From positions 308-46,765 of the forward strand of contig CAZFUP010000002.1 of the NCBI GenBank assembly GCA_964522055.1: a DNA stretch of 46,458 nucleotides, given 5' to 3'. Numbering within the stretch: position 1 is the stretch's first letter; each line of letters starts with the position of its first letter. A program made the position numbers and the translations under genes. The DNA is from an uncultured Gammaproteobacteria bacterium (GTDB taxonomy: Bacteria; Patescibacteriota; Patescibacteriia; Patescibacteriales; UBA12465). Of this stretch, positions 1 through 46,458 are shown one piece after another. The notes below the pieces were generated by a model. It was not told the origin of the DNA and did no database searches. It saw only the letters and a list, made by a program, of their open reading frames with translations.

Positions 1-2427
1 GTGTTAGATGACAAAAATATTAAATCAAATATAGCCCGCGTTTTATTTAATATCAATGTCTTTCGTCAATTTCCCGATATTGAGAAAATGTTTATTGATA
101 ATTTAAGCCGTTGGACTGATTTTGACGGGGTTGAATTATTAAATGCTTATGTTTTACCAGATGTCCCTGGGCAATCTCTTTTAGATTATGAGAAGGTTAA
201 GTTTGTTAGCGAAAATACTATTAAATCTCACGGTTTATCTATTCCTTTCTGGCGCGGTTATGTATCCTCTGGCAAGAATAAGCCAGCCTTTTATCTAGAT
301 GCTAACTTATATGAACTTGGTTTGAAAAATATAGGAGATGCTTTAACTAAAGAACGGTCTGGCGAGATTGTTAATTTTATGAAGGAGCTCGAATCTTCTG
401 AATTTGGTTTAAATAAAAATCAAAAGATACATATAATAAGATCGGCCTTCCGTGAGAATAATAGACAAGATATTGTTGAAAAAATCACAGATTTTTATAA
501 TTATGATTCTTCAATTGCCGAAGAGGCTTTTTCAAGTTATGTATCAACGGGTTACCTAGAACAATTCCTTGATTGTTCCATTAATTTTTCACCAGATTTC
601 AATAAACTCCTGTTAAAAGCAGGCTTAAGTGCTATTACAGCTTATAACATAAACTGTCTCGCTTCTCATTTTAAGCGAAACAATAATTTAGAGGCTTTAG
701 CGACTATAAAAAAAGCAGTTAACTCTCTAAAAAAGAATAATGATAATGTTTGGAACTGCAAGAAAGTTTTATTTGACCTTGATTTATTAGATGTTGAAGA
801 AGCTCGTGACTTATATAAAGAGGTTCGTTCTAATGATAATAGTATTCGTCAGCAGATTTTACAATCAATTGATATTATTGGCTCTGTGCTTAGTAATGCT
901 GAAGATATTAATAAACTAGATGTCTTTTTTGATAAGAAATCGCCAGAAAGAATTACTGATTTACAAAATATCGCCGCCTTTATGAGCCGCTATCCGAAAG
1001 AAAATAAAGGACGAACTATTGTCACCATGCTTTTTGCTAGAGAGTATTTACCAGACAGAAAGCTTGAGGAAGTGGTTGAAAAAGTTGCTCTTTATTTAAA
1101 TAAATATGAGAAAGTTTTAGAAGAAAACTCATATAAAAATATCCCTGAAGGAATAAGAACTTCTGTCGGTATGGAATATGAAATAACAGACTCTACTGCT
1201 GAAGGGTATAAAGCTTTAACTAATGAGGATTTGTCTTCTGATATAAATAAATTAAGTGAAATAGCCAGAATTGGTTCAGGTAATGATGCTGTTCATGAAA
1301 TTGCCACTCGTCCAACTGATAATCCTTATTTGATGTTACTAGAAATGAAGCTTTTACATGACCTTGAGTATGTTGATTTAAACTTTGATCGTTCAGAAAA
1401 ATATCAAAAAGGAGCTCGCGGTTTCCATCTAACTTTGGGCGGAGAAAGAGGGCTGACAGTTGATCAGGATACTCATTTCTTGCAAAATGTTATTGCGGCC
1501 GCCTCTTGGAGCGGAATAATGACTGGAGAAACTGGGCATAAAGTTAATGGCGGACGAGGCGTATCTATGCGCGGTCGTAATCCAGAAGATAATAATAATG
1601 TTGGATTTTTTGGAAAGAAAACGTCATCAGTTGAACTTCGTTCATTAGCTATTGATACGCAAGAAACTCTACAGAGAACAGTGACAACAGCTTTTAATGG
1701 TGCTATTGCTATTCAGGCTTGTCGTCAATATCTCAGCTTGCATCCTATGGAAATAATAGAGAAAATACAAGAAGAAAATGGAAGACAAGAACTTGATAAA
1801 AAAATTTCCAAAGCAGGCGAGCGTGAACGAGATATAATTAACGCTTGGCTTGATTTAATAGAAGAAACAATTAAAACAACAGAATCTCATAACAGTGAAT
1901 TTTTAGAACGTGAATCTTATGGTTACATGGATGATAAAGAGGTTTGGATAGAAAATGATGATTTTAACGGACGTGACAACAAAGAGCGATTTGAATCTAT
2001 TGTTCATAATATTGATCCGACTCTTAGTTTAGAGGAGTATTGCCGGAGGACGGTTATAGAAAAAGATGAGTTGTTTTCAGAATTTAACGTGGGTTTATCC
2101 GATAAATTAATAAAGATTAATAATTTATTTATCAAACCCGGTATTAAATATGTTAGCGAAGATAAGGAAAGAGAAAGAAAGAAAGAAAAAAGAGTATTTA
2201 AAGGCGATCATGCTAACGCAATTTCCGTTCTTAAATCAACCAAGTTTGACAATTTAACTTTAGAGTATAAAGATGAGGATTACTTGAAAAAAACTGTTTT
2301 TGATACAGCTGGAGATAAACGAGAGGGTTACTATAATTTTCAAGGTGGTAGCGAAAAAATGATTACTCATGCTATTCAAAGAGCTTTATTAAAGTTTAAC
2401 AGGGAAATAGAAAAAATAGTTTGTTAA
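1..2427 (+). CDS. Large hypothetical protein (808 aa) with a central amidoligase-like (glutamine-synthetase-fold COOH-NH2 ligase) motif set; possibly 5'-truncated by the window edge
   Basis: Uninterrupted ORF from base 1 (GTG) to TAA at 2425-2427. Ordered motifs GMEYEI / HEIATRP / GFHLTLGG / VELRSL (nt ~1168-1650) resemble the GxExE...E..P...HxH...ExR pattern of the Amidoligase_2 family. The flanking regions match no family I recognise. Confidence 0.55.
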   Translation: MLDDKNIKSNIARVLFNINVFRQFPDIEKMFIDNLSRWTDFDGVELLNAYVLPDVPGQSLLDYEKVKFVSENTIKSHGLSIPFWRGYVSSGKNKPAFYLDANLYELGLKNIGDALTKERSGEIVNFMKELESSEFGLNKNQKIHIIRSAFRENNRQDIVEKITDFYNYDSSIAEEAFSSYVSTGYLEQFLDCSINFSPDFNKLLLKAGLSAITAYNINCLASHFKRNNNLEALATIKKAVNSLKKNNDNVWNCKKVLFDLDLLDVEEARDLYKEVRSNDNSIRQQILQSIDIIGSVLSNAEDINKLDVFFDKKSPERITDLQNIAAFMSRYPKENKGRTIVTMLFAREYLPDRKLEEVVEKVALYLNKYEKVLEENSYKNIPEGIRTSVGMEYEITDSTAEGYKALTNEDLSSDINKLSEIARIGSGNDAVHEIATRPTDNPYLMLLEMKLLHDLEYVDLNFDRSEKYQKGARGFHLTLGGERGLTVDQDTHFLQNVIAAASWSGIMTGETGHKVNGGRGVSMRGRNPEDNNNVGFFGKKTSSVELRSLAIDTQETLQRTVTTAFNGAIAIQACRQYLSLHPMEIIEKIQEENGRQELDKKISKAGERERDIINAWLDLIEETIKTTESHNSEFLERESYGYMDDKEVWIENDDFNGRDNKERFESIVHNIDPTLSLEEYCRRTVIEKDELFSEFNVGLSDKLIKINNLFIKPGIKYVSEDKERERKKEKRVFKGDHANAISVLKSTKFDNLTLEYKDEDYLKKTVFDTAGDKREGYYNFQGGSEKMITHAIQRALLKFNREIEKIVC

Positions 2428-2439
2428 ATACAGTTTTTA

Positions 2440-2469
2440 TCGACATTTTAAACAAGCTTATGTTATAAT
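2440..2469 (+). promoter_or_regulatory. Putative sigma70-type promoter (TCGACA-18-TATAAT with extended TG)
   Basis: tcgaca at 2440-2445 and tgttataat at 2461-2469, about 35 nt upstream of the ATG at 2505. Confidence 0.4.
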
Positions 2470-2504
2470 AGCCTTGTTATCTGTTTAATTAACTAATTAA
2501 AATT

Positions 2505-4766
2505 ATGTCTCCAAAAACCTATTTGCGCATCTTGCAGGGTGGGATTGCCTTATCTTTATTGGCAATTTTATTTGTTTTTAAAGAATTATTATTCCCCTAC
2601 ATTACTTCCAAACAACTACCTTTTAACATTATTATGGAATTTTTGTTTGTTATTTGGCTGGTTTTTATAATGCGTTATCCCAAGTATAGACCAAAAAAGA
2701 ATTTAATTACTTATGGTTTAATTGCTTATTTTTTAGCAATTTTAGCTTCTTGTATTGTGAGTGTTGATTTTAATCTTAGTTTCTGGGGAGATGCCGAAAG
2801 AATGCTTGGGTTTTTCCATTTAGCTCATTTTCTAGTCTTTTATTTGGTAATTATCACTGCTTTTAGAAGTTGGAAAGATTGGCAAAATTTCTTTGGGTTT
2901 TCTATCGCCATTGCTGTTTTGGTAAGCTTAACTGGTCTTTTAGGGAAGAATCCCTATGGCACTATTGGTAATACTGCTTATGTTAGTGGTTATTTAATTT
3001 TCAATCTTTATTTTGTTATTTTATTGTTTTTTAGATCAAACAATAAAAAATCTCGTTGGTTTTTACTTTTGCCATTTTTAATAATGCTTTTTGAGTTTTG
3101 GAAAATGAAAACTTCAGGAGCTATTATTGGACTTGGGGCTAGTTTTTTGCTTTTATTTTTGCTTTTAGGATTAACTCATGTAAACAAGAAAATAAGGCGC
3201 TTATCTTTATTTCTTTTTCTTGGAGCAGGTATAGCTCTTATTTTTATTTTCTCTCAAAGTCAGAGTGCTTGGTTTCAGAATAGTTTTTTAAGAAACCTAA
3301 CTCCGCAAAAAGCAACTTTCCAAACCCGTCTTATTTCTTGGAGAGGTGGGCTAAAAGATTTTAAAGAGCATCCTATTTTTGGCAACGGTTTTGGTAATTA
3401 TGCAGTGATATTTGATAAACACTTTGATTCAAAGTTTTATGATTATACCGTTGGTGATACTTATTTTGATAGAGCGCATAATAATATAATTGATATTGTT
3501 TCTACAACCGGCTTAGTTGGATTGTTAACCTATTTAAGCATATTCATTGCTGCTTTTTACTATTTATTTAAGGAATTTAAGATTAACGGCAAGCGTTCAG
3601 GTAGCGATGCTAATGGACTTAATAATTTAGAGATAATAGTGATTACTTCTTTAATCAGTGCCTATTTCATTCAAAACTTGGCTATTTTTGATTCATTTTC
3701 AACCTTCTTGGGGCTGATGGGTGTTTTAGGGTTTATTTATTGGCTTAATTTTCGTCGTCTAGATCAAAGAGAGGAAAAAGAAAGTTATAGGATGGAAATA
3801 ACAGATAGAAAAAGTGAAGTTTGGATTTTAGTAATACTTCTTTTTATAGCTTATATTTTCGCTAACCACTATAACTTTAAGGCTCTTAAAATGATGAAGG
3901 GAACGATAGATTCTTATGCTAAAGTTGTCTCCGGCAGGGTGCTTGAAGGAATAGCGCAGTATAATGAAGTTTTAGAAGATGGGCCTATGGAAAGAGATTC
4001 TCGGGCAACTTTAAGTAAGTTGATTGTTTCCGACTCTTCAATTTTGTCTGATATGAATGCAAAGGAGGCGGAAGAAACGCTTGAGTATGCTATTTCTTTA
4101 GCCGAAAAAAATCTTGCTTATAACCCTTTAGATAGCATGATGCAACTTCAACTGGCACAGATTTTAAATACAGCTGCTGGATATTATTATCAAGATTTAG
4201 ATAAATTTAATGATTATTCAACTAGAGCCATGCAGGCGATAGAGCGTTCTATTGAGGCTAGTCCAGGACGCGCTACTGTTTATTTCTATAAGGCACAGAT
4301 ACAAATTACTCGCAATGAGTATGATGAAGCGATTGAAACCATGCGCTATGCTATTTCCTTAAATCCTAATTTTGCTGAAAGCCATTGTACACTAACTCAA
4401 TTTCTTTTTGTTATTAACAAAGAAGGGAAATATGATGATGTAATGGAGGAGAGTTTTGATAATTGTTTTGCCAAAACAAAAGAAAAAGGCTCTTCTATTT
4501 CAGATGTTATATTAAAAATGGGAGCTAATCATTATTCTCTTAAAAAAGAATATGCCAAAGCAGCTGAAATTTCTGAATACTTAGCTGAGATCTCTGAGCC
4601 GACAGCAGAAATATGGAATAACATTGCTCGTTTATACTTTGTTAGCGGAAAAGAAAAAGAGGCAGAAATAGCCTTTGCCAAAGCATCTAGCTTAGATCCG
4701 TCGCTTATAGATAGCTGGAATTCTTTCAAGGTTTATGTTAAAGAAAATCCCGAAGAATTCAAATAA
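2505..4766 (+). CDS. Polytopic O-antigen ligase/polymerase-like (Wzy_C) membrane protein fused to a C-terminal TPR-repeat domain
   Basis: More than 10 hydrophobic segments in the first ~440 aa. Wzy_C-like motif FDRAHNNIIDIVSTTGLVGLL. The C-terminal ~300 aa is soluble with TPR-like repeats (AISLNPNFAESH, KASSLDPSLIDSW). Confidence 0.8.
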   Translation: MSPKTYLRILQGGIALSLLAILFVFKELLFPYITSKQLPFNIIMEFLFVIWLVFIMRYPKYRPKKNLITYGLIAYFLAILASCIVSVDFNLSFWGDAERMLGFFHLAHFLVFYLVIITAFRSWKDWQNFFGFSIAIAVLVSLTGLLGKNPYGTIGNTAYVSGYLIFNLYFVILLFFRSNNKKSRWFLLLPFLIMLFEFWKMKTSGAIIGLGASFLLLFLLLGLTHVNKKIRRLSLFLFLGAGIALIFIFSQSQSAWFQNSFLRNLTPQKATFQTRLISWRGGLKDFKEHPIFGNGFGNYAVIFDKHFDSKFYDYTVGDTYFDRAHNNIIDIVSTTGLVGLLTYLSIFIAAFYYLFKEFKINGKRSGSDANGLNNLEIIVITSLISAYFIQNLAIFDSFSTFLGLMGVLGFIYWLNFRRLDQREEKESYRMEITDRKSEVWILVILLFIAYIFANHYNFKALKMMKGTIDSYAKVVSGRVLEGIAQYNEVLEDGPMERDSRATLSKLIVSDSSILSDMNAKEAEETLEYAISLAEKNLAYNPLDSMMQLQLAQILNTAAGYYYQDLDKFNDYSTRAMQAIERSIEASPGRATVYFYKAQIQITRNEYDEAIETMRYAISLNPNFAESHCTLTQFLFVINKEGKYDDVMEESFDNCFAKTKEKGSSISDVILKMGANHYSLKKEYAKAAEISEYLAEISEPTAEIWNNIARLYFVSGKEKEAEIAFAKASSLDPSLIDSWNSFKVYVKENPEEFK

Positions 4767-4794
4767 ATTATTTTAAAAAGATTTTATAAAAAAT

Positions 4795-4819
4795 CAGGCA
4801 AGTTGCCTGGTTTTTTTTT
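4795..4819 (+). terminator. Rho-independent terminator
   Basis: caggca-agt-tgcctg hairpin followed by a T9 run, directly after the stop at 4766. Confidence 0.8.
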
Positions 4820-4877
4820 AATTTTCCATCAGCCCATATTTGCTATATTAAAGACACTAAGAAATAAAAAAGTATTT

Positions 4878-5837
4878 ATGGACAAATTTAAATTGTTTAT
4901 TTTAAAGCTTATTAAATCATTTAAACATTGTTTTTTAAGGAATAAAAAAAGGCGAATCATTTTCTTTTTAAACCTGTTTTTATTAGTTTTTGTTATTTAT
5001 TTTGCTATTGCCTGGTTTTCTGTTAGCCGAGTAGAGATTGCTTTAGCGGAATATCGCGATTCTTTTTCACCAGAAATTATTTGTCATGAAGAATGTCATT
5101 TATATCGCCAAGCACGCGAACAAATAATTAAAAATGAGTTAAAAAATAAATTATCAAAAGATATTACTTTATTACAAAAATATTTTGAAGATGAAAATTC
5201 TCCTTTAGAATTTAGAAAAGAACTTATAAAAATAATTGCCTTTGTCTTTGGAAAGAATAATCCGCCTGAGTATTTAAGAGCTTATGTTTTAAAGGATAAA
5301 GTAGATCCGATAATAGTAAGGGAAATAATTATTTACTTTAACGATTTTTTAAGCAGAGCAGGGGAATTTAAAAATAATTTAGCCATAAAAATTATGCAGG
5401 CAGAAACTAAAAATGAAAAAATAGAATGGATGAAGATATTAAGGGAGATAAGTAACGATACGGAGATTGATGAATATTTTGCTGTCTTATCTGGTGATGA
5501 AGACGAATTGGTAAAATGTGAAATTTTAAAAAATATCAGCTTAATAAAAGATAAGCGTACGTATTTTACTCTAGATCAATTAGAACTTATTGGCACTTTG
5601 ATATTTAATCCCGATACTGGCTTAAGATTACGTCGTGATTTAGTTCTTTTAATTGGTGATTATTTTCTGATATTTAAAGATGAAAGTGCGGCACTTTGGC
5701 GAGAAATATATGCTTCAGAAAAGATAGATGGCATTAGTCGTTTATTTGCTGCTGATAACTTAAATCATCTCTTGAAAGAAAATTTGATTTTGCCGCTAGT
5801 TAGTTCATCGGAGTGGAATGAATATTATAATTATTAA
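4878..5837 (+). CDS. Hypothetical protein with an N-terminal membrane anchor
   Basis: The tracked ORF starts at TTG 4803, inside the upstream terminator. The first ATG (4878, MDKFKLF...) is the likely start. One TM segment (IIFFLNLFLLVFVIYFAIAWF), and the rest is helical-looking. Confidence 0.55.
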   Translation: MDKFKLFILKLIKSFKHCFLRNKKRRIIFFLNLFLLVFVIYFAIAWFSVSRVEIALAEYRDSFSPEIICHEECHLYRQAREQIIKNELKNKLSKDITLLQKYFEDENSPLEFRKELIKIIAFVFGKNNPPEYLRAYVLKDKVDPIIVREIIIYFNDFLSRAGEFKNNLAIKIMQAETKNEKIEWMKILREISNDTEIDEYFAVLSGDEDELVKCEILKNISLIKDKRTYFTLDQLELIGTLIFNPDTGLRLRRDLVLLIGDYFLIFKDESAALWREIYASEKIDGISRLFAADNLNHLLKENLILPLVSSSEWNEYYNY

Positions 5838-5844
5838 TTAAAAT

Positions 5845-8800
5845 ATGAAAAATAAAAAAAAATTTAAAATAATATCTTTCATCTTTTGGCTTTTCTTGTT
5901 TTTCAATCTTTCCTTAAGTGATTGTTTAGCTCTTCCGCCTGGAGCACTTTTGTTTAGAACATCCTCTAATGGAAAAATGTTTGGTTATAGCGGTGATGAT
6001 TTAGCAGAAGTAGATAAAGGGATATTAAAAAACATTTTTCCTGGACATGTTGGTATATATATAGGCAAAGAAAACGGTGTTGATTATGTGGTTGAGGCTT
6101 TGGCAGAGGGAATTGTTAAAAAGCCGGCTAGCCAATTTGTTAATACTGCTAATGGAGAAAAGTATTTAGGGGCTAAGATGCCAAGAAGCTTAACGGCCGT
6201 ACAACAAGCTAAGGCAGTAGCAATTGCTAAGAGTTTAGCAGACAGCAATTTAACTTATGATTTTGATTTTAAAACTCAAAAAGGCCCAAAGAGTGGACAA
6301 TGGACTTGTGTTGGTTTGGTAGAAAAAATTTATGAAAGTGCTAACATTTCTAATCCCAGTAATTTAATGGCCTTAGAATATGATCAAAATTATTACGCAG
6401 TAGATATTACAGCTGATGGACTAGATCATTATAGCCTAGTATCTGATAATGGCGATTGTTTTTCTAAGGATTATGAATTTTCTAAAATTGCTAGACGAAC
6501 TAATTTATTGCTACCAGCCCCAGAATTGATTGGTTTTAATCTTGGTCTTGAAAAGGATGGCGAGCGCTATATTTTTTTTCCGTATACGCAATTTCTACAA
6601 TCCGAATTAGTTAATGTTCCGACTGATATTACTATTTCTTCTTCTTTTGATGATGATAAATTGCGTGGTTCGGTAAATAATTTATCTTTAGTTTTACGCT
6701 GGAGCTTGATTAATAATCCGCTCTCATCTTTGAAAGTAATAGGTGATAAAATTAGTGATCTAGCTCTTGGTGTAAAGAAAAAAATGGTAAATACCACCGA
6801 AGAAGAAATGAATGTTTTTTTAGAAGAAGTTGTAGAGACGGTTAGCCCAGAAACGGCTGCTCTAGCAAAAAGCATTGCGGTTATCAATAAAAAGAGTGAA
6901 GAAGAGAAAGAGGAAGAGAAAGAGGATAAAAAAGAAGAAGAGCTAAAAATACCACGCAATGAAGAGGGCGAAATAATTGTTTCTGAATACTTTGATCAAG
7001 GCGAAGAATCAATTATGGCCCTTATTAATAAAGGTTTGCAGGCTGGTTTAAAAGAATTCTTTACCACAGGCAAGTCAAGCGGCGTTACCGGTTCATTCGC
7101 AGAAGATGAAATAAATGAAGATGAAGAATTTCTTTTTAAAGAAGAATTAGAAACTTCTTCCAAAGAAGAAGTTATTAAAGAAGAAATAATAAAAGAAGAT
7201 ATTAAAATTGCAAAAATAGCTACCATTAATCGTATTTATAGCACTGGTAATAATGATTTTATTGAATTATATAATCCTGGTGATTATGATTTTGATTTAA
7301 TGGCAGAAAAATATCGTCTGGAAAAAGCTAAAACAGCCGAAGATCCAAGTTTGATTTTACGTTTTGGAAATACAGATGACGCTTCATATCCTGGTGGGAC
7401 GGTTATAAAGGCGCATGATACTTATTTAATAGTTAAAGAAACTGCTAGTAAGTATTATTTAGATCAGGCAGACGCTATTGCTAAGCGATCTGAGTTTACT
7501 TGGCCAAGTAAAGGATATACGATTTATTTAGGCAAAGGAGCGATTAGCTCCACTCAGGATCCGGATATTATTGAAGCGGTTGGTTTTGGAAAAAATGCGA
7601 CTTATTTCCAGGGCAATGGTCCAGCTCAGGAGATAATGGAAAATTATATATTAAAAAGGATTCATGATTATGGTCACAATAATTTAGATTTCATTTTGGT
7701 AAAATCTGACGATCCAAGTATTGACTGGACACCACCTAAGGAAAACGAAAATAATAACAATAATGAAAATAATGTAGAAGAAGAAACAAGTTCAGTAATT
7801 ATTAATGAAAATCAGGCAACTAGCACTGAAGAGTTAGAAGTTGTTGCTAGTAGCACTGAAGAAGTTGTAGCGACTTCAAGCGAGGAAATTGTGGCTACTT
7901 CTTCTTTGCCTTGTGGCCGAGCGATAATTAGCAGGATTTATAGTCGCGGTGATAGCGATGGTATAGAACTTTATAATCCGACAGAGTATAGTTTGGATTT
8001 AGCAGCTGAAAATTATCGTTTAGAGAAAGCCAAGACAGCTGAGGACCCTAGTTTAATAATGCGTATCGGTTCTTCTTCTGATGGTCTTTATCCTGGCGGG
8101 ACAGTTATTGAGCCTTTTGGAACTTATCTTATCTCATCAAGTGACGCTAGTAGCTACTATTTAGAAAAAGCGCAAGCTATTGCTACCAGAACAGAATTTT
8201 CTTGGTTTAATTCAGGTTATTCTTTTTATTTAGCTACTAGTTCTATAAGTTCTAGCACTGATTCAGATATTGTTGATTTGGTTGGTGTTGGTCCAAATGC
8301 TCTTTACTGGCAAGGAATGGGGCCGGCACCAGCTCTAAAAGATAATTATGTTCTTACAAGAATTAGTGAAACAAAGAATAACAATTTGGATTTTAATTTA
8401 GTTAAATCTGATAATCCAGAAATAGTTTGGGGTGGAGACGCTATAGTGGAATCAAGCTCTAATAGTATTTATACTTTTAGCTCTGATTCCTACGACCTCT
8501 TTTCTTTGCCAGAACCAATTATCTCTCCTTCTCTTACGTATTTATGGCATTTTGATGAATGTTATGGTTCAGTTGCTCTACCGGCAATTAGTTCTACATC
8601 TTTAGAATTAACACCTAATTGGAGTGTGGGAAAATTCGGTTGTGCAAAAAAGAATGGCTATGATTATGGTTGGAGTAGGGCAGAGTTACCGCAAGAAATA
8701 GATTTAAATAGTTTTTCTATAAGTTTTTGGTTTAGAAAAGAAACAAAGAGTCCTCGTTTAAGTCTTACTTTAAGCAATGAAAACGATGATTTTATAAATT

Positions 8801-9747
8801 TAACACTAGAAGATGGTTTGATTCAGATAGACGGACTAGCAACTCCTGCTTGGAGAAACTTTATGACTTTTCCTTTTGATGAAACTTGGCGTCAAGCAGT
8901 TTTAGTTGTTAACAGGGAAGAGGGCTATTGGTCTTTATATATTGACGGCGAAGAAGTTTTTAGAGTTGATACTTTTAAGCTTTTGCCAATTATGAATTAT
9001 CTTGATGTTAGTGGTAATAATGGTTCTTATCGTTTAGATGAGTTAGCTATTTGGAATCGTCCTTTACCCGAGGAAGAAATTATTTATCTGCGTGAGGCAG
9101 AGCAACCATTTGCACCATCTTTTATTCCTCCTCCTCAAGAAAAAGCAGTGTTAAAACATTTTTGGAACTTTAATGAGGGAATAGGTACTAGCTCTTTAGA
9201 TTTGATAGGAAATTCAGAAATGAATTTTAGAAATACAGATTGGAATAATATTGATTTTGAAAATAGCTCTCTTTTAGTTTCTTGTTGTGGAAACACAAAC
9301 AATGCCTCTTTGGCAGAAATTAATTCCAATGATTTATCTTTAACTTATAAATGGCGCCCCAATAGCAATAAAGGAGAGCGTTCAAAAGTATCTCTACGGA
9401 ATGAAACGACGCCTGATATATTTAGTATTGTTTCTGGCAATTTTCTTTCAGCTTATTATTTTTATGGTGGTCGAGATTATTTAAGTAATAATGATGATAT
9501 AAGCATTCCGTCTGATCAAGAATGGCATGATTTAGCGCTTGTTTATGATTCATACCGCTATCAATTAAATTATTATGTAGATGGGGTTTTAAAGAGACAG
9601 CTAGAAAATATCTGGCCACCAGGAAAAGAAGCTATTACTAGCTTAGAAATACTTTCTGAAAATTGGACCTCAGAAATTGATGATTTAGGCATTTGGGAAG
9701 GCGCTTTAAGTGCTAAGCAGGTTGAAGAAATTTCTTCTAATAATTAA
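5845..9747 (+). CDS. Giant secreted/surface protein: signal peptide, permuted papain-like (YiiX/Peptidase_C92-like) domain, acidic linker, 2 x lamin-tail domain (LTD), 2 x LamG/concanavalin-like (Laminin_G_3) domain
   Basis: N-terminal KKKFKIISFIFWLFLFFNLSLS signal. GHVGIYIG...VVEALAEGIV...QWTCVGLVEKIYE has His before Cys, the permuted NlpC/P60 order. FIELYNPGD and GIELYNPTE are LTD cores. DELAIWNRPL..EEI and IDDLGIWEGALSAKQVEEI are typical LamG_3 C-terminal strands. Confidence 0.85.
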   Translation: MKNKKKFKIISFIFWLFLFFNLSLSDCLALPPGALLFRTSSNGKMFGYSGDDLAEVDKGILKNIFPGHVGIYIGKENGVDYVVEALAEGIVKKPASQFVNTANGEKYLGAKMPRSLTAVQQAKAVAIAKSLADSNLTYDFDFKTQKGPKSGQWTCVGLVEKIYESANISNPSNLMALEYDQNYYAVDITADGLDHYSLVSDNGDCFSKDYEFSKIARRTNLLLPAPELIGFNLGLEKDGERYIFFPYTQFLQSELVNVPTDITISSSFDDDKLRGSVNNLSLVLRWSLINNPLSSLKVIGDKISDLALGVKKKMVNTTEEEMNVFLEEVVETVSPETAALAKSIAVINKKSEEEKEEEKEDKKEEELKIPRNEEGEIIVSEYFDQGEESIMALINKGLQAGLKEFFTTGKSSGVTGSFAEDEINEDEEFLFKEELETSSKEEVIKEEIIKEDIKIAKIATINRIYSTGNNDFIELYNPGDYDFDLMAEKYRLEKAKTAEDPSLILRFGNTDDASYPGGTVIKAHDTYLIVKETASKYYLDQADAIAKRSEFTWPSKGYTIYLGKGAISSTQDPDIIEAVGFGKNATYFQGNGPAQEIMENYILKRIHDYGHNNLDFILVKSDDPSIDWTPPKENENNNNNENNVEEETSSVIINENQATSTEELEVVASSTEEVVATSSEEIVATSSLPCGRAIISRIYSRGDSDGIELYNPTEYSLDLAAENYRLEKAKTAEDPSLIMRIGSSSDGLYPGGTVIEPFGTYLISSSDASSYYLEKAQAIATRTEFSWFNSGYSFYLATSSISSSTDSDIVDLVGVGPNALYWQGMGPAPALKDNYVLTRISETKNNNLDFNLVKSDNPEIVWGGDAIVESSSNSIYTFSSDSYDLFSLPEPIISPSLTYLWHFDECYGSVALPAISSTSLELTPNWSVGKFGCAKKNGYDYGWSRAELPQEIDLNSFSISFWFRKETKSPRLSLTLSNENDDFINLTLEDGLIQIDGLATPAWRNFMTFPFDETWRQAVLVVNREEGYWSLYIDGEEVFRVDTFKLLPIMNYLDVSGNNGSYRLDELAIWNRPLPEEEIIYLREAEQPFAPSFIPPPQEKAVLKHFWNFNEGIGTSSLDLIGNSEMNFRNTDWNNIDFENSSLLVSCCGNTNNASLAEINSNDLSLTYKWRPNSNKGERSKVSLRNETTPDIFSIVSGNFLSAYYFYGGRDYLSNNDDISIPSDQEWHDLALVYDSYRYQLNYYVDGVLKRQLENIWPPGKEAITSLEILSENWTSEIDDLGIWEGALSAKQVEEISSNN
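7219..7728 (+). repeat. Lamin-tail-domain repeat 1 (intragenic protein-level duplication)
   Basis: ATINRIYSTGNNDFIELYNPGDYDFDL...YRLEKAKTAEDPSLILRFG...NNLDFILVKSDDPSIDW is collinear with repeat 2. Confidence 0.7.
7921..8430 (+). repeat. Lamin-tail-domain repeat 2
   Basis: AIISRIYSRGDSDGIELYNPTEYSLDL...YRLEKAKTAEDPSLIMRIG...NNLDFNLVKSDNPEIVW. The DNA differs from repeat 1 at many synonymous sites. Confidence 0.7.
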
Positions 9748-9750
9748 TAA

Positions 9751-9777
9751 AAAAAGCCGCTTTAAAGCGGCTTTTTG
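9751..9777 (+). terminator. Rho-independent terminator
   Basis: aaagccgc-ttta-aagcggcttt hairpin followed by Ts, 4 nt after the stop at 9747. Confidence 0.8.
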
Positions 9778-9813
9778 CTTGATTTATTTTTAATTTTCTT
9801 GTATTCTAATAAT

Positions 9814-10199
9814 GTTATCAGGGCAAGCGGGCAATCGCTCTTTTTTATAGATTTTTCTATAAAGAGAGAGGAAAGTCCGGACTTCAAGCTTATTTTAAGC
9901 AATTGATAGTGGGTAACGCCCACCGTCTGCTATAGAGCAGATAGGGAAAGTGCCACAGAGACTATACTAACCTTGTTTACAGGGCGAAAGGTGAAAAGAA
10001 GCTAGGTGTTTCTTTATGAAGCTACTAGTTTCGGCCTCCGGTGACGGAGATGCCGTGGTAAACCCTATCAGAAGCAAGAGCAAACTTTTCTAATTGAAAG
10101 ATTAGAAAAGGAAAAGTAGCTCGCTTGAGCTTTTTAGAGATAAAAAGCCTAGATAAATGATTGCTAGAACAGAATCCGGCTTACAGCTACCTTGATAGC
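9814..10199 (+). ncRNA. rnpB: RNase P RNA, bacterial type A
   Basis: Universal P4 strands GAGAGGAAAGTCCGGAC (about 9857-9873) and ACAGAATCCGGCTTACA (about 10169-10185). Other E. coli-like blocks are also present: GGGTAACGCCCACC, AGTGCCACAGAG, GGTGAAA, GGTAAACCC, AGCAAGAGCAAA, GCTCGCTTGAGC and CCTAGATAAATGATTGC. The P1 ends pair (tatcagggcaagc / gctaccttgata). The ends are approximate. Confidence 0.9.
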
Positions 10200-10221
10200 T
10201 TTATTTATTACTAATTAATAT

Positions 10222-11637
10222 ATGAAAAAAGTTGAAACCTTGTTTTCAGTTTTGTTTATTCCTCTTGATTTTATTCTGCTTCTGCTGGCTGGAATTTCTG
10301 CTTATTATTTAAGATTCTCTGACTGGTCAGCTAACCTAAGGCCGATTATTTTTGATTTGCCTTTTTCAGAATATTTTAATTCTTTGTTATTTATTTCTCT
10401 TTTATGGCTAATTATTTTCGCCATGACGGGTCTTTATAGCATTAGAAGTGCTAGAAAAATAGCTCAAGAGATAAATAAGATATTTTTTGCCTGTGCGTCT
10501 GGATTATCTTTAATTGCTATAATTATATTTTTTAAGCGTGATTTATTTGATTCGCGCTTTATTGTTTTAATTGGCACTCTTTTTGCTTTTTTGTATTTAA
10601 GTTTAGGGCATGCGTTTATTAGATGGTTACAGCGTCGTCTTTATCGTTATGGCATTGGTGTTCATAAAATTATTTTAGTAGGCAATTCTAAGACAACAGA
10701 GAACTTGCTAAGTGAGTTTTCTAGTAACAGAAAAGCTGGATATCAGGTTGTCAAAAGAGTGCGCGATTTTTCTTTAGAAACTGCTCAAGAATTAACTGAG
10801 TTTACTTCTTCTTATGAAGTTGATGAAATAATTCAAAGTGATCCTAATTTAAGTAAGGCTGAAACTTTACGTTTATATGACTTTGCCAATGATAATCATA
10901 TAACCTTTCGTTATGTTGCCGACTTACTGGAAGTAAAGGTTTTAAGAACAGATGTTTCAGAAATTATTGGCATTCCAGTAGTAGAGGTAAAAAGAACTAC
11001 TCTGGAGGGCTGGGGACGCATATTTAAACGTTTGTTTGATATTTTTGGATCAACTATTCTAATCACTATTCTATCTCCTTTAATTATTTTGACCATGTTA
11101 GCCATTATTATTGATTCTCACGGACCAATCTTTTTTTCTCGTCGAGATGATGGTAGCCCAGTTTACCGCATTGGCCAAGGTGGACATCCTTTTCGTTATT
11201 TTAAATTTCGTTCCATGATTCCCAACTCTGATAGTATGCGTTATAAGGAGTTAGCTGATAAAAATCTTCGTAGTGAAGGGCCGCTAGTTAAAATAAAGGA
11301 TGATCCGCGTGTTACTCGTTTCGGTCGCATGATTAGACGCTGGTCTATTGATGAGTTGCCAGAATTATTTCTTGTTTTTATCGGCCGCATGAGTCTAGTC
11401 GGTCCTCGTCCTCACTTACCAGAAGAGGTGGCTAAATACGAAAACTATCACCGCAAAACTTTAACGGTGAAACCAGGCATAACTGGTTTAGCCCAAGTTT
11501 CTGGACGAAGTGATTTATTATTTGAAGAGGAAGCAAAGCTAGATATATATTATATTGAAAACTGGTCTATGCTTTTAGATATTTCTATTTTATTTAGAAC
11601 ACCGCTAGCTGTTTTTAAACATCGTCAAGCTGAGTAA
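10222..11637 (+). CDS. Polyprenyl-phosphate sugar phosphotransferase (WbaP/exopolysaccharide priming glycosyltransferase, Bac_transf family)
   Basis: N-terminal TM segments, then KRLFDIFGSTILI, RFGRMIRRWSIDELPELFLVFIGRMSLVGPRP and KPGITGLAQVSGRS, which are hallmarks of bacterial sugar transferases. Confidence 0.9.
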   Translation: MKKVETLFSVLFIPLDFILLLLAGISAYYLRFSDWSANLRPIIFDLPFSEYFNSLLFISLLWLIIFAMTGLYSIRSARKIAQEINKIFFACASGLSLIAIIIFFKRDLFDSRFIVLIGTLFAFLYLSLGHAFIRWLQRRLYRYGIGVHKIILVGNSKTTENLLSEFSSNRKAGYQVVKRVRDFSLETAQELTEFTSSYEVDEIIQSDPNLSKAETLRLYDFANDNHITFRYVADLLEVKVLRTDVSEIIGIPVVEVKRTTLEGWGRIFKRLFDIFGSTILITILSPLIILTMLAIIIDSHGPIFFSRRDDGSPVYRIGQGGHPFRYFKFRSMIPNSDSMRYKELADKNLRSEGPLVKIKDDPRVTRFGRMIRRWSIDELPELFLVFIGRMSLVGPRPHLPEEVAKYENYHRKTLTVKPGITGLAQVSGRSDLLFEEEAKLDIYYIENWSMLLDISILFRTPLAVFKHRQAE

Positions 11638-11662
11638 TAAAAAGATAAATTAAAATAAAAAA

Positions 11663-12778
11663 ATGAAAGTTGCTTTAGTTCATGATCATTTAGCACAAAA
11701 TGGCGGAGCCGAAAAAGTTCTGAAAGTTTTTGCTGACATGTTTAAAGATGCCCCTATTTATACACTGCTTTATGAAAAAAATGAGGTTGATAAATATCTA
11801 AAAGGCAGACAAATAGAAGCTTCTATTATCCAAAAACTGCCTGGCGGAGTCAAGCATTATCAATGGTATTTGTATTTTATGCCTATAGCGGTAGAATTTT
11901 TTGATTTATCAAAATATGATGTTGTTATTTCCGATACCAGTTCTTTTGCTAAAGGAGTAATTACTAAGCCAGATTGCCTCCATATTTGTTATTGTCATAC
12001 CCCAACCCGTTATTTATGGAGTGATACTCATCAGTATATAAACGAACTTAAATATAACAAATGGATTAAGAAAATAATCTCTTTGGTTTTGAATAAAATT
12101 AGAGTTTGGGACAGATTAGCAGCAGATAGAGTTGATTTTTTTGTTGCTAATTCCAAAACAGTTCAAAAGAGAATAACAAAATATTATCGTCGCGATTCTA
12201 CTGTTATTTATCCACCAGTTGAAACACATCTTTTTAATATAAATTATCAAAAAAATAAAGCAGATTCAGAAAAATATTTTTTAGCTGGCTGTCGTCTAGC
12301 TCCTTACAAAAGAATAGATCTCTTGGTAGAAGCTTTTCGTTTTTTAGGTTCCGATTATAAGTTAAAGATATTTGGCGACGGCGTTGACTTGGAAAGATTA
12401 AAGATAATAGCAGGTAACGCCTCTAACATCGAGTTCTTAGGCAGAGTTGATGAAGAAGAAAAGATTAAATTATTTGAAAATGCCGAAGCTTTTATCAATC
12501 CTCAAGAGGAGGATTTTGGCATTACTGTTATTGAAGCTATGGCGGCCGGACGTCCGGTTATTGCTTATCGCTCTGGCGGAGCAACAGAAACCATCATTGA
12601 AGGGAAGACGGGGTTATTTTTTGATGAACAAACCAGAGAATCTTTAATGGAAGTTATTCAAAAATTTTCTGAATATAATTTTAATTCAGAAGAGATAAAA
12701 AATCATGCCGAGCAATTTTCTGTAGATAGTTTTAAAAAGCAAATCAATGATTTTCTTGCTAGTTTAGGGAAGTTATAA
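11663..12778 (+). CDS. Glycosyltransferase, GT4/GT-B family
   Basis: C-terminal E-x7-E-type region QEEDFGITVIEAMAAGRPVIAYRSGGATETI. Confidence 0.85.
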   Translation: MKVALVHDHLAQNGGAEKVLKVFADMFKDAPIYTLLYEKNEVDKYLKGRQIEASIIQKLPGGVKHYQWYLYFMPIAVEFFDLSKYDVVISDTSSFAKGVITKPDCLHICYCHTPTRYLWSDTHQYINELKYNKWIKKIISLVLNKIRVWDRLAADRVDFFVANSKTVQKRITKYYRRDSTVIYPPVETHLFNINYQKNKADSEKYFLAGCRLAPYKRIDLLVEAFRFLGSDYKLKIFGDGVDLERLKIIAGNASNIEFLGRVDEEEKIKLFENAEAFINPQEEDFGITVIEAMAAGRPVIAYRSGGATETIIEGKTGLFFDEQTRESLMEVIQKFSEYNFNSEEIKNHAEQFSVDSFKKQINDFLASLGKL

Positions 12779-12792
12779 TAAAAGATGCTAAT

Positions 12793-13944
12793 ATGAAAAT
12801 AGGGGTAGATATTAGAGTTTTAATGGATAAGCACTACAGCGGAGTTTCAGAATACTCCGCTAATTTATTAACAGCAATTTTAAACATTGATTGCGAAAAT
12901 ACTTATAAATTATTTTATAATTCTTGGAGCATAAAAGAAGATAAATTTTTTTCTTGGTTGAGAAAAAATACTAAAATTAAAGCTTGTCGTTTTTCCAATA
13001 AGATTTTTAATTACATCTTGCAAAAACTTTTTCATTATCCAAAACTAGATAAGTTTGTTGGCGGAACTGATATTTTTTGGTCACCTCATTTTAACTTTAG
13101 TTCTTTTAGTGATAAAACTAAAAAAATAATTACCGTTCATGATCTTTCTTTTCTGCGCTACAGAGAATTTTTCAGTTGGCGAAAAAATTTTTGGCATCTG
13201 GCCTTAGCTGTTAAAAAGAATTTAAAACTAGCTGATAGGATAATAGCAGTTTCAGAAAATACCAAAAATGATTTGATAGAGCTTCTTGGTATTTCAGAGG
13301 AAAAAATAAGTGTTGTTTATTCTGGAAATAACTTTATAAAAGCTTCTTTTAGCGAAGAAGAAAGAGATAATTATTTTAAGGAACATAAGATAAAAGAACG
13401 TTTTGTTCTTTATCTTGGCAATATTGAACCACGTAAAAACATTTCTGGATTAATTGAAGCTTTTAATAATCTACGCAGTCAATATTCTGGCTATGATGAT
13501 TTACAACTAATTCTAGCGGGAGCTAAGGGATGGAAAACTAAAAAAATTATTAAAGCTGCTAAAAATTCTCCATTTTATCAAGATATTATTTTTCTTGGTT
13601 ATGTTAGCTCTAAAGAAAAAAGTATTTTGTATCAAAGTGCTTCTTTGTTTGTTTATCCTTCTTTTTATGAAGGCTTTGGTTTTCCGCCTCTTGAAGCCAT
13701 GTCCTGCGGATTGCCGGTTATTTGTTCTAATGTTTCTAGCTTGCCAGAAGTAGTATCTGACGCTGCTTTACTTATAGATCCAGGAAAGAGCGAGGAAATT
13801 ACTTTTGCTATGCATTCTCTGTTATCAGACAGATTGTTGGCTGATTTTTTAAGAAAAAAGGGATTAGAAAGAGCTAATTTTTTCTCCTGGGAAAAAGCGG
13901 CTAAATCTTATTTAGATATTTTTAAAAAAGAGTATGGTGGATAA
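12793..13944 (+). CDS. Glycosyltransferase, GT4/GT-B family
   Basis: YPSFYEGFGFPPLEAMSCGLPVICSNVSSLPEVV. Confidence 0.85.
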   Translation: MKIGVDIRVLMDKHYSGVSEYSANLLTAILNIDCENTYKLFYNSWSIKEDKFFSWLRKNTKIKACRFSNKIFNYILQKLFHYPKLDKFVGGTDIFWSPHFNFSSFSDKTKKIITVHDLSFLRYREFFSWRKNFWHLALAVKKNLKLADRIIAVSENTKNDLIELLGISEEKISVVYSGNNFIKASFSEEERDNYFKEHKIKERFVLYLGNIEPRKNISGLIEAFNNLRSQYSGYDDLQLILAGAKGWKTKKIIKAAKNSPFYQDIIFLGYVSSKEKSILYQSASLFVYPSFYEGFGFPPLEAMSCGLPVICSNVSSLPEVVSDAALLIDPGKSEEITFAMHSLLSDRLLADFLRKKGLERANFFSWEKAAKSYLDIFKKEYGG

Positions 13945-15034
13945 GAAAAAAATAGTAAAAAAGAAAAAACGAGTATTAGTAGCGATGTCAGGCGGAGTTG
14001 ATTCTAGTGTTGCCGCTAAACTTTTAAAAGATCAGGGATATGATGTCTCTGGTGTTTTTTTGCATTTTTGGAAAGACGAATCAGCCTTGCCTTTAAATAA
14101 TAATTGTTCTTGTTTGCCTGATTCTTTAGCTGATGCCAAATCTGTGGCAGCTAAAATTGGTATTCCACTTTTTACTTTTGATTTTTCTCAAAAATTCAAA
14201 GAAGTAGTTGTGGGTAATTTTTTAGATGAATATCAAAAAGGGAATACCCCTAACCCCTGTGTTATTTGTAACAAAAAGATAAAGATAGGCATGCTTTTAA
14301 AAAGAGCCCAGGCTTTAGGATTTGATTATTTAGCCACTGGCCATTATCTTGAGATAAAAAAAGCAGGTTCTAAATATAAACTTTTTAAAGCCAAGGATGA
14401 TAAAAAAGACCAAACATATTTTTTATATAATTTCAAACAAGAAGATTTAAAACGTCTTTTATTTCCCCTTGGTAAATACAGTAAAGTACAAATAAAAAAA
14501 ATGGCAGCTAAGTTTAGTCTTACTATCGCCAATAAGGCAGAGAGTCAAGACATTTGTTTTTTGTCTGGCGATCATAATAATTTTTTAAAAAAGTATCTTA
14601 GATTAAAGCCAGGTGATATTAGAATTTTAGATACAAATGAGAAGATTGGCGACCATCAAGGGCTGCCTCTTTATACCATTGGGCAAAGACGAGGATTAAC
14701 GGGTGGAAAGGGGCCATATTATGTAGCTAAGTTTGATTATAAAAAAAACATCCTTTATGTCGTAAAGGAATGGAATCAAGATATTTTATATGAAAAAGGC
14801 TTAATAGCTAAAAATGTTAATTGGTTAAGCGAAAAATCACCAAAGAAAGAATTTAATTGTGAAGCAGTTATTCGTTATGGTCATAAGTCAGTTAAATGTA
14901 TAATAAAACCTAAAAATAAAAATGATTATTTAGTTTTATTTAAAGAAAGACAAAGAGCAGTTACATCAGGGCAAAGCGTTGTTTTTTATAATAAAAAAGA
15001 GCTATTAGGCGGCGGGATTATTGATGTGCTATAA
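13934..15034 (+). CDS. mnmA: tRNA-specific 2-thiouridylase MnmA
   Basis: PP-loop VLVAMSGGVDSSVAA, NPCVICNKKIK, GHY...DQTYFL, and SQDICF. The start overlaps the upstream stop by 11 nt. Confidence 0.92.
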   Translation: MVDKKKIVKKKKRVLVAMSGGVDSSVAAKLLKDQGYDVSGVFLHFWKDESALPLNNNCSCLPDSLADAKSVAAKIGIPLFTFDFSQKFKEVVVGNFLDEYQKGNTPNPCVICNKKIKIGMLLKRAQALGFDYLATGHYLEIKKAGSKYKLFKAKDDKKDQTYFLYNFKQEDLKRLLFPLGKYSKVQIKKMAAKFSLTIANKAESQDICFLSGDHNNFLKKYLRLKPGDIRILDTNEKIGDHQGLPLYTIGQRRGLTGGKGPYYVAKFDYKKNILYVVKEWNQDILYEKGLIAKNVNWLSEKSPKKEFNCEAVIRYGHKSVKCIIKPKNKNDYLVLFKERQRAVTSGQSVVFYNKKELLGGGIIDVL

Positions 15035-15070
15035 TGATTTTTGTATTTAAAATTAATTTACAAAAATATT

Positions 15071-15427
15071 ATGTCACAACAACTCCCCGATGTTTTTAAA
15101 AGAATTCAAGAAAGAAAAAAAGAACAGCGCGATTTAAAAGCAATGTATCGCGATGTTCTATCAGTCAATGGTGAATACCAGAGAGTGATAGAGGAATTAG
15201 AAGCTTTAAAAATAAAGAAAAAGAAAATTTTAGCCGGAGTACAAGCTGAGCTTAAAGAAGAATTTGATAAACTTGAGGGCTTGAAGTTGAATATCGCTGG
15301 CGATAATCAATTACTTAGCGATTTAGCGCTTAATCAACTGGCAAAAGGCGAGGCAATAAAGATAGTTGATGAGAACAAAGTTGAGTATGAGCCGGTTTTT
15401 ACCGTTAGATTTAAAAAGACTAACTAG
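15071..15427 (+). CDS. Small hypothetical coiled-coil protein
   Basis: The ORF is tracked from TTG 15041, and the first ATG at 15071 (MSQQLPDVF...) is more plausible. K/E-rich heptad-like sequence with no recognisable family. Confidence 0.5.
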   Translation: MSQQLPDVFKRIQERKKEQRDLKAMYRDVLSVNGEYQRVIEELEALKIKKKKILAGVQAELKEEFDKLEGLKLNIAGDNQLLSDLALNQLAKGEAIKIVDENKVEYEPVFTVRFKKTN

Positions 15428-15437
15428 ATAAATAAAA

Positions 15438-15467
15438 ACAGGCCAGTTGTATAAAGGCCTGTTTTTT
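15438..15467. terminator. Bidirectional rho-independent terminator between convergent CDS and tRNA-Leu
   Basis: acaggcc...ggcctgt hairpin flanked by an A-run upstream and a T-run downstream. Confidence 0.75.
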
Positions 15468-15471
15468 ATTG

Positions 15472-15555
15472 TGCCGCGGGAGGGACTCGAACCCTCATGA
15501 AGTCGCCTCCGCATGATTTTGAGTCATGTGCGTCTACCAGTTCCGCCACCGCGGC
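15472..15555 (-). tRNA. tRNA-Leu (anticodon CAA), type II with long variable arm; no encoded CCA
   Basis: The reverse complement folds as GCCGCGG / D arm GCG-GAACTGGTAGA-CGC / CATGA-CTCAAAA-TCATG / 15-nt variable arm / GAGGG-TTCGAGT-CCCTC / CCGCGGC-A. Confidence 0.9.
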
Positions 15556-15653
15556 TTTGCTTATAACTGAATTACAAAATCAAGTATAATAAATAAAAAA
15601 CCAATTGTCAAAGGGAGTTCTTTAGGATATAATGAACATATCATAAATATTTT

Positions 15654-16415
15654 ATGGGTAAAATTATTGCAATTGTTAATCAAAAAGGTGGGGTTGGAAA
15701 AACCACTACTTCGGTTAATCTAGCCGCTTATTTGGCTCATTTAGGCAAAGAAGTTTTGCTACTTGATCTTGATCCGCAGGCAAATGCGACCTCTGGCTTA
15801 GGCTTAGATCATCGCAACTTAGAAGCGGGAATATATGAATCTTTGATTTTTAAAAAACCTATTCGTCAGATTATAAAAAGAACTTTGCAAAATAATTTAA
15901 AAATTGCCCCAGCCACACTGGCTTTAGCTGGAGCTGGTGTAGAGATGGTTGCTTTGGAAAATAGGGAATTCCGCTTGTCTATGATACTAGAAGAAGTTCG
16001 TCAGGATTTTGATTTTATAATCATAGACGGACCACCATCACTCGGTCTTTTAACTGTTAATAGTTTAGTGGCAGCTGATGAAGTTTTAATACCTATTCAA
16101 AGTGAATATTATGCTTTGGAAGGTTTAAGCCAATTACTGGAAACAATCAGTTTAGTCCAGGGTAATTTAAAGCCATCACTAGGAATCATGGGGGCAGTTA
16201 TTACCATGTTTGATAAGCGTAATAAATTATCAGGTGCAGTTATGGAAGAGTTGTATAAGTTTTTCCCTAACAGAATATTCAGATCAGTTATTCCACGTAG
16301 TGTTCGTTTAGCTGAAGCACCAAGTTATGGTCGTAGTATATTACAATACGATCCTAAATCACGAGCAGCTAAAGCTTATGAAAATTTAGCTCGTGAAGTT
16401 TTAAGTATTATTTAA
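15654..16415 (+). CDS. parA: Chromosome partitioning ATPase ParA/Soj
   Basis: Deviant Walker A NQKGGVGKTTT, DLDPQANATSGLG, IIDGPPSLG. Confidence 0.93.
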   Translation: MGKIIAIVNQKGGVGKTTTSVNLAAYLAHLGKEVLLLDLDPQANATSGLGLDHRNLEAGIYESLIFKKPIRQIIKRTLQNNLKIAPATLALAGAGVEMVALENREFRLSMILEEVRQDFDFIIIDGPPSLGLLTVNSLVAADEVLIPIQSEYYALEGLSQLLETISLVQGNLKPSLGIMGAVITMFDKRNKLSGAVMEELYKFFPNRIFRSVIPRSVRLAEAPSYGRSILQYDPKSRAAKAYENLAREVLSII

Positions 16416-16446
16416 TACTGTTAATTAAGTAAATAGTGATAAATAT

Positions 16447-17328
16447 ATGCCTCAAGGTTTAGGCCGTGGACTCGGCTCTCTAATCCCTAAAAAAACGGTA
16501 ACTTATGGGCGTAATCCCTTTAAATCTGATTTTGATCAGGAAGAAGAAACGCTAGTTCTTCATGATTCAGACCAGATTTTAAAAGTTGATCCAAACCTCA
16601 TTTCTATTAATCCGCAACAACCAAGAACTAATTTTGACACTAAAGCACTTGAAGATTTAGCAGAATCAATTAAAGAACACGGAATAATTTCGCCTTTGTT
16701 GGTAACCCGTCTAGAAAAAGGATTTGAGCTTATTGCTGGTGAACGTCGTTTGAGGGCGGCTAAGATGATAGGTCTAAAAAAAGTACCAGTTATAATCCGC
16801 GAAGAAGAAGAGCAGAAGAAATTAGAGATTGCTTTAATTGAAAATTTGCAAAGAGAAAATTTAAATCCACTGGAAACAGCTTATGCCTATCGTCGTTTAA
16901 TGGATGAATTTAACATTACTCAAGAAGAGGCATCAAAAAGAGTAGGAAAGGCTCGTTCTAGTGTAGCTAATGCCTTACGTCTTTTAAGCTTGCCAAAAGA
17001 AGTGCAAGACGCTTTAAGCGAAGGGAGAATAAGCGAAGCACATGCTAAATATCTTTTAAGTTTGGAAAATAGTGCTAAGCAGGTTGTAATGTTAAAAAAG
17101 ATATTACGCCAAAACATGACAGTTGCTGAAACTGATAGGGAAATAAAGCGTCTTAGCGGTTTTAAGAGTAAGCCAACTAAAGATTATTTTGATCGCTCTA
17201 AGGAAGAGGAGCTAGGCGAGTATTTAGCTACTAGAGTTGAAATAAAGCGCCACGGAAGGGGTGGCAAGTTAATAATTGATTTTTATTCCGAAGATGAATT
17301 AAATGGTATTTTAAAGAAAATTAAATAA
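16447..17328 (+). CDS. parB: Chromosome partitioning protein ParB/Spo0J
   Basis: GLGRGLGSLIP N-terminus, NPQQPRTNFD, and the GERRLRAAKMIGL ParB box. HTH region QEEASKRVGKARSSVANALRLLSLP. Confidence 0.93.
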   Translation: MPQGLGRGLGSLIPKKTVTYGRNPFKSDFDQEEETLVLHDSDQILKVDPNLISINPQQPRTNFDTKALEDLAESIKEHGIISPLLVTRLEKGFELIAGERRLRAAKMIGLKKVPVIIREEEEQKKLEIALIENLQRENLNPLETAYAYRRLMDEFNITQEEASKRVGKARSSVANALRLLSLPKEVQDALSEGRISEAHAKYLLSLENSAKQVVMLKKILRQNMTVAETDREIKRLSGFKSKPTKDYFDRSKEEELGEYLATRVEIKRHGRGGKLIIDFYSEDELNGILKKIK

Positions 17329-20300
17329 TGTCTTTTGTCCACCTCCACAATCATAGCCACTATTCTTTGCTCGACGGCCTTACTAAGCTGGACGAGCTTA
17401 TTAATTATGCCAAAGAACAAGGATCACCGGCAGTTGCCTTAACTGACCATGGCACCATGTATGGAATTATAGAATTTTATCAAAAAGCTAAAAAAGCTGG
17501 GATAAAACCAATTATTGGTGTAGAAACCTATTTAGCCCCTAATTCTCGTTTTGATAAAAATACTAAAGAAGATGCCAGAAATTCTCATTTAATTCTTTTA
17601 GCTAAAAACAAAATTGGCTATCAAAACTTAATTCAACTTGTTTCTAAAGCTCATTTAGAGGGTTTTTATTATAAGCCACGCATAGATTTTGAGCTTTTAA
17701 AAGAGCATAGTCAGGGATTAATTGCTTTAACTGCTTGTTTGGCTGGTGAGATACCACGCCTTATCAGAAGTGATAAATTAGAAGAAGCAAAAAAAAGAAT
17801 CTTAGAATATAAAAAAGTTTTTGGAGCTGATAGTTTTTATTTAGAGATACAGGATCATCCAGAACTAGAAGAACAAGAAAAAGTTAATCGTCAAATGATT
17901 AAATTTTCTAAAGAATTAAAAGTTCCACTTGTTGCCACAAATGATGTCCATTATTTTAAAAAAGAAGATGCTGAAGCTCAGGATATTTTATTGTGTTTGC
18001 AGAACAAAAAGAAATTAACTGATACTGACAGAATGACAATGATAGGGTATGGTGATTATTCTATGCGCTCTAACAGCGAAATGATAAGCGCTTTTAAAGA
18101 TGTACCCGAGGCAATAGAAAATACTCTAAAAATTGCCGAGATGTGTAATTTAGAAATAGAGCTTGGCAATATTCAATTACCTTATTTTGAAGTACCAAAT
18201 GGTTATGATGGCGATTCATACCTTAGAAAAATTTGCGAAGATGGAATTGTTAAACGTTTTCCAAAAATTAATCAAGAAGAAGAATTGGCTATAAGAGAGC
18301 GTTTAGACTATGAGCTCTCCGTTATCTCTAAAATGGGTTGGCCTTCATATTTTTTAATCGTAGCGGATTTTATTAAATGGGCAAAAGATAACAAAATTGT
18401 GGTTGGTCCTGGACGTGGCAGTGCTGCTGGATCTTTAGTCTGTTATTTATCAGGAATAACTAATCTTGATCCATTACATTATGAATTATTATTTGAACGC
18501 TTTCTAAATCCAGAACGTATTTCCATGCCTGATATTGATATGGATTTTGCTGATATTCGTCGTGGTGAAGTTTTAAATTATGTTGGTGAAAAATATGGAC
18601 ATGATCATGTTGCACAAATTATCACCTTTGGAACAATGGCGGCTAGAGCAGCCGTTCGTGATGTGGGACGAGTTTTAGATGAACCCTATGAATTTTGTGA
18701 TCGTCTTTCTAAAAGCATCCCAATGTTTACTAAACTTGAAGATGCGATAAAAAATGTTCCAGAGGTAAAAGAGTTTTATAACAATGACCCAGCTGCTAAA
18801 AGAATATTAGATTACGCTCTTCGTCTTGAAGGTGTGGCGCGCCATTCTTCAACTCATGCCTGTGGTGTTTTAATAACCAAAGATCCGCTTACCAGCTATG
18901 TGCCTATTCAATATGCCTCATCTTCAGATAAAAGCATTATTTCTCAATATTCGCTTCATCCGATTGAAGATTTAGGTCTTTTGAAGATGGATTTTTTAGG
19001 TTTAAAAAATCTAACTATTATAGAATCCGCTTTAAAAATAATTAAAAACACTAGGGGGCTAGAAATTAATATTGATGATATTCCGCTTGATGATAAGGCA
19101 ACTTATCAATTATTTAAAGATGGTGAAACAACTGGAGTTTTTCAATTTGAATCCTCAGGTATGAAAAGATACTTAAGGGAATTAAAGCCTAGTATTTTTG
19201 AAGATATTATTGCCATGGTTGCTTTATATAGGCCAGGTCCTATGGAATGGATCCCAGATTATATTGATGGTAAGCATAAAAAGAAAAAAGTTACCTATCT
19301 TCATCCTAAACTTTCTTCAATTTTAGAAAAAACTTACGGTGTTGCTATTTATCAAGAGCAGGTTATGCAAATTGCCCGTAATTTAGCCGGCTTTACCATG
19401 GGACAAGCTGATGTTTTACGTAAAGCCATGGGAAAAAAAATTCCCGCTCTTTTAGCTGAACAAAAAGAGAAGTTTGTTGATGGTTGTGTAAAAAATGGTG
19501 TTTATAAGGAACTAGCAGAAAAAATATTCTCTTTTATAGAACCATTTGCTGGTTATGGCTTCAATCGTTCTCATGCAGCTTGTTATGCTTTAATTGGTTA
19601 TCAAACTGCTTATCTAAAAGCCCATTGGCCAGTTGAATTTATGGCTGCTCTTTTAACAGCCGATCAAGGTGACACAGACAGAATAGCAATTGAAATTGAA
19701 GAATGTCGTAATATGGGGATTAAAATAATGGCACCTGATATTAATGAATCTTTTGGAACCTTTACCGTTGTTACCGCCGGAACAAAAGAAAACAGAGCAG
19801 TTGATTCTAAAGAAAAGCTAGATACTATACGCTTTGGGCTAAAAGCAATTAAAAATGTTGGTGAGAATATAGTTGACGTTTTAATAAAAGAAAGAAAAGA
19901 AAATGGACCATTTAAAGATTCTTTTGATATTTTAGAGAGAATAACTGATAAAGATTTGAACAAAAAGTCTTTAGAAAGTTTGATAAAAAGTGGCGCTATG
20001 GATAGTTTTGGTGAAAGAGGAAATCTTTTAGCTAATGTTGAAAAATTTTTAAACTACAATAAAGAATCAGTTCGCAGCAAAGAAAATGGACAAGTTAGTT
20101 TATTTGGCTCTCTGTCTCAAGAAAGTGGTTTACAAAAAATTACCCTAACACCATCTGCTCCAGCTGATCAAAATGAAAAACTAATTTGGGAAAAAGAATT
20201 ATTAGGTCTTTATGTTAGCGAACATCCATATAACAACTTCCGATCTTATTTAAGCGGTTATGCAACTATACTGGCAAAACTAAAAGAATATCGTGGTAGT

Positions 20301-20918
20301 AATCGCGTTATTATTGCTGGCATAGTTTCTTCTGTAAAAAAAATAATTACTCGTAAAGGGGAGTCTATGCTTTTTGTTAAATTAGAGGATGCTAGCACTA
20401 GTGTAGAAATTTTAGTTTTTCCTCGTTTATATAAAGAAAGTGCTAATCTTTGGATAGATGGACAAGCTTTAATAATCGAAGGAGTTGTATCAGAAAAAGA
20501 TCAAGAAGTTAAATTTTTAGCTAATCATGTTTCTACTCTTGATTCAAAAAATCCCAGAAAATCAATAGATGATTTTAAACGTTTAATAATGTCTGCTGGA
20601 CCACCAAAAAAAAATTACCAAAATCATTATCAGTCAAATGGACGAATTGAAAAAAAAGAAGAAAAAGTGGAAGAAGCAAAAAAAGAAAATAAGCCTTTAC
20701 GTTTGATACTGGAAGATAATTTAGAAAATAACGACCTATCTCGTCTTAAAGATGTTTTTGCTAAATATAGCGGACAGGATAGTGTTTACTTTAAAATTAT
20801 AGAAGAAGGGAAGGCGAAGGTAATAAAAACCGCTTTCAAAGTTCTAAATACCAAAGAGTTAACAGACGAACTTGAAAATAATTTTAAAAATATCATCAAG
20901 ATTGTTTCTATAAAATAA
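17328..20918 (+). CDS. dnaE: DNA polymerase III alpha subunit DnaE
   Basis: PHP domain FVHLHNHSHYSLLDG, palm PDIDMDF, HACGVLI, and YRPGPME. 1196 aa. The ATG overlaps the parB stop (TAATG). Confidence 0.95.
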   Translation: MSFVHLHNHSHYSLLDGLTKLDELINYAKEQGSPAVALTDHGTMYGIIEFYQKAKKAGIKPIIGVETYLAPNSRFDKNTKEDARNSHLILLAKNKIGYQNLIQLVSKAHLEGFYYKPRIDFELLKEHSQGLIALTACLAGEIPRLIRSDKLEEAKKRILEYKKVFGADSFYLEIQDHPELEEQEKVNRQMIKFSKELKVPLVATNDVHYFKKEDAEAQDILLCLQNKKKLTDTDRMTMIGYGDYSMRSNSEMISAFKDVPEAIENTLKIAEMCNLEIELGNIQLPYFEVPNGYDGDSYLRKICEDGIVKRFPKINQEEELAIRERLDYELSVISKMGWPSYFLIVADFIKWAKDNKIVVGPGRGSAAGSLVCYLSGITNLDPLHYELLFERFLNPERISMPDIDMDFADIRRGEVLNYVGEKYGHDHVAQIITFGTMAARAAVRDVGRVLDEPYEFCDRLSKSIPMFTKLEDAIKNVPEVKEFYNNDPAAKRILDYALRLEGVARHSSTHACGVLITKDPLTSYVPIQYASSSDKSIISQYSLHPIEDLGLLKMDFLGLKNLTIIESALKIIKNTRGLEINIDDIPLDDKATYQLFKDGETTGVFQFESSGMKRYLRELKPSIFEDIIAMVALYRPGPMEWIPDYIDGKHKKKKVTYLHPKLSSILEKTYGVAIYQEQVMQIARNLAGFTMGQADVLRKAMGKKIPALLAEQKEKFVDGCVKNGVYKELAEKIFSFIEPFAGYGFNRSHAACYALIGYQTAYLKAHWPVEFMAALLTADQGDTDRIAIEIEECRNMGIKIMAPDINESFGTFTVVTAGTKENRAVDSKEKLDTIRFGLKAIKNVGENIVDVLIKERKENGPFKDSFDILERITDKDLNKKSLESLIKSGAMDSFGERGNLLANVEKFLNYNKESVRSKENGQVSLFGSLSQESGLQKITLTPSAPADQNEKLIWEKELLGLYVSEHPYNNFRSYLSGYATILAKLKEYRGSNRVIIAGIVSSVKKIITRKGESMLFVKLEDASTSVEILVFPRLYKESANLWIDGQALIIEGVVSEKDQEVKFLANHVSTLDSKNPRKSIDDFKRLIMSAGPPKKNYQNHYQSNGRIEKKEEKVEEAKKENKPLRLILEDNLENNDLSRLKDVFAKYSGQDSVYFKIIEEGKAKVIKTAFKVLNTKELTDELENNFKNIIKIVSIK

Positions 20919-21013
20919 AAAAATTATTGCGACAGCTGATGAATTTTGATATAATAAAGTTAATCAGATTATTTTATAACTGGAATTTTTTAAATTTCAA
21001 TAAAATTGGGAAT

Positions 21014-22486
21014 ATGCCAAGAACAAAAAAAATAACGGAAGAAAAAAAATCTTCTAAAAAAGAAAAGGTTAGTAAAAAAAATGCGCCTACTTTAAAAAAG
21101 TCTCGAAAACGCGAGTCACTTTCTGTTTCTAGAAAAGTAAAGCCGGTAGTAATTGATATTATTGAAGATGAGGAAGAAACTGCTTTTCCCGACCTTCCAC
21201 CCTTGGAACAAATTCCTGATTTACCAGAAGAAGAGAATTTAGTAACTGAAATTGATCAGCAAAAGAAGTTTTTTAGAGAGCTAGTTAGTGAAATAAAAAC
21301 TAATAATCCAAAACAGCCAGCTGAAAAAGAAGCTTCGCTTTCAGAAGGGAAGAATCTTGTTTTGTATCGCCGTTTAGTTTGGCGTTTTCTTTTGATATTG
21401 ATTATTGCCGCAGCTGCTATTTTTTATTTTTCTTTTACCAAATTAACTATTGCCATTTCTCCTAAAGGAGAAGTGATAAGCGACAATCTTTTAGTGAAAG
21501 TTGAAAAAGGAGGTGAAGAGAATGAAGAAGAGGTTGAAACTGATTTCCGTGAAGTTGTAAAAGGCGAAATAAAGGAGCTCACCTTTAATGAAGAAAAAGT
21601 TTTCATGTCTAGTGGAGAAGAATATATCGGTGAGGAAATTGTCGGCCAAGTAACTATTGTAAATACCACTGCTAAAAATCAAGCTTTGGTTGCTACAACC
21701 AGACTTTTAACTCAAGATAATAAATTATTTCGCATAAAAGAAGCCGTTAATGTTCCCGCTGGCGGAGAAGTAGAGGTTGATATTTATACAGAAAAACCAG
21801 CTCCAGAATTTGCCATTAATCCAACTACCTTTACCATTCCTGGGCTTTGGGTTGGTTTGCAGGATAAAATTTATGCTAAAAATAAAGAAGCTTTTATTTA
21901 TCGTCAAAAAGCTAATAAGTATGTTAAAGCAGCTGATATTGAAAAGGCAATAAATGAACTACAGTCAATAATTTTAGCAAAAGCTAAAGCAGAAACTAGT
22001 AGAGCTTCTAAAGACACGGAAACCTTATATGAATTTTTAGGTTCAACTGATTTTGATTATGATGTAAAAGCTGGTGATGATTTAGAATCTTTTACAATAA
22101 AGGCCAGTAGTTCTTTACTTGTTGTTAGTTTTTCAAAAAATGATATCTATAATTTAGCCGGTGCTCGTCTTGGTCTTTTAATACCAGACGATAAACGTTT
22201 AATAGAAGATGGAATTAATTTTTCCTATAAATTTGAAAATTACGACAAAGAAAAAAATGAAGTTACTTTAAAGTTAGATTTTAATGGCACCATGATTTTA
22301 AAAAGCAATACTAATTTTATTGATAAAAAACAATTAACCAGTTTAACTCGTGAACAACTAGAAAATTATTTAGAGAATTTTCAAGAAATAAAAGAATATG
22401 AGCTTGATTTCTTCCCAGACTTTATTAATCGTTCGCCAAAATTACCAGAAAGAATAAAAATTGAAATAAAGGGACTTGAAAAATAA
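21014..22486 (+). CDS. Hypothetical single-pass membrane protein with a Lys-rich cytoplasmic tail and a large extracytoplasmic domain
   Basis: The tracked ORF starts at TTG 20927, and the first ATG at 21014 (MPRTKKITEEKK...) is likelier. One TM segment (LVWRFLLILIIAAAAIFYFSF). No recognisable family. Confidence 0.55.
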   Translation: MPRTKKITEEKKSSKKEKVSKKNAPTLKKSRKRESLSVSRKVKPVVIDIIEDEEETAFPDLPPLEQIPDLPEEENLVTEIDQQKKFFRELVSEIKTNNPKQPAEKEASLSEGKNLVLYRRLVWRFLLILIIAAAAIFYFSFTKLTIAISPKGEVISDNLLVKVEKGGEENEEEVETDFREVVKGEIKELTFNEEKVFMSSGEEYIGEEIVGQVTIVNTTAKNQALVATTRLLTQDNKLFRIKEAVNVPAGGEVEVDIYTEKPAPEFAINPTTFTIPGLWVGLQDKIYAKNKEAFIYRQKANKYVKAADIEKAINELQSIILAKAKAETSRASKDTETLYEFLGSTDFDYDVKAGDDLESFTIKASSSLLVVSFSKNDIYNLAGARLGLLIPDDKRLIEDGINFSYKFENYDKEKNEVTLKLDFNGTMILKSNTNFIDKKQLTSLTREQLENYLENFQEIKEYELDFFPDFINRSPKLPERIKIEIKGLEK

Positions 22487-22504
22487 TGGCTATAAATTTA
22501 TTAA

Positions 22505-22539
22505 AACAAAAACTCCGGAGTTTATCCGGAGTTTTTTTG
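22505..22539. terminator. Bidirectional rho-independent terminator between convergent genes
   Basis: Perfect 8-bp stem actccgga-gttta-tccggagt, with an A-run 5' and a T7 run 3'. Confidence 0.85.
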
Positions 22540-22548
22540 TATTGCCTT

Positions 22549-23418
22549 TTATTTTTTATGAATTAATTTGCTAAGTTTTTTTCCTAAGACTATTGCCTCT
22601 TTTAGTGAACGTTGATGAAGATTTCGGCCAATTGCCAAACCCGACGTTCTTGATATCTCTAGCTGTTCTTTAGTTGTGTTAAGCATTTCTTCTTCGTTTC
22701 TCATTGATCCGCCAACACAGATAATTTTCGTTTTTCCAGCAGCTAACACCACTTCTTTATATTTTTCAGCTGTTAGTTTAGGACTGTTTGTATTATATGG
22801 ATATTTTAATTTAACAAAGTCAGCATCTAAACAGGCGGCTATTCCCGCACCGCCGGCAATTACATGAATATTTTCTTCATTTATACCTTTGCCACGTGGA
22901 TACATCCAAATAACAGCTATCAGGCCATTTTGATGAGCTTCATTTATAAGAGAAGCAGCTTCCTTTAGCATTTTTGCCTCATATTTTCCGCCTAGATAGA
23001 CGGTATAGCCAATACCAACAATAGATAATTTACTATTCTTTTTAAAATCAATAATGTTTTTTATATTCCACCAAGGAGAACTAGAATCTTTTTCTTCGTT
23101 TTGACCAAGATTACTTTTTCCATTCACTTTTACTAAATAGGGAAGTTTTTTATACTTAGCTCCATATTGAGAAAGGAGGCCGAGATGGGTTGCTAGCAAG
23201 CTGCCAGGAGTTCCTGCAGCGATTTCAAAAAGATGTTCTGGACTAGCATCTTCTTTATTGATATTTGGTCCAAAAAAATCATCATTTAAATGCTCAACTT
23301 TTTGGTCGCCAGCAAAAAGCAGTAAATTGCCGCTATTATTGGTCGCCAGGCGATAATTTTTTTGATATTCTGCCATTTTATTGGTCGGAACGCTTAAAGG
23401 GACATTAATTTTTAACAT
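22549..23418 (-). CDS. Class I fructose-bisphosphate aldolase, archaeal/DhnA type (DeoC/FbaB family)
   Basis: 289 aa. LLLFAGDQKVEH, GYTVYLGG, and DADFVKLKYP (Schiff-base Lys context), with a C-terminal GLAIGRN phosphate-binding motif. Confidence 0.75.
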   Translation of the reverse strand: MLKINVPLSVPTNKMAEYQKNYRLATNNSGNLLLFAGDQKVEHLNDDFFGPNINKEDASPEHLFEIAAGTPGSLLATHLGLLSQYGAKYKKLPYLVKVNGKSNLGQNEEKDSSSPWWNIKNIIDFKKNSKLSIVGIGYTVYLGGKYEAKMLKEAASLINEAHQNGLIAVIWMYPRGKGINEENIHVIAGGAGIAACLDADFVKLKYPYNTNSPKLTAEKYKEVVLAAGKTKIICVGGSMRNEEEMLNTTKEQLEISRTSGLAIGRNLHQRSLKEAIVLGKKLSKLIHKK

Positions 23419-23481
23419 ATTTATTTAAAATTTTAATAAGTTGTGCTATTATGAAATTGTTATTGTAATTATAGCATAATT

Positions 23482-24348
23482 ATGTCAAAAGATAAAAATG
23501 ACAATGAAATAGACTTAAGCAGATATAAAGATTCTGGTGGCCTGTCTTTAAACAAGCTAAGTTTTGGTTTGTGGTTTTCTGAAAAGAGAAAACTTCTAAA
23601 CAAAATAGTTATATTTTTTCTTGTAATAATTTCTATCTCTCTTTTTTCTTATTCAATCTATAATTATATTTTTTATTTCTTGAATTCTTCAGATGATAAT
23701 AATCAGTCTTTAGTGGTAGTATCTTCTCCGAAAAATCAAGTTGCCGATCTTATTGTTTCAAGTCCACAAACCTTTTTAAATAATGGTTCTTATGATTTTA
23801 GCGCCTTTTTAGAAAATCCTAATGAACGTTTTAAGGCTACTTTTAAATACTGTTTTAAAATAGATGGGGTTCAATTTTTATGTGACAATAGTTTTATTTT
23901 TCCCAGTGAAAGAAAGATTCTAACTGCTTTTAATAAAGAGATAAACAATTTACAGTCAAATGTTAGTTTAGAGATAGAAAATGTCGCTTGGCAACGCATA
24001 GATAACAGAGAAATTCCTAATTGGCAGCAGTATCTAAATGAACGTTTAAATTTTTCTTTAAGGGATATAAATTTAAACACAAATAATGATTTAAACAATT
24101 TAAGTTTTGAAATTACTAACAATAGTGCTTATTCTTATTACGAAGTTCCGTTAAATATTTCTTTTTATCGGCAGGGTGATTTAGCAGGAGTTCATCGTCA
24201 TATAATTACTGATTTTGCTGCTGGGGAAACACGCTCGATAAGGCTTTCTTGGATAGCCGATCTTTATGGTGTTAATAAGACGGAAATTATTCCCGAGCTT
24301 AACATTTTAGATGAAAATGTTTATAAGAAATATCAGGGAAGTTTTTAA
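23482..24348 (+). CDS. Hypothetical membrane-anchored protein
   Basis: One N-terminal TM segment (IVIFFLVIISISLFSYSIYNYIFYF), then a beta-rich-looking extracytoplasmic region. No family recognised. Confidence 0.5.
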   Translation: MSKDKNDNEIDLSRYKDSGGLSLNKLSFGLWFSEKRKLLNKIVIFFLVIISISLFSYSIYNYIFYFLNSSDDNNQSLVVVSSPKNQVADLIVSSPQTFLNNGSYDFSAFLENPNERFKATFKYCFKIDGVQFLCDNSFIFPSERKILTAFNKEINNLQSNVSLEIENVAWQRIDNREIPNWQQYLNERLNFSLRDINLNTNNDLNNLSFEITNNSAYSYYEVPLNISFYRQGDLAGVHRHIITDFAAGETRSIRLSWIADLYGVNKTEIIPELNILDENVYKKYQGSF

Positions 24349-24363
24349 AAAATGGCTTAATTT

Positions 24364-25470
24364 ATGATAGCACGCTTAAAATTATATTTAAGAAATTTTG
24401 ATTGGCTGATACTTATATCAGTTATTCTTTTAATAGCCTTTAGTTTAGTGGAAATATACAGCGTAGCTTTAGGACAAGAAAGTTTTAATTCACAAAATTT
24501 TAGGAAGCAATTAATATTTTCTGGGATAGGCTTGGGATTATTGTTCTTTTTTTCTTTTATTGACTCTTATCTTTTAAAAAGCGCTAGCCGGTATATTTAT
24601 TTTTTAGCCATATTTATTCTTATTGCCGTTTTGATTTTTGGTTCGGTAAATCGCGGAACTAAGGGTTGGTTTAATTTTTTTGGTTTAAGTTTGCAACCGG
24701 TAGAATTTGTAAAAATAGCCTTGATTTTATTTTTAGCTAATTATTTTTCTAATTTAGCCACTAAGGTCAAGACTTTCCGTCATTTTTTTATCTCTGCTTT
24801 TAGTGTTTTTATTCTTGTTTTATTAGTTCTTTTCCAGCCAGATTTTGGCTCTTCTCTTATTTTAGTAGCTATTTGGTTGGTAATGCTAGTTGCGGCTGGT
24901 TTTCCAAAGAAATACCTGCTTATAATTGGCGTTAGCGGTATTCTTATCTTTACAATATCTTGGTTTTTTCTCTTTAAGCCTTATCAAAAAGACAGAATAA
25001 TGACTTTCGTTAATCCAAGTGCTAATAGTCTAGAATCGAGTTGGAATGTTTCCCAGGCTATAATCGCTGTTGGTTCTGGTGGAATTATTGGCAAAGGGGT
25101 TGGCTTTGGCTCACAGTCACAGTTAAAATTCTTACCAGAGGCTCAAAATGACTTTATTTTTGCTGTTATCGCTGAGGAATTGGGGTTATTAGGTGTTTTA
25201 TTAATTTTAGGCTTTTATGGCTTATTTTTCTCTCGTTGTTTTTTGTCTTTAAAGAATATCCCTAATGATTTCGGTATTTATTTTATTATTGGTTCAGTGG
25301 GCTTGATTTTTATTCAAATGTTTATTAATATTGGTATGAATATAGGAATTATGCCAGTGGTTGGTCTGCCGCTGCCTTTTGTCAGTTATGGCGGTAGTTC
25401 CTTGTTATCCCTAATGATTATAGTAGGGATAATTGAAAATATTATTATTAAATCAAAAATTAGATATTAA
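24364..25470 (+). CDS. SEDS-family peptidoglycan glycosyltransferase (FtsW/RodA)
   Basis: About 10 TM segments. QPVEFVKIALILFLA, QPDFGSSLIL, LPEAQNDFIFAVIAEELG and GLPLPFVSYGGSS. Confidence 0.9.
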   Translation: MIARLKLYLRNFDWLILISVILLIAFSLVEIYSVALGQESFNSQNFRKQLIFSGIGLGLLFFFSFIDSYLLKSASRYIYFLAIFILIAVLIFGSVNRGTKGWFNFFGLSLQPVEFVKIALILFLANYFSNLATKVKTFRHFFISAFSVFILVLLVLFQPDFGSSLILVAIWLVMLVAAGFPKKYLLIIGVSGILIFTISWFFLFKPYQKDRIMTFVNPSANSLESSWNVSQAIIAVGSGGIIGKGVGFGSQSQLKFLPEAQNDFIFAVIAEELGLLGVLLILGFYGLFFSRCFLSLKNIPNDFGIYFIIGSVGLIFIQMFINIGMNIGIMPVVGLPLPFVSYGGSSLLSLMIIVGIIENIIIKSKIRY

Positions 25471-25480
25471 TAGCAAAAGT

Positions 25481-26098
25481 ATGGAATTTAAACTAAAAGC
25501 AGAAAAAAGAGAATTAAATGAAAAATTAAGCGCTGAATATATCCCAGCCGTTGTTTATGGCAAGGGAATAGAAAGTCAAAGCTTGAAATTGAAAAAAATT
25601 GATTTTGAAAAAGCCTTTTCTTTAGCCGGAGAGTCAAATCTTATTTCTTTAGATTTTGGAAACGGGGAAGTAAAAGTTTTAGTAAAAGATATTCAGAGGA
25701 ATGTTTTAAAGCACACTTTTTCTCATGTTGATTTTTATCAGGTTAACATGAAAGAGAAGATAAACGCTGTTATTCCTTTGCACTTTATAGGTGAATCAAA
25801 GGCGGTAAAAGAACTTGGCGGTATGTTGATGCGTAATTTAAATGAAATTGAAGTAGAGTGTTTACCAAGTGACCTTGTAGATCATATTGATGTTGATATT
25901 TCAGTAATTGAAAATTTTGACGTTATGATACAGGTAAAAGACTTGCCTATTCCTAATGATTTAAAAATTTTAAACAACAATTCAGATGATGTCGTTGTAA
26001 GCGTCATGGAACCAAAAGCTCAGGTTGAGGAAGAGAAGCCAATAGAAGCAAAAACCGAAGAAGAAAAAGATGGTAAGAAAGAGGAAGAAAAGAAATAA
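25481..26098 (+). CDS. rplY: 50S ribosomal protein L25/Ctc
   Basis: The first plausible ATG is at 25481 (MEFKLKAEKRE...); the tracked 25433 start overlaps the SEDS gene. IPAVVYGKG, then an acidic/Lys-rich C-terminal tail. Confidence 0.85.
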   Translation: MEFKLKAEKRELNEKLSAEYIPAVVYGKGIESQSLKLKKIDFEKAFSLAGESNLISLDFGNGEVKVLVKDIQRNVLKHTFSHVDFYQVNMKEKINAVIPLHFIGESKAVKELGGMLMRNLNEIEVECLPSDLVDHIDVDISVIENFDVMIQVKDLPIPNDLKILNNNSDDVVVSVMEPKAQVEEEKPIEAKTEEEKDGKKEEEKK

Positions 26099-26120
26099 AA
26101 ATAAAATAATTGATATTTAT

Positions 26121-26150
26121 AAAACCGTCTCAATGAGACGGTTTTATTTT
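26121..26150. terminator. Bidirectional rho-independent terminator (rplY / prmC convergent)
   Basis: accgtctc-aat-gagacggt hairpin with flanking A and T runs. It overlaps the prmC stop codon. Confidence 0.8.
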
Positions 26151-27016
26151 TGTTTAAAAATAGAAATAATTGCCAGACGAGGCCGATTTGTTAAGTCTTC
26201 TTTAAATACAAGTGAAGAGGTTGGTAAAAGTTTTTTTACTAGTAATGCAAAATTTTTATCTTGACTGGGATCTATTTCGCACAAAATAGATATCTTTTTT
26301 TTCTTATCTTTTAATAAAGAATTAATTTGTTTAAAAAGTAGGCGATAGTATTTAAGTCCATCGTTTCCAGCAACAAGCGCAAGCCGAGGCTCTTTTGATA
26401 TTGAAGGGGATTTCTTTACCTGAGTTGGTGTTAAATAAGGAAGATTAGCTGTAATTATTAAATTATTATTTTTATTTATTTCTTTTAATAATGGTTTTAA
26501 TAAATCTCCTTGAAAAAATCTTATATTCTTTTCTTGTTGATGAAGTTTAGCATTTTTTTTAGCTATTTTAAGAGCGGAGGACGAAATATCACTAGCTAAT
26601 AGACTAATGTTTTTTAAAGAAGGTAATGTGGCTGCCAAACTAATAATTATCGCCCCTGAACCAGTGCCAATATCAATAATACTTAATTTTTCTTTTTTAG
26701 CGTCTTCTAAAGTAATTTTTAAGGCTTCATCTACTAGCAATTCTGTTTCTGGCCGAGGAACAAGAACTTGCTTGTTTACTAAAAATTTTAAGCTATAAAA
26801 TTCGCGGTAGCCAATTAAAACTGCAATTGACCAATTAGCTAAGCGTTTTTTTTCTAAATTTTTATAACGATAAAAAATTTCTTTTGTTATTTTATAATCA
26901 ATATGAGCTAAAACAAACTCTCTTTCTTTTTTTAAAAGAAAAGAAAGCAATAGCTCTGTTTCTAAAGAGGGAAGAGGACTTTGACGTAAAACATCAATAA
27001 TTTGCATGATATTCAA
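26144..27016 (-). CDS. prmC: Release-factor glutamine N5-methyltransferase PrmC/HemK
   Basis: SAM motif IIDIGTGSGAIIISLA. The catalytic-loop position reads NLPY instead of the canonical NPPY. Lies immediately downstream of prfA. Confidence 0.85.
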   Translation of the reverse strand: MNIMQIIDVLRQSPLPSLETELLLSFLLKKEREFVLAHIDYKITKEIFYRYKNLEKKRLANWSIAVLIGYREFYSLKFLVNKQVLVPRPETELLVDEALKITLEDAKKEKLSIIDIGTGSGAIIISLAATLPSLKNISLLASDISSSALKIAKKNAKLHQQEKNIRFFQGDLLKPLLKEINKNNNLIITANLPYLTPTQVKKSPSISKEPRLALVAGNDGLKYYRLLFKQINSLLKDKKKKISILCEIDPSQDKNFALLVKKLLPTSSLVFKEDLTNRPRLAIISIFKQK

Positions 27017-27017
27017 G

Positions 27018-28064
27018 TTAATCCCTTTTTTCTTTTTCAGCTTTTTTAAGAGCTGTTATTATCTCCAGTATTTCACCATCTAATAAGCGAGATAAATTAT
27101 GCCAAGAAGTGTTAATGCGATGATCAGTTAATCTATCTTGAGGAAAATTATAGGTTCTAATTTTATCCGATCTATCGCCAGCACCAATTTGATTTTTTCT
27201 AGCACTTGATTCATTTATCATTCTCTCTTCCTCTTTTTTAGCAAAAAGACGAGAACGGAGAACTTGCATAGCTTTTTCTTTATTCTGATGTTGCGATTTT
27301 TGGTCCTGACAAGAAACAGTTATGCCTGTTGGCAAGTGAGTAATGCGGATGGCGGAGTAAGTTGTATTAACGCTTTGTCCACCTGGTCCACTGGAACAAA
27401 AAGTATCAATTCTTATCTCATTAGCTTTTATTTCTATGTCAACTTCTTCTACTTCTGGAAGAACGACTACGGTTGCGGTTGAAGTATGGACTCGTCCTTG
27501 TTTTTCAGTTTCAGGAATGCGCTGGACACGATGTGTTCCAGCTTCAAATTTCAAATAACCATAAGCTGAATCACCATCAATAGAAAAAATTACTTCTTTA
27601 TAACCGCCTATCCCGATAACAGATGCGTCTATTAAGCTTAATTTCCAACCTTGTCGTTCACAAAAACGTGCATACATTCTAAAAAGATCACCGGCAAACA
27701 AAGCAGCTTCGTCGCCTCCAGCTCCGCCTCTTATTTCTATAATAGCGTTCTTTTTGTCATTTGGGTTAGATGGGTTTATTTCTTCACTAATAGCTTCTTT
27801 TAATTCAAGTGCCTTTTTATTTAAAATACCGAGTTCTTCGTTAGCTAAGGTTTTTAATTCATCGTCATTTTCATTTTTTACAATCTCATTATTTTGTTTA
27901 ATATTTTCTTCTGTTTTTTCTAAAATCAAGATCATGTCATTTATTTTTTTTAAATTAGCATGTTCTCTTGAAATTTTTATCATACCGGCCGCATCTTTTA
28001 AAAGATCCGGAGATTGTAATTTTTTCTCTAATTCGCTTAATTTATCTTTTATTTCCTTATACAT
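27018..28064 (-). CDS. prfA: Peptide chain release factor 1
   Basis: PxT tripeptide context HRVQRIPETEKQGRVHTSTATV and GGQ motif SGPGGQSVNTTYSAIRITHLPTG. Confidence 0.95.
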   Translation of the reverse strand: MYKEIKDKLSELEKKLQSPDLLKDAAGMIKISREHANLKKINDMILILEKTEENIKQNNEIVKNENDDELKTLANEELGILNKKALELKEAISEEINPSNPNDKKNAIIEIRGGAGGDEAALFAGDLFRMYARFCERQGWKLSLIDASVIGIGGYKEVIFSIDGDSAYGYLKFEAGTHRVQRIPETEKQGRVHTSTATVVVLPEVEEVDIEIKANEIRIDTFCSSGPGGQSVNTTYSAIRITHLPTGITVSCQDQKSQHQNKEKAMQVLRSRLFAKKEEERMINESSARKNQIGAGDRSDKIRTYNFPQDRLTDHRINTSWHNLSRLLDGEILEIITALKKAEKEKRD

Positions 28065-28152
28065 AGATTAATAGCTAACAAAAAAGCAACTTTATATTAG
28101 TATTATAGCATCAAGATACTACAAAACCAACGTTAGTTGCTTTTTTAAATGT

Positions 28153-28485
28153 TTATTTTTTGTTTAGCTTTACTTGGGCGATTTTTTTGATATCTTTGGT
28201 TTTTACAACCACTTCCTTCTTTGCTCTAGCTTCAGAACGAGCAACGCGCTTCGCCTTTTTTCCTTTCTTATCAAGATTAGAATCTTTAGCTTTTACTTTC
28301 GCTTCAAATTTTTCAACTCGGCGAGCGGTATCAACTAATTTTTGCTTACCTGTATAAAAAGGGTGACAAGCTGAGCAAAGCTCAACTTTAATCTCCGGTT
28401 CGGTTGAGCCGGTTATAAAAGTGTTTCCACAAACGCAACTTACCTTGCAATTCGGGTAATACTTAGGATGGACTTCTTTCTTCAT
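28153..28485 (-). CDS. rpmE: 50S ribosomal protein L31 (Zn-ribbon type) with a ~45-aa Lys-rich C-terminal extension
   Basis: [10 protein letters not shown]...CVCGN...[13 protein letters not shown]...RVEKF, then [48 protein letters not shown]. Confidence 0.9.
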
Positions 28486-28731
28486 AAAAATATAAAAATT
28501 TTATTAAGAATAATAAAATTTCAACTACTTAATATCTTTAAATTGTGTTAATATAATGCTATCACAACTTTTAAATTTAAGCAAGAGTAATTTAATTTTT
28601 GGTATTTTTTTAAAAAGAGCTAAATATTAGCTAATTTAAGCTAAGTAAGGCTCTCTTTTCTAAAAATAACTTTACTTAACAGCTTTAAAATAAATTGCTA
28701 TAATAAACAAGACTGTGATTTTTGAAACATT

Positions 28732-30171
28732 ATGCTTAAGATAAATAATATAGCCAGAAATACTTCTTATTTAACTCTGGCTTTAATTTTGCAAAAAATA
28801 ATCTCTTTTACTTATTTTACTCTTCTGGCTAGATACGTTGGGCCTGTTAGTCTTGGTAAATATTATTTTGCTATTTCTTTTACTACAATTTTTGCAATTT
28901 TTATAGATTTAGGTCTGGGCAATGTTTTAATAAGAGAGGTGGCTAAAAAAGCGGATGACGCTGATCGCTGGTTAGCTAATGTTTTAGCATTAAAAATACC
29001 CCTTGCTCTTATTTCCTTAATTGTTGTTTTTATTTTAATTAATGTCTTAGGTTACGACAGTTTAACCAAAAACCTTGTCTATGTTTCCTCTATTTGCATG
29101 GTTTTAGACTCTTTTACTAATACATTTTTTGCTGTTATTAGAGGATTTCATAATTTAAAATATGAAAGTTCCGCTTCTATTATATTTCAGTTAATAGTAT
29201 TAATAGTTGGTTACAGCGCTCTTCTTTTAGGCGGAGGACTTATAATAGCGATGATTGCCTTAGCTTTAGCTAGTAGCTTTAACTTTCTCTATTCTTTATT
29301 AGTACTAAAAAACAAAATAAAAGTAAATATAAAGTTAATTTGGGACACTCCTTTTATTAGAAAGATATTGATTTTAGGCTGGCCTTTTGCCATGTATGCC
29401 ATTTTTCAAAGATTATACACTTATTTAGATTCAGTTCTTTTATCAATTTTGGCCGGTGATTTGCAGGTTGGATTATATCAAGTAGCTTTTAAGATAATTT
29501 TTGCTTTGCAATTTTTACCCATGGCTTTTGTCGCCTCTCTTTATCCAGCTATGAGTACTTATTGGCAAAATAACCGCGAGCAATTAGTGGTTTCTTTTAC
29601 TCGGGCTTTAAATTATTTAATTATTATTTCTTTGCCTATTATTGTTGGAACAGTTATTTTAGGTAATAAGATTATATTATTATTTAAAGATGGATATGGC
29701 GAAGCTCTTTGGCCGCTAAGGGTATCAATTATAGCCCTTTTCTTTATTTTTATTAACTTTCCTATTGGATCACTGCTTAATGCTTGTGATAGACAAAAGA
29801 AAAACACCTTAAACATGGGAATAGTAATGATAGTTAGTTTAATTTTAAATCTTTTGCTCATTCCACACTGGCAAGCGCTAGGAGCTAGTATTACCGTTTT
29901 AATAACCAATGCTTTAATGACTATTCTTGGTTTTATTTGGGTAAAACAAATTATTCCTTATCATTTTAAACACAATTTTTCTATTTTTCTAAAAGTTATT
30001 TTTTCATCCCTTATTATGGGTCTAATTATTTTTTTAGGAAAAAACTATATAAATATTTTTATAATCACTTTTTTAGGCGCTATTGTTTATTTCCTTTCTC
30101 TATTTGCTTTCCGCGCTTTAAAAATTGAAGATATAAAAAGTATTATTAAATCTTTTAAACTAAAATCTTAA
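28732..30171 (+). CDS. Polysaccharide/oligosaccharide flippase (Wzx, MOP superfamily)
   Basis: 479 aa, about 12-14 TM segments, and the N-terminal pattern typical of Wzx-like exporters. Heads a glycan gene cluster. Confidence 0.75.
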   Translation: MLKINNIARNTSYLTLALILQKIISFTYFTLLARYVGPVSLGKYYFAISFTTIFAIFIDLGLGNVLIREVAKKADDADRWLANVLALKIPLALISLIVVFILINVLGYDSLTKNLVYVSSICMVLDSFTNTFFAVIRGFHNLKYESSASIIFQLIVLIVGYSALLLGGGLIIAMIALALASSFNFLYSLLVLKNKIKVNIKLIWDTPFIRKILILGWPFAMYAIFQRLYTYLDSVLLSILAGDLQVGLYQVAFKIIFALQFLPMAFVASLYPAMSTYWQNNREQLVVSFTRALNYLIIISLPIIVGTVILGNKIILLFKDGYGEALWPLRVSIIALFFIFINFPIGSLLNACDRQKKNTLNMGIVMIVSLILNLLLIPHWQALGASITVLITNALMTILGFIWVKQIIPYHFKHNFSIFLKVIFSSLIMGLIIFLGKNYINIFIITFLGAIVYFLSLFAFRALKIEDIKSIIKSFKLKS

Positions 30172-30181
30172 ATCTCAAATT

Positions 30182-31264
30182 ATGAAGACTTTGCTATTTA
30201 CCTTAGAATATCCTCCTTTTAACGGCGGAGTTGCTAATTATTACGGCAACATGGCTAAGTATTGGCCAATTGATGAAAAATTATTAGTTTTAGATAATAG
30301 CAAGGGGAAATTATTGGATGGTAATTACTGTTGTGCTTGGCTTAAGGCGATAAATGTTTTAAGAAGAAAGATAAAACAGAGTAAGATAGATTATGTTTTA
30401 GTAGGTCAAATTTTGCCACTTGGGACAGCTGCTTTTATTGCCTCTTTGTTTAATAATTTTAAATACGCAGTTTTTTTTCATGGCATGGATATGCCACTAA
30501 CTCTTAATAAATCGCACAAGAAATTAATAACTAAATTTATTATAAAAAGAGCGGATAAAATTATTTGTGCCAATAGTTACGTTGAAGCTAAAATCTTAGA
30601 ATTTTATAAAGAAGCAACAGGAAAAACAGGGGTTTTTAATCCAGCCATAGAAAATGTTTCTTTAGTGGTAAGTGAAAGAGAAAAAGAGGAACTAAGAGAG
30701 AAGTATGAATTAAAAGGAAAGAAGGTTTTATTTAGTTTAGGACGGCTAGTTGAACGCAAGGGTTTTGATAAGGTTATCGAAGCTTTAATAAGTCTTAATC
30801 GGGAAGAAAGGAAAAATCTAATTTATTTTATCGCCGGAAAGGGCCCGGAAGAAAATAATTTATTAAAGATGGTTCCACTTGAACTGGCTAGAAAAATAAA
30901 CTTTTTAGGAGCTATATCAGAAACAGAAAAATGGAAATGGCTTAACTTAGCAGATATCTTTATCATGCCTTCACGAGATATTGCTGGCGATTTTGAAGGA
31001 TTTGGCATTGTATATTTAGAAGCTGCTCTTTGCGGCAAGCCAGTTATCGCTGGAAATTCAGGGGGAATAAAAGATGCTGTTTTGTCTGAAAAAACAGGCC
31101 TATTAGTTGATCCAGAAAATATAGAAGAGATAAAAAATGCTATAAAAAAATTAGTTAGTGATGATAAATTGCGTCATGATCTTGGAGAAAATGGTCGTTT
31201 ACGCGCCAAAAATGATTTTAATTGGGAAAAGAGAGCTAAAGAAATTCTTGATTTTATAAAATAA
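30182..31264 (+). CDS. Glycosyltransferase, GT4/GT-B family
   Basis: PSRDIAGDFEGFGIVYLEAALCGKPVIAGNSGGIKDAV. Confidence 0.85.
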   Translation: MKTLLFTLEYPPFNGGVANYYGNMAKYWPIDEKLLVLDNSKGKLLDGNYCCAWLKAINVLRRKIKQSKIDYVLVGQILPLGTAAFIASLFNNFKYAVFFHGMDMPLTLNKSHKKLITKFIIKRADKIICANSYVEAKILEFYKEATGKTGVFNPAIENVSLVVSEREKEELREKYELKGKKVLFSLGRLVERKGFDKVIEALISLNREERKNLIYFIAGKGPEENNLLKMVPLELARKINFLGAISETEKWKWLNLADIFIMPSRDIAGDFEGFGIVYLEAALCGKPVIAGNSGGIKDAVLSEKTGLLVDPENIEEIKNAIKKLVSDDKLRHDLGENGRLRAKNDFNWEKRAKEILDFIK

Positions 31265-31274
31265 AAATAAGCTT

Positions 31275-31985
31275 ATGATATCTGTAATAATTCCGGTTTA
31301 TAACGGAGTAGAAAAACTTTTAAAAACAATAGACAGTTTGGAAAAACAAAGCTATCGTGATTTAGAGGTTATAATCGTAAATGACGGATCAGCCGATGAT
31401 GTAGAAAGTATCTGTGCCAAATATTTAAAAAGTATATCAAATCAAGGAAGTAAAGATATAAGTTATTTATTTTTAAATCAAAATCATGCTGGTGCTCCAG
31501 CGGCTCGTAATCGAGGAAAAAGGGAAGCTAGGGGGGAATATCTTTTTTTCTGTGATGACGATGCTATTTTAAAACCAGATGCTTTGGCTATTTTAGAACA
31601 AGCCCTAATAGACAATCCTCAAGCTAGTTATGCCTATTCTTCTTTTTATTGGGGTAAAAAATTATTTAAATTACATGATTTTGACGCTGAAAAGTTAAAG
31701 AGAGAACCATATATTCACACCATGTCTCTTATTAAAACTAGCGATTATCCAGATTCTGGTTGGGATGAAAGTATAAAGAAATTTCAAGATTGGGATTTAT
31801 GGTTAACAATGCTTGAAGAGGGAAAAACTGGAATATTTATAAATCAAGTGTTGTTTACAATTTCTCCTGGTGGTGCTATGAGCTCTTGGGTACCATCTTT
31901 TACTTATAAGTTATTACCTTTTCTGCCCGTGGTGAGAAAATACAAAAAAGCCTTGCAAATTATAAAAGATAAACATGGATTATAG
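31275..31985 (+). CDS. Glycosyltransferase family 2
   Basis: ISVIIPVYNGVEKLLKTIDSLEKQSYRDLEVIIVNDGS and DDDA (DxD). Confidence 0.85.
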   Translation: MISVIIPVYNGVEKLLKTIDSLEKQSYRDLEVIIVNDGSADDVESICAKYLKSISNQGSKDISYLFLNQNHAGAPAARNRGKREARGEYLFFCDDDAILKPDALAILEQALIDNPQASYAYSSFYWGKKLFKLHDFDAEKLKREPYIHTMSLIKTSDYPDSGWDESIKKFQDWDLWLTMLEEGKTGIFINQVLFTISPGGAMSSWVPSFTYKLLPFLPVVRKYKKALQIIKDKHGL

Positions 31986-32445
31986 AAAAAAAAGAAAAAT
32001 TATTATCGTCTTATTTTTTATTCTATTTTTGTCTATTTTTTTATTTTTTGAAATAAAAAATAATTTAAATCAGAAGGAGGAAATAAAAAAAATAGTAATT
32101 AATGAGAAGATTATAAATATTGAGCTCGCTAAGAGCCCGCTAGAACATTACATTGGCTTAAGCGGGCGAGAAGAACTTTGTGATAATTGCGGACTTCTTT
32201 TTATTTTTCCTGATTTAGAAACGCGTCAGTTCGTAATGCGTAACATGAAGTTTCCTTTAGACATTATTTTTATTAAAAATAATACTATTGTCGAAATTTT
32301 AGAAAATTTAGAACCAGAAGGGGATAGTCCTAAAAAAATATATTCAAGTAATAGCCCAGTTAACAACGTTTTAGAAATAAATGCTGGGATAAGCAAGCAA
32401 TATGGGCTTGAAATAGGACAGAAAGTTTATTTTTCAAATAAATAA
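31975..32445 (+). CDS. DUF192-family protein with an N-terminal membrane anchor
   Basis: LEHYIGLSGREEL...GLLFIFP...FVMRNMKFPLDIIFI...VLEINAG matches my memory of DUF192/COG1430. Confidence 0.65.
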   Translation: MDYRKKRKIIIVLFFILFLSIFLFFEIKNNLNQKEEIKKIVINEKIINIELAKSPLEHYIGLSGREELCDNCGLLFIFPDLETRQFVMRNMKFPLDIIFIKNNTIVEILENLEPEGDSPKKIYSSNSPVNNVLEINAGISKQYGLEIGQKVYFSNK

Positions 32446-32454
32446 CTAAATTAT

Positions 32455-33960
32455 ATGGATGAAAATAAAAAAAATAATAAGTTAAACATTAATCCCGGAT
32501 TTTTATATCTTAGTTTTTTTATTTTTATAGAAATCTCTTCTTATTTTTCGTTATTTAATCCAGTTTTTAATAAGATATTTTTTATAGCCCTTGTTTTTGG
32601 CTTATTTATATTAACTCTTTACAAGCTTGAATATGGTTTACTAGCCGTGGTTAGCGAATTGCTTATCGGGTCAATGGGGCGTTTATTTTCTTTAGAAATA
32701 AGTGGCTTTTCTCTAAGTATTCGCATGGCTTTTTGGCTAGTTTTTCTATTTGTTTTTATTGGAAAATTTATTGTAAATTTGCGCCAGGAAGGTTTAAAGG
32801 GGAAATACTTACAAGCGATAAAAGATTTTCATTTTCTTAAATATTTTTTAGTTTTAGCTATTTTTATAATTCTTGGAATAATAAACGCTACCTTTAAGGG
32901 GAATTCTTGGAATTTAGTCTTTAGTGATTTTAATGGTTGGCTTTATTTTCTACTTCTTTTTCCAACCATAATTGTCTGCACTTTAGAAAAGGAAAAAAGT
33001 TTAAAAAATATAAAGATACTATTTTTTATTTCTTTTCTCTGGCTAAGCCTTAAAACTTTCTTATTATTATATGTTTTTACCCACAGTTTAAGTTTCTCCT
33101 CAGAAGTATATTTCTGGTTGCGTAAAACTTTAGTTGGCGAAATGACAAATACCTTATCTGGCTGGCCACGTATTTTTATCCAAGGACAAATTTTTGCTGC
33201 CGCCGGACTATTCTTTTCTTTTTGGCAAAATTTTAAAATAAAAAAGAATGATTATTTAAAAAAAACAATTAATTTTCTATTAGCCTCTCTTTTTGCTGGT
33301 GTTTTATTAATTAGTTTTTCTAGAAGTTTTTGGCTAGCTTTAATTTTAGTCCTAGCTTTTATTATTATTTTATCTATTAAGCTTTACTCTTGGAAAAAAA
33401 TGTTTCTAGCTGCCTTATGGACAGGCTTAGTTTTTGCCGGCGCTTTTAGTCTTCTTTATTTAACAACTGTAATTCCTTGGCCTCGCTCTGGAAACTTTAA
33501 TGTTGATTTTGCTAGTCGGGTTAATGTAAGTGATAAAAACGAAGCGGCTATTTCTTCACGTTGGTCGCTTTTGCCAGCTTTGATGAAGGAAATATCACAA
33601 GAACCATTTTTTGGACAAGGATATGGCGCAACTGTTACTTATCTCTCACAAGATCCAAGGGTATTAGAAAATAATCCCAGCGGCCTCTATACTACCTACG
33701 CCTTTGAATGGGGTTATCTTGATATTTGGCTTAAGTTGGGAATAGGTGGAATAATAGCCTATCTATTATTACTTTTCTTTTTAATAAAAGAATCAATAAT
33801 TTTAGGATTAAAGAAAAATAATCCCATTCTTTTAAGTATCGCTAGTATCTTACTTTTTTTGTTAATTGTTAATTTTTTTACCCCATATTTAAATCATCCC
33901 CTGGGAATAGGGACAATTATAATCGTCTCTTGTCTTATCAATAAATATAGGGTATATTAG
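32455..33960 (+). CDS. O-antigen ligase/polymerase-like (Wzy_C) polytopic membrane protein
   Basis: More than 10 TM segments. SRSFWLALILVLAFIII and a periplasmic loop with FFGQGYGATV. Confidence 0.7.
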   Translation: MDENKKNNKLNINPGFLYLSFFIFIEISSYFSLFNPVFNKIFFIALVFGLFILTLYKLEYGLLAVVSELLIGSMGRLFSLEISGFSLSIRMAFWLVFLFVFIGKFIVNLRQEGLKGKYLQAIKDFHFLKYFLVLAIFIILGIINATFKGNSWNLVFSDFNGWLYFLLLFPTIIVCTLEKEKSLKNIKILFFISFLWLSLKTFLLLYVFTHSLSFSSEVYFWLRKTLVGEMTNTLSGWPRIFIQGQIFAAAGLFFSFWQNFKIKKNDYLKKTINFLLASLFAGVLLISFSRSFWLALILVLAFIIILSIKLYSWKKMFLAALWTGLVFAGAFSLLYLTTVIPWPRSGNFNVDFASRVNVSDKNEAAISSRWSLLPALMKEISQEPFFGQGYGATVTYLSQDPRVLENNPSGLYTTYAFEWGYLDIWLKLGIGGIIAYLLLLFFLIKESIILGLKKNNPILLSIASILLFLLIVNFFTPYLNHPLGIGTIIIVSCLINKYRVY

Positions 33961-33993
33961 TCATTAATTATTCTTAAAAGAAAATAAAAAAGT

Positions 33994-34452
33994 ATGAATG
34001 AACAAATTATTTCCCAAGAGGGATACGATAAATTAAGAGACGAAATGATTTTTCTAAGCACAGTTAAAAGAAAAGAGATTGCGGAAAGAATAGAAAGAGC
34101 TAAAGAATTAGGAGATTTAAGTGAAAATGCTGAATACAGTGAAGCAAAAGATGCTCAAGCTTTAAATGAAGGTAGAATTTTAGAGCTAACCAATACTTTA
34201 AAAAATGTTACGGTTGTTCAAAGTGAAAAATCAAGAGATAAAGTAGTAATGGGTTCAAAGATAACTGTAAAAACGGACAAAAACGAAAAACAATATACTA
34301 TTGTTAGTTTCAATGAAGCAGATCCTTTAAATGGGAAAATATCTAATGAATCTCCTTTGGGTGTAGCTTTTCTGGAAAGAAAAAAGGGGGATAGTGTTGA
34401 AGTAGAGACGCCACGCGGAATAGTTAAGTATAAAATACTTAAGATAGAATAA
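33994..34452 (+). CDS. greA: Transcription elongation factor GreA
   Basis: Canonical coiled-coil tip ELGDLSENAEYSEAKD and C-terminal domain ISNESPLGVAFLERKKGDSVEV. Confidence 0.92.
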   Translation: MNEQIISQEGYDKLRDEMIFLSTVKRKEIAERIERAKELGDLSENAEYSEAKDAQALNEGRILELTNTLKNVTVVQSEKSRDKVVMGSKITVKTDKNEKQYTIVSFNEADPLNGKISNESPLGVAFLERKKGDSVEVETPRGIVKYKILKIE

Positions 34453-34453
34453 T

Positions 34454-34900
34454 ATGAGGCTTTGGAGCCTTGATCCTAAACATCTTGATCGCCAAGGATT
34501 AATTGCTCTTTGGCGAGAAGGGTTATTGGCTAAAAATGTTTTAGCAGGGAAGACTAAAGGTTATAAAAATCATCCGCAACTTGAACGTTTTAAAGAAGCA
34601 AAAAATCCACTTGAATATATTAACTCTTATCTATACTCTGTTTATCAGGAAGCTAAAAAACGTGGTTATAATTTTTCTCTTGATAAGCTAGAGAAAGTCC
34701 AAACAGATTTACAGAAAATAACTATAAACGAAGACCAACTGCTTTATGAATTCAAACATTTGCTAAATAAATTAAAAATAAGAGATGTAGATAAATATAA
34801 GGAAATACTTAATCTAAAAAAGATAAAAACACATGAACTATTTAGAAAGATAAAAGGACCTATTGAAAAATGGGAAAGAATAATTAATAATAAGAAATAG
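34454..34900 (+). CDS. Pyrimidine-dimer DNA glycosylase/AP lyase-like protein (T4 endonuclease V / Pyr_excise family)
   Basis: MRLWSLDPKHLDRQGLIALWREGLLAKNVLAGKTKGYKNHPQLERF is the conserved N-terminus of bacterial DenV-like proteins. It starts 2 nt after the greA stop. Confidence 0.7.
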   Translation: MRLWSLDPKHLDRQGLIALWREGLLAKNVLAGKTKGYKNHPQLERFKEAKNPLEYINSYLYSVYQEAKKRGYNFSLDKLEKVQTDLQKITINEDQLLYEFKHLLNKLKIRDVDKYKEILNLKKIKTHELFRKIKGPIEKWERIINNKK

Positions 34901-34904
34901 TTTT

Positions 34905-34978
34905 TCGGGGATCGTCTAATGGTAGGACTCCAGGTTCTGGTCCTGGCTATCTGGGTTCGAATCCTAGTCCCCGAGCCA
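34905..34978 (+). tRNA. tRNA-Gln (anticodon CTG), CCA encoded
   Basis: TCGGGGA / GTCT-AATGGTA-GGAC / CCAGG-TTCTGGT-CCTGG / CTAT / CTGGG-TTCGAAT-CCTAG / TCCCCGA-G-CCA. It has the U1-A72 pair typical of bacterial tRNA-Gln. Confidence 0.9.
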
Positions 34979-34989
34979 ACGTAGATTAA

Positions 34990-35013
34990 GCGAGGTTAAA
35001 GCCTCGTTTTTTC
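34990..35013 (+). terminator. Rho-independent terminator after tRNA-Gln
   Basis: cgagg-ttaaag-cctcg followed by T6. Confidence 0.65.
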
Positions 35014-35036
35014 TTTTATTTTCGCCAAAATATGTC

Positions 35037-35050
35037 GGTTCGAACCTAGT
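35037..35050. repeat. tRNA-Gln T-arm-like fragment, copy 1 (GGTTCGAACCTAGT)
   Basis: Matches tRNA-Gln 34954-34968 (GGTTCGAATCCTAGT) with a 1-nt deletion. The core GGTTCGAACC is a palindrome. Confidence 0.45.
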
Positions 35051-35139
35051 GATTTCAGCGTTAAATTTTTCAACGTTATTTCGGAGCGGAATAAGCCAAT
35101 TATGATAAGAAATGCTAATGTTTTTGCCAATTATTCTTT

Positions 35140-35151
35140 GGTTCGAACCTA
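35140..35151. repeat. tRNA-Gln T-arm-like fragment, copy 2 (GGTTCGAACCTA)
   Basis: The same 12-mer as at 35037-35048, 103 nt away. Confidence 0.45.
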
Positions 35152-35220
35152 ACTTCTTAATGATGTTATTTCGTGTTTCCTTGCCGCCTTTATCAAACTC
35201 CTTTCGAGCTCGAGCACAGA

Positions 35221-35252
35221 AAATAAAAAACCGTTCACTCAATTGTGAACGG
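35221..35252 (-). terminator. Rho-independent terminator of the minus-strand Gre-like/kinase operon
   Basis: Minus strand reads ccgttcac-aattga-gtgaacgg followed by TTTTTTATTT, about 25 nt downstream of the stop at 35278. Confidence 0.8.
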
Positions 35253-35277
35253 CTATTTTGTTGTTTGTTCCAGAAAT

Positions 35278-35811
35278 TTATAAATAAATTTTCTGTAGCA
35301 ATTTTTCTACTGACTCTTCGACCTTGAGACCGCTGGTGTCAAAAAATTCCAAGGGAAATTTAGCAAACTCTTGAAAAACATTTTCTTGACAATTAAAGTC
35401 GGTATCAAAGGCGCCAAGATTTTTTCTTTGCCCTATTCTTCTGATTACTTCTTCTTTTTCTGCGTAAAGACAAAAAGCGTAATCGGCTTGAATGACGGTT
35501 TTAATCAGGTCGCCCGAAATAGCAATTCCTAGAGCGCGGTGATAAGCGATTGTTGAATAAATGTATCTATCACAGACAACATGGTTATGCTTTAAAATTT
35601 CTACTATTTCGTTGGCGGCATAAATAGTGCCGCTTAAATAATAGTAGAATCTTAGATTGTAATCTTTTGTTTTTTCAATCGACTCCCGTAAATTTTCAAA
35701 AATTTTTGGAGGCGTCTTATAGTAGATTCCACCTATTTTTTTTGCCAGTTCAATTGCACAAGAACTCTTTCCTGATCCGTCACACCCCTCAAAAACAATT
35801 AATTTTTTCAT
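35278..35811 (-). CDS. Thymidylate-kinase-family P-loop nucleotide kinase (dTMP kinase-like)
   Basis: The likely start is ATG 35811 (MKKLIVFEGCDGSGKS...), 1 nt after the upstream stop. The tracked longer ORF overlaps the upstream gene. P-loop FEGCDGSGKS, DRYIYSTIAYH (DR[YH] motif plus AYQ-like), and a lid-like RRIGQRK. Confidence 0.75.
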   Translation of the reverse strand: MKKLIVFEGCDGSGKSSCAIELAKKIGGIYYKTPPKIFENLRESIEKTKDYNLRFYYYLSGTIYAANEIVEILKHNHVVCDRYIYSTIAYHRALGIAISGDLIKTVIQADYAFCLYAEKEEVIRRIGQRKNLGAFDTDFNCQENVFQEFAKFPLEFFDTSGLKVEESVEKLLQKIYL

Positions 35812-35812
35812 T

Positions 35813-36277
35813 TTACTCAATTTTTTTAATGATGATCTGTTTCCCGTTAAAAGAAGTTGTTTCGCCAATTTTTTTTCCAAGAAGAACGGAATAAAGTGGG
35901 GCCTGTTTACTTACAGCAAATATACTTGTATTACCAACTTTAATTTTTTGACCGCCACCACAAGGAATCAGAAATATTAACTGACTACTGTTATTCGTAT
36001 TTATTTCTACTAATGAACCAAGCAGGACAGTGCTTGTCTCCTTGGGCAGTGAAAAATTAACCAGCTCTTTGATAATATTTTGCATATCGTGTGCCTTTTT
36101 AAAAAGAGCATTTGATAGATAGCTCATCTCTTCTTTTGTTGAGTCGTATCTAGATTCATTTCTTCCTGGAGCATTGATAGCGGCGTCTCTGACTGCGTCA
36201 GCCTGCTCTATCGTCGATTCAAGGGTTTTTTGCAATTTCTTGATGATTTCATCAAAAATTTCTTTTTTAGTTTTCAT
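35813..36277 (-). CDS. GreA/GreB/Rnk-family protein (second Gre-like paralogue; non-canonical coiled-coil tip)
   Basis: The likely start is ATG 36277 (MKTKKEIFDEI...); the tracked start at 36319 is TTG. N-terminal helical hairpin with GRNESRYDSTKEEMSYL. The C-terminal domain VLLGSLVEI...IFAVSKQAPLYSVLLGKKIGETTSFNGKQIIIKKIE fits the Gre C-terminal pattern (V..GS.V...IS..SPL...LLGKK.GD). Confidence 0.65.
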   Translation of the reverse strand: MKTKKEIFDEIIKKLQKTLESTIEQADAVRDAAINAPGRNESRYDSTKEEMSYLSNALFKKAHDMQNIIKELVNFSLPKETSTVLLGSLVEINTNNSSQLIFLIPCGGGQKIKVGNTSIFAVSKQAPLYSVLLGKKIGETTSFNGKQIIIKKIE

Positions 36278-36322
36278 AATTCCTATTTTTTTGTGAGTAT
36301 TTATGTTAAAGAACTTCAAATT

Positions 36323-36351
36323 AAACTACATCATTTATGATATTTTGTCAA
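36323..36351 (-). promoter_or_regulatory. Putative promoter of the Gre-like/kinase operon (TTGACA-17-TAGTTT)
   Basis: Minus strand reads ttgaca aaatatcataaatgatg tagttt. The -35 lies inside a 15-nt element shared with the nucleotidase promoter. Confidence 0.45.
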
Positions 36352-36352
36352 T

Positions 36353-36387
36353 GTTTGCGCGGCTTAGTTCAAGAAACTAGCGCAAAC
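36353..36387. promoter_or_regulatory. GC-rich inverted repeat GTTTGCGC-N19-GCGCAAAC between the divergent -35 boxes (candidate operator)
   Basis: Perfect 8-bp arms at 36353-36360 and 36380-36387. This is the only GC-rich patch in the AT-rich 173-bp divergent intergenic region. Confidence 0.45.
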
Positions 36388-36391
36388 ACCC

Positions 36392-36420
36392 TTGTTATTT
36401 TGAGCTTAATTTGAAATAAT
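36392..36420 (+). promoter_or_regulatory. Putative promoter of the CYTH/radical SAM operon (TTGTTA-17-AATAAT)
   Basis: ttgtta at 36392-36397 and aataat at 36415-36420, 30 nt upstream of ATG 36451. Confidence 0.3.
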
Positions 36421-36450
36421 ATTATTAATATCAACTTAAAAAATAAAATT

Positions 36451-36987
36451 ATGCAAATCGAAAATGAAGTTAAATTTAGAACGAGTAGACCCGGAAAATT
36501 AATGAAAAAGAAAATTATTGATTTTGGTTTTAAATTTAAAAAAGAAATATCTCAAGATGATTACTATTTTTCACCGCCACACAAAAAATTTGCCGGAACA
36601 AAAAAATATTATCTCCGTCTTAGAAAAAAATCAGATGGTACGGCCGTTTTTGCTTATCATGTAGTTATTAATAATTTACAAACCAAGGAATTAGAACTAG
36701 CCTGCGATAATTTTATAATTTTAAAAACTATTTTGACTAAGCTAGATTTTAAACTGGATTGCGTTGTTAAAAAACATAGACAAATATTTGTAGACGAAAA
36801 AAATAACTTTGAGTTAGTTCTCGATAAAGTTGTCGGTCTCGGTTATTTTATAGAAATTGAATATGTCGGCAAAATGACAAAAGCAACTAGCCAAAAATTT
36901 CAGGAGTTAGTTGATTATCTTGGTCTTAAAAAAAGTCAGATAGTCTCTGGTTGTGGATATCCTGACTTGTTAATGGAAAAAAAATAA
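36451..36987 (+). CDS. CYTH-domain protein (CyaB-like class IV adenylyl cyclase / triphosphate tunnel metalloenzyme)
   Basis: N-terminal ExExK signature (IENEVKF, nt 36460-36474), DDYYF, YLRLRKK, LVLDKVVGLGYFIEIEY, and a C-terminal GYPDLL. 178 aa, the typical size. Confidence 0.75.
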   Translation: MQIENEVKFRTSRPGKLMKKKIIDFGFKFKKEISQDDYYFSPPHKKFAGTKKYYLRLRKKSDGTAVFAYHVVINNLQTKELELACDNFIILKTILTKLDFKLDCVVKKHRQIFVDEKNNFELVLDKVVGLGYFIEIEYVGKMTKATSQKFQELVDYLGLKKSQIVSGCGYPDLLMEKK

Positions 36988-36991
36988 TATT

Positions 36992-37987
36992 ATGCTTAAA
37001 GTAAAATTTTGTTTACCTCGTTCAATTAGAATCAAATTAAATAGCACTTGTCAGTATAATTGTAAATTTTGTCATCAAGAGGGTAATAGTACTGCTCAAG
37101 AAGTCAATCAAGACGAGGTTGTTGCTTGTTTAAAAAAGTTTAAAAAAGAATTATTTTTTTACAGAGTTCACTATACGGGCGGAGAACCAACTTTATATCG
37201 AAATTTAATAAGTTTAATAAAAAAAACTAAAAAAATTGGCATCATTAACTCCATTACTTCAAATGGACAGTTTGATCCAAGCCTTTTGTCAAAACTTAAA
37301 GACGCGGGCCTCGACTCTATAAATTTCAGTATTCACTCTTTAGAAAAATTTTCATTTTTAAAACTACAAAATCATAAAATGAGCACTAAAGAAGGAGCTT
37401 TGTGGGCACAAAACTGTATAGACTTAGCTGTTAGCAATGTTATTAATGCAGAAAAGTTAATAAATACTAAAATCAACTGTGTTGTAGGTGATGAGTTTTC
37501 CAGTGCAGAAGATATATTATTGTTTTGTGCAAAAAACAATATTAAACTGCGGCTTTTAAATGATTTGTCTTTAGGTGAAAGATCTTTGCAAACAATTAAC
37601 TTTATTTTAAAGAAGAACGAAGCTAATTTAATTGGCCACGAGGTAACCTTAATTAGTTCTAGTCATCGTTTAGACTATCAACTCAATGAAAAATACAATT
37701 TTGGAGTTAAGTGTATTAGAAATTTTTATCTAAAGTCTCTCTGTGATGATTGCCCGATTAGAAGAGCGGGGAAATGCTACGAAGGATTTTATGGAATTCG
37801 TTTGGAGGGTAATCCACTTAAAGTAAGACTATGCTTATATCGTAATGGGTCGCCATTTGTACAAAGTCTAAAGGATTTCTTTAAAAGTAGGCAGTATAAA
37901 GAGCTTAAAAAAGATACCGAGAATGTCAAACAATATTTATTAAAAGATGATATTATAGAAGAGCAAAAAACTAATTTGAAAAAATAA
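36992..37987 (+). CDS. Radical SAM enzyme, MoaA/viperin-like (nucleoside-triphosphate-type architecture)
   Basis: IRIKLNSTCQYNCKFCHQEG (CX3CX2C at 37049-37072), YTGGEPTLYRNL, SITSNGQF, LKDAGLDSINFSIHSL. C-terminal cysteines CDDCPIRRAGKC...GIRLEGNPLKVRLCLY (37742-37834) are reminiscent of the MoaA auxiliary-cluster/GTP-binding tail. Starts 4 nt after the CYTH stop. Confidence 0.7.
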   Translation: MLKVKFCLPRSIRIKLNSTCQYNCKFCHQEGNSTAQEVNQDEVVACLKKFKKELFFYRVHYTGGEPTLYRNLISLIKKTKKIGIINSITSNGQFDPSLLSKLKDAGLDSINFSIHSLEKFSFLKLQNHKMSTKEGALWAQNCIDLAVSNVINAEKLINTKINCVVGDEFSSAEDILLFCAKNNIKLRLLNDLSLGERSLQTINFILKKNEANLIGHEVTLISSSHRLDYQLNEKYNFGVKCIRNFYLKSLCDDCPIRRAGKCYEGFYGIRLEGNPLKVRLCLYRNGSPFVQSLKDFFKSRQYKELKKDTENVKQYLLKDDIIEEQKTNLKK

Positions 37988-38092
37988 GTGAATCTTTAAG
38001 ATAGGATTTCTTTGAGTAATATAAATATTAAGAGTTAATATCTCATCTAATCTTAGTCATACTAGTTTGAACATCATCCACGATTCTGAACA

Positions 38093-38121
38093 TTGACAAA
38101 ATAACACTTTACAGCTTAATA
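38093..38121 (+). promoter_or_regulatory. Putative promoter of the HAD nucleotidase gene (TTGACA-17-TTAATA)
   Basis: Consensus -35 at 38093-38098 and -10 at 38116-38121, about 40 nt upstream of ATG 38160. Confidence 0.5.
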
Positions 38122-38159
38122 TTGCTTAAAATAGCAACTTAAAAAGAAAGAAGAAAACA

Positions 38160-38756
38160 ATGAACATCGCAGTAGATTTAGACGACACTTTAGTCGATTT
38201 ACTCGAACAATTAATTTTATTCCATAATAATACTTTTGGAACAAATTTAAAGAGAAATGATTTCAACACTTGTATTTATCAAAAGGTGTGGGGAGGAAGT
38301 CGAGAAGAGACAATAGCTAAAATAATGAATTTCATTGCTTCTCCGTATTTTCAGGACATACGACCTTTAATAGGCGCGGTTGAAGGTGTTGAACATTTAA
38401 AAAGCTTGGGACATAATCTGTTTTTAGTAACTGGCCGTGATAATAACACAAATATTTTAACTAGAAAATTATTAGATCAATATTTTTCTGGATATTTCTG
38501 TGGTGTTTATCACACTAATGCATATACGCATAGTGATGGTTGGCTCAAAAAATCAGAAGTTTGTGCACGCTTAAAAGCACCTCTTATCATCGACGATGAC
38601 CCAATTCATATTCATGATTGTACTGATCGAGGAATTAAAGTCTTAGTCTACGATAATCCATGGAACAGAATTGAATTGCCAGTTGGTGCAACGCGGGTAT
38701 TAAATTGGAAAGAAATTATTGTTTGCGTCAATGAGTTGGCAACAGAGAATCTTTAG
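38160..38756 (+). CDS. HAD-superfamily 5'(3')-deoxyribonucleotidase-like phosphatase (NT5C-like)
   Basis: Motif I IAVDLDDTLVD (DxDxT), motif II LFLVTGRD, and motif III/IV K...LIIDDDPIHI. The size and layout are like NT5C/YorS-type nucleotidases. Confidence 0.65.
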   Translation: MNIAVDLDDTLVDLLEQLILFHNNTFGTNLKRNDFNTCIYQKVWGGSREETIAKIMNFIASPYFQDIRPLIGAVEGVEHLKSLGHNLFLVTGRDNNTNILTRKLLDQYFSGYFCGVYHTNAYTHSDGWLKKSEVCARLKAPLIIDDDPIHIHDCTDRGIKVLVYDNPWNRIELPVGATRVLNWKEIIVCVNELATENL

Positions 38757-38775
38757 CAGGATTCTCTTTTTATTT
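38744..38775 (+). terminator. Rho-independent terminator overlapping the nucleotidase stop codon
   Basis: agagaatc-tttagcag-gattctct followed by TTTTTATTTT. Confidence 0.75.
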
Positions 38776-38894
38776 TAAGTAATAATAAATAATACTTAAT
38801 CATATATAATCTTAAAAAATACGTTTACAAAAGAATTTTTTTATGGTATATATTTATATAGTTTTCATTATTTTTCTTAATATTTTACAAACCT

Positions 38895-40394
38895 ATGACA
38901 CAAAAAAGTCATCAAAATGAAGATAAATTACCAGAAGAGTCTTCTCATATCAGTGAAACTGAGGATCGTCTGCGTAAACTAGAGGAATTAAAAGAAAAGG
39001 GAATTAATCCTTATCCAGCAAAGGTAAAGCGCGACATGACTGTTAAATCTTTTTTTGAGAACTTTAGCTTACTAGAAGAGAGGGCTGTAAATATCGTTGG
39101 CCGTCTAAGATCTAAAAGAATACATGGCAATCTTGCTTTTGCTGATTTACAAGATGAAAGCGGTACCTTGCAACTAGTTTTTTCTAAAAAAGAACTTGAG
39201 GGCGATAGTTTTAAAACTTTTGTTAAATTAATAGATACAGCTGATTTTATTCAAGTAACTGGTGTTCCGTTTTTAACCAATAAAGAGGTAAAGAGTTTAA
39301 TGATTAAAGATTTTAAACTTTTAACCAAAGCCTTAAAACCAATCCCTGATTCTTGGTATGGACTAAAAAATGAAGAAGAAAGACTTAGAAAAAGATATAT
39401 TGATTTACTGTTAAATGAAGAATTAAGAGATATTTTTTATAAAAAAGCTAAATTCTGGTCAGTCACTAGAGAATTCATGAAAAAGAAAGGTTTTTTTGAA
39501 GTAGAAACACCAACTTTAGAAACAACCACCGGTGGTGCTGAAGCTAATCCTTTTATAACTCACCATAATGATTTTGACATGCAAGTTTATCTTCGTATTT
39601 CCATTGGTGAATTGTGGCAAAAAAGATTAATGGCGGCTGGTTATGAAAAAGTTTTTGAAATTGGCCGTGCTTATCGTAATGAAGGTTCTAGCCCAGATCA
39701 TTTACAAGAATTTACCAACATGGAATTCTACTGGGCCTACGCTGATTATGAAGAAGGAATGAAGCTTGCTCAAGAGCTGTATCAAGAATTAGCTATGCAA
39801 GTTTTTGGCACTACTAAGTTTACAACCAAAGGAATGGAATATGATCTGTCAGGAGAATGGGAAAGAATTGATTATAGACAAACTGTCTTGGATAAAACCG
39901 GAATTGATGTTCTTGGTGCTAGTGAAGAAGAAATGAAGGCAAAGCTGGAAGAGTTAAAGGTTAAATATGAAGGGGATAATAAAGAGAGATTAATGGATAC
40001 TCTTTGGAAGTATTGTCGTCGTAGTATTGCTGGCCCGGTTTTTTTAATAAATCACCCAAAGTTAGTTTCACCGCTAGCCAAGGCTAAAACAGACAATCCA
40101 GAATTAACAGAAAGATTTCAAATTATTATTGCTGGATCAGAAATTGGTAATGGCTTTTCTGAATTAAATGACCCAATAGACCAAAGAAAAAGATTTAATT
40201 TGCAACAAGAATTAATAGACAGAGGGGATAATGAAGCGATGATGGCTGACTGGGAATTTGTCGAAATGCTAGAGCATGGCATGCCGCCTACTTGTGGTTT
40301 TGGTTTTGGCGAAAGATTGTTTGCTTTTTTATGCAATAAACCAGTTAGAGAAACAACCCTGTTTCCTCTAATGAAACCTAAAAAAGAGGATTAA
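38895..40394 (+). CDS. lysS: Lysyl-tRNA synthetase, class II
   Basis: OB-fold N-domain (GRLRSKRIHGNLAFADLQDESG). Class II motifs FFEVETPTLE, FEIGRAYRNEG and GFGFGERLF. Confidence 0.95.
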   Translation: MTQKSHQNEDKLPEESSHISETEDRLRKLEELKEKGINPYPAKVKRDMTVKSFFENFSLLEERAVNIVGRLRSKRIHGNLAFADLQDESGTLQLVFSKKELEGDSFKTFVKLIDTADFIQVTGVPFLTNKEVKSLMIKDFKLLTKALKPIPDSWYGLKNEEERLRKRYIDLLLNEELRDIFYKKAKFWSVTREFMKKKGFFEVETPTLETTTGGAEANPFITHHNDFDMQVYLRISIGELWQKRLMAAGYEKVFEIGRAYRNEGSSPDHLQEFTNMEFYWAYADYEEGMKLAQELYQELAMQVFGTTKFTTKGMEYDLSGEWERIDYRQTVLDKTGIDVLGASEEEMKAKLEELKVKYEGDNKERLMDTLWKYCRRSIAGPVFLINHPKLVSPLAKAKTDNPELTERFQIIIAGSEIGNGFSELNDPIDQRKRFNLQQELIDRGDNEAMMADWEFVEMLEHGMPPTCGFGFGERLFAFLCNKPVRETTLFPLMKPKKED

Positions 40395-40410
40395 TTTTTA
40401 TTAAAATAAA

Positions 40411-41223
40411 ATGAATAGGCTAATAAAAGCTTTAATTTATTCTTTTGCTTTACTGGTAATTTTAACTGGCGTCCTTTTTTTAATTAATTTTATTTCACCC
40501 GGTTCTAAAATTCCAGAAACAAGCAATGAGATAACTACAGAAACAGAAGAAGAAAAAAAGAACATGTTTATTGCTCAAGGTAAATTTGTTTGTTTACCTG
40601 TAATAGACGAAAACAAACCTCACAACGATATTTGTCTTTTTGGAATACAGACAAATGATGGTTATTATCGTTTGCAAACAAATGAAAACGAAAATTTTCT
40701 AGCTACTTTAGAAAATAATCAAAATATACAAGTCTCAGGTGAGTTAATAGCTGAAAACGATGGGGTCCATCAATCTTCAGGCACGATCCATATAGAAGAA
40801 ATAAAAAATTTAGAAGAAAAAAATAATATCCTTCCGGAAAATTTTAAAGCCGATTATATTTCTTTTTCAAATTACAAAATAAACAAATACAAAACAGAAA
40901 TGTATCCTCGCCTAGAATTCTGGCCAGAAAATGGAGAAATAGAATGTGAAGAGATAAACGGCAATCCTTTAAAGATAGCAAAAAAGAAAATAAACGGGAA
41001 AAAATATTGTATTGCCAATTCCAGCGAAGGAGCCGCCGGATCAGTTTACTCTCAATATGCTTATGGTACAGTTATAGATGATTATATTTACACAGTTATT
41101 TTTTTAGCTCGTTACTCAAATTGTGGCAATTATCCTGAAGAAGAAATGGCTAAATGTGAAAACGAAAGAAATTCTTTTAATCTGGATATTTTAGTAGATG
41201 AAGAAATTAAAAAAATTAAATAA
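40411..41223 (+). CDS. Hypothetical membrane-anchored/secreted Cys-containing protein
   Basis: N-terminal TM/signal anchor (LIYSFALLVILTGVLFLINFI). No recognisable family. Confidence 0.5.
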   Translation: MNRLIKALIYSFALLVILTGVLFLINFISPGSKIPETSNEITTETEEEKKNMFIAQGKFVCLPVIDENKPHNDICLFGIQTNDGYYRLQTNENENFLATLENNQNIQVSGELIAENDGVHQSSGTIHIEEIKNLEEKNNILPENFKADYISFSNYKINKYKTEMYPRLEFWPENGEIECEEINGNPLKIAKKKINGKKYCIANSSEGAAGSVYSQYAYGTVIDDYIYTVIFLARYSNCGNYPEEEMAKCENERNSFNLDILVDEEIKKIK

Positions 41224-41252
41224 TTAAAGAACTTTAAAAAAAACCGAAGAGA

Positions 41253-41588
41253 ATGAAAGAGAGAAGAAAAAACTTCTTTATTTATCTTTGGGCAATTCTT
41301 ATTCTACTTGGCGGGATATTTTTTGCACAAAGCTTGCTTTGGGGAATATTTGGTGGACTTGTAATTAATTTCTATGCTGAAAAAATGGCAAATGAAAGAA
41401 AAATTAGGTCTATCCAATTTACCGCCCTGTTCCTTGGTCCATTAATTTTTGTCATTCTTTATTATTTCAATATAATAAAGAGTGATTTTCATTGGGCTAA
41501 TGTCATAGTAGTTTTGTCATTCAATTGGACAGAGTCTATAATTGAAGTATTTGACTACAACAATCATAGAGCGTCATTTTTAAAATGA
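41253..41588 (+). CDS. Small hypothetical membrane protein (3 predicted TM segments)
   Basis: Hydrophobic segments FFIYLWAILILLGGIFF, LWGIFGGLVINF and FTALFLGPLIFVILYYF. This is the only CDS in the window ending in TGA. Confidence 0.45.
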   Translation: MKERRKNFFIYLWAILILLGGIFFAQSLLWGIFGGLVINFYAEKMANERKIRSIQFTALFLGPLIFVILYYFNIIKSDFHWANVIVVLSFNWTESIIEVFDYNNHRASFLK

Positions 41589-41598
41589 CGCTTTTTTA
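41570..41598 (+). terminator. Rho-independent terminator
   Basis: Palindrome gcgtcatttt-t-aaaatgacgc followed by T6. It spans the TGA stop. Confidence 0.7.
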
Positions 41599-41604
41599 TT
41601 TGTA

Positions 41605-41613
41605 TGCTATAAT
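41605..41613 (+). promoter_or_regulatory. Extended -10 promoter element (TGCTATAAT) upstream of the metal-transport genes
   Basis: tgctataat lies 48 nt upstream of ATG 41662. Confidence 0.45.
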
Positions 41614-41661
41614 CAAACCTGAGGGCGGCTAATAAGGCAGCCAATTTTTAAGAGAAAAAAA

Positions 41662-42648
41662 ATGAAAAAGAAAAAAATTTTCCCAACTAGTGCTGCTAAT
41701 TTAATGACACGGTCAGTGCCAATAGCTAGTGTTAACGACAGCATTGAAACTGTAAAGAAGAATTTTTTTAAGGAAATAAAAAAATTAAAATCAATTAACT
41801 ACGTTTACGTTATTGATAATAAAAACTTCTTAAAGGGAACAGTTTCCATAAGAGAATTATTCCAACAAACCAGAAACAGAAACATAACAGCAATCATGGA
41901 AAAAGATCTTGTTTATGCCTATAAGAATTCTGATAGGGAAGAGGTCGCCTATTTAGCTTTAAAAAATAACATTAAATCAGTCCCTATCCTTGATAAAAGA
42001 AATAAATTTACTGGCGTAGTTTTAAATGATGATATTTTAAAAATTATCTACAAAGAATTGCAAGAAGATATTTCTCATTTTATCGGTTTAGATCCGGAAA
42101 TAGATAATGGGAATTTGGATGATATTCGTTCTATGTCTATTTATGCTTCTTTGAAAAACCGTTTACCTTGGCTTATCGTTGGTATTCTTGGTGGTGTTTT
42201 GGCAGCTCAAGTTATCAGTATATTTGAACAAACTTTATCCAAAAATATTATCTTAGCCGCCTTTATACCGCTAGTAGTTTATATTGCCTCTGCTATTGGC
42301 ACTCAAGCTGGATTTTTTATAGTAAGAGACTTGGCAATCAACAAAACTATTAATTTTTTTTCCTACACCTTTAAACAATTTAAAGTAATTTCAGCTATGG
42401 GTGTGATTATTGGCTGTTTAATATTTATTTTTTCTTTAATTTTTTATCAAAGTATTAATTTAGCCTTAATATTATCCCTATCCATCTTTTTGACTATAAT
42501 ATCAGCTATAATCACTGGAATTTTTATTCCCTATGCTTTTAGCCGCTTAAAATTTGACCCGGCTAATGCTAGCGGCCCAATCGCTACTATTATCCAAGAT
42601 CTTTTAAGTGTTTCTATTTATTTAATAATTGCTAGTGCTTTATTATAA
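41662..42648 (+). CDS. Short MgtE-family divalent cation transporter (CBS pair plus MgtE membrane domain, no MgtE_N domain)
   Basis: CBS-like N-terminal region (LMTRSVPIASVNDSI..., NYVYVIDNKNFLKGTVSIRELF, SVPILDKRNKFTGVV). The TM domain ends in NASGPIATIIQDLLSVSIYLIIA, the MgtE signature. Confidence 0.75.
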   Translation: MKKKKIFPTSAANLMTRSVPIASVNDSIETVKKNFFKEIKKLKSINYVYVIDNKNFLKGTVSIRELFQQTRNRNITAIMEKDLVYAYKNSDREEVAYLALKNNIKSVPILDKRNKFTGVVLNDDILKIIYKELQEDISHFIGLDPEIDNGNLDDIRSMSIYASLKNRLPWLIVGILGGVLAAQVISIFEQTLSKNIILAAFIPLVVYIASAIGTQAGFFIVRDLAINKTINFFSYTFKQFKVISAMGVIIGCLIFIFSLIFYQSINLALILSLSIFLTIISAIITGIFIPYAFSRLKFDPANASGPIATIIQDLLSVSIYLIIASALL

Positions 42649-42650
42649 AT

Positions 42651-43580
42651 ATGTCTAAAAAAAGGATTTTATATTCTTTAATCTTAATATTTTTCTTGTT
42701 TACCGCCTCAATTTTATTTTTTTCTAAAGAAAAGGAAAGGGAAGATGAAAAAAACTTAAAGGTGGTCACAACTATCTTTCCTTTATACGATATCGCTAAA
42801 AACATTGGCGGAGATGAAGTTGAAGTTTCAATGCTTCTTGACCCAGGGCTTGAAGCTCATTCTTTTGAGCCAACGCCTAGCGATATGATAGAAATAAACA
42901 AAGCTGATATTTTCATCTATACTGGACCATTTATGGAAATATGGGCAGAGAGAGTTATTAGTGCAGCCGATAATCCAAATATTTTAGTAATAAGCGCTAG
43001 TGAGTCTATTGAACTTTTGGAAGAAGAGGATGAATCTGGACACAAACATGAAGAGGGTGACCCTCATATTTGGCTTGATTTTGATAATTTAAAAATAATG
43101 CTTGAAAATATTAAAGATGGGTTTATAGAAAAAGGACTTAATGAAGAAAACGTTCAAAAAAGAGCAAATGAATATGAAAAGGCGATTAATGATATAGACG
43201 AGGCTTATTTTCAATACTTATCTAACTGCAAAACTCGCACTCTTGTCTATGGTGGCCATTATGCCTTTGCTTATCTTGCCAAAAGATACAATCTTTCATA
43301 CCAATCAGCTTATGGCTTATCACCTAATTCAGAGCCAAGCGCATTAAAGTTAACCGAACTTACTGAGCAAATAAAAGATAATAATTTAAAATATATCTTT
43401 CACGAAGAGTTATTAAACCCTCTCTTAAGTGAAACTCTGCGCCAAGAAACGGGAGTGAAAATTTTAAATTTAAGCGCAGCGCATAATTTAAGTCGAGAAG
43501 ATTTAGATGCTAATAAATCCCTTTTTCAAGTTTTACTAGAAAATCTAAAAAGCTTACAAACGGGGCTTGAATGCTACTAA
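42651..43580 (+). CDS. Metal ABC transporter substrate-binding protein (ZnuA/TroA family)
   Basis: Signal anchor, then LKVVTTIFPLYDIAKNIGGD, HSFEPTP, an acidic/His loop EEEDESGHKHEEGDPHIWLD, and FHEE. Confidence 0.85.
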   Translation: MSKKRILYSLILIFFLFTASILFFSKEKEREDEKNLKVVTTIFPLYDIAKNIGGDEVEVSMLLDPGLEAHSFEPTPSDMIEINKADIFIYTGPFMEIWAERVISAADNPNILVISASESIELLEEEDESGHKHEEGDPHIWLDFDNLKIMLENIKDGFIEKGLNEENVQKRANEYEKAINDIDEAYFQYLSNCKTRTLVYGGHYAFAYLAKRYNLSYQSAYGLSPNSEPSALKLTELTEQIKDNNLKYIFHEELLNPLLSETLRQETGVKILNLSAAHNLSREDLDANKSLFQVLLENLKSLQTGLECY

Positions 43581-43586
43581 TATCTT

Positions 43587-44327
43587 ATGGAAAATATATT
43601 AGAGATAAAAAACCTTAGTTTTAGCTACGATTATCTGCCAATAATAGATAATGTTTCTTTTAATGTTCAAAGAGGTGATTTTATTGCTTTAGCTGGACCT
43701 AATGGAGCAGGAAAAACAACTTTGGTAAAGTTAATGCTATTTTTAGAAGAAGCTCAGAAAGGAAAAATAAAGATATTTGGTGAAAAAGAAAAAGATAAAA
43801 TACCTTGGGATAAGATAGGCTATCTAGCACAAAGAAACAATCTTTTTAATCCACTTTTTCCAGCTAAAGTCAAAGAAGTTATAGGGCTAGGTCTTTTTTC
43901 TAAAAAAAGAATATCAAATAAAAATAACCAAGAAAAAATAAATCATATTTTAGATTTATTAGATATAAAAGATTTAAAAAATAAAACAATAAATGAACTC
44001 TCCGGCGGCCAACAACAGAAAGTGTTTTTAGGTCGGGCACTTATATCTGATCCTGAATTATTAATCATGGATGAACCAAGTACAGCCCTTGATCCAAAAA
44101 CAAAAAATAATTTTTTTAAATTAATAAAAAGATTAAATAAAGAAAAAAGAGTAACTATTATTATGATTACTCACGACACTGCTCAAGCTGGAGAATATGC
44201 CGAAAAACTTTTATATTTAGAGAAAAAAATTATTTTTTTTGGAAAATTTTCTGATTTCTGTAAATCACCAGAAATGGAAAAATACTTTGGACACTTTACT
44301 CAGCATTTAATTTGTCACCAGCACTAA
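43587..44327 (+). CDS. Metal ABC transporter ATP-binding protein (ZnuC-like)
   Basis: Walker A GPNGAGKTT, signature LSGGQQQ, Walker B LLIMDEP, and H-loop ITHD. Confidence 0.9.
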   Translation: MENILEIKNLSFSYDYLPIIDNVSFNVQRGDFIALAGPNGAGKTTLVKLMLFLEEAQKGKIKIFGEKEKDKIPWDKIGYLAQRNNLFNPLFPAKVKEVIGLGLFSKKRISNKNNQEKINHILDLLDIKDLKNKTINELSGGQQQKVFLGRALISDPELLIMDEPSTALDPKTKNNFFKLIKRLNKEKRVTIIMITHDTAQAGEYAEKLLYLEKKIIFFGKFSDFCKSPEMEKYFGHFTQHLICHQH

Positions 44328-44328
44328 T

Positions 44329-45132
44329 ATGAATATCACTGAATTGCTTAATTACCAATTTATTCAAAATGCTTATTTAGCCGGAACTTTTATTGCTCTG
44401 CTTTGCGCGGTATTAGGATTAATACTGGTTTTAAAAAAGCTATCGCTAATTGGCGACGGTTTAGCTCATGTTAGTTTTGGTGCTATCGCTTTAGGCCTAT
44501 TTTTTGGTTTTTATCCTTTTTACATTGCTATCCCGGTTGTAATTTTAGCTTCTTATCTTATTTGGCACCTTGAAAAAAGAAGTAAGCTATATGGTGATGC
44601 TGCTATTGGAATAGTTTCAGCTGTTGGCATAGCTAGTGGAGTAATTTTAGCTAGTATTTCTCGTGGTTTTAACATTGATCTTTTTAGTTATTTATTTGGA
44701 AATATTTTAGCAATTAGCCAAACAGAAGTTTTATTATCAATAATTTTATCTTTAATAGCCCTAACAATTATTATTATTTTTTATAGAAATTTATTTATCA
44801 CTACTTTTGATGAAGAATATGCTAAAACTAGAGGAATAAAAACAGATAAAATTAACTTGATATTAATGACCTTAACAGCCATTACCGTTGTTTTAGCAAT
44901 CAAAGTTGTGGGGATAATGCTAGTTTCCGCTTTACTTATCATGCCAGCTGCCAGCTCACTTCAAATAGCTAAAGGCTTTAAATCAGCTATTATCATTGCT
45001 GGTATAAATGCAGTTTTTTCAGTTTTAATTGGAATAACGGTTTCTTTTTATCTAGACATACCAGCTGGGGCAACTATTGTTATTATTAATTTTATCATAT
45101 TTATCTTCATGTTTTTGGGTAAGAAAATTTAA
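44329..45132 (+). CDS. Metal ABC transporter permease (ZnuB-like, ABC-3 family)
   Basis: About 8 TM segments. GLAHVSFGAIALG and FDEEYAKTRGI are typical of ABC-3 permeases. Confidence 0.85.
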   Translation: MNITELLNYQFIQNAYLAGTFIALLCAVLGLILVLKKLSLIGDGLAHVSFGAIALGLFFGFYPFYIAIPVVILASYLIWHLEKRSKLYGDAAIGIVSAVGIASGVILASISRGFNIDLFSYLFGNILAISQTEVLLSIILSLIALTIIIIFYRNLFITTFDEEYAKTRGIKTDKINLILMTLTAITVVLAIKVVGIMLVSALLIMPAASSLQIAKGFKSAIIIAGINAVFSVLIGITVSFYLDIPAGATIVIINFIIFIFMFLGKKI

Positions 45133-45152
45133 AAACATGGTATAATAATTTT

Positions 45153-46403
45153 ATGTTAGATGAAAAATTTCAAGATTTACTTAAACAAATATCTCGTTAT
45201 CCTAAAAAACGTTTAGATATTTTTAATAATATTAAATCTACCAAACAGAGAAATGTTATTTTAAATCTATCAAAATATGTCCAATATGACATTGTTTCAA
45301 AACTAAGCAATCAGGGGATAGTAGATCTTCTGCAAAATCTTGATATGGACGAGGCGGGAGATATTTTGCGTTTGCTACCAAGAAAAAGACAAAAAGAAAT
45401 TATTAAAACTTTAAATGATAATTTAAAAGCAGAAGTTTCTTTGCTTTTAAGTTTTGATCCTGAAACGGCCTTAGATTTAATAAACGTTAATTACATTCAA
45501 GTAGAACACGATGATACAATTTCTTCTGTTTCCGGGCAAGTAAAAACACATGAGAAAAGAACAGGGAAGCTGCCAACTATTTTGGTTATGAATAATGATA
45601 AATTAATTGGTAGCCTGCCTGGATATAATTTAGGATTAGCTCATCCGGAAGAAGAAGCCCGTCTTTATACAAAAAAAATAAAAACAGTTTCACAAAATAT
45701 TAGCACTGACAAACTTTTAGAGATATTTAGGAAAAACCCACGCAGCAAAGTAGTTGTTTTAAACGACAAAAAACACGTTCTTGGATTTATCTATTCTGAT
45801 GATGTTTTAAAGTTTCTTCATGAAAAAGATGCTTTAAATCTTTATGATTTTGCTGGTGTTAATAAAGAAGAATCTGTTTTTGATGCCGCTAAAACGAAGG
45901 TAAAATTTCGCTATAAATGGCTGATTATTAACTTAGGGACAGCTTTCTTAGCTTCTTTTACTGTTAGTTTATTTGAAGAAACTATTGCTAAATATGTTCT
46001 TTTAGCTATTTATATGCCTATTGTCGCTGGTATGGGTGGAAATTCAGCTACACAAACCTTAGCGGTAGTTGTAAGAGGAATATCTCTTAAACAAATTAAC
46101 CTAAAAACCATGTTTAGAACCCTTAAAAACGAACTGGGTGCTAGTTTTGTTAATGGTCTTATAAACGGCATATTAGTAGCTTCTATAGTTATAATAAAAG
46201 ACGGGGATTTAAAGTTAGCTTTAGTTTTAGCGCTAGCTATGATAGTAAATTTGGGCGTAGCTGCTTTTTTTGGAACAACAGTCCCTTTAATTATGAAAAG
46301 ACTTGGGAAAGATCCAGCTTCATCAGCAACAATTTTTATTACAACTGCAACCGATGTTTTGGGTTTTATTTCCTTTTTGGGTCTAGCAACAATTATTCTT
46401 TAG
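45153..46403 (+). CDS. mgtE: Magnesium transporter MgtE (full length: MgtE_N + CBS pair + membrane domain)
   Basis: LLQNLDMDEAGDILRLLPRKRQKEII (MgtE_N), a CBS region, then IYMPIVAGMGGNSATQT and DPASSATIFITTATDVLGFISFLGLA. Confidence 0.88.
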   Translation: MLDEKFQDLLKQISRYPKKRLDIFNNIKSTKQRNVILNLSKYVQYDIVSKLSNQGIVDLLQNLDMDEAGDILRLLPRKRQKEIIKTLNDNLKAEVSLLLSFDPETALDLINVNYIQVEHDDTISSVSGQVKTHEKRTGKLPTILVMNNDKLIGSLPGYNLGLAHPEEEARLYTKKIKTVSQNISTDKLLEIFRKNPRSKVVVLNDKKHVLGFIYSDDVLKFLHEKDALNLYDFAGVNKEESVFDAAKTKVKFRYKWLIINLGTAFLASFTVSLFEETIAKYVLLAIYMPIVAGMGGNSATQTLAVVVRGISLKQINLKTMFRTLKNELGASFVNGLINGILVASIVIIKDGDLKLALVLALAMIVNLGVAAFFGTTVPLIMKRLGKDPASSATIFITTATDVLGFISFLGLATIIL

Positions 46404-46426
46404 ATGTTTATAAAATTATAAAAGAA

Positions 46427-46455
46427 AAGGCGCTTTGTAGAGCGCCTTTTTTTTT
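46427..46455 (+). terminator. Rho-independent terminator
   Basis: ggcgct-ttgtag-agcgcc followed by T9. Confidence 0.8.
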
Positions 46456-46458
46456 AAA

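Follow-up and report, generated by a model that had tools for sequence, protein, structure and literature searches.

A horizontally mobile four-gene cassette combining a radical SAM enzyme with CYTH, Gre-like and kinase proteins

Do the nucleotide-related genes lying between a tRNA-Gln gene and lysS form one unit, and what could this unit do? A first-pass annotation of the window (i.e., the whole stretch of 46,458 nucleotides analysed here) had read five ORFs at this place as a single module. The five ORFs, the tRNA-Gln, and all coordinates and spacings are as it gave them, and its domain assignments proved correct for each ORF, by profile matches and, for the Gre-like protein, also by an AlphaFold model. 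The five-gene module holds for four genes, which co-occur across phyla, and fails for the fifth, an NT5C-type nucleotidase, of which no homologue stands beside any other member of the radical SAM family in the loci surveyed.

Extent and Organization of the Cassette

The edges of the cassette were determined by comparing positions 33001-41000 of the window with all loci using blastn. A block of similarity common to relatives with unrelated flanks spans 35220..38059 (no strand assigned), and we conclude that this interval is a self-contained, horizontally mobile module of four genes: kinase, Gre-like, CYTH, and radical SAM. Similarity begins at 35220-35277 in L055, L060, and L061 (77.7-79.4% identity); the match with L058 (89.9%), which starts at 36418 where the L058 contig itself starts, reaches furthest, to 38059. 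Outside this block, the comparison detected no nucleotide similarity to relatives, despite radical SAM proteins that are 85-93% identical. Indeed, the four genes travel jointly between unrelated flanks, and the locus is variable among relatives, as had been suspected.

The nucleotidase gene (NT5C-type, HAD; 38160..38756, plus strand; PF06941, 9.3e-11) is a neighbor located outside the shared block, and the tRNA-Gln(CTG) (34905..34978, plus strand) is flanking context only. The DNA similarity of close relatives never takes in NT5C, tRNA-Gln, or lysS. The tRNA-Gln/lysS interval, proposed as the setting of the module, is not a conserved cassette site; the cassettes of L066 and L129 likewise have a tRNA-Gln upstream.

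Within the cassette, 1 nt (35812) separates the stop of the Gre-like gene from the ATG of the kinase gene on the minus strand, and 4 nt separate the CYTH stop (36987) from the radical SAM ATG (36992). Homologues begin at the ATGs that the first annotation had chosen. The divergent promoter region (36278..36450, no strand assigned) between the Gre-like and CYTH genes contains conserved TTGACA-type boxes common to close relatives, as well as a GC-rich inverted repeat specific to the window. A terminator-like hairpin with a T-run behind it (35229..35254, minus strand) follows the kinase gene, at the edge of the cassette. Since the arrangement recurs in about 100 loci, it is far from chance. No description of the four-gene system was found in the PADLOC, Pfam, and NCBIfam models or in the literature searched, the first annotator knew of none either, and the module has apparently not been described before.

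The Four Encoded Proteins

The radical SAM enzyme (331 aa; 36992..37987, plus strand; PF04055, 1.5e-19) carries a CX3CX2C motif at C20/C24/C27 and conserved cysteines at C251, C254, C262, and C281. With the family profile, the nearest structures are MoaA (2.8e-25) and AbmM (1.8e-20), then viperins (~1e-10); AbmM (PDB 8wm2) is the top single-sequence PDB match (2e-11). The protein had been called "MoaA/viperin-like": it is related to MoaA, but is neither MoaA nor a viperin, and it belongs to a separate clade closest to MoaA and AbmM. It is not an orthodox MoaA, as MoaA models give 81-98 bits versus cutoffs of 231-325, profile searches found no Mob_synth_C domain, and neither the window nor any surveyed locus contains moaC, moaD, or moaE. 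In automatic annotations (JGI and others), the names MoaA and cyclic pyranopterin phosphate synthase are given to members of the family. A viperin identity was rejected on the model NF038283 (60 bits, cutoff 180) and on the profile values (~1e-10 versus 1e-25 for MoaA).

With MoaA, the enzyme shares the CX3CX2C motif, TGGEP, and a Cys-rich C-terminal segment ending in RL..CL, together with R13, the counterpart in the alignment of MoaA R17, which PDB 2fb2 carries mutated along with two other arginines; across the family, R187 and R270 do not vary. The cysteine spacing differs (CX2CX7C...X18C versus CX2CX13C in MoaA), and viperins lack the four C-terminal cysteines. AbmM, the radical SAM enzyme of the albomycin thiofuranose, has the C-terminal motif in common (CxxC-x6/7-C-x-E...RL...R-x-CL), but identity is just about 20%, and there is no sulfur-insertion evidence for the cassette.

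The CYTH protein (triphosphate tunnel metalloenzyme, 178 aa; 36451..36987, plus strand; PF01928, 1.2e-15) keeps the ExE, RxR, KxR, and ExE tunnel residues of Saci_0718, P. furiosus 1yem, and the CyaB class IV cyclase; E4, E6, R56, R58, K108, R110, D125, E134, and E136 are conserved among 44 members. It scores 73.8 bits with TIGR00318 ("class IV adenylate cyclase", cutoff 58), and its closest solved relatives (1yem, 2dc4, and Saci_0718) are triphosphate tunnel proteins of archaea, none of them a proven cyclase. The succession of a radical SAM step and a second triphosphate-acting enzyme recalls MoaA (GTP 3',8-cyclase) and MoaC (cyclic pyranopterin monophosphate synthase); however, CYTH is unrelated to MoaC, and MoaC, MoaD, and MoaE are absent. 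We found no dedicated CYTH and radical SAM partnership in the literature searched.

The kinase (thymidylate-kinase-like P-loop NMP kinase, 177 aa; 35278..35811, minus strand; Thymidylate_kin, 4e-16) conserves the P-loop, DRY..ST, and lid R..R across 33 family members. Its 57 bits with TIGR00041, under the cutoff of 83, and its clean absence from the 87% identical cassette of L056 argue that it is not a housekeeping tmk. In PADLOC, it matches PDC-M51B (3.4e-22) and the viperin-associated kinase VakA (1.3e-13).

The Gre-fold factor (154 aa; 35813..36277, minus strand) is weakly matched as a single sequence (NF001262, 1.3e-5) and has no GreA_GreB_N Pfam match. Its family profile, however, finds Gfh1 (1.3e-5) and GreA (3.5e-5) in the PDB, and its AlphaFold model (pLDDT 86.7) best resembles RNA polymerase-bound Gfh1 (TM 0.65), which confirms the Gre-type assignment. 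As in GreA/GreB, Gfh1, and Rnk, a two-helix coiled coil (helices 4-35 and 45-73, tip loop 36-44) is combined with a C-terminal beta domain bearing SP.G..L.GK..G. The coiled-coil tip is remodelled (APGRNESRYD, residues 36-45): A-P-G-R-x-x-S-R-Y-D stands in place of GreA's D-x-x-E-N-A-E-Y, S-R-Y-D replacing the acidic DxxE. This tip is the most conserved portion of the protein, R43, Y44, and D45 being invariant or nearly so in 59 diverse sequences, with the Arg invariant. The catalytic acidic pair D41/E44 of GreA is lost, and therefore classical Gre-type cleavage stimulation is not implied by the sequence. The gene travels with the radical SAM gene and is an extra paralogue, since an orthodox housekeeping GreA (33994..34452, plus strand; NF001263, 169 bits, cutoff 145; both Gre Pfam domains at ~1e-24) is encoded 1.3 kb away.

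Partners and Genomic Contexts

The check for co-occurrence proposed with the first annotation showed the four genes together across phyla. Among 97 non-identical loci with the radical SAM gene, the commonest partner is CYTH (62/97); the Gre-like gene comes next (49/97), mostly coupled to the kinase gene (37/97). In a stricter sample, i.e., the 33 loci whose flanks extend 2.5 kb or more in each direction, CYTH is present in 27, Gre-like in 16, kinase in 13, and NUDIX in 6, and no further family recurs beside the radical SAM gene. Conversely, all three Gre-like homologues selected regardless of this gene adjoin it. In a rough tree, the Gre-like and kinase genes occur across most deep clades, and the NUDIX form, with NUDIX in place of both, is one nested, derived clade. 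Saccharibacteria have the radical SAM and CYTH genes alone, in conserved synteny, which could reflect a housekeeping role. In a single locus, L001, the slot upstream of the kinase is filled by a TFS/TFIIS zinc ribbon with an acidic "RADE" hairpin. Some Gre-like homologues are labelled Nanoarchaeota, and standalone relatives whose tip reads N-K-Y-D occur in Pseudomonas; we counted both against an antiviral role.

The defence or mobile setting anticipated for the module is observed in several lineages. In L009, the cassette is preceded by a type III-E CRISPR effector and followed by an Eleos system (CHAT protease, gRAMP with E=0, radical SAM, Gre-like, kinase, Eleos LeoBC/LeoA). RT-Cas1 is upstream in L010, restriction-modification genes adjoin the cassette in L152 and L003, a WYL regulator and HicB are near it in L150/151, and L149 has a helicase and Prim-Pol island. 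A phage with a Mu-type portal (L138) holds the kinase, radical SAM, and Gre-like genes, and the Acinetobacter plasmid pNDM1_010055 carries the cassette. The Eleos, RT-Cas1, restriction-modification, phage, and plasmid settings all lie outside Patescibacteria, and a role in conflict is favored by them as well as by those of L150/151 and L149. In Patescibacteria, flanks are mostly housekeeping genes, with just a modest share of defence matches among the 150 nearest flanking proteins, which counts against an antiviral role.

Proposed Function and Alternatives

We tentatively propose, with a probability of roughly 45%, that the cassette both makes and handles a modified nucleotide that serves in biological conflict, most likely as an antiviral system following a viperin-like logic. 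The radical SAM enzyme would bind a nucleoside triphosphate in the manner of MoaA and generate a ribose-centred radical, using its SAM cluster and an auxiliary cluster on C251, C254, C262, and C281. The translationally coupled CYTH enzyme would hydrolyse or cyclise the triphosphate of the substrate or product, and the Tmk-like kinase would supply or re-phosphorylate the nucleotide, like CMPK2 and the VakA kinases for viperins. The Gre-fold protein would reach with its S-R-Y-D tip into the secondary channel of RNA polymerase and remove or exclude the analogue, so that host transcription continues in its presence; in the derived clade, the NUDIX hydrolase might provide an alternative way of sanitising the pool.

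A nucleotide substrate is suggested by the MoaA and AbmM profile matches, R13, R187/R270, the C-terminal motif shared with AbmM, the VakA/PDC-M51B matches, and the conserved CYTH catalytic residues. The link to RNA polymerase is suggested by the Gfh1-like fold, the conserved tip, and the TFS-like protein. The tip without D41/E44 counts against the antiviral role. As in viperin-CMPK2 and prokaryotic viperins with kinases, a thymidylate-kinase-family kinase accompanies a radical SAM enzyme whose presumed target is the ribose of an NTP, in small mobile operons of defence islands; in contrast, CYTH and the Gre-fold factor are obligate or frequent partners here, and PADLOC-DB v2 models neither.

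A serious, though unlikely, alternative is that the cassette is a minimal gene cluster for the biosynthesis of an antimetabolite (nucleoside or nucleotide) directed at competing microbes or the host cell. CYTH or NUDIX plus the Gre-like factor would then ensure producer self-resistance, with ThmC, the thmABC NTPase, as precedent. The mobile 4'-thiothymidine antibiotic cluster thmABC likewise joins a radical SAM enzyme, a nucleoside kinase, and an NTPase that by itself confers self-resistance, and its flanks differ between species (PMC12691670). ThmA is reported to be unrelated to AbmM. In favor of this alternative, AbmM, second to MoaA by family profile, is an antibiotic-pathway enzyme; unlike the cassette, both clusters are devoid of a Gre-like factor. 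On B. cereus plasmids, the radical SAM-CYTH pair, whose radical SAM protein clearly belongs to the family (3e-38, with the same motif at the C terminus), accompanies an MFS transporter and two ATP-grasp/L-amino-acid ligases, which speaks for a secreted metabolite and not for immunity inside the cell. However, no transporter or tailoring enzyme recurs in about 45 flank-surveyed loci drawn from the 97, immunity better fits the defence-island and phage settings, and episymbiotic Patescibacteria with tiny genomes are, to our knowledge, not antibiotic producers.

It is rather improbable that the enzymes make a nucleotide signal whose effector is the Gre-like protein, plugging or reprogramming RNA polymerase through the secondary channel. 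Loaded or potentiated by the molecule, as DksA (a functional counterpart of Gre-family secondary-channel factors) with ppGpp, or like Gfh1, it would arrest transcription when the cell is infected or stressed. The inhibitor Gfh1 as best structural match, the tip differing from that of GreA, and the translational coupling with the kinase all agree with this, and a cyclic product is conceivable as CYTH exceeds the TIGR00318 cutoff. On the contrary, many loci (NUDIX clade, Saccharibacteria, B. cereus) have radical SAM and CYTH without the Gre-like gene, and there the small molecule must therefore act without this effector; moreover, the L001 substitute retains a catalytic acidic hairpin, suiting cleavage over blockage, and the closest CYTH structures include the triphosphate tunnel metalloenzyme Saci_0718.

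There is a slim chance that the product is a non-canonical nucleotide destined for DNA or RNA of the carrier itself, cf. phage hypermodified bases and queuosine-type pathways, the Gre-like factor helping RNA polymerase to handle a modified template or substrate. The phage-borne genes, the Saccharibacteria synteny, and the location of the radical SAM gene in L007, flanked by queH and queA, would fit, but this que neighborhood was seen once, the surveyed loci show no recurring partner of the glycosylase, transglycosylase, or polymerase type, and a distribution this patchy and mobile speaks against a core modification pathway. Finally, ordinary metabolism, with a MoaA for molybdenum cofactor, the thymidylate kinase of the cell, another GreA, and a nucleotidase for salvage adjacent by chance, has the automatic names and MoaA as best structural match on its side, and is already contradicted, to the point of being hardly credible, by the MoaA scores and missing Mob_synth_C and moaC, moaD, and moaE, by a kinase under the Tmk cutoff and dispensable in L056, by the nearby GreA, and by the joint mobility of the four genes.

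Boundaries and Gene Content of the Cassette

The five ORFs and the tRNA-Gln gene (34905-34978, plus strand) lie where the first-pass annotation had placed them. They encode a kinase (35278-35811, minus strand), a Gre-like protein (35813-36277, minus strand), a CYTH protein (36451-36987, plus strand), a radical SAM protein (36992-37987, plus strand), and an NT5C nucleotidase (38160-38756, plus strand). The spacings were also confirmed, i.e., 4 nt between the CYTH and radical SAM genes and 1 nt between the Gre-like and kinase genes, and the chosen start codons agree with those of the homologues. Four of the domain assignments were recovered directly by domain search: Thymidylate_kin (4e-16), CYTH (PF01928, 1.2e-15), Radical_SAM (1.5e-19), and NT5C (9.3e-11). 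The G+C content of the window is about 31%, and the nearest relatives of its proteins bear the name Patescibacteria.

We drew gene contexts from seven homologues, 47 genome loci, and 80 metagenome loci, and scored them with family HMMs. Counts refer to the 97 non-identical loci, many of which lie on truncated contigs, or to a well-flanked subset of 33, in which 2.5 kb or more of sequence is available on each side. Besides the radical SAM gene, CYTH was found in 62 of the 97 loci, counting in a divergent subfamily which first appeared as an "unknown 191 aa" protein, the Gre-like gene in 49, and the kinase in 37; a class I methyltransferase (9/97) and a NUDIX protein (about 6/97) are rarer. In the well-flanked subset, the corresponding figures are 27/33 for CYTH, 16/33 for the Gre-like gene plus one TFS-like protein, 13/33 for the kinase, and 6/33 for NUDIX. 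The association of these four genes recurs across loci. Additional conserved partners (a transporter, an integrase, or a regulator) were rejected, as none recurs across the loci; among the 150 nearest flanking proteins, no further family is recurrent either.

When the window was compared with relatives whose radical SAM proteins are 85-93% identical, DNA similarity was limited to positions 35220-38059. The flanks of these relatives are unrelated to those of the window: one locus (L055) has a LexA-like protein, DinB, and GIY-YIG, and another (L056) has MetRS and ArgRS. We conclude that the unit is a mobile cassette of four genes; the locus varies among relatives, and tRNA-Gln/lysS is not a conserved site for it. 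On the other hand, the nucleotidase, which had been counted as a fifth component, has to be withdrawn: it lies outside the shared DNA block and beside no other cassette, its single occurrence among the 33 well-flanked loci being the window itself. NT5C, lysS (from 38895), and tRNA-Gln are local neighbours only.

A Radical SAM Clade Close to MoaA and AbmM

A word-seeded search with the radical SAM protein returned 74 proteins. The window protein and P0001-P0069 of this set match PF04055 alone, with no MoaA C-terminal domain; Mob_synth_C (PF06463) is limited to the distant matches P0072-74. An orthodox MoaA is ruled out by the models TIGR02666, TIGR02668, and NF001199, on which the protein scores 81, 98, and 90 bits where 284, 325, and 231 are required, and moaC, moaD, moaE, and moeA were not found in the 46 kb window, in about 100 loci, or in the flank survey. 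Viperin is likewise ruled out by the curated cutoff of its model (NF038283, viperin_w_prok, 60 bits versus 180); the PADLOC pVip match (2.4e-17) is restricted to the radical SAM core.

The cysteines of the SAM cluster (C20, C24, and C27, forming CX3CX2C) and the TGGEPT motif are invariant or nearly so across the family. A C-terminal block, C251-x2-C254-x7-C262-x-E-x-FYGIRLE...RLC281L, is conserved to the same degree, and its cysteine spacing differs from the CX2CX13C auxiliary-cluster motif of MoaA. The invariant R13 aligns with R17 of MoaA, a triphosphate-binding arginine. The AlphaFold model (pLDDT 92) matches MoaA best (8e-14), then radical SAM peptide maturases, BlsE, viperins, and AbmM, while the family profile ranks MoaA (2.8e-25) before AbmM (1.8e-20) and the viperins (around 1e-10). 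With the single sequence, the top phmmer match is AbmM (8wm2, 2e-11), which has the same unusual C-terminal cysteine motif: its residues 267-296, CGTC..RDAARCMEQSHSLRL.GADMKFRPCL, align with CDDCPIRRAGKCYEGFYGIRLEGNPLKVRLCL of the window protein.

The relatives with assigned substrates act on nucleotides or nucleosides. The substrate of MoaA is GTP; PDB titles give CTP and UTP for viperin and show BlsE, too, to be nucleotide- or nucleoside-acting. So is AbmM, for which PMC12691670 cites a sulfur-for-oxygen swap on a cytidine nucleotide, with an FeS cluster as the sulfur donor.

In a homologue encoded by an Acinetobacter plasmid (L155, 4010-4996), a cluster-like motif (RIVLEGRCNFNCGFP) lies near the C-terminus and the third cysteine is absent, an arrangement that points to a circularly permuted protein or to an atypical cluster.

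The CYTH Protein and the Kinase

The CYTH protein scores above the cutoff of TIGR00318 and carries the N-terminal ExExK motif, and its tunnel residues (E4, E6, R56, R58, K108, R110, D125, E134, and E136) are conserved in 44 sequences. The name of that model, "adenylate cyclase," should not be taken literally, because the closest solved relatives are archaeal (1yem, 2dc4, and the triphosphate tunnel metalloenzyme Saci_0718).

The P-loop, the DRY..ST motif, and the lid arginines of the kinase are conserved among family members. A housekeeping Tmk is ruled out by the score against the equivalog model TIGR00041 (57 bits for a cutoff of 83) and by the clean loss of the gene from an 87%-identical cassette (L056/L057). 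The window kinase is matched best by PADLOC PDC-M51B and by VakA, a kinase associated with viperins; the cassette thus shares with viperin and pVip loci an adjoining Tmk/CMPK2-type kinase. Assignment to PDC-M51 or to another PADLOC system was rejected, the kinase being the sole matching component.

A Gre-Fold Paralogue with an Altered Tip

Read from the single sequence, the Gre-like assignment is weak; the family profile supports it by matching Gfh1, GreA, and GreB in the PDB, and the AlphaFold model (pLDDT 86.7), with helices at 4-35 and 45-73 followed by a beta domain, concurs. Its best structural match is RNA-polymerase-bound Gfh1 (3aoi_X, TM 0.65), and on this fold the protein is predicted to enter the secondary channel of RNA polymerase. 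Conservation is highest in the predicted tip loop, A-P-G-R-x-x-S-R-Y-D-(S/T), with (N/M)x as its residues 5-6. In GreA, the tip carries the acidic D41/E44 pair, within DxxENAEY, which is needed for stimulating RNA cleavage; the cassette protein has the S-R-Y-D tip in its place. The window also encodes, 1.3 kb upstream at 33994-34452, an orthodox GreA that scores 169 bits, above the cutoff of its model, and has the tip GDLSENAEY; the Gre-like gene is therefore an additional paralogue.

An exhaustive profile search yielded 889 representative Gre-like clusters at E<=1e-10. The exact SRYD tip is present in about half of the top 150 of these, and many others have TRYD, SRHD, or close variants. Three homologues were chosen solely for their long contigs, and all three adjoin a radical SAM gene, together with a kinase and/or CYTH. 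Two standalone paralogues of Pseudomonas (L154, 4998-5474, and L156, 5007-5477), one of them adjoining efp and earP, have a tip that reads A-E-N-K-Y-D-T, and their surroundings lack a radical SAM gene. The clade of Gre proteins with a basic-Tyr-Asp tip is therefore wider than the cassette.

Two SRYD-tipped members, P0093 and P0238, are deposited as proteins of Nanoarchaeota MAGs (MEK6935121.1 and MEK6860679.1). A Gre-fold factor would be unexpected in archaea, and these proteins possibly come from mis-binned Patescibacteria. A match in "Pseudomonas phage Y6" (L157, OQ572408.1, an unverified record) was discarded: the region holds host carB then a canonical greA, so that the record includes P. 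aeruginosa chromosomal DNA. No viral Gre-like gene was obtained by pattern scan; the radical SAM scan did yield a phage contig, L138.

Architecture Variants

In a rough neighbour-joining tree, most deep clades have the Gre-like and kinase genes, and the loci of the NUDIX-radical SAM-CYTH form make up one nested clade. In Saccharibacteria, only the radical SAM gene and the divergent CYTH are present. Another clade, with Ca. Kuenenia among its members, combines Gre-like and radical SAM genes with a SorC-type sugar-phosphate-binding protein replacing CYTH. A further substitution was found once, on a bacterial, Patescibacteria-like contig (L001): a gene for a TFS/TFIIS-type double zinc-ribbon protein (7859-8215, minus strand), its acidic hairpin (…LRADEGE…) intact, sits immediately upstream of the kinase gene, i.e., in the usual slot of the Gre-like gene, and an orthodox GreA is encoded nearby. 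This TFS/TFIIS-type protein is a non-homologous transcript-cleavage module in the Gre-like position. At another locus (L007, 2037-5957), one distant family member sits between queH and queA, with the divergent CYTH and a Gre-like gene; such a neighbourhood was seen only once.

Genomic Context and Proposed Function

From fold, conservation, and linkage, we infer that the best-supported reading of the module is a nucleotide-analogue conflict system. The radical SAM enzyme would alter an NTP at the ribose, the CYTH protein would act on the triphosphate, the kinase would supply or recycle the nucleotide, and the Gre-like factor would act at RNA polymerase.

Several carriers have genes of defence or mobility in their surroundings. 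In a Deltaproteobacteria MAG (L009), a type III-E CRISPR locus directly precedes the cassette, and positions 710-13567 encode, all on one strand, a CHAT protease, gRAMP/Cas7-11 (E=0), the radical SAM protein, the Gre-like protein, the kinase, Eleos LeoBC, and LeoA, with a gap of 4 nt between the kinase and LeoBC genes. In Ca. Kuenenia (L010), the radical SAM/Gre-like pair lies beside a transposase and an upstream RT-Cas1. Other family members neighbour restriction-modification genes (L003 and L152), a WYL regulator and HicB (L150/151), or Schlafen (L081); Mrr, SocA/Panacea, and a helicase/Prim-Pol island are also among the neighbours. The phage contig L138 (IMG/VR, 5450-9712), which encodes a Mu-type portal as well as ERCC4 and PD-(D/E)XK nucleases, has kinase, radical SAM, and Gre-like genes that overlap; a recognisable CYTH was not found there. 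Plasmid pNDM1_010055 of Acinetobacter sp. WCHA55 (L155) carries the kinase, radical SAM, and Gre-like genes, and upstream of the radical SAM homologue it encodes a PDC-M37B-like AAA ATPase and a small 4Fe-4S protein. The flanks in Patescibacteria are, for the most part, housekeeping genes.

An antibiotic biosynthetic cluster is a serious rival explanation. It has a precedent in thmABC, where self-resistance comes from an NTPase (PMC12691670), and another in a B. cereus plasmid locus (NZ_CP063160.1, L153, 4670-11234), where the radical SAM-CYTH pair is surrounded by an ATP-grasp protein, a 405-aa unknown protein, an L-amino-acid ligase, and an MFS transporter, surroundings that look like a peptidyl-nucleoside-type biosynthetic cluster. 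This locus encodes two ATP-grasp ligases, one of them the L-amino-acid ligase. The defence neighbours listed for the other carriers, and the lack of a transporter recurring across loci, are observations against this rival.

Within the conflict-system reading, we lean towards protection or editing as the function of the Gre-like factor, because some loci have the radical SAM and CYTH genes but not this factor, because a NUDIX "sanitiser" takes its place in one clade, and because the TFS-like substitute retains its catalytic residues. Given the loss of the GreA acidic pair, it may instead be an effector or an inhibitor. The S-R-Y-D paralogue could be the dedicated partner, at the RNA polymerase active site, of the nucleotide made by the radical SAM enzyme, either editing or gating the analogue out of host transcripts or forming the protein half of a nucleotide-plus-factor switch; we give this proposal about one chance in three. 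DksA, the protein partner of ppGpp, is a model for such a switch.

The first-pass annotation knew of no described system with this gene combination, and our full-text literature searches found no description either. PADLOC-DB v2, checked with four different loci, NCBIfam, and Pfam hold no specific model or family for the radical SAM, CYTH, and Gre-like proteins. The pairing of a radical SAM enzyme with a kinase is already known from viperins; the novelty lies in the clade of the enzyme, in its CYTH partner, and in a dedicated Gre-fold factor. If the proposal is true, this would be the first conflict system with specificity set by a secondary-channel factor, and a new radical SAM + CYTH route to a modified nucleotide. 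It would give viperin-type polymerase poisoning with modified nucleotides a second, evolutionarily independent radical SAM lineage, assign a function to a large uncharacterised family of Gre paralogues, and place CYTH enzymes in a concrete pathway, the product being a possible new nucleoside-analogue scaffold. Since cultured carriers exist (the Acinetobacter plasmid and B. cereus plasmids), the hypothesis is directly testable.

DNA Features around the Cassette

Rfam finds tRNA alone, with no riboswitch or other known RNA in the intergenic regions, and no convincing att-type direct repeats were detected at the cassette boundaries. A tRNA adjoins 17 of the 97 loci, with no clear excess over expectation. 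In the window, the 300 bp that separate tRNA-Gln from the cassette contain two additional copies of the T-arm core of the tRNA, GGTTCGAACCTAG (35037-35049) and GGTTCGAACCTAA (35140-35152), and the core pattern gives five matches for 0.4 expected. These copies may be scars of integration at the tRNA; no integrase was found near them.

The divergent promoter region contains a GC-rich inverted repeat, TGTTTGCGC-N19-GCGCAAACA (36343-36379), which is missing from the otherwise conserved intergenic region of four relatives (L055, L056, L060, and L061). An 18-nt inverted repeat, 94% complementary, links 36338-36355 with 38089-38106, and its arms contain the TTGACA boxes of the Gre-like/kinase promoter and of the NT5C promoter; it may reflect shared regulation or just two strong promoters. 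Just upstream of tRNA-Gln, the gene after the orthodox greA encodes a pyrimidine-dimer DNA glycosylase (Pyr_excise, 1.3e-23), the two spanning 33994-34900. Three of the 33 well-flanked loci encode a GreA of the housekeeping type no more than 3 kb from the cassette, which is above expectation for a single-copy gene.

Follow-up and report, generated by a model that had tools for sequence, protein, structure and literature searches.

The radical SAM protein encoded at 36992-37987 of a 46,458-nucleotide stretch of bacterial DNA (hereafter, the window) is, judging by sequence and gene context, not the molybdenum cofactor enzyme MoaA that it resembles. The explanation that we favor, to which we give a probability of slightly over one half (roughly 55%), is that the protein is a two-cluster radical SAM enzyme from a family lying between MoaA and AbmM. 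It would act on the sugar of a free NDP or NTP, rather than on GTP for molybdenum cofactor (Moco) synthesis, within a nucleotide-analogue cassette tied to RNA polymerase (RNAP). Counting against this explanation, no family member has biochemical data behind it, and neither the base nor the phosphate state of the substrate nor the reaction has been determined. Further points against it, detailed below, are the cyclase name of the CYTH protein, the single invariant acidic residue of the Gre-like tip, the housekeeping surroundings without an exporter, an NT5C gene not conserved with the module, the possibility that the kinase is the only Tmk of the genome, and the weak C-terminal alignment with AbmM.

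The genes encoding the radical SAM enzyme, a CYTH protein, a thymidylate kinase (Tmk)-fold kinase, and a Gre-like protein all lie within 35278-37987 (Table 1). They form two divergent operons, Gre-like/kinase and CYTH/radical SAM. The intergenic region between them contains an inverted repeat with perfectly matching 8-bp arms (36353-36387) and, at 36392-36420, a promoter-like site that has an extended -10 element. The module adjoins housekeeping genes (greA, a pyrimidine-dimer glycosylase gene, and lysS), and no obvious defence island, biosynthetic cluster, or exporter was seen around it in the window. A riboswitch or leader RNA serving the module was ruled out by Rfam, which detected only a tRNA-Gln in 34800-39000, had no match in the intergenic region, and was equally negative for the sequences upstream of the module in ten related loci.

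Table 1. Positions of the module genes, their motifs, and flanking elements in the window.
Feature	Position	Strand	Remarks
Terminator-like hairpin directly downstream of the kinase gene	35229..35254	-	
Divergent thymidylate-kinase-fold NMP kinase, 177 aa	35278..35811	-	Pfam; mechanical ORF to 35880
Gre-factor paralog, 154 aa	35813..36277	-	Coiled coil and GreA C-terminal domain; mechanical ORF to 36319
Divergent intergenic region between the Gre-like/kinase and CYTH/radical SAM operons	36278..36450	.	173 bp
CYTH (triphosphate tunnel) protein, 178 aa	36451..36987	+	Pfam, NCBIfam; ExExK at residues 4-8
Radical SAM enzyme, 331 aa, ATG start	36992..37987	+	AbmM/MoaA-related family: CxxxCxxCHxEG and C-terminal four-Cys motif
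Codons of C20/C24/C27, followed by family-specific H28-x-E30-G31	37049..37072	+	CxxxCxxC, ligands of the SAM-binding [4Fe-4S] cluster
Codons of C251/C254/C262/C281 and C-x-E-x-[FY]-Y-G-[IV]-R	37742..37834	+	Presumed auxiliary Fe-S site
HAD-family NT5C-type 5'-(deoxy)nucleotidase, 198 aa	38160..38756	+	Pfam NT5C, 42 bits

Relation of the radical SAM enzyme to MoaA

The only Pfam domain detected in the 331-aa protein was radical SAM (PF04055; 71.2 bits vs a cut-off of 29.5). An earlier sequence-only reading of the window had matched four N-terminal motifs to MoaA by eye and had pointed to a C-terminal cysteine set. Both the reading frame and the motifs (RSIRIKLNSTCQYNCKFC, YTGGEP, ITSNG, and AGLDSINFSIHS) proved real, and the motifs were reproduced in HMMER and MAFFT alignments with S. 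aureus MoaA and metagenomic MoaA proteins. The cysteine set is likewise present. When conservation was counted over 135 distinct family members, the alignment showed C20, C24, and C27 to be invariant (135/135), and C251, C254, C262, and C281 were each kept in 133-134 members. The same reading had also placed an insertion, PIRRAGKCYEGFYG, in the C-terminal cysteine region. HMMER and MAFFT instead gave a collinear alignment, in which the third cluster cysteine of MoaA falls on Ile269 because the ...FYG of the family aligns with the ...FYG-Cys of MoaA. Thus, the cysteine pattern is rewired without an interrupting insertion, and we discarded the insertion reading.

The auxiliary cluster of MoaA is held by three cysteines (CxxC-x13-C), leaving an open iron site for GTP. 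In the window protein, the CxxC is kept as C251/C254, while the position of the third cysteine is taken by I269, and the family as a whole carries Ile or Val there. Two further invariant cysteines, C262 and C281, are new relative to MoaA and give four candidate cluster ligands. The residues through which S. aureus MoaA contacts the triphosphate and ribose (R17, T102, N124, K163, and R192) correspond to R13, T89, N111, K160, and R187 of the window protein. R13, T89, N111, N162, and R187 are invariant or nearly so among the 135 members, and residue 160 is Lys or Arg in 112 of them. In contrast, the guanine-binding R266 and R268 of MoaA (Arg-x-Arg after CxxC) are not conserved in the family, in which the C254-C262 segment varies both in length (4-7 residues) and in sequence. 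Whether the GTP contacts and all three auxiliary cysteines of MoaA had persisted was a check already named in the sequence-only reading. Its outcome is divided: the triphosphate/ribose contacts have been kept, while the third auxiliary cysteine and the R266/R268 segment have not.

These comparisons bear on the possibility that the protein is, after all, a genuine but divergent GTP 3',8-cyclase for the molybdenum cofactor, as in the IMG annotation, which names family cluster members either MoaA or cyclic pyranopterin phosphate synthase. MoaA is indeed the best match of the protein at both the profile and the fold level, and the two share a two-cluster architecture. However, the scores obtained with the three MoaA models were far below their cut-offs: 98.3 bits vs 325.25 for TIGR02668, 89.8 vs 231 for NF001199, and 81 vs 284.05 for TIGR02666. 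Mob_synth_C (PF06463), which is carried by the true MoaA matches P0072-P0074, was absent from the protein in a Pfam scan. The C-terminal Gly-Gly was missing too, as the protein ends with ...KTNLKK and the MoaA controls with ...HIGG. The gene context agrees with these losses. A Pfam scan of the 36 window ORFs detected no MoaB, MoaC, MoaD, MoaE, MoeA, or MobA within the 46 kb, as had been claimed from the sequence alone, and no molybdoenzyme domains in this 46-kb window. Nor did the gene calls of the five related contigs that we inspected include any Moco gene. In addition, the partner gene of the family is CYTH or NUDIX, never moaC, the partner of MoaA. Together with the missing third cysteine and the unconserved R266/R268 segment, the sequence and gene-context evidence already contradicts the assignment to MoaA, to which we give practically no credence.

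Comparison with AbmM, viperins, and other characterized systems

The best single-sequence match in the PDB was AbmM (PDB 8WM2; E 2e-11), and an HMM built on the N-terminal part of the family scored AbmM at 80.7 bits, MoaA at 62-73, and BlsE at 53. Our comparison with AbmM is limited to motif matching and this N-terminal HMM score, with no full-length phylogeny. AbmM and the family share CxxxCxxCHxEG, of which CHxEG is absent in MoaA, as well as the GGEP and TTNG motifs. AbmM also has in common with the window protein the C-terminal pattern C-x2-C-x5-C-x-E...RL...R-x-C-L, which across the family takes the form C-x2-C-x(4-7)-C-x-E ... R-L ... R-x-C-L. The alignment of AbmM over this C-terminal part is weak (0.6 bits), and the likeness therefore rests on motif identity. 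Identity to AbmM amounts to no more than ~32% across the N-terminal ~105 residues, and AbmM lacks several family invariants (H60 is replaced by Q, N111 by H, and Y267/G268 differ).

This likeness allows a specific version of the favored explanation, in which the enzyme would be an AbmM-like thiosugar synthase. Its four-Cys cluster would be sacrificed as a sulfur donor in the conversion of an NDP or NTP furanose to a 4'-thiofuranose, with the P-loop kinase acting as AbmG or ThmB and the CYTH protein as a ThmC-like triphosphatase. The abmM gene sits inside a large siderophore-nucleoside gene cluster. This albomycin cluster is not known to contain a CYTH gene, and no partner of CYTH or Gre-like type is known for AbmM. 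Moreover, the window kinase is Tmk-like and not dNK-like. AbmM is a radical SAM enzyme of the albomycin pathway with a nucleotide-sugar substrate and a dNK-like kinase, AbmG, as its partner (PMC12691670). AbmM exchanges oxygen for sulfur, its own cluster being reported as the sulfur donor, and AbmG is required for the thiofuranose (PMC12691670; PMC9092360). Further support comes from the thmABC genes for 4'-thiothymidine, which comprise a radical SAM enzyme, an AbmG-like kinase, and a self-resistance NTPase (PMC12691670; PMC9092360). This Photorhabdus system follows the same logic of radical SAM enzyme, P-loop kinase, and triphosphatase as the window module, and its triphosphatase shields the producer (PMC12691670). 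The window, in turn, holds a Tmk-like kinase, a triphosphate-tunnel enzyme, and a deoxypyrimidine-type nucleotidase. Unlike the CPR-type module, the thm cluster has no Gre-like gene. On the other hand, ThmA reportedly lacks significant identity to AbmM (PMC12691670). We hold the thiosugar version to be quite unlikely.

The module also bears a resemblance to viperin systems, in which a radical SAM enzyme acting on the sugar of an NTP is paired with a kinase of thymidylate-kinase fold (CMPK2 or VakA), and whose product is a polymerase chain terminator. Among defence databases, the module matched the PADLOC models for pVip and VakA. The pVip match (61 bits) covers the radical SAM core only, and the viperin model NF038283 scored 60 bits vs a cut-off of 180. 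No PADLOC model matched the Gre-like or CYTH protein, even at E = 1, and searches against PHROGs returned only generic radical SAM and kinase matches. Viperins are not known to have an auxiliary cluster, whereas the family has four invariant C-terminal cysteines. No CYTH or Gre-like partner has been described for viperins.

In the oxetanocin (OxsA/OxsB) and puromycin (Pur10/Pur7/Pur3) pathways, the sugar is modified on a phosphorylated nucleotide, from which the phosphates are subsequently removed by a phosphatase and a dedicated phosphohydrolase of the HD-domain or Nudix type; this removal also detoxifies the product for the producer. These pathways differ from the family in that they use a B12-radical SAM enzyme or an NAD-dependent dehydrogenase, and the family mostly has CYTH rather than HD or Nudix. 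A puromycin-type hypothesis was also dropped: the Photorhabdus 3'-amino-3'-deoxyguanosine cluster is puromycin-like, and the source paper makes no mention of a radical SAM enzyme.

Last, we evaluated the assignment of the protein to SPASM/twitch-type radical SAM maturases of RiPP peptides, an outcome that the sequence-only reading had listed as refuting its own proposal. Via its radical SAM core, the protein weakly matched NCBIfam models of SPASM maturases, among them PqqE and SkfB-like. The Streptococcus loci of the family adjoin Rgg-like regulators, as do many streptococcal radical SAM RiPP clusters. However, the maturase matches span only residues ~10-150, and the SPASM domain (PF13186) was not detected by Pfam or NCBIfam, so the profile searches did not bear out a placement among peptide maturases. 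There is no small precursor ORF beside the radical SAM gene, where the flanking 173 bp is the promoter region, and the conserved partners and fusions are all nucleotide enzymes or Gre-like proteins. We therefore consider a peptide maturase extremely unlikely.

Distribution of the family and its nucleotide-enzyme partners

A literature search found no description of the family. Its members are rare and patchily spread over phyla: in a set of 1.84 billion representatives, they make up only 229 clusters at 50% identity. In 69 of 87 loci, a CYTH gene directly neighbors the radical SAM gene and is read from the same strand, and these paired loci come from CPR bacteria, Streptomyces, Streptococcus, and Bacillus. 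In the window, the CYTH stop codon lies 4 nt upstream of the radical SAM ATG, and relatives show a 4-nt overlap of the pair. The operon link claimed from the window alone is substantiated. One fusion of the radical SAM domain to CYTH (L089), one to NUDIX (L027), and one to a Sugar-bind domain (P0101) were also found. Family members accompanied by CYTH occur on four IMG/VR contigs, which may be viral or misclassified; in one case, the two domains are fused.

The kept triphosphate/ribose contacts, the nucleotide-enzyme partners, and the CYTH and NUDIX fusions, together with the missed MoaA cut-offs, the domain content, and the cysteine pattern, bear out what had been proposed from the letters of the window. 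That the protein is a radical SAM enzyme repurposed for nucleotide modification and coupled to an enzyme of the triphosphate-tunnel type, rather than a GTP 3',8-cyclase for Moco, is well supported as a prediction, with neither substrate nor reaction shown.

The CYTH protein, which starts with MQIENEVKF, scored 58.2 bits with PF01928 (cut-off 23.2). It also exceeded the cut-off of the NCBIfam model for cyaB, class IV adenylate cyclase (TIGR00318; 73.8 bits vs 57.95). Because of this naming, it is possible that the protein cyclises its substrate rather than hydrolyses it; no activity data are available. Its closest solved structures are archaeal CYTH/TTM proteins and not the solved class IV cyclases, and in several relatives NUDIX replaces or joins CYTH.

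The kinase gene starts 1 nt past the Gre-like stop codon. Its product keeps the Tmk fold, the P-loop, the DRY motif, and the LID arginine, and scored 59 bits with Pfam Thymidylate_kin. It did not reach the dTMP kinase cut-off (TIGR00041; 57.3 bits vs 83.25), and the best solved Tmk gave only 24.6 bits. PADLOC matched the kinase to PDC-M51B (77 bits) and to the viperin-associated kinase VakA (50 bits), while IMG names it "dTMP kinase." It could in principle be the only Tmk of the genome. The radical SAM gene and the NT5C gene downstream of it are not separated by a terminator, and a terminator-like hairpin is located at 38744-38767. The NT5C gene was absent from every related locus examined, and its membership in the module is therefore doubtful. 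It is possible that NT5C provides an accessory step in the window genome only.

In Firmicutes, the operon that holds the radical SAM-CYTH core also encodes ATP-grasp ligases and an MFS exporter, a context which suggests that the core makes a nucleoside "warhead" that is put to different uses depending on the lineage. Family members also occur in biosynthetic-looking operons on a Bacillus plasmid and in free-living Streptomyces, and one MAG carries two copies (L018 and L020).

Such a distribution is hard to reconcile with housekeeping nucleotide salvage in reduced genomes. According to that explanation, the radical SAM enzyme would provide a route to deoxy- or repaired nucleotides, the kinase would be the dTMP kinase of the cell, and the Gre-like gene would merely neighbor it as a greA duplicate. 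The housekeeping surroundings of the module, the "dTMP kinase" name given by IMG, and the downstream NT5C deoxynucleotidase gene would all fit. However, the rarity and patchiness of the family, the MAG with two copies, and the biosynthetic-looking operons argue against it, and fusions of the Gre-like domain to the radical SAM enzyme (see below) speak against chance adjacency. Thus, we regard salvage as very unlikely.

The Gre-like paralog and a proposed link to RNA polymerase

Among the CPR and uncultured loci, the Gre-like gene was present in 23 of 32 and the Tmk-fold kinase gene, as a neighbor of the radical SAM gene, in 18 of 32. A TFIIS-type zinc ribbon was seen in L001 and L002 only and was ruled out as a recurrent substitute for the Gre-like protein. 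The 154-aa form of the window protein agrees with the public gene call. It scored only 24.7 bits with the NCBIfam GreA model (cut-off 161), and because the window also encodes a canonical GreA, it represents an extra paralog. Its AF2 model (pLDDT 87) was matched best by Foldseek to Gfh1 in complex with RNAP, GreA, and GreB (TM ~0.6). The best structural match, Gfh1, has the same coiled coil and GreA C-terminal fold and is bound in the RNAP secondary channel.

The tip of the window protein reads ..GRNESRYDS.. instead of the D-x-x-E of GreA. In 23 relatives, the tip is conserved as G-x-M-x-S-R-Y-D-[TS], with a 3-residue insertion compared to GreA, and this motif distinguishes it from Gfh1 and other non-cleaving Gre homologues. 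The tip has a single invariant acidic residue, in contrast to the acidic pair of GreA (D41 and E44 in E. coli), which makes rescue by classical transcript cleavage doubtful. The radical SAM enzyme and the Gre-like domain are fused in P0132 and P0221, both with an SR[YF]DT tip, and in a third cluster representative, P0204, with a different tip. At the locus of the P0132 fusion (L103), a Tmk-like gene overlaps and follows the fusion gene. We know of no description of a genetic tie or fusion to a radical SAM enzyme for any Gre homologue.

Under the favored explanation, the cassette may work as follows. By analogy with viperin-CMPK2/VakA and AbmM-AbmG, the Tmk-fold kinase would raise the level of the NDP or NTP substrate. 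The radical SAM enzyme would bind this nucleotide through the MoaA-type phosphate/ribose contacts, whose conservation we observed, and then abstract a hydrogen from the ribose and rearrange or substitute the sugar with the help of the four-Cys cluster; this chemistry is inferred. CYTH, or NUDIX in some relatives, would cleave the polyphosphate of the product, as inferred by analogy with ThmC, OxsA, and Pur7. Cleavage would either mature the product or keep the toxic triphosphate low in the producer, and in the window NT5C could complete the dephosphorylation. The Gre factor with the SRYD(T/S) tip is tied to the system by genetic linkage and fusions, which are observed, while its role at the RNAP secondary (NTP-entry) channel is inferred. 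There, it may shield or rescue the polymerase of the producer or steer the product to RNAP. Because the Gre factor links the system to the NTP-entry channel, the product is most likely a transcription-directed nucleotide analogue, for example, a chain terminator or an inhibitor, a role that remains inferred.

A stronger proposal is that the enzyme works at RNAP itself, with the Gre-like factor docked in the NTP-entry channel and the nucleotide made by the radical SAM enzyme delivered to the active site or serving there as a cofactor. We consider this unlikely, though still worth entertaining. If true, it would represent a new form of transcription control, or of targeted shut-off, by a small molecule plus a channel factor, widespread in CPR bacteria and with CYTH or NUDIX as the off-switch.

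The same partners could also point to signalling and not to a poison. The radical SAM enzyme and a CYTH cyclase would then make a modified, possibly cyclic, nucleotide that acts on RNAP together with the Gre-like factor, in the manner of ppGpp with DksA. Consistent with this, CYTH passes the class IV adenylate cyclase cut-off, the Gre-like protein pairs the fold of Gfh1/GreA with a tip that is non-catalytic, and some genomes encode it as a fusion with the synthase, and the module is located among housekeeping genes beside canonical greA. In contrast, the replacement or accompaniment of CYTH by NUDIX in several relatives favors hydrolysis, the closest solved CYTH proteins are archaeal TTMs rather than class IV cyclases, and the Firmicute versions resemble operons for exported metabolites. 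Signalling thus appears rather improbable to us.

Our analysis corrects an annotation error that propagates: the MoaA label used in IMG would give a false hint of Moco synthesis in CPR genomes. What the analysis describes instead is a compact family of radical SAM-CYTH pairs that spans phyla and to which no reaction has been assigned. The link between the radical SAM enzyme and a Gre-like protein whose tip motif is new points to transcription, either as target or as beneficiary. It could reveal either self-protection against chain-terminating nucleotides or a new regulation of the CPR polymerase. Together, these data indicate that the most likely product of this uncharacterised cassette, which occurs in many bacterial phyla, is an altered nucleotide. 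As the closest characterised relatives of the enzyme (MoaA, AbmM, and viperin) perform unusual nucleotide-sugar chemistry, a new nucleotide analogue is a realistic prospect, and the natural-product-like operons of the Firmicute and Streptomyces versions, which reside in culturable hosts, make this prospect testable.

Conservation and extent of a two-cluster radical SAM family distinct from MoaA

Judged from its sequence, the window radical SAM protein is not MoaA. The MoaA-like N-terminal motifs picked out by the sequence-only reading were all recovered (RSIRIKLNSTCQYNCKFC, YTGGEP, ITSNG, and AGLDSINFSIHS) upon comparison by HMMER and MAFFT with S. aureus MoaA and three metagenomic MoaA sequences, and the C-terminal cysteine set it had described was found as C251, C254, C262, and C281. 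What it had called an "insertion" near these cysteines is more aptly viewed as a rewiring of the cysteine pattern. In the HMMER and MAFFT alignments, ...E-G-F-Y-G-I-R of the family aligns with ...G-K-F-Y-G-C of MoaA, and the third auxiliary-cluster cysteine of MoaA therefore corresponds to Ile269. The protein scored below the cut-offs of three NCBIfam MoaA equivalog models (98/325, 90/231, and 81/284 bits, score/cut-off), as well as those for viperin (60/180) and QueE (24/260). Pfam found only the radical SAM core in it and no Mob_synth_C, a domain carried by the true MoaA hits P0072 to P0074, and in the MAFFT comparison it lacked the Gly-Gly tail with which the MoaA controls finish (...HIGG). 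A genuine MoaA is contradicted by these sub-cut-off scores and by the missing Mob_synth_C, Gly-Gly tail, and third cysteine; a RiPP maturase was likewise contradicted by our tests.

The contacts to the GTP triphosphate and ribose in the S. aureus MoaA complex (2FB3), which we take to be R17, T102, N124, K163, and R192, align with R13, T89, N111, K160, and R187 of the window protein. Among 135 members, R13 is kept in 134, T89 in all, and R187 in 132, while neither length nor sequence is constant among family members in the segment matching the guanine-binding R266/R268. Thus, the MoaA substrate contacts are retained for triphosphate and ribose, and neither that segment nor the full set of three auxiliary cysteines is. 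Invariant or nearly so in 135 distinct sequences are R13, K15, C20, C24, C27, H28, E30, G31, H60, TGGEP, T89, and S113 in the N-terminal part and N162, R187, S223, K240, C251, C254, C262, E264, Y267, G268, R270, and C281 in the rest. A confident AF2 model (pLDDT 92) gave MoaA as the top Foldseek match (E 3e-13, TM 0.56), followed by BlsE, SuiB, viperins, and AbmM. The protein represents a distinct two-cluster radical SAM family with MoaA-like phosphate and ribose contacts kept.

The best single-sequence PDB match was 8WM2 (E 2e-11), titled "Crystal structure of AbmM" in Foldseek. AbmM shares with the family CHxEG and the C-terminal pattern C-x2-C-x5-C-x-E...RL...R-x-C-L; it lacks H60, N111, Y267, and G268. 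The family N-terminal-core HMM gave 80.7 bits for AbmM, against 62-73 for MoaAs and 53 for BlsE.

A word-indexed search returned about 70 relatives, an exhaustive profile search of 1.84 billion cluster representatives picked out 229 at E <= 1e-30, and a scan of GTDB species genomes gave 347 relatives. The last spanned the CPR phyla Uhr-, Moran-, Falkow-, Davies-, Jorgensen-, Peri-, and Saccharibacteria, and also Chloroflexi, a deltaproteobacterium, Kuenenia, many Streptomyces, Amycolatopsis, Nocardia, Shimazuella, Paenibacillus, and Streptococcus mitis/pneumoniae. NCBI members of the window protein's 90% cluster are labelled Patescibacteria group, whereas the contig of the closest relative (CAZCQW010000004.1; radical SAM protein 92% identical, gene order identical) is labelled "uncultured Gammaproteobacteria bacterium" and is probably a mislabelled bin. 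Two separate contigs of one Moraniibacteriota MAG (isolate MAG_322) each carry the full Gre-like/Tmk-like/radical SAM/CYTH module; this genome may hold two paralogous copies.

Gene layout and CYTH/NUDIX partners

The proposed coupling of the CYTH and radical SAM genes held up: 4 nt separate the TAA stop of the CYTH gene from the ATG of the radical SAM gene, and relatives show a 4-nt overlap of the pair. An NT5C-type nucleotidase follows on the plus strand; because it is missing from all related loci, we regard it as a doubtful accessory. The Gre-like and kinase genes, separated by 1 nt, diverge from this operon across 173 bp. This promoter region contains a perfect 8-bp inverted repeat, GTTTGCGC-n19-GCGCAAAC, which has no Rfam match and could be an operator.

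Features of the window and of the Firmicute operons
Feature	Position	Strand	Remarks
808-aa ORF	1-2427		off 5' edge; no Pfam match
1300-aa protein	5845-9747		Lamin-tail and Laminin_G_3 domains
tRNA-Leu (CAA)	15471-15555	-
Canonical greA	33994-34452		directly upstream of module, with glycosylase gene
Pyr_excise-type DNA glycosylase	34454-34900		after greA, directly upstream of module
tRNA-Gln (CTG)	34905-34978	+	between pyrimidine-dimer glycosylase and kinase genes
92-aa ORF	34964-35242	-	overlaps tRNA-Gln; probably spurious
Terminator-like hairpin	35229-35254		after kinase
Tmk-fold kinase	35278-35811	-	177 aa; start agrees with public gene call
Gre-like gene	35813-36277	-	154 aa; start agrees with public gene call
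Inverted repeat	36353-36387
CYTH gene	36451-36987	+	PF01928, 58 bits
Radical SAM gene	36992-37987	+	331 aa
C251, C254, C262, C281 codons	37742-37834	+
Terminator-like hairpin	38744-38767		after NT5C-type nucleotidase
MgtE and Znu transporter genes	41662-46403
Firmicute version, L102	5670-12234		B. cereus plasmid NZ_CP063160.1
Firmicute version, L034/L039	6861-14797		Streptococcus mitis/pneumoniae

In line with the claim that the 46 kb hold no Moco genes, Pfam analysis of 36 window ORFs found neither a Moco gene nor a molybdoenzyme. It showed housekeeping and cell-envelope genes (DnaE, ParA/ParB, RF1, L25, L31, MnmA, FtsW, glycosyltransferases, and MgtE and Znu transporters). Two MgtE-family genes, one without MgtE_N, flank a ZnuA/ZnuC/ZnuB-type metal ABC transporter. 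The 808-aa and 1300-aa products are probably large surface proteins of the kind typical of CPR.

The closest solved structures to the window CYTH are archaeal CYTH/TTM proteins, and its score exceeds the cut-off of the "class IV adenylate cyclase" model of NCBIfam. With ORFs called in 87 loci, CYTH was adjacent on the same strand in 69; Pfam confirmed examples from Shimazuella, Streptococcus, Amycolatopsis, and Moranbacteria, and on the Bacillus cereus plasmid RefSeq places a "radical SAM protein" beside a "CYTH domain-containing protein." After removal of duplicate loci, CYTH was adjacent in 36 of 39 actinobacterial loci (Gre-like or Tmk-like in none), all 8 from Firmicutes, and 20 of 32 from CPR or other uncultured lineages. 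The last group had CYTH or NUDIX in 22, Gre-like in 23, Tmk-like in 18, and Gre-like together with Tmk-like in 14. Links to partner genes are supported by fusions: radical SAM-CYTH (L089, 551 aa), NUDIX-radical SAM (L027, NUDIX 58 bits), and Sugar-bind-radical SAM (P0101). In one family branch (L005, 5201-6004), a SorC-type "Sugar-bind" (PF04198) protein takes the place of CYTH, its gene directly preceding the radical SAM gene and overlapping it. This and the P0101 fusion point to recognition of a phosphosugar moiety.

The Firmicute operon runs ATP-grasp, radical SAM, CYTH, a 405-aa hypothetical protein, ATP-grasp, and MFS, with ATP-grasp and MFS present in both Streptococcus and B. cereus. 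Both ATP-grasp genes are L-amino-acid-ligase-like, the ~405-aa protein is a weak AlaRS-like match, and the Streptococcus operon adjoins Rgg-like regulators and a relaxase. The arrangement has the look of a biosynthetic operon for an exported metabolite, and of a mobile gene cluster whose exported product would be an aminoacyl or peptidyl nucleoside.

Gre-like factor and Tmk-fold kinase

The Gre-like protein is predicted (pLDDT 87) to share the fold of Gfh1, GreA, and GreB, with Gfh1 in an RNAP complex as top match (TM 0.63). Its tip reads G-x-M-x-S-R-Y-D-[TS], in contrast to the acidic D-x-x-E of GreA. Radical SAM-Gre-like fusions occur in P0132 (tip SRMESRFDT), P0221 (ARESRYDT), and P0204, and at L103 a Tmk-like gene follows and overlaps the P0132 fusion gene. 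The window kinase retains the P-loop, DRY, and LID arginines and is remote from true Tmks (24 bits against solved structures; 57 bits against an 83-bit equivalog cut-off); PADLOC matched it to PDC-M51B and viperin-associated kinase models. The radical SAM family is thus tied, by synteny and fusion, to presumed polyphosphate-cleaving enzymes, a nucleotide kinase, and a Gre-fold factor.

The window has two Gre-family genes within ~1.4 kb, and canonical greA also lies near the module in the CPR contig L001. No SRYD-tip Gre-like gene is present there. Directly adjoining its Tmk-like kinase, L001 (7859-8215, minus strand; same in L002) encodes a 118-aa protein with two zinc ribbons, one N-terminal and the other C-terminal and of TFIIS/TFS type, with its "RADE" acidic hairpin intact; such a eukaryote/archaeon-type transcript cleavage factor would be unusual in a bacterium. 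At L106 (3298-7422), the P0221 fusion has as neighbours a divergently transcribed MazG-like NTP pyrophosphatase, a Schlafen-group-3-like helicase, and, close by, a Fic protein, surroundings resembling a defence island; as called, the fusion ORF lacks the CxxxCxxC start and may be truncated or miscalled. The 699-aa fusion P0213 (L104, 740-2839) begins with a TIR_2-like region (23.6 bits, short of the Pfam cut-off), has a Nudix-box-like middle, and ends in a radical SAM domain of this family, which hints at a biological-conflict (immune-type) role in some lineages.

Proposed function

The failed MoaA models, the retained phosphate and ribose contacts, and the nucleotide-enzyme partners favor, as first proposed, a repurposed nucleotide-modifying radical SAM enzyme over a Moco cyclase; its substrate and sugar chemistry are inferred. 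In this model, the kinase would supply a free NDP or NTP, the radical SAM enzyme would alter the nucleotide sugar, and CYTH or NUDIX would, by analogy, strip polyphosphate in maturation or self-protection. OxsA and Pur7 are precedents for the last step. Another is ThmC of the 4'-thiothymidine cluster (PMC12691670). AbmM, whose partner is the kinase homologue AbmG, is reported to swap a nucleotide-sugar ring oxygen for sulfur with its own Fe-S cluster as donor (PMC12691670; PMC9092360), and sulfur insertion of this type would be a specific form of the nucleotide-modification model. The product would be aimed at transcription, since the conserved partner, in some cases fused to the enzyme, is a factor of the RNA-polymerase secondary channel. 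Alternatively, a cyclic-nucleotide or alarmone-like signal could work with the Gre-like factor, or the genes could serve housekeeping salvage. For the nucleotide-modifying enzyme, we cannot decide whether the CPR version makes an anti-phage weapon, an antimetabolite, or a regulator.

Our literature search found no paper tying CYTH or a Gre factor to a radical SAM enzyme; RefSeq names for the pair are only generic, IMG misnames the family protein MoaA, and the Gre-like and CYTH partners are not covered by any PADLOC model. Viperin-CMPK2, AbmM-AbmG, and thmABC are of the same general kind, with a radical SAM enzyme remodeling a nucleotide sugar assisted by a kinase and a phosphohydrolase. The family itself, its obligatory pairing with CYTH, and its link to a Gre factor are new relative to these, and it is this last connection, to the polymerase, that could be something categorically new.
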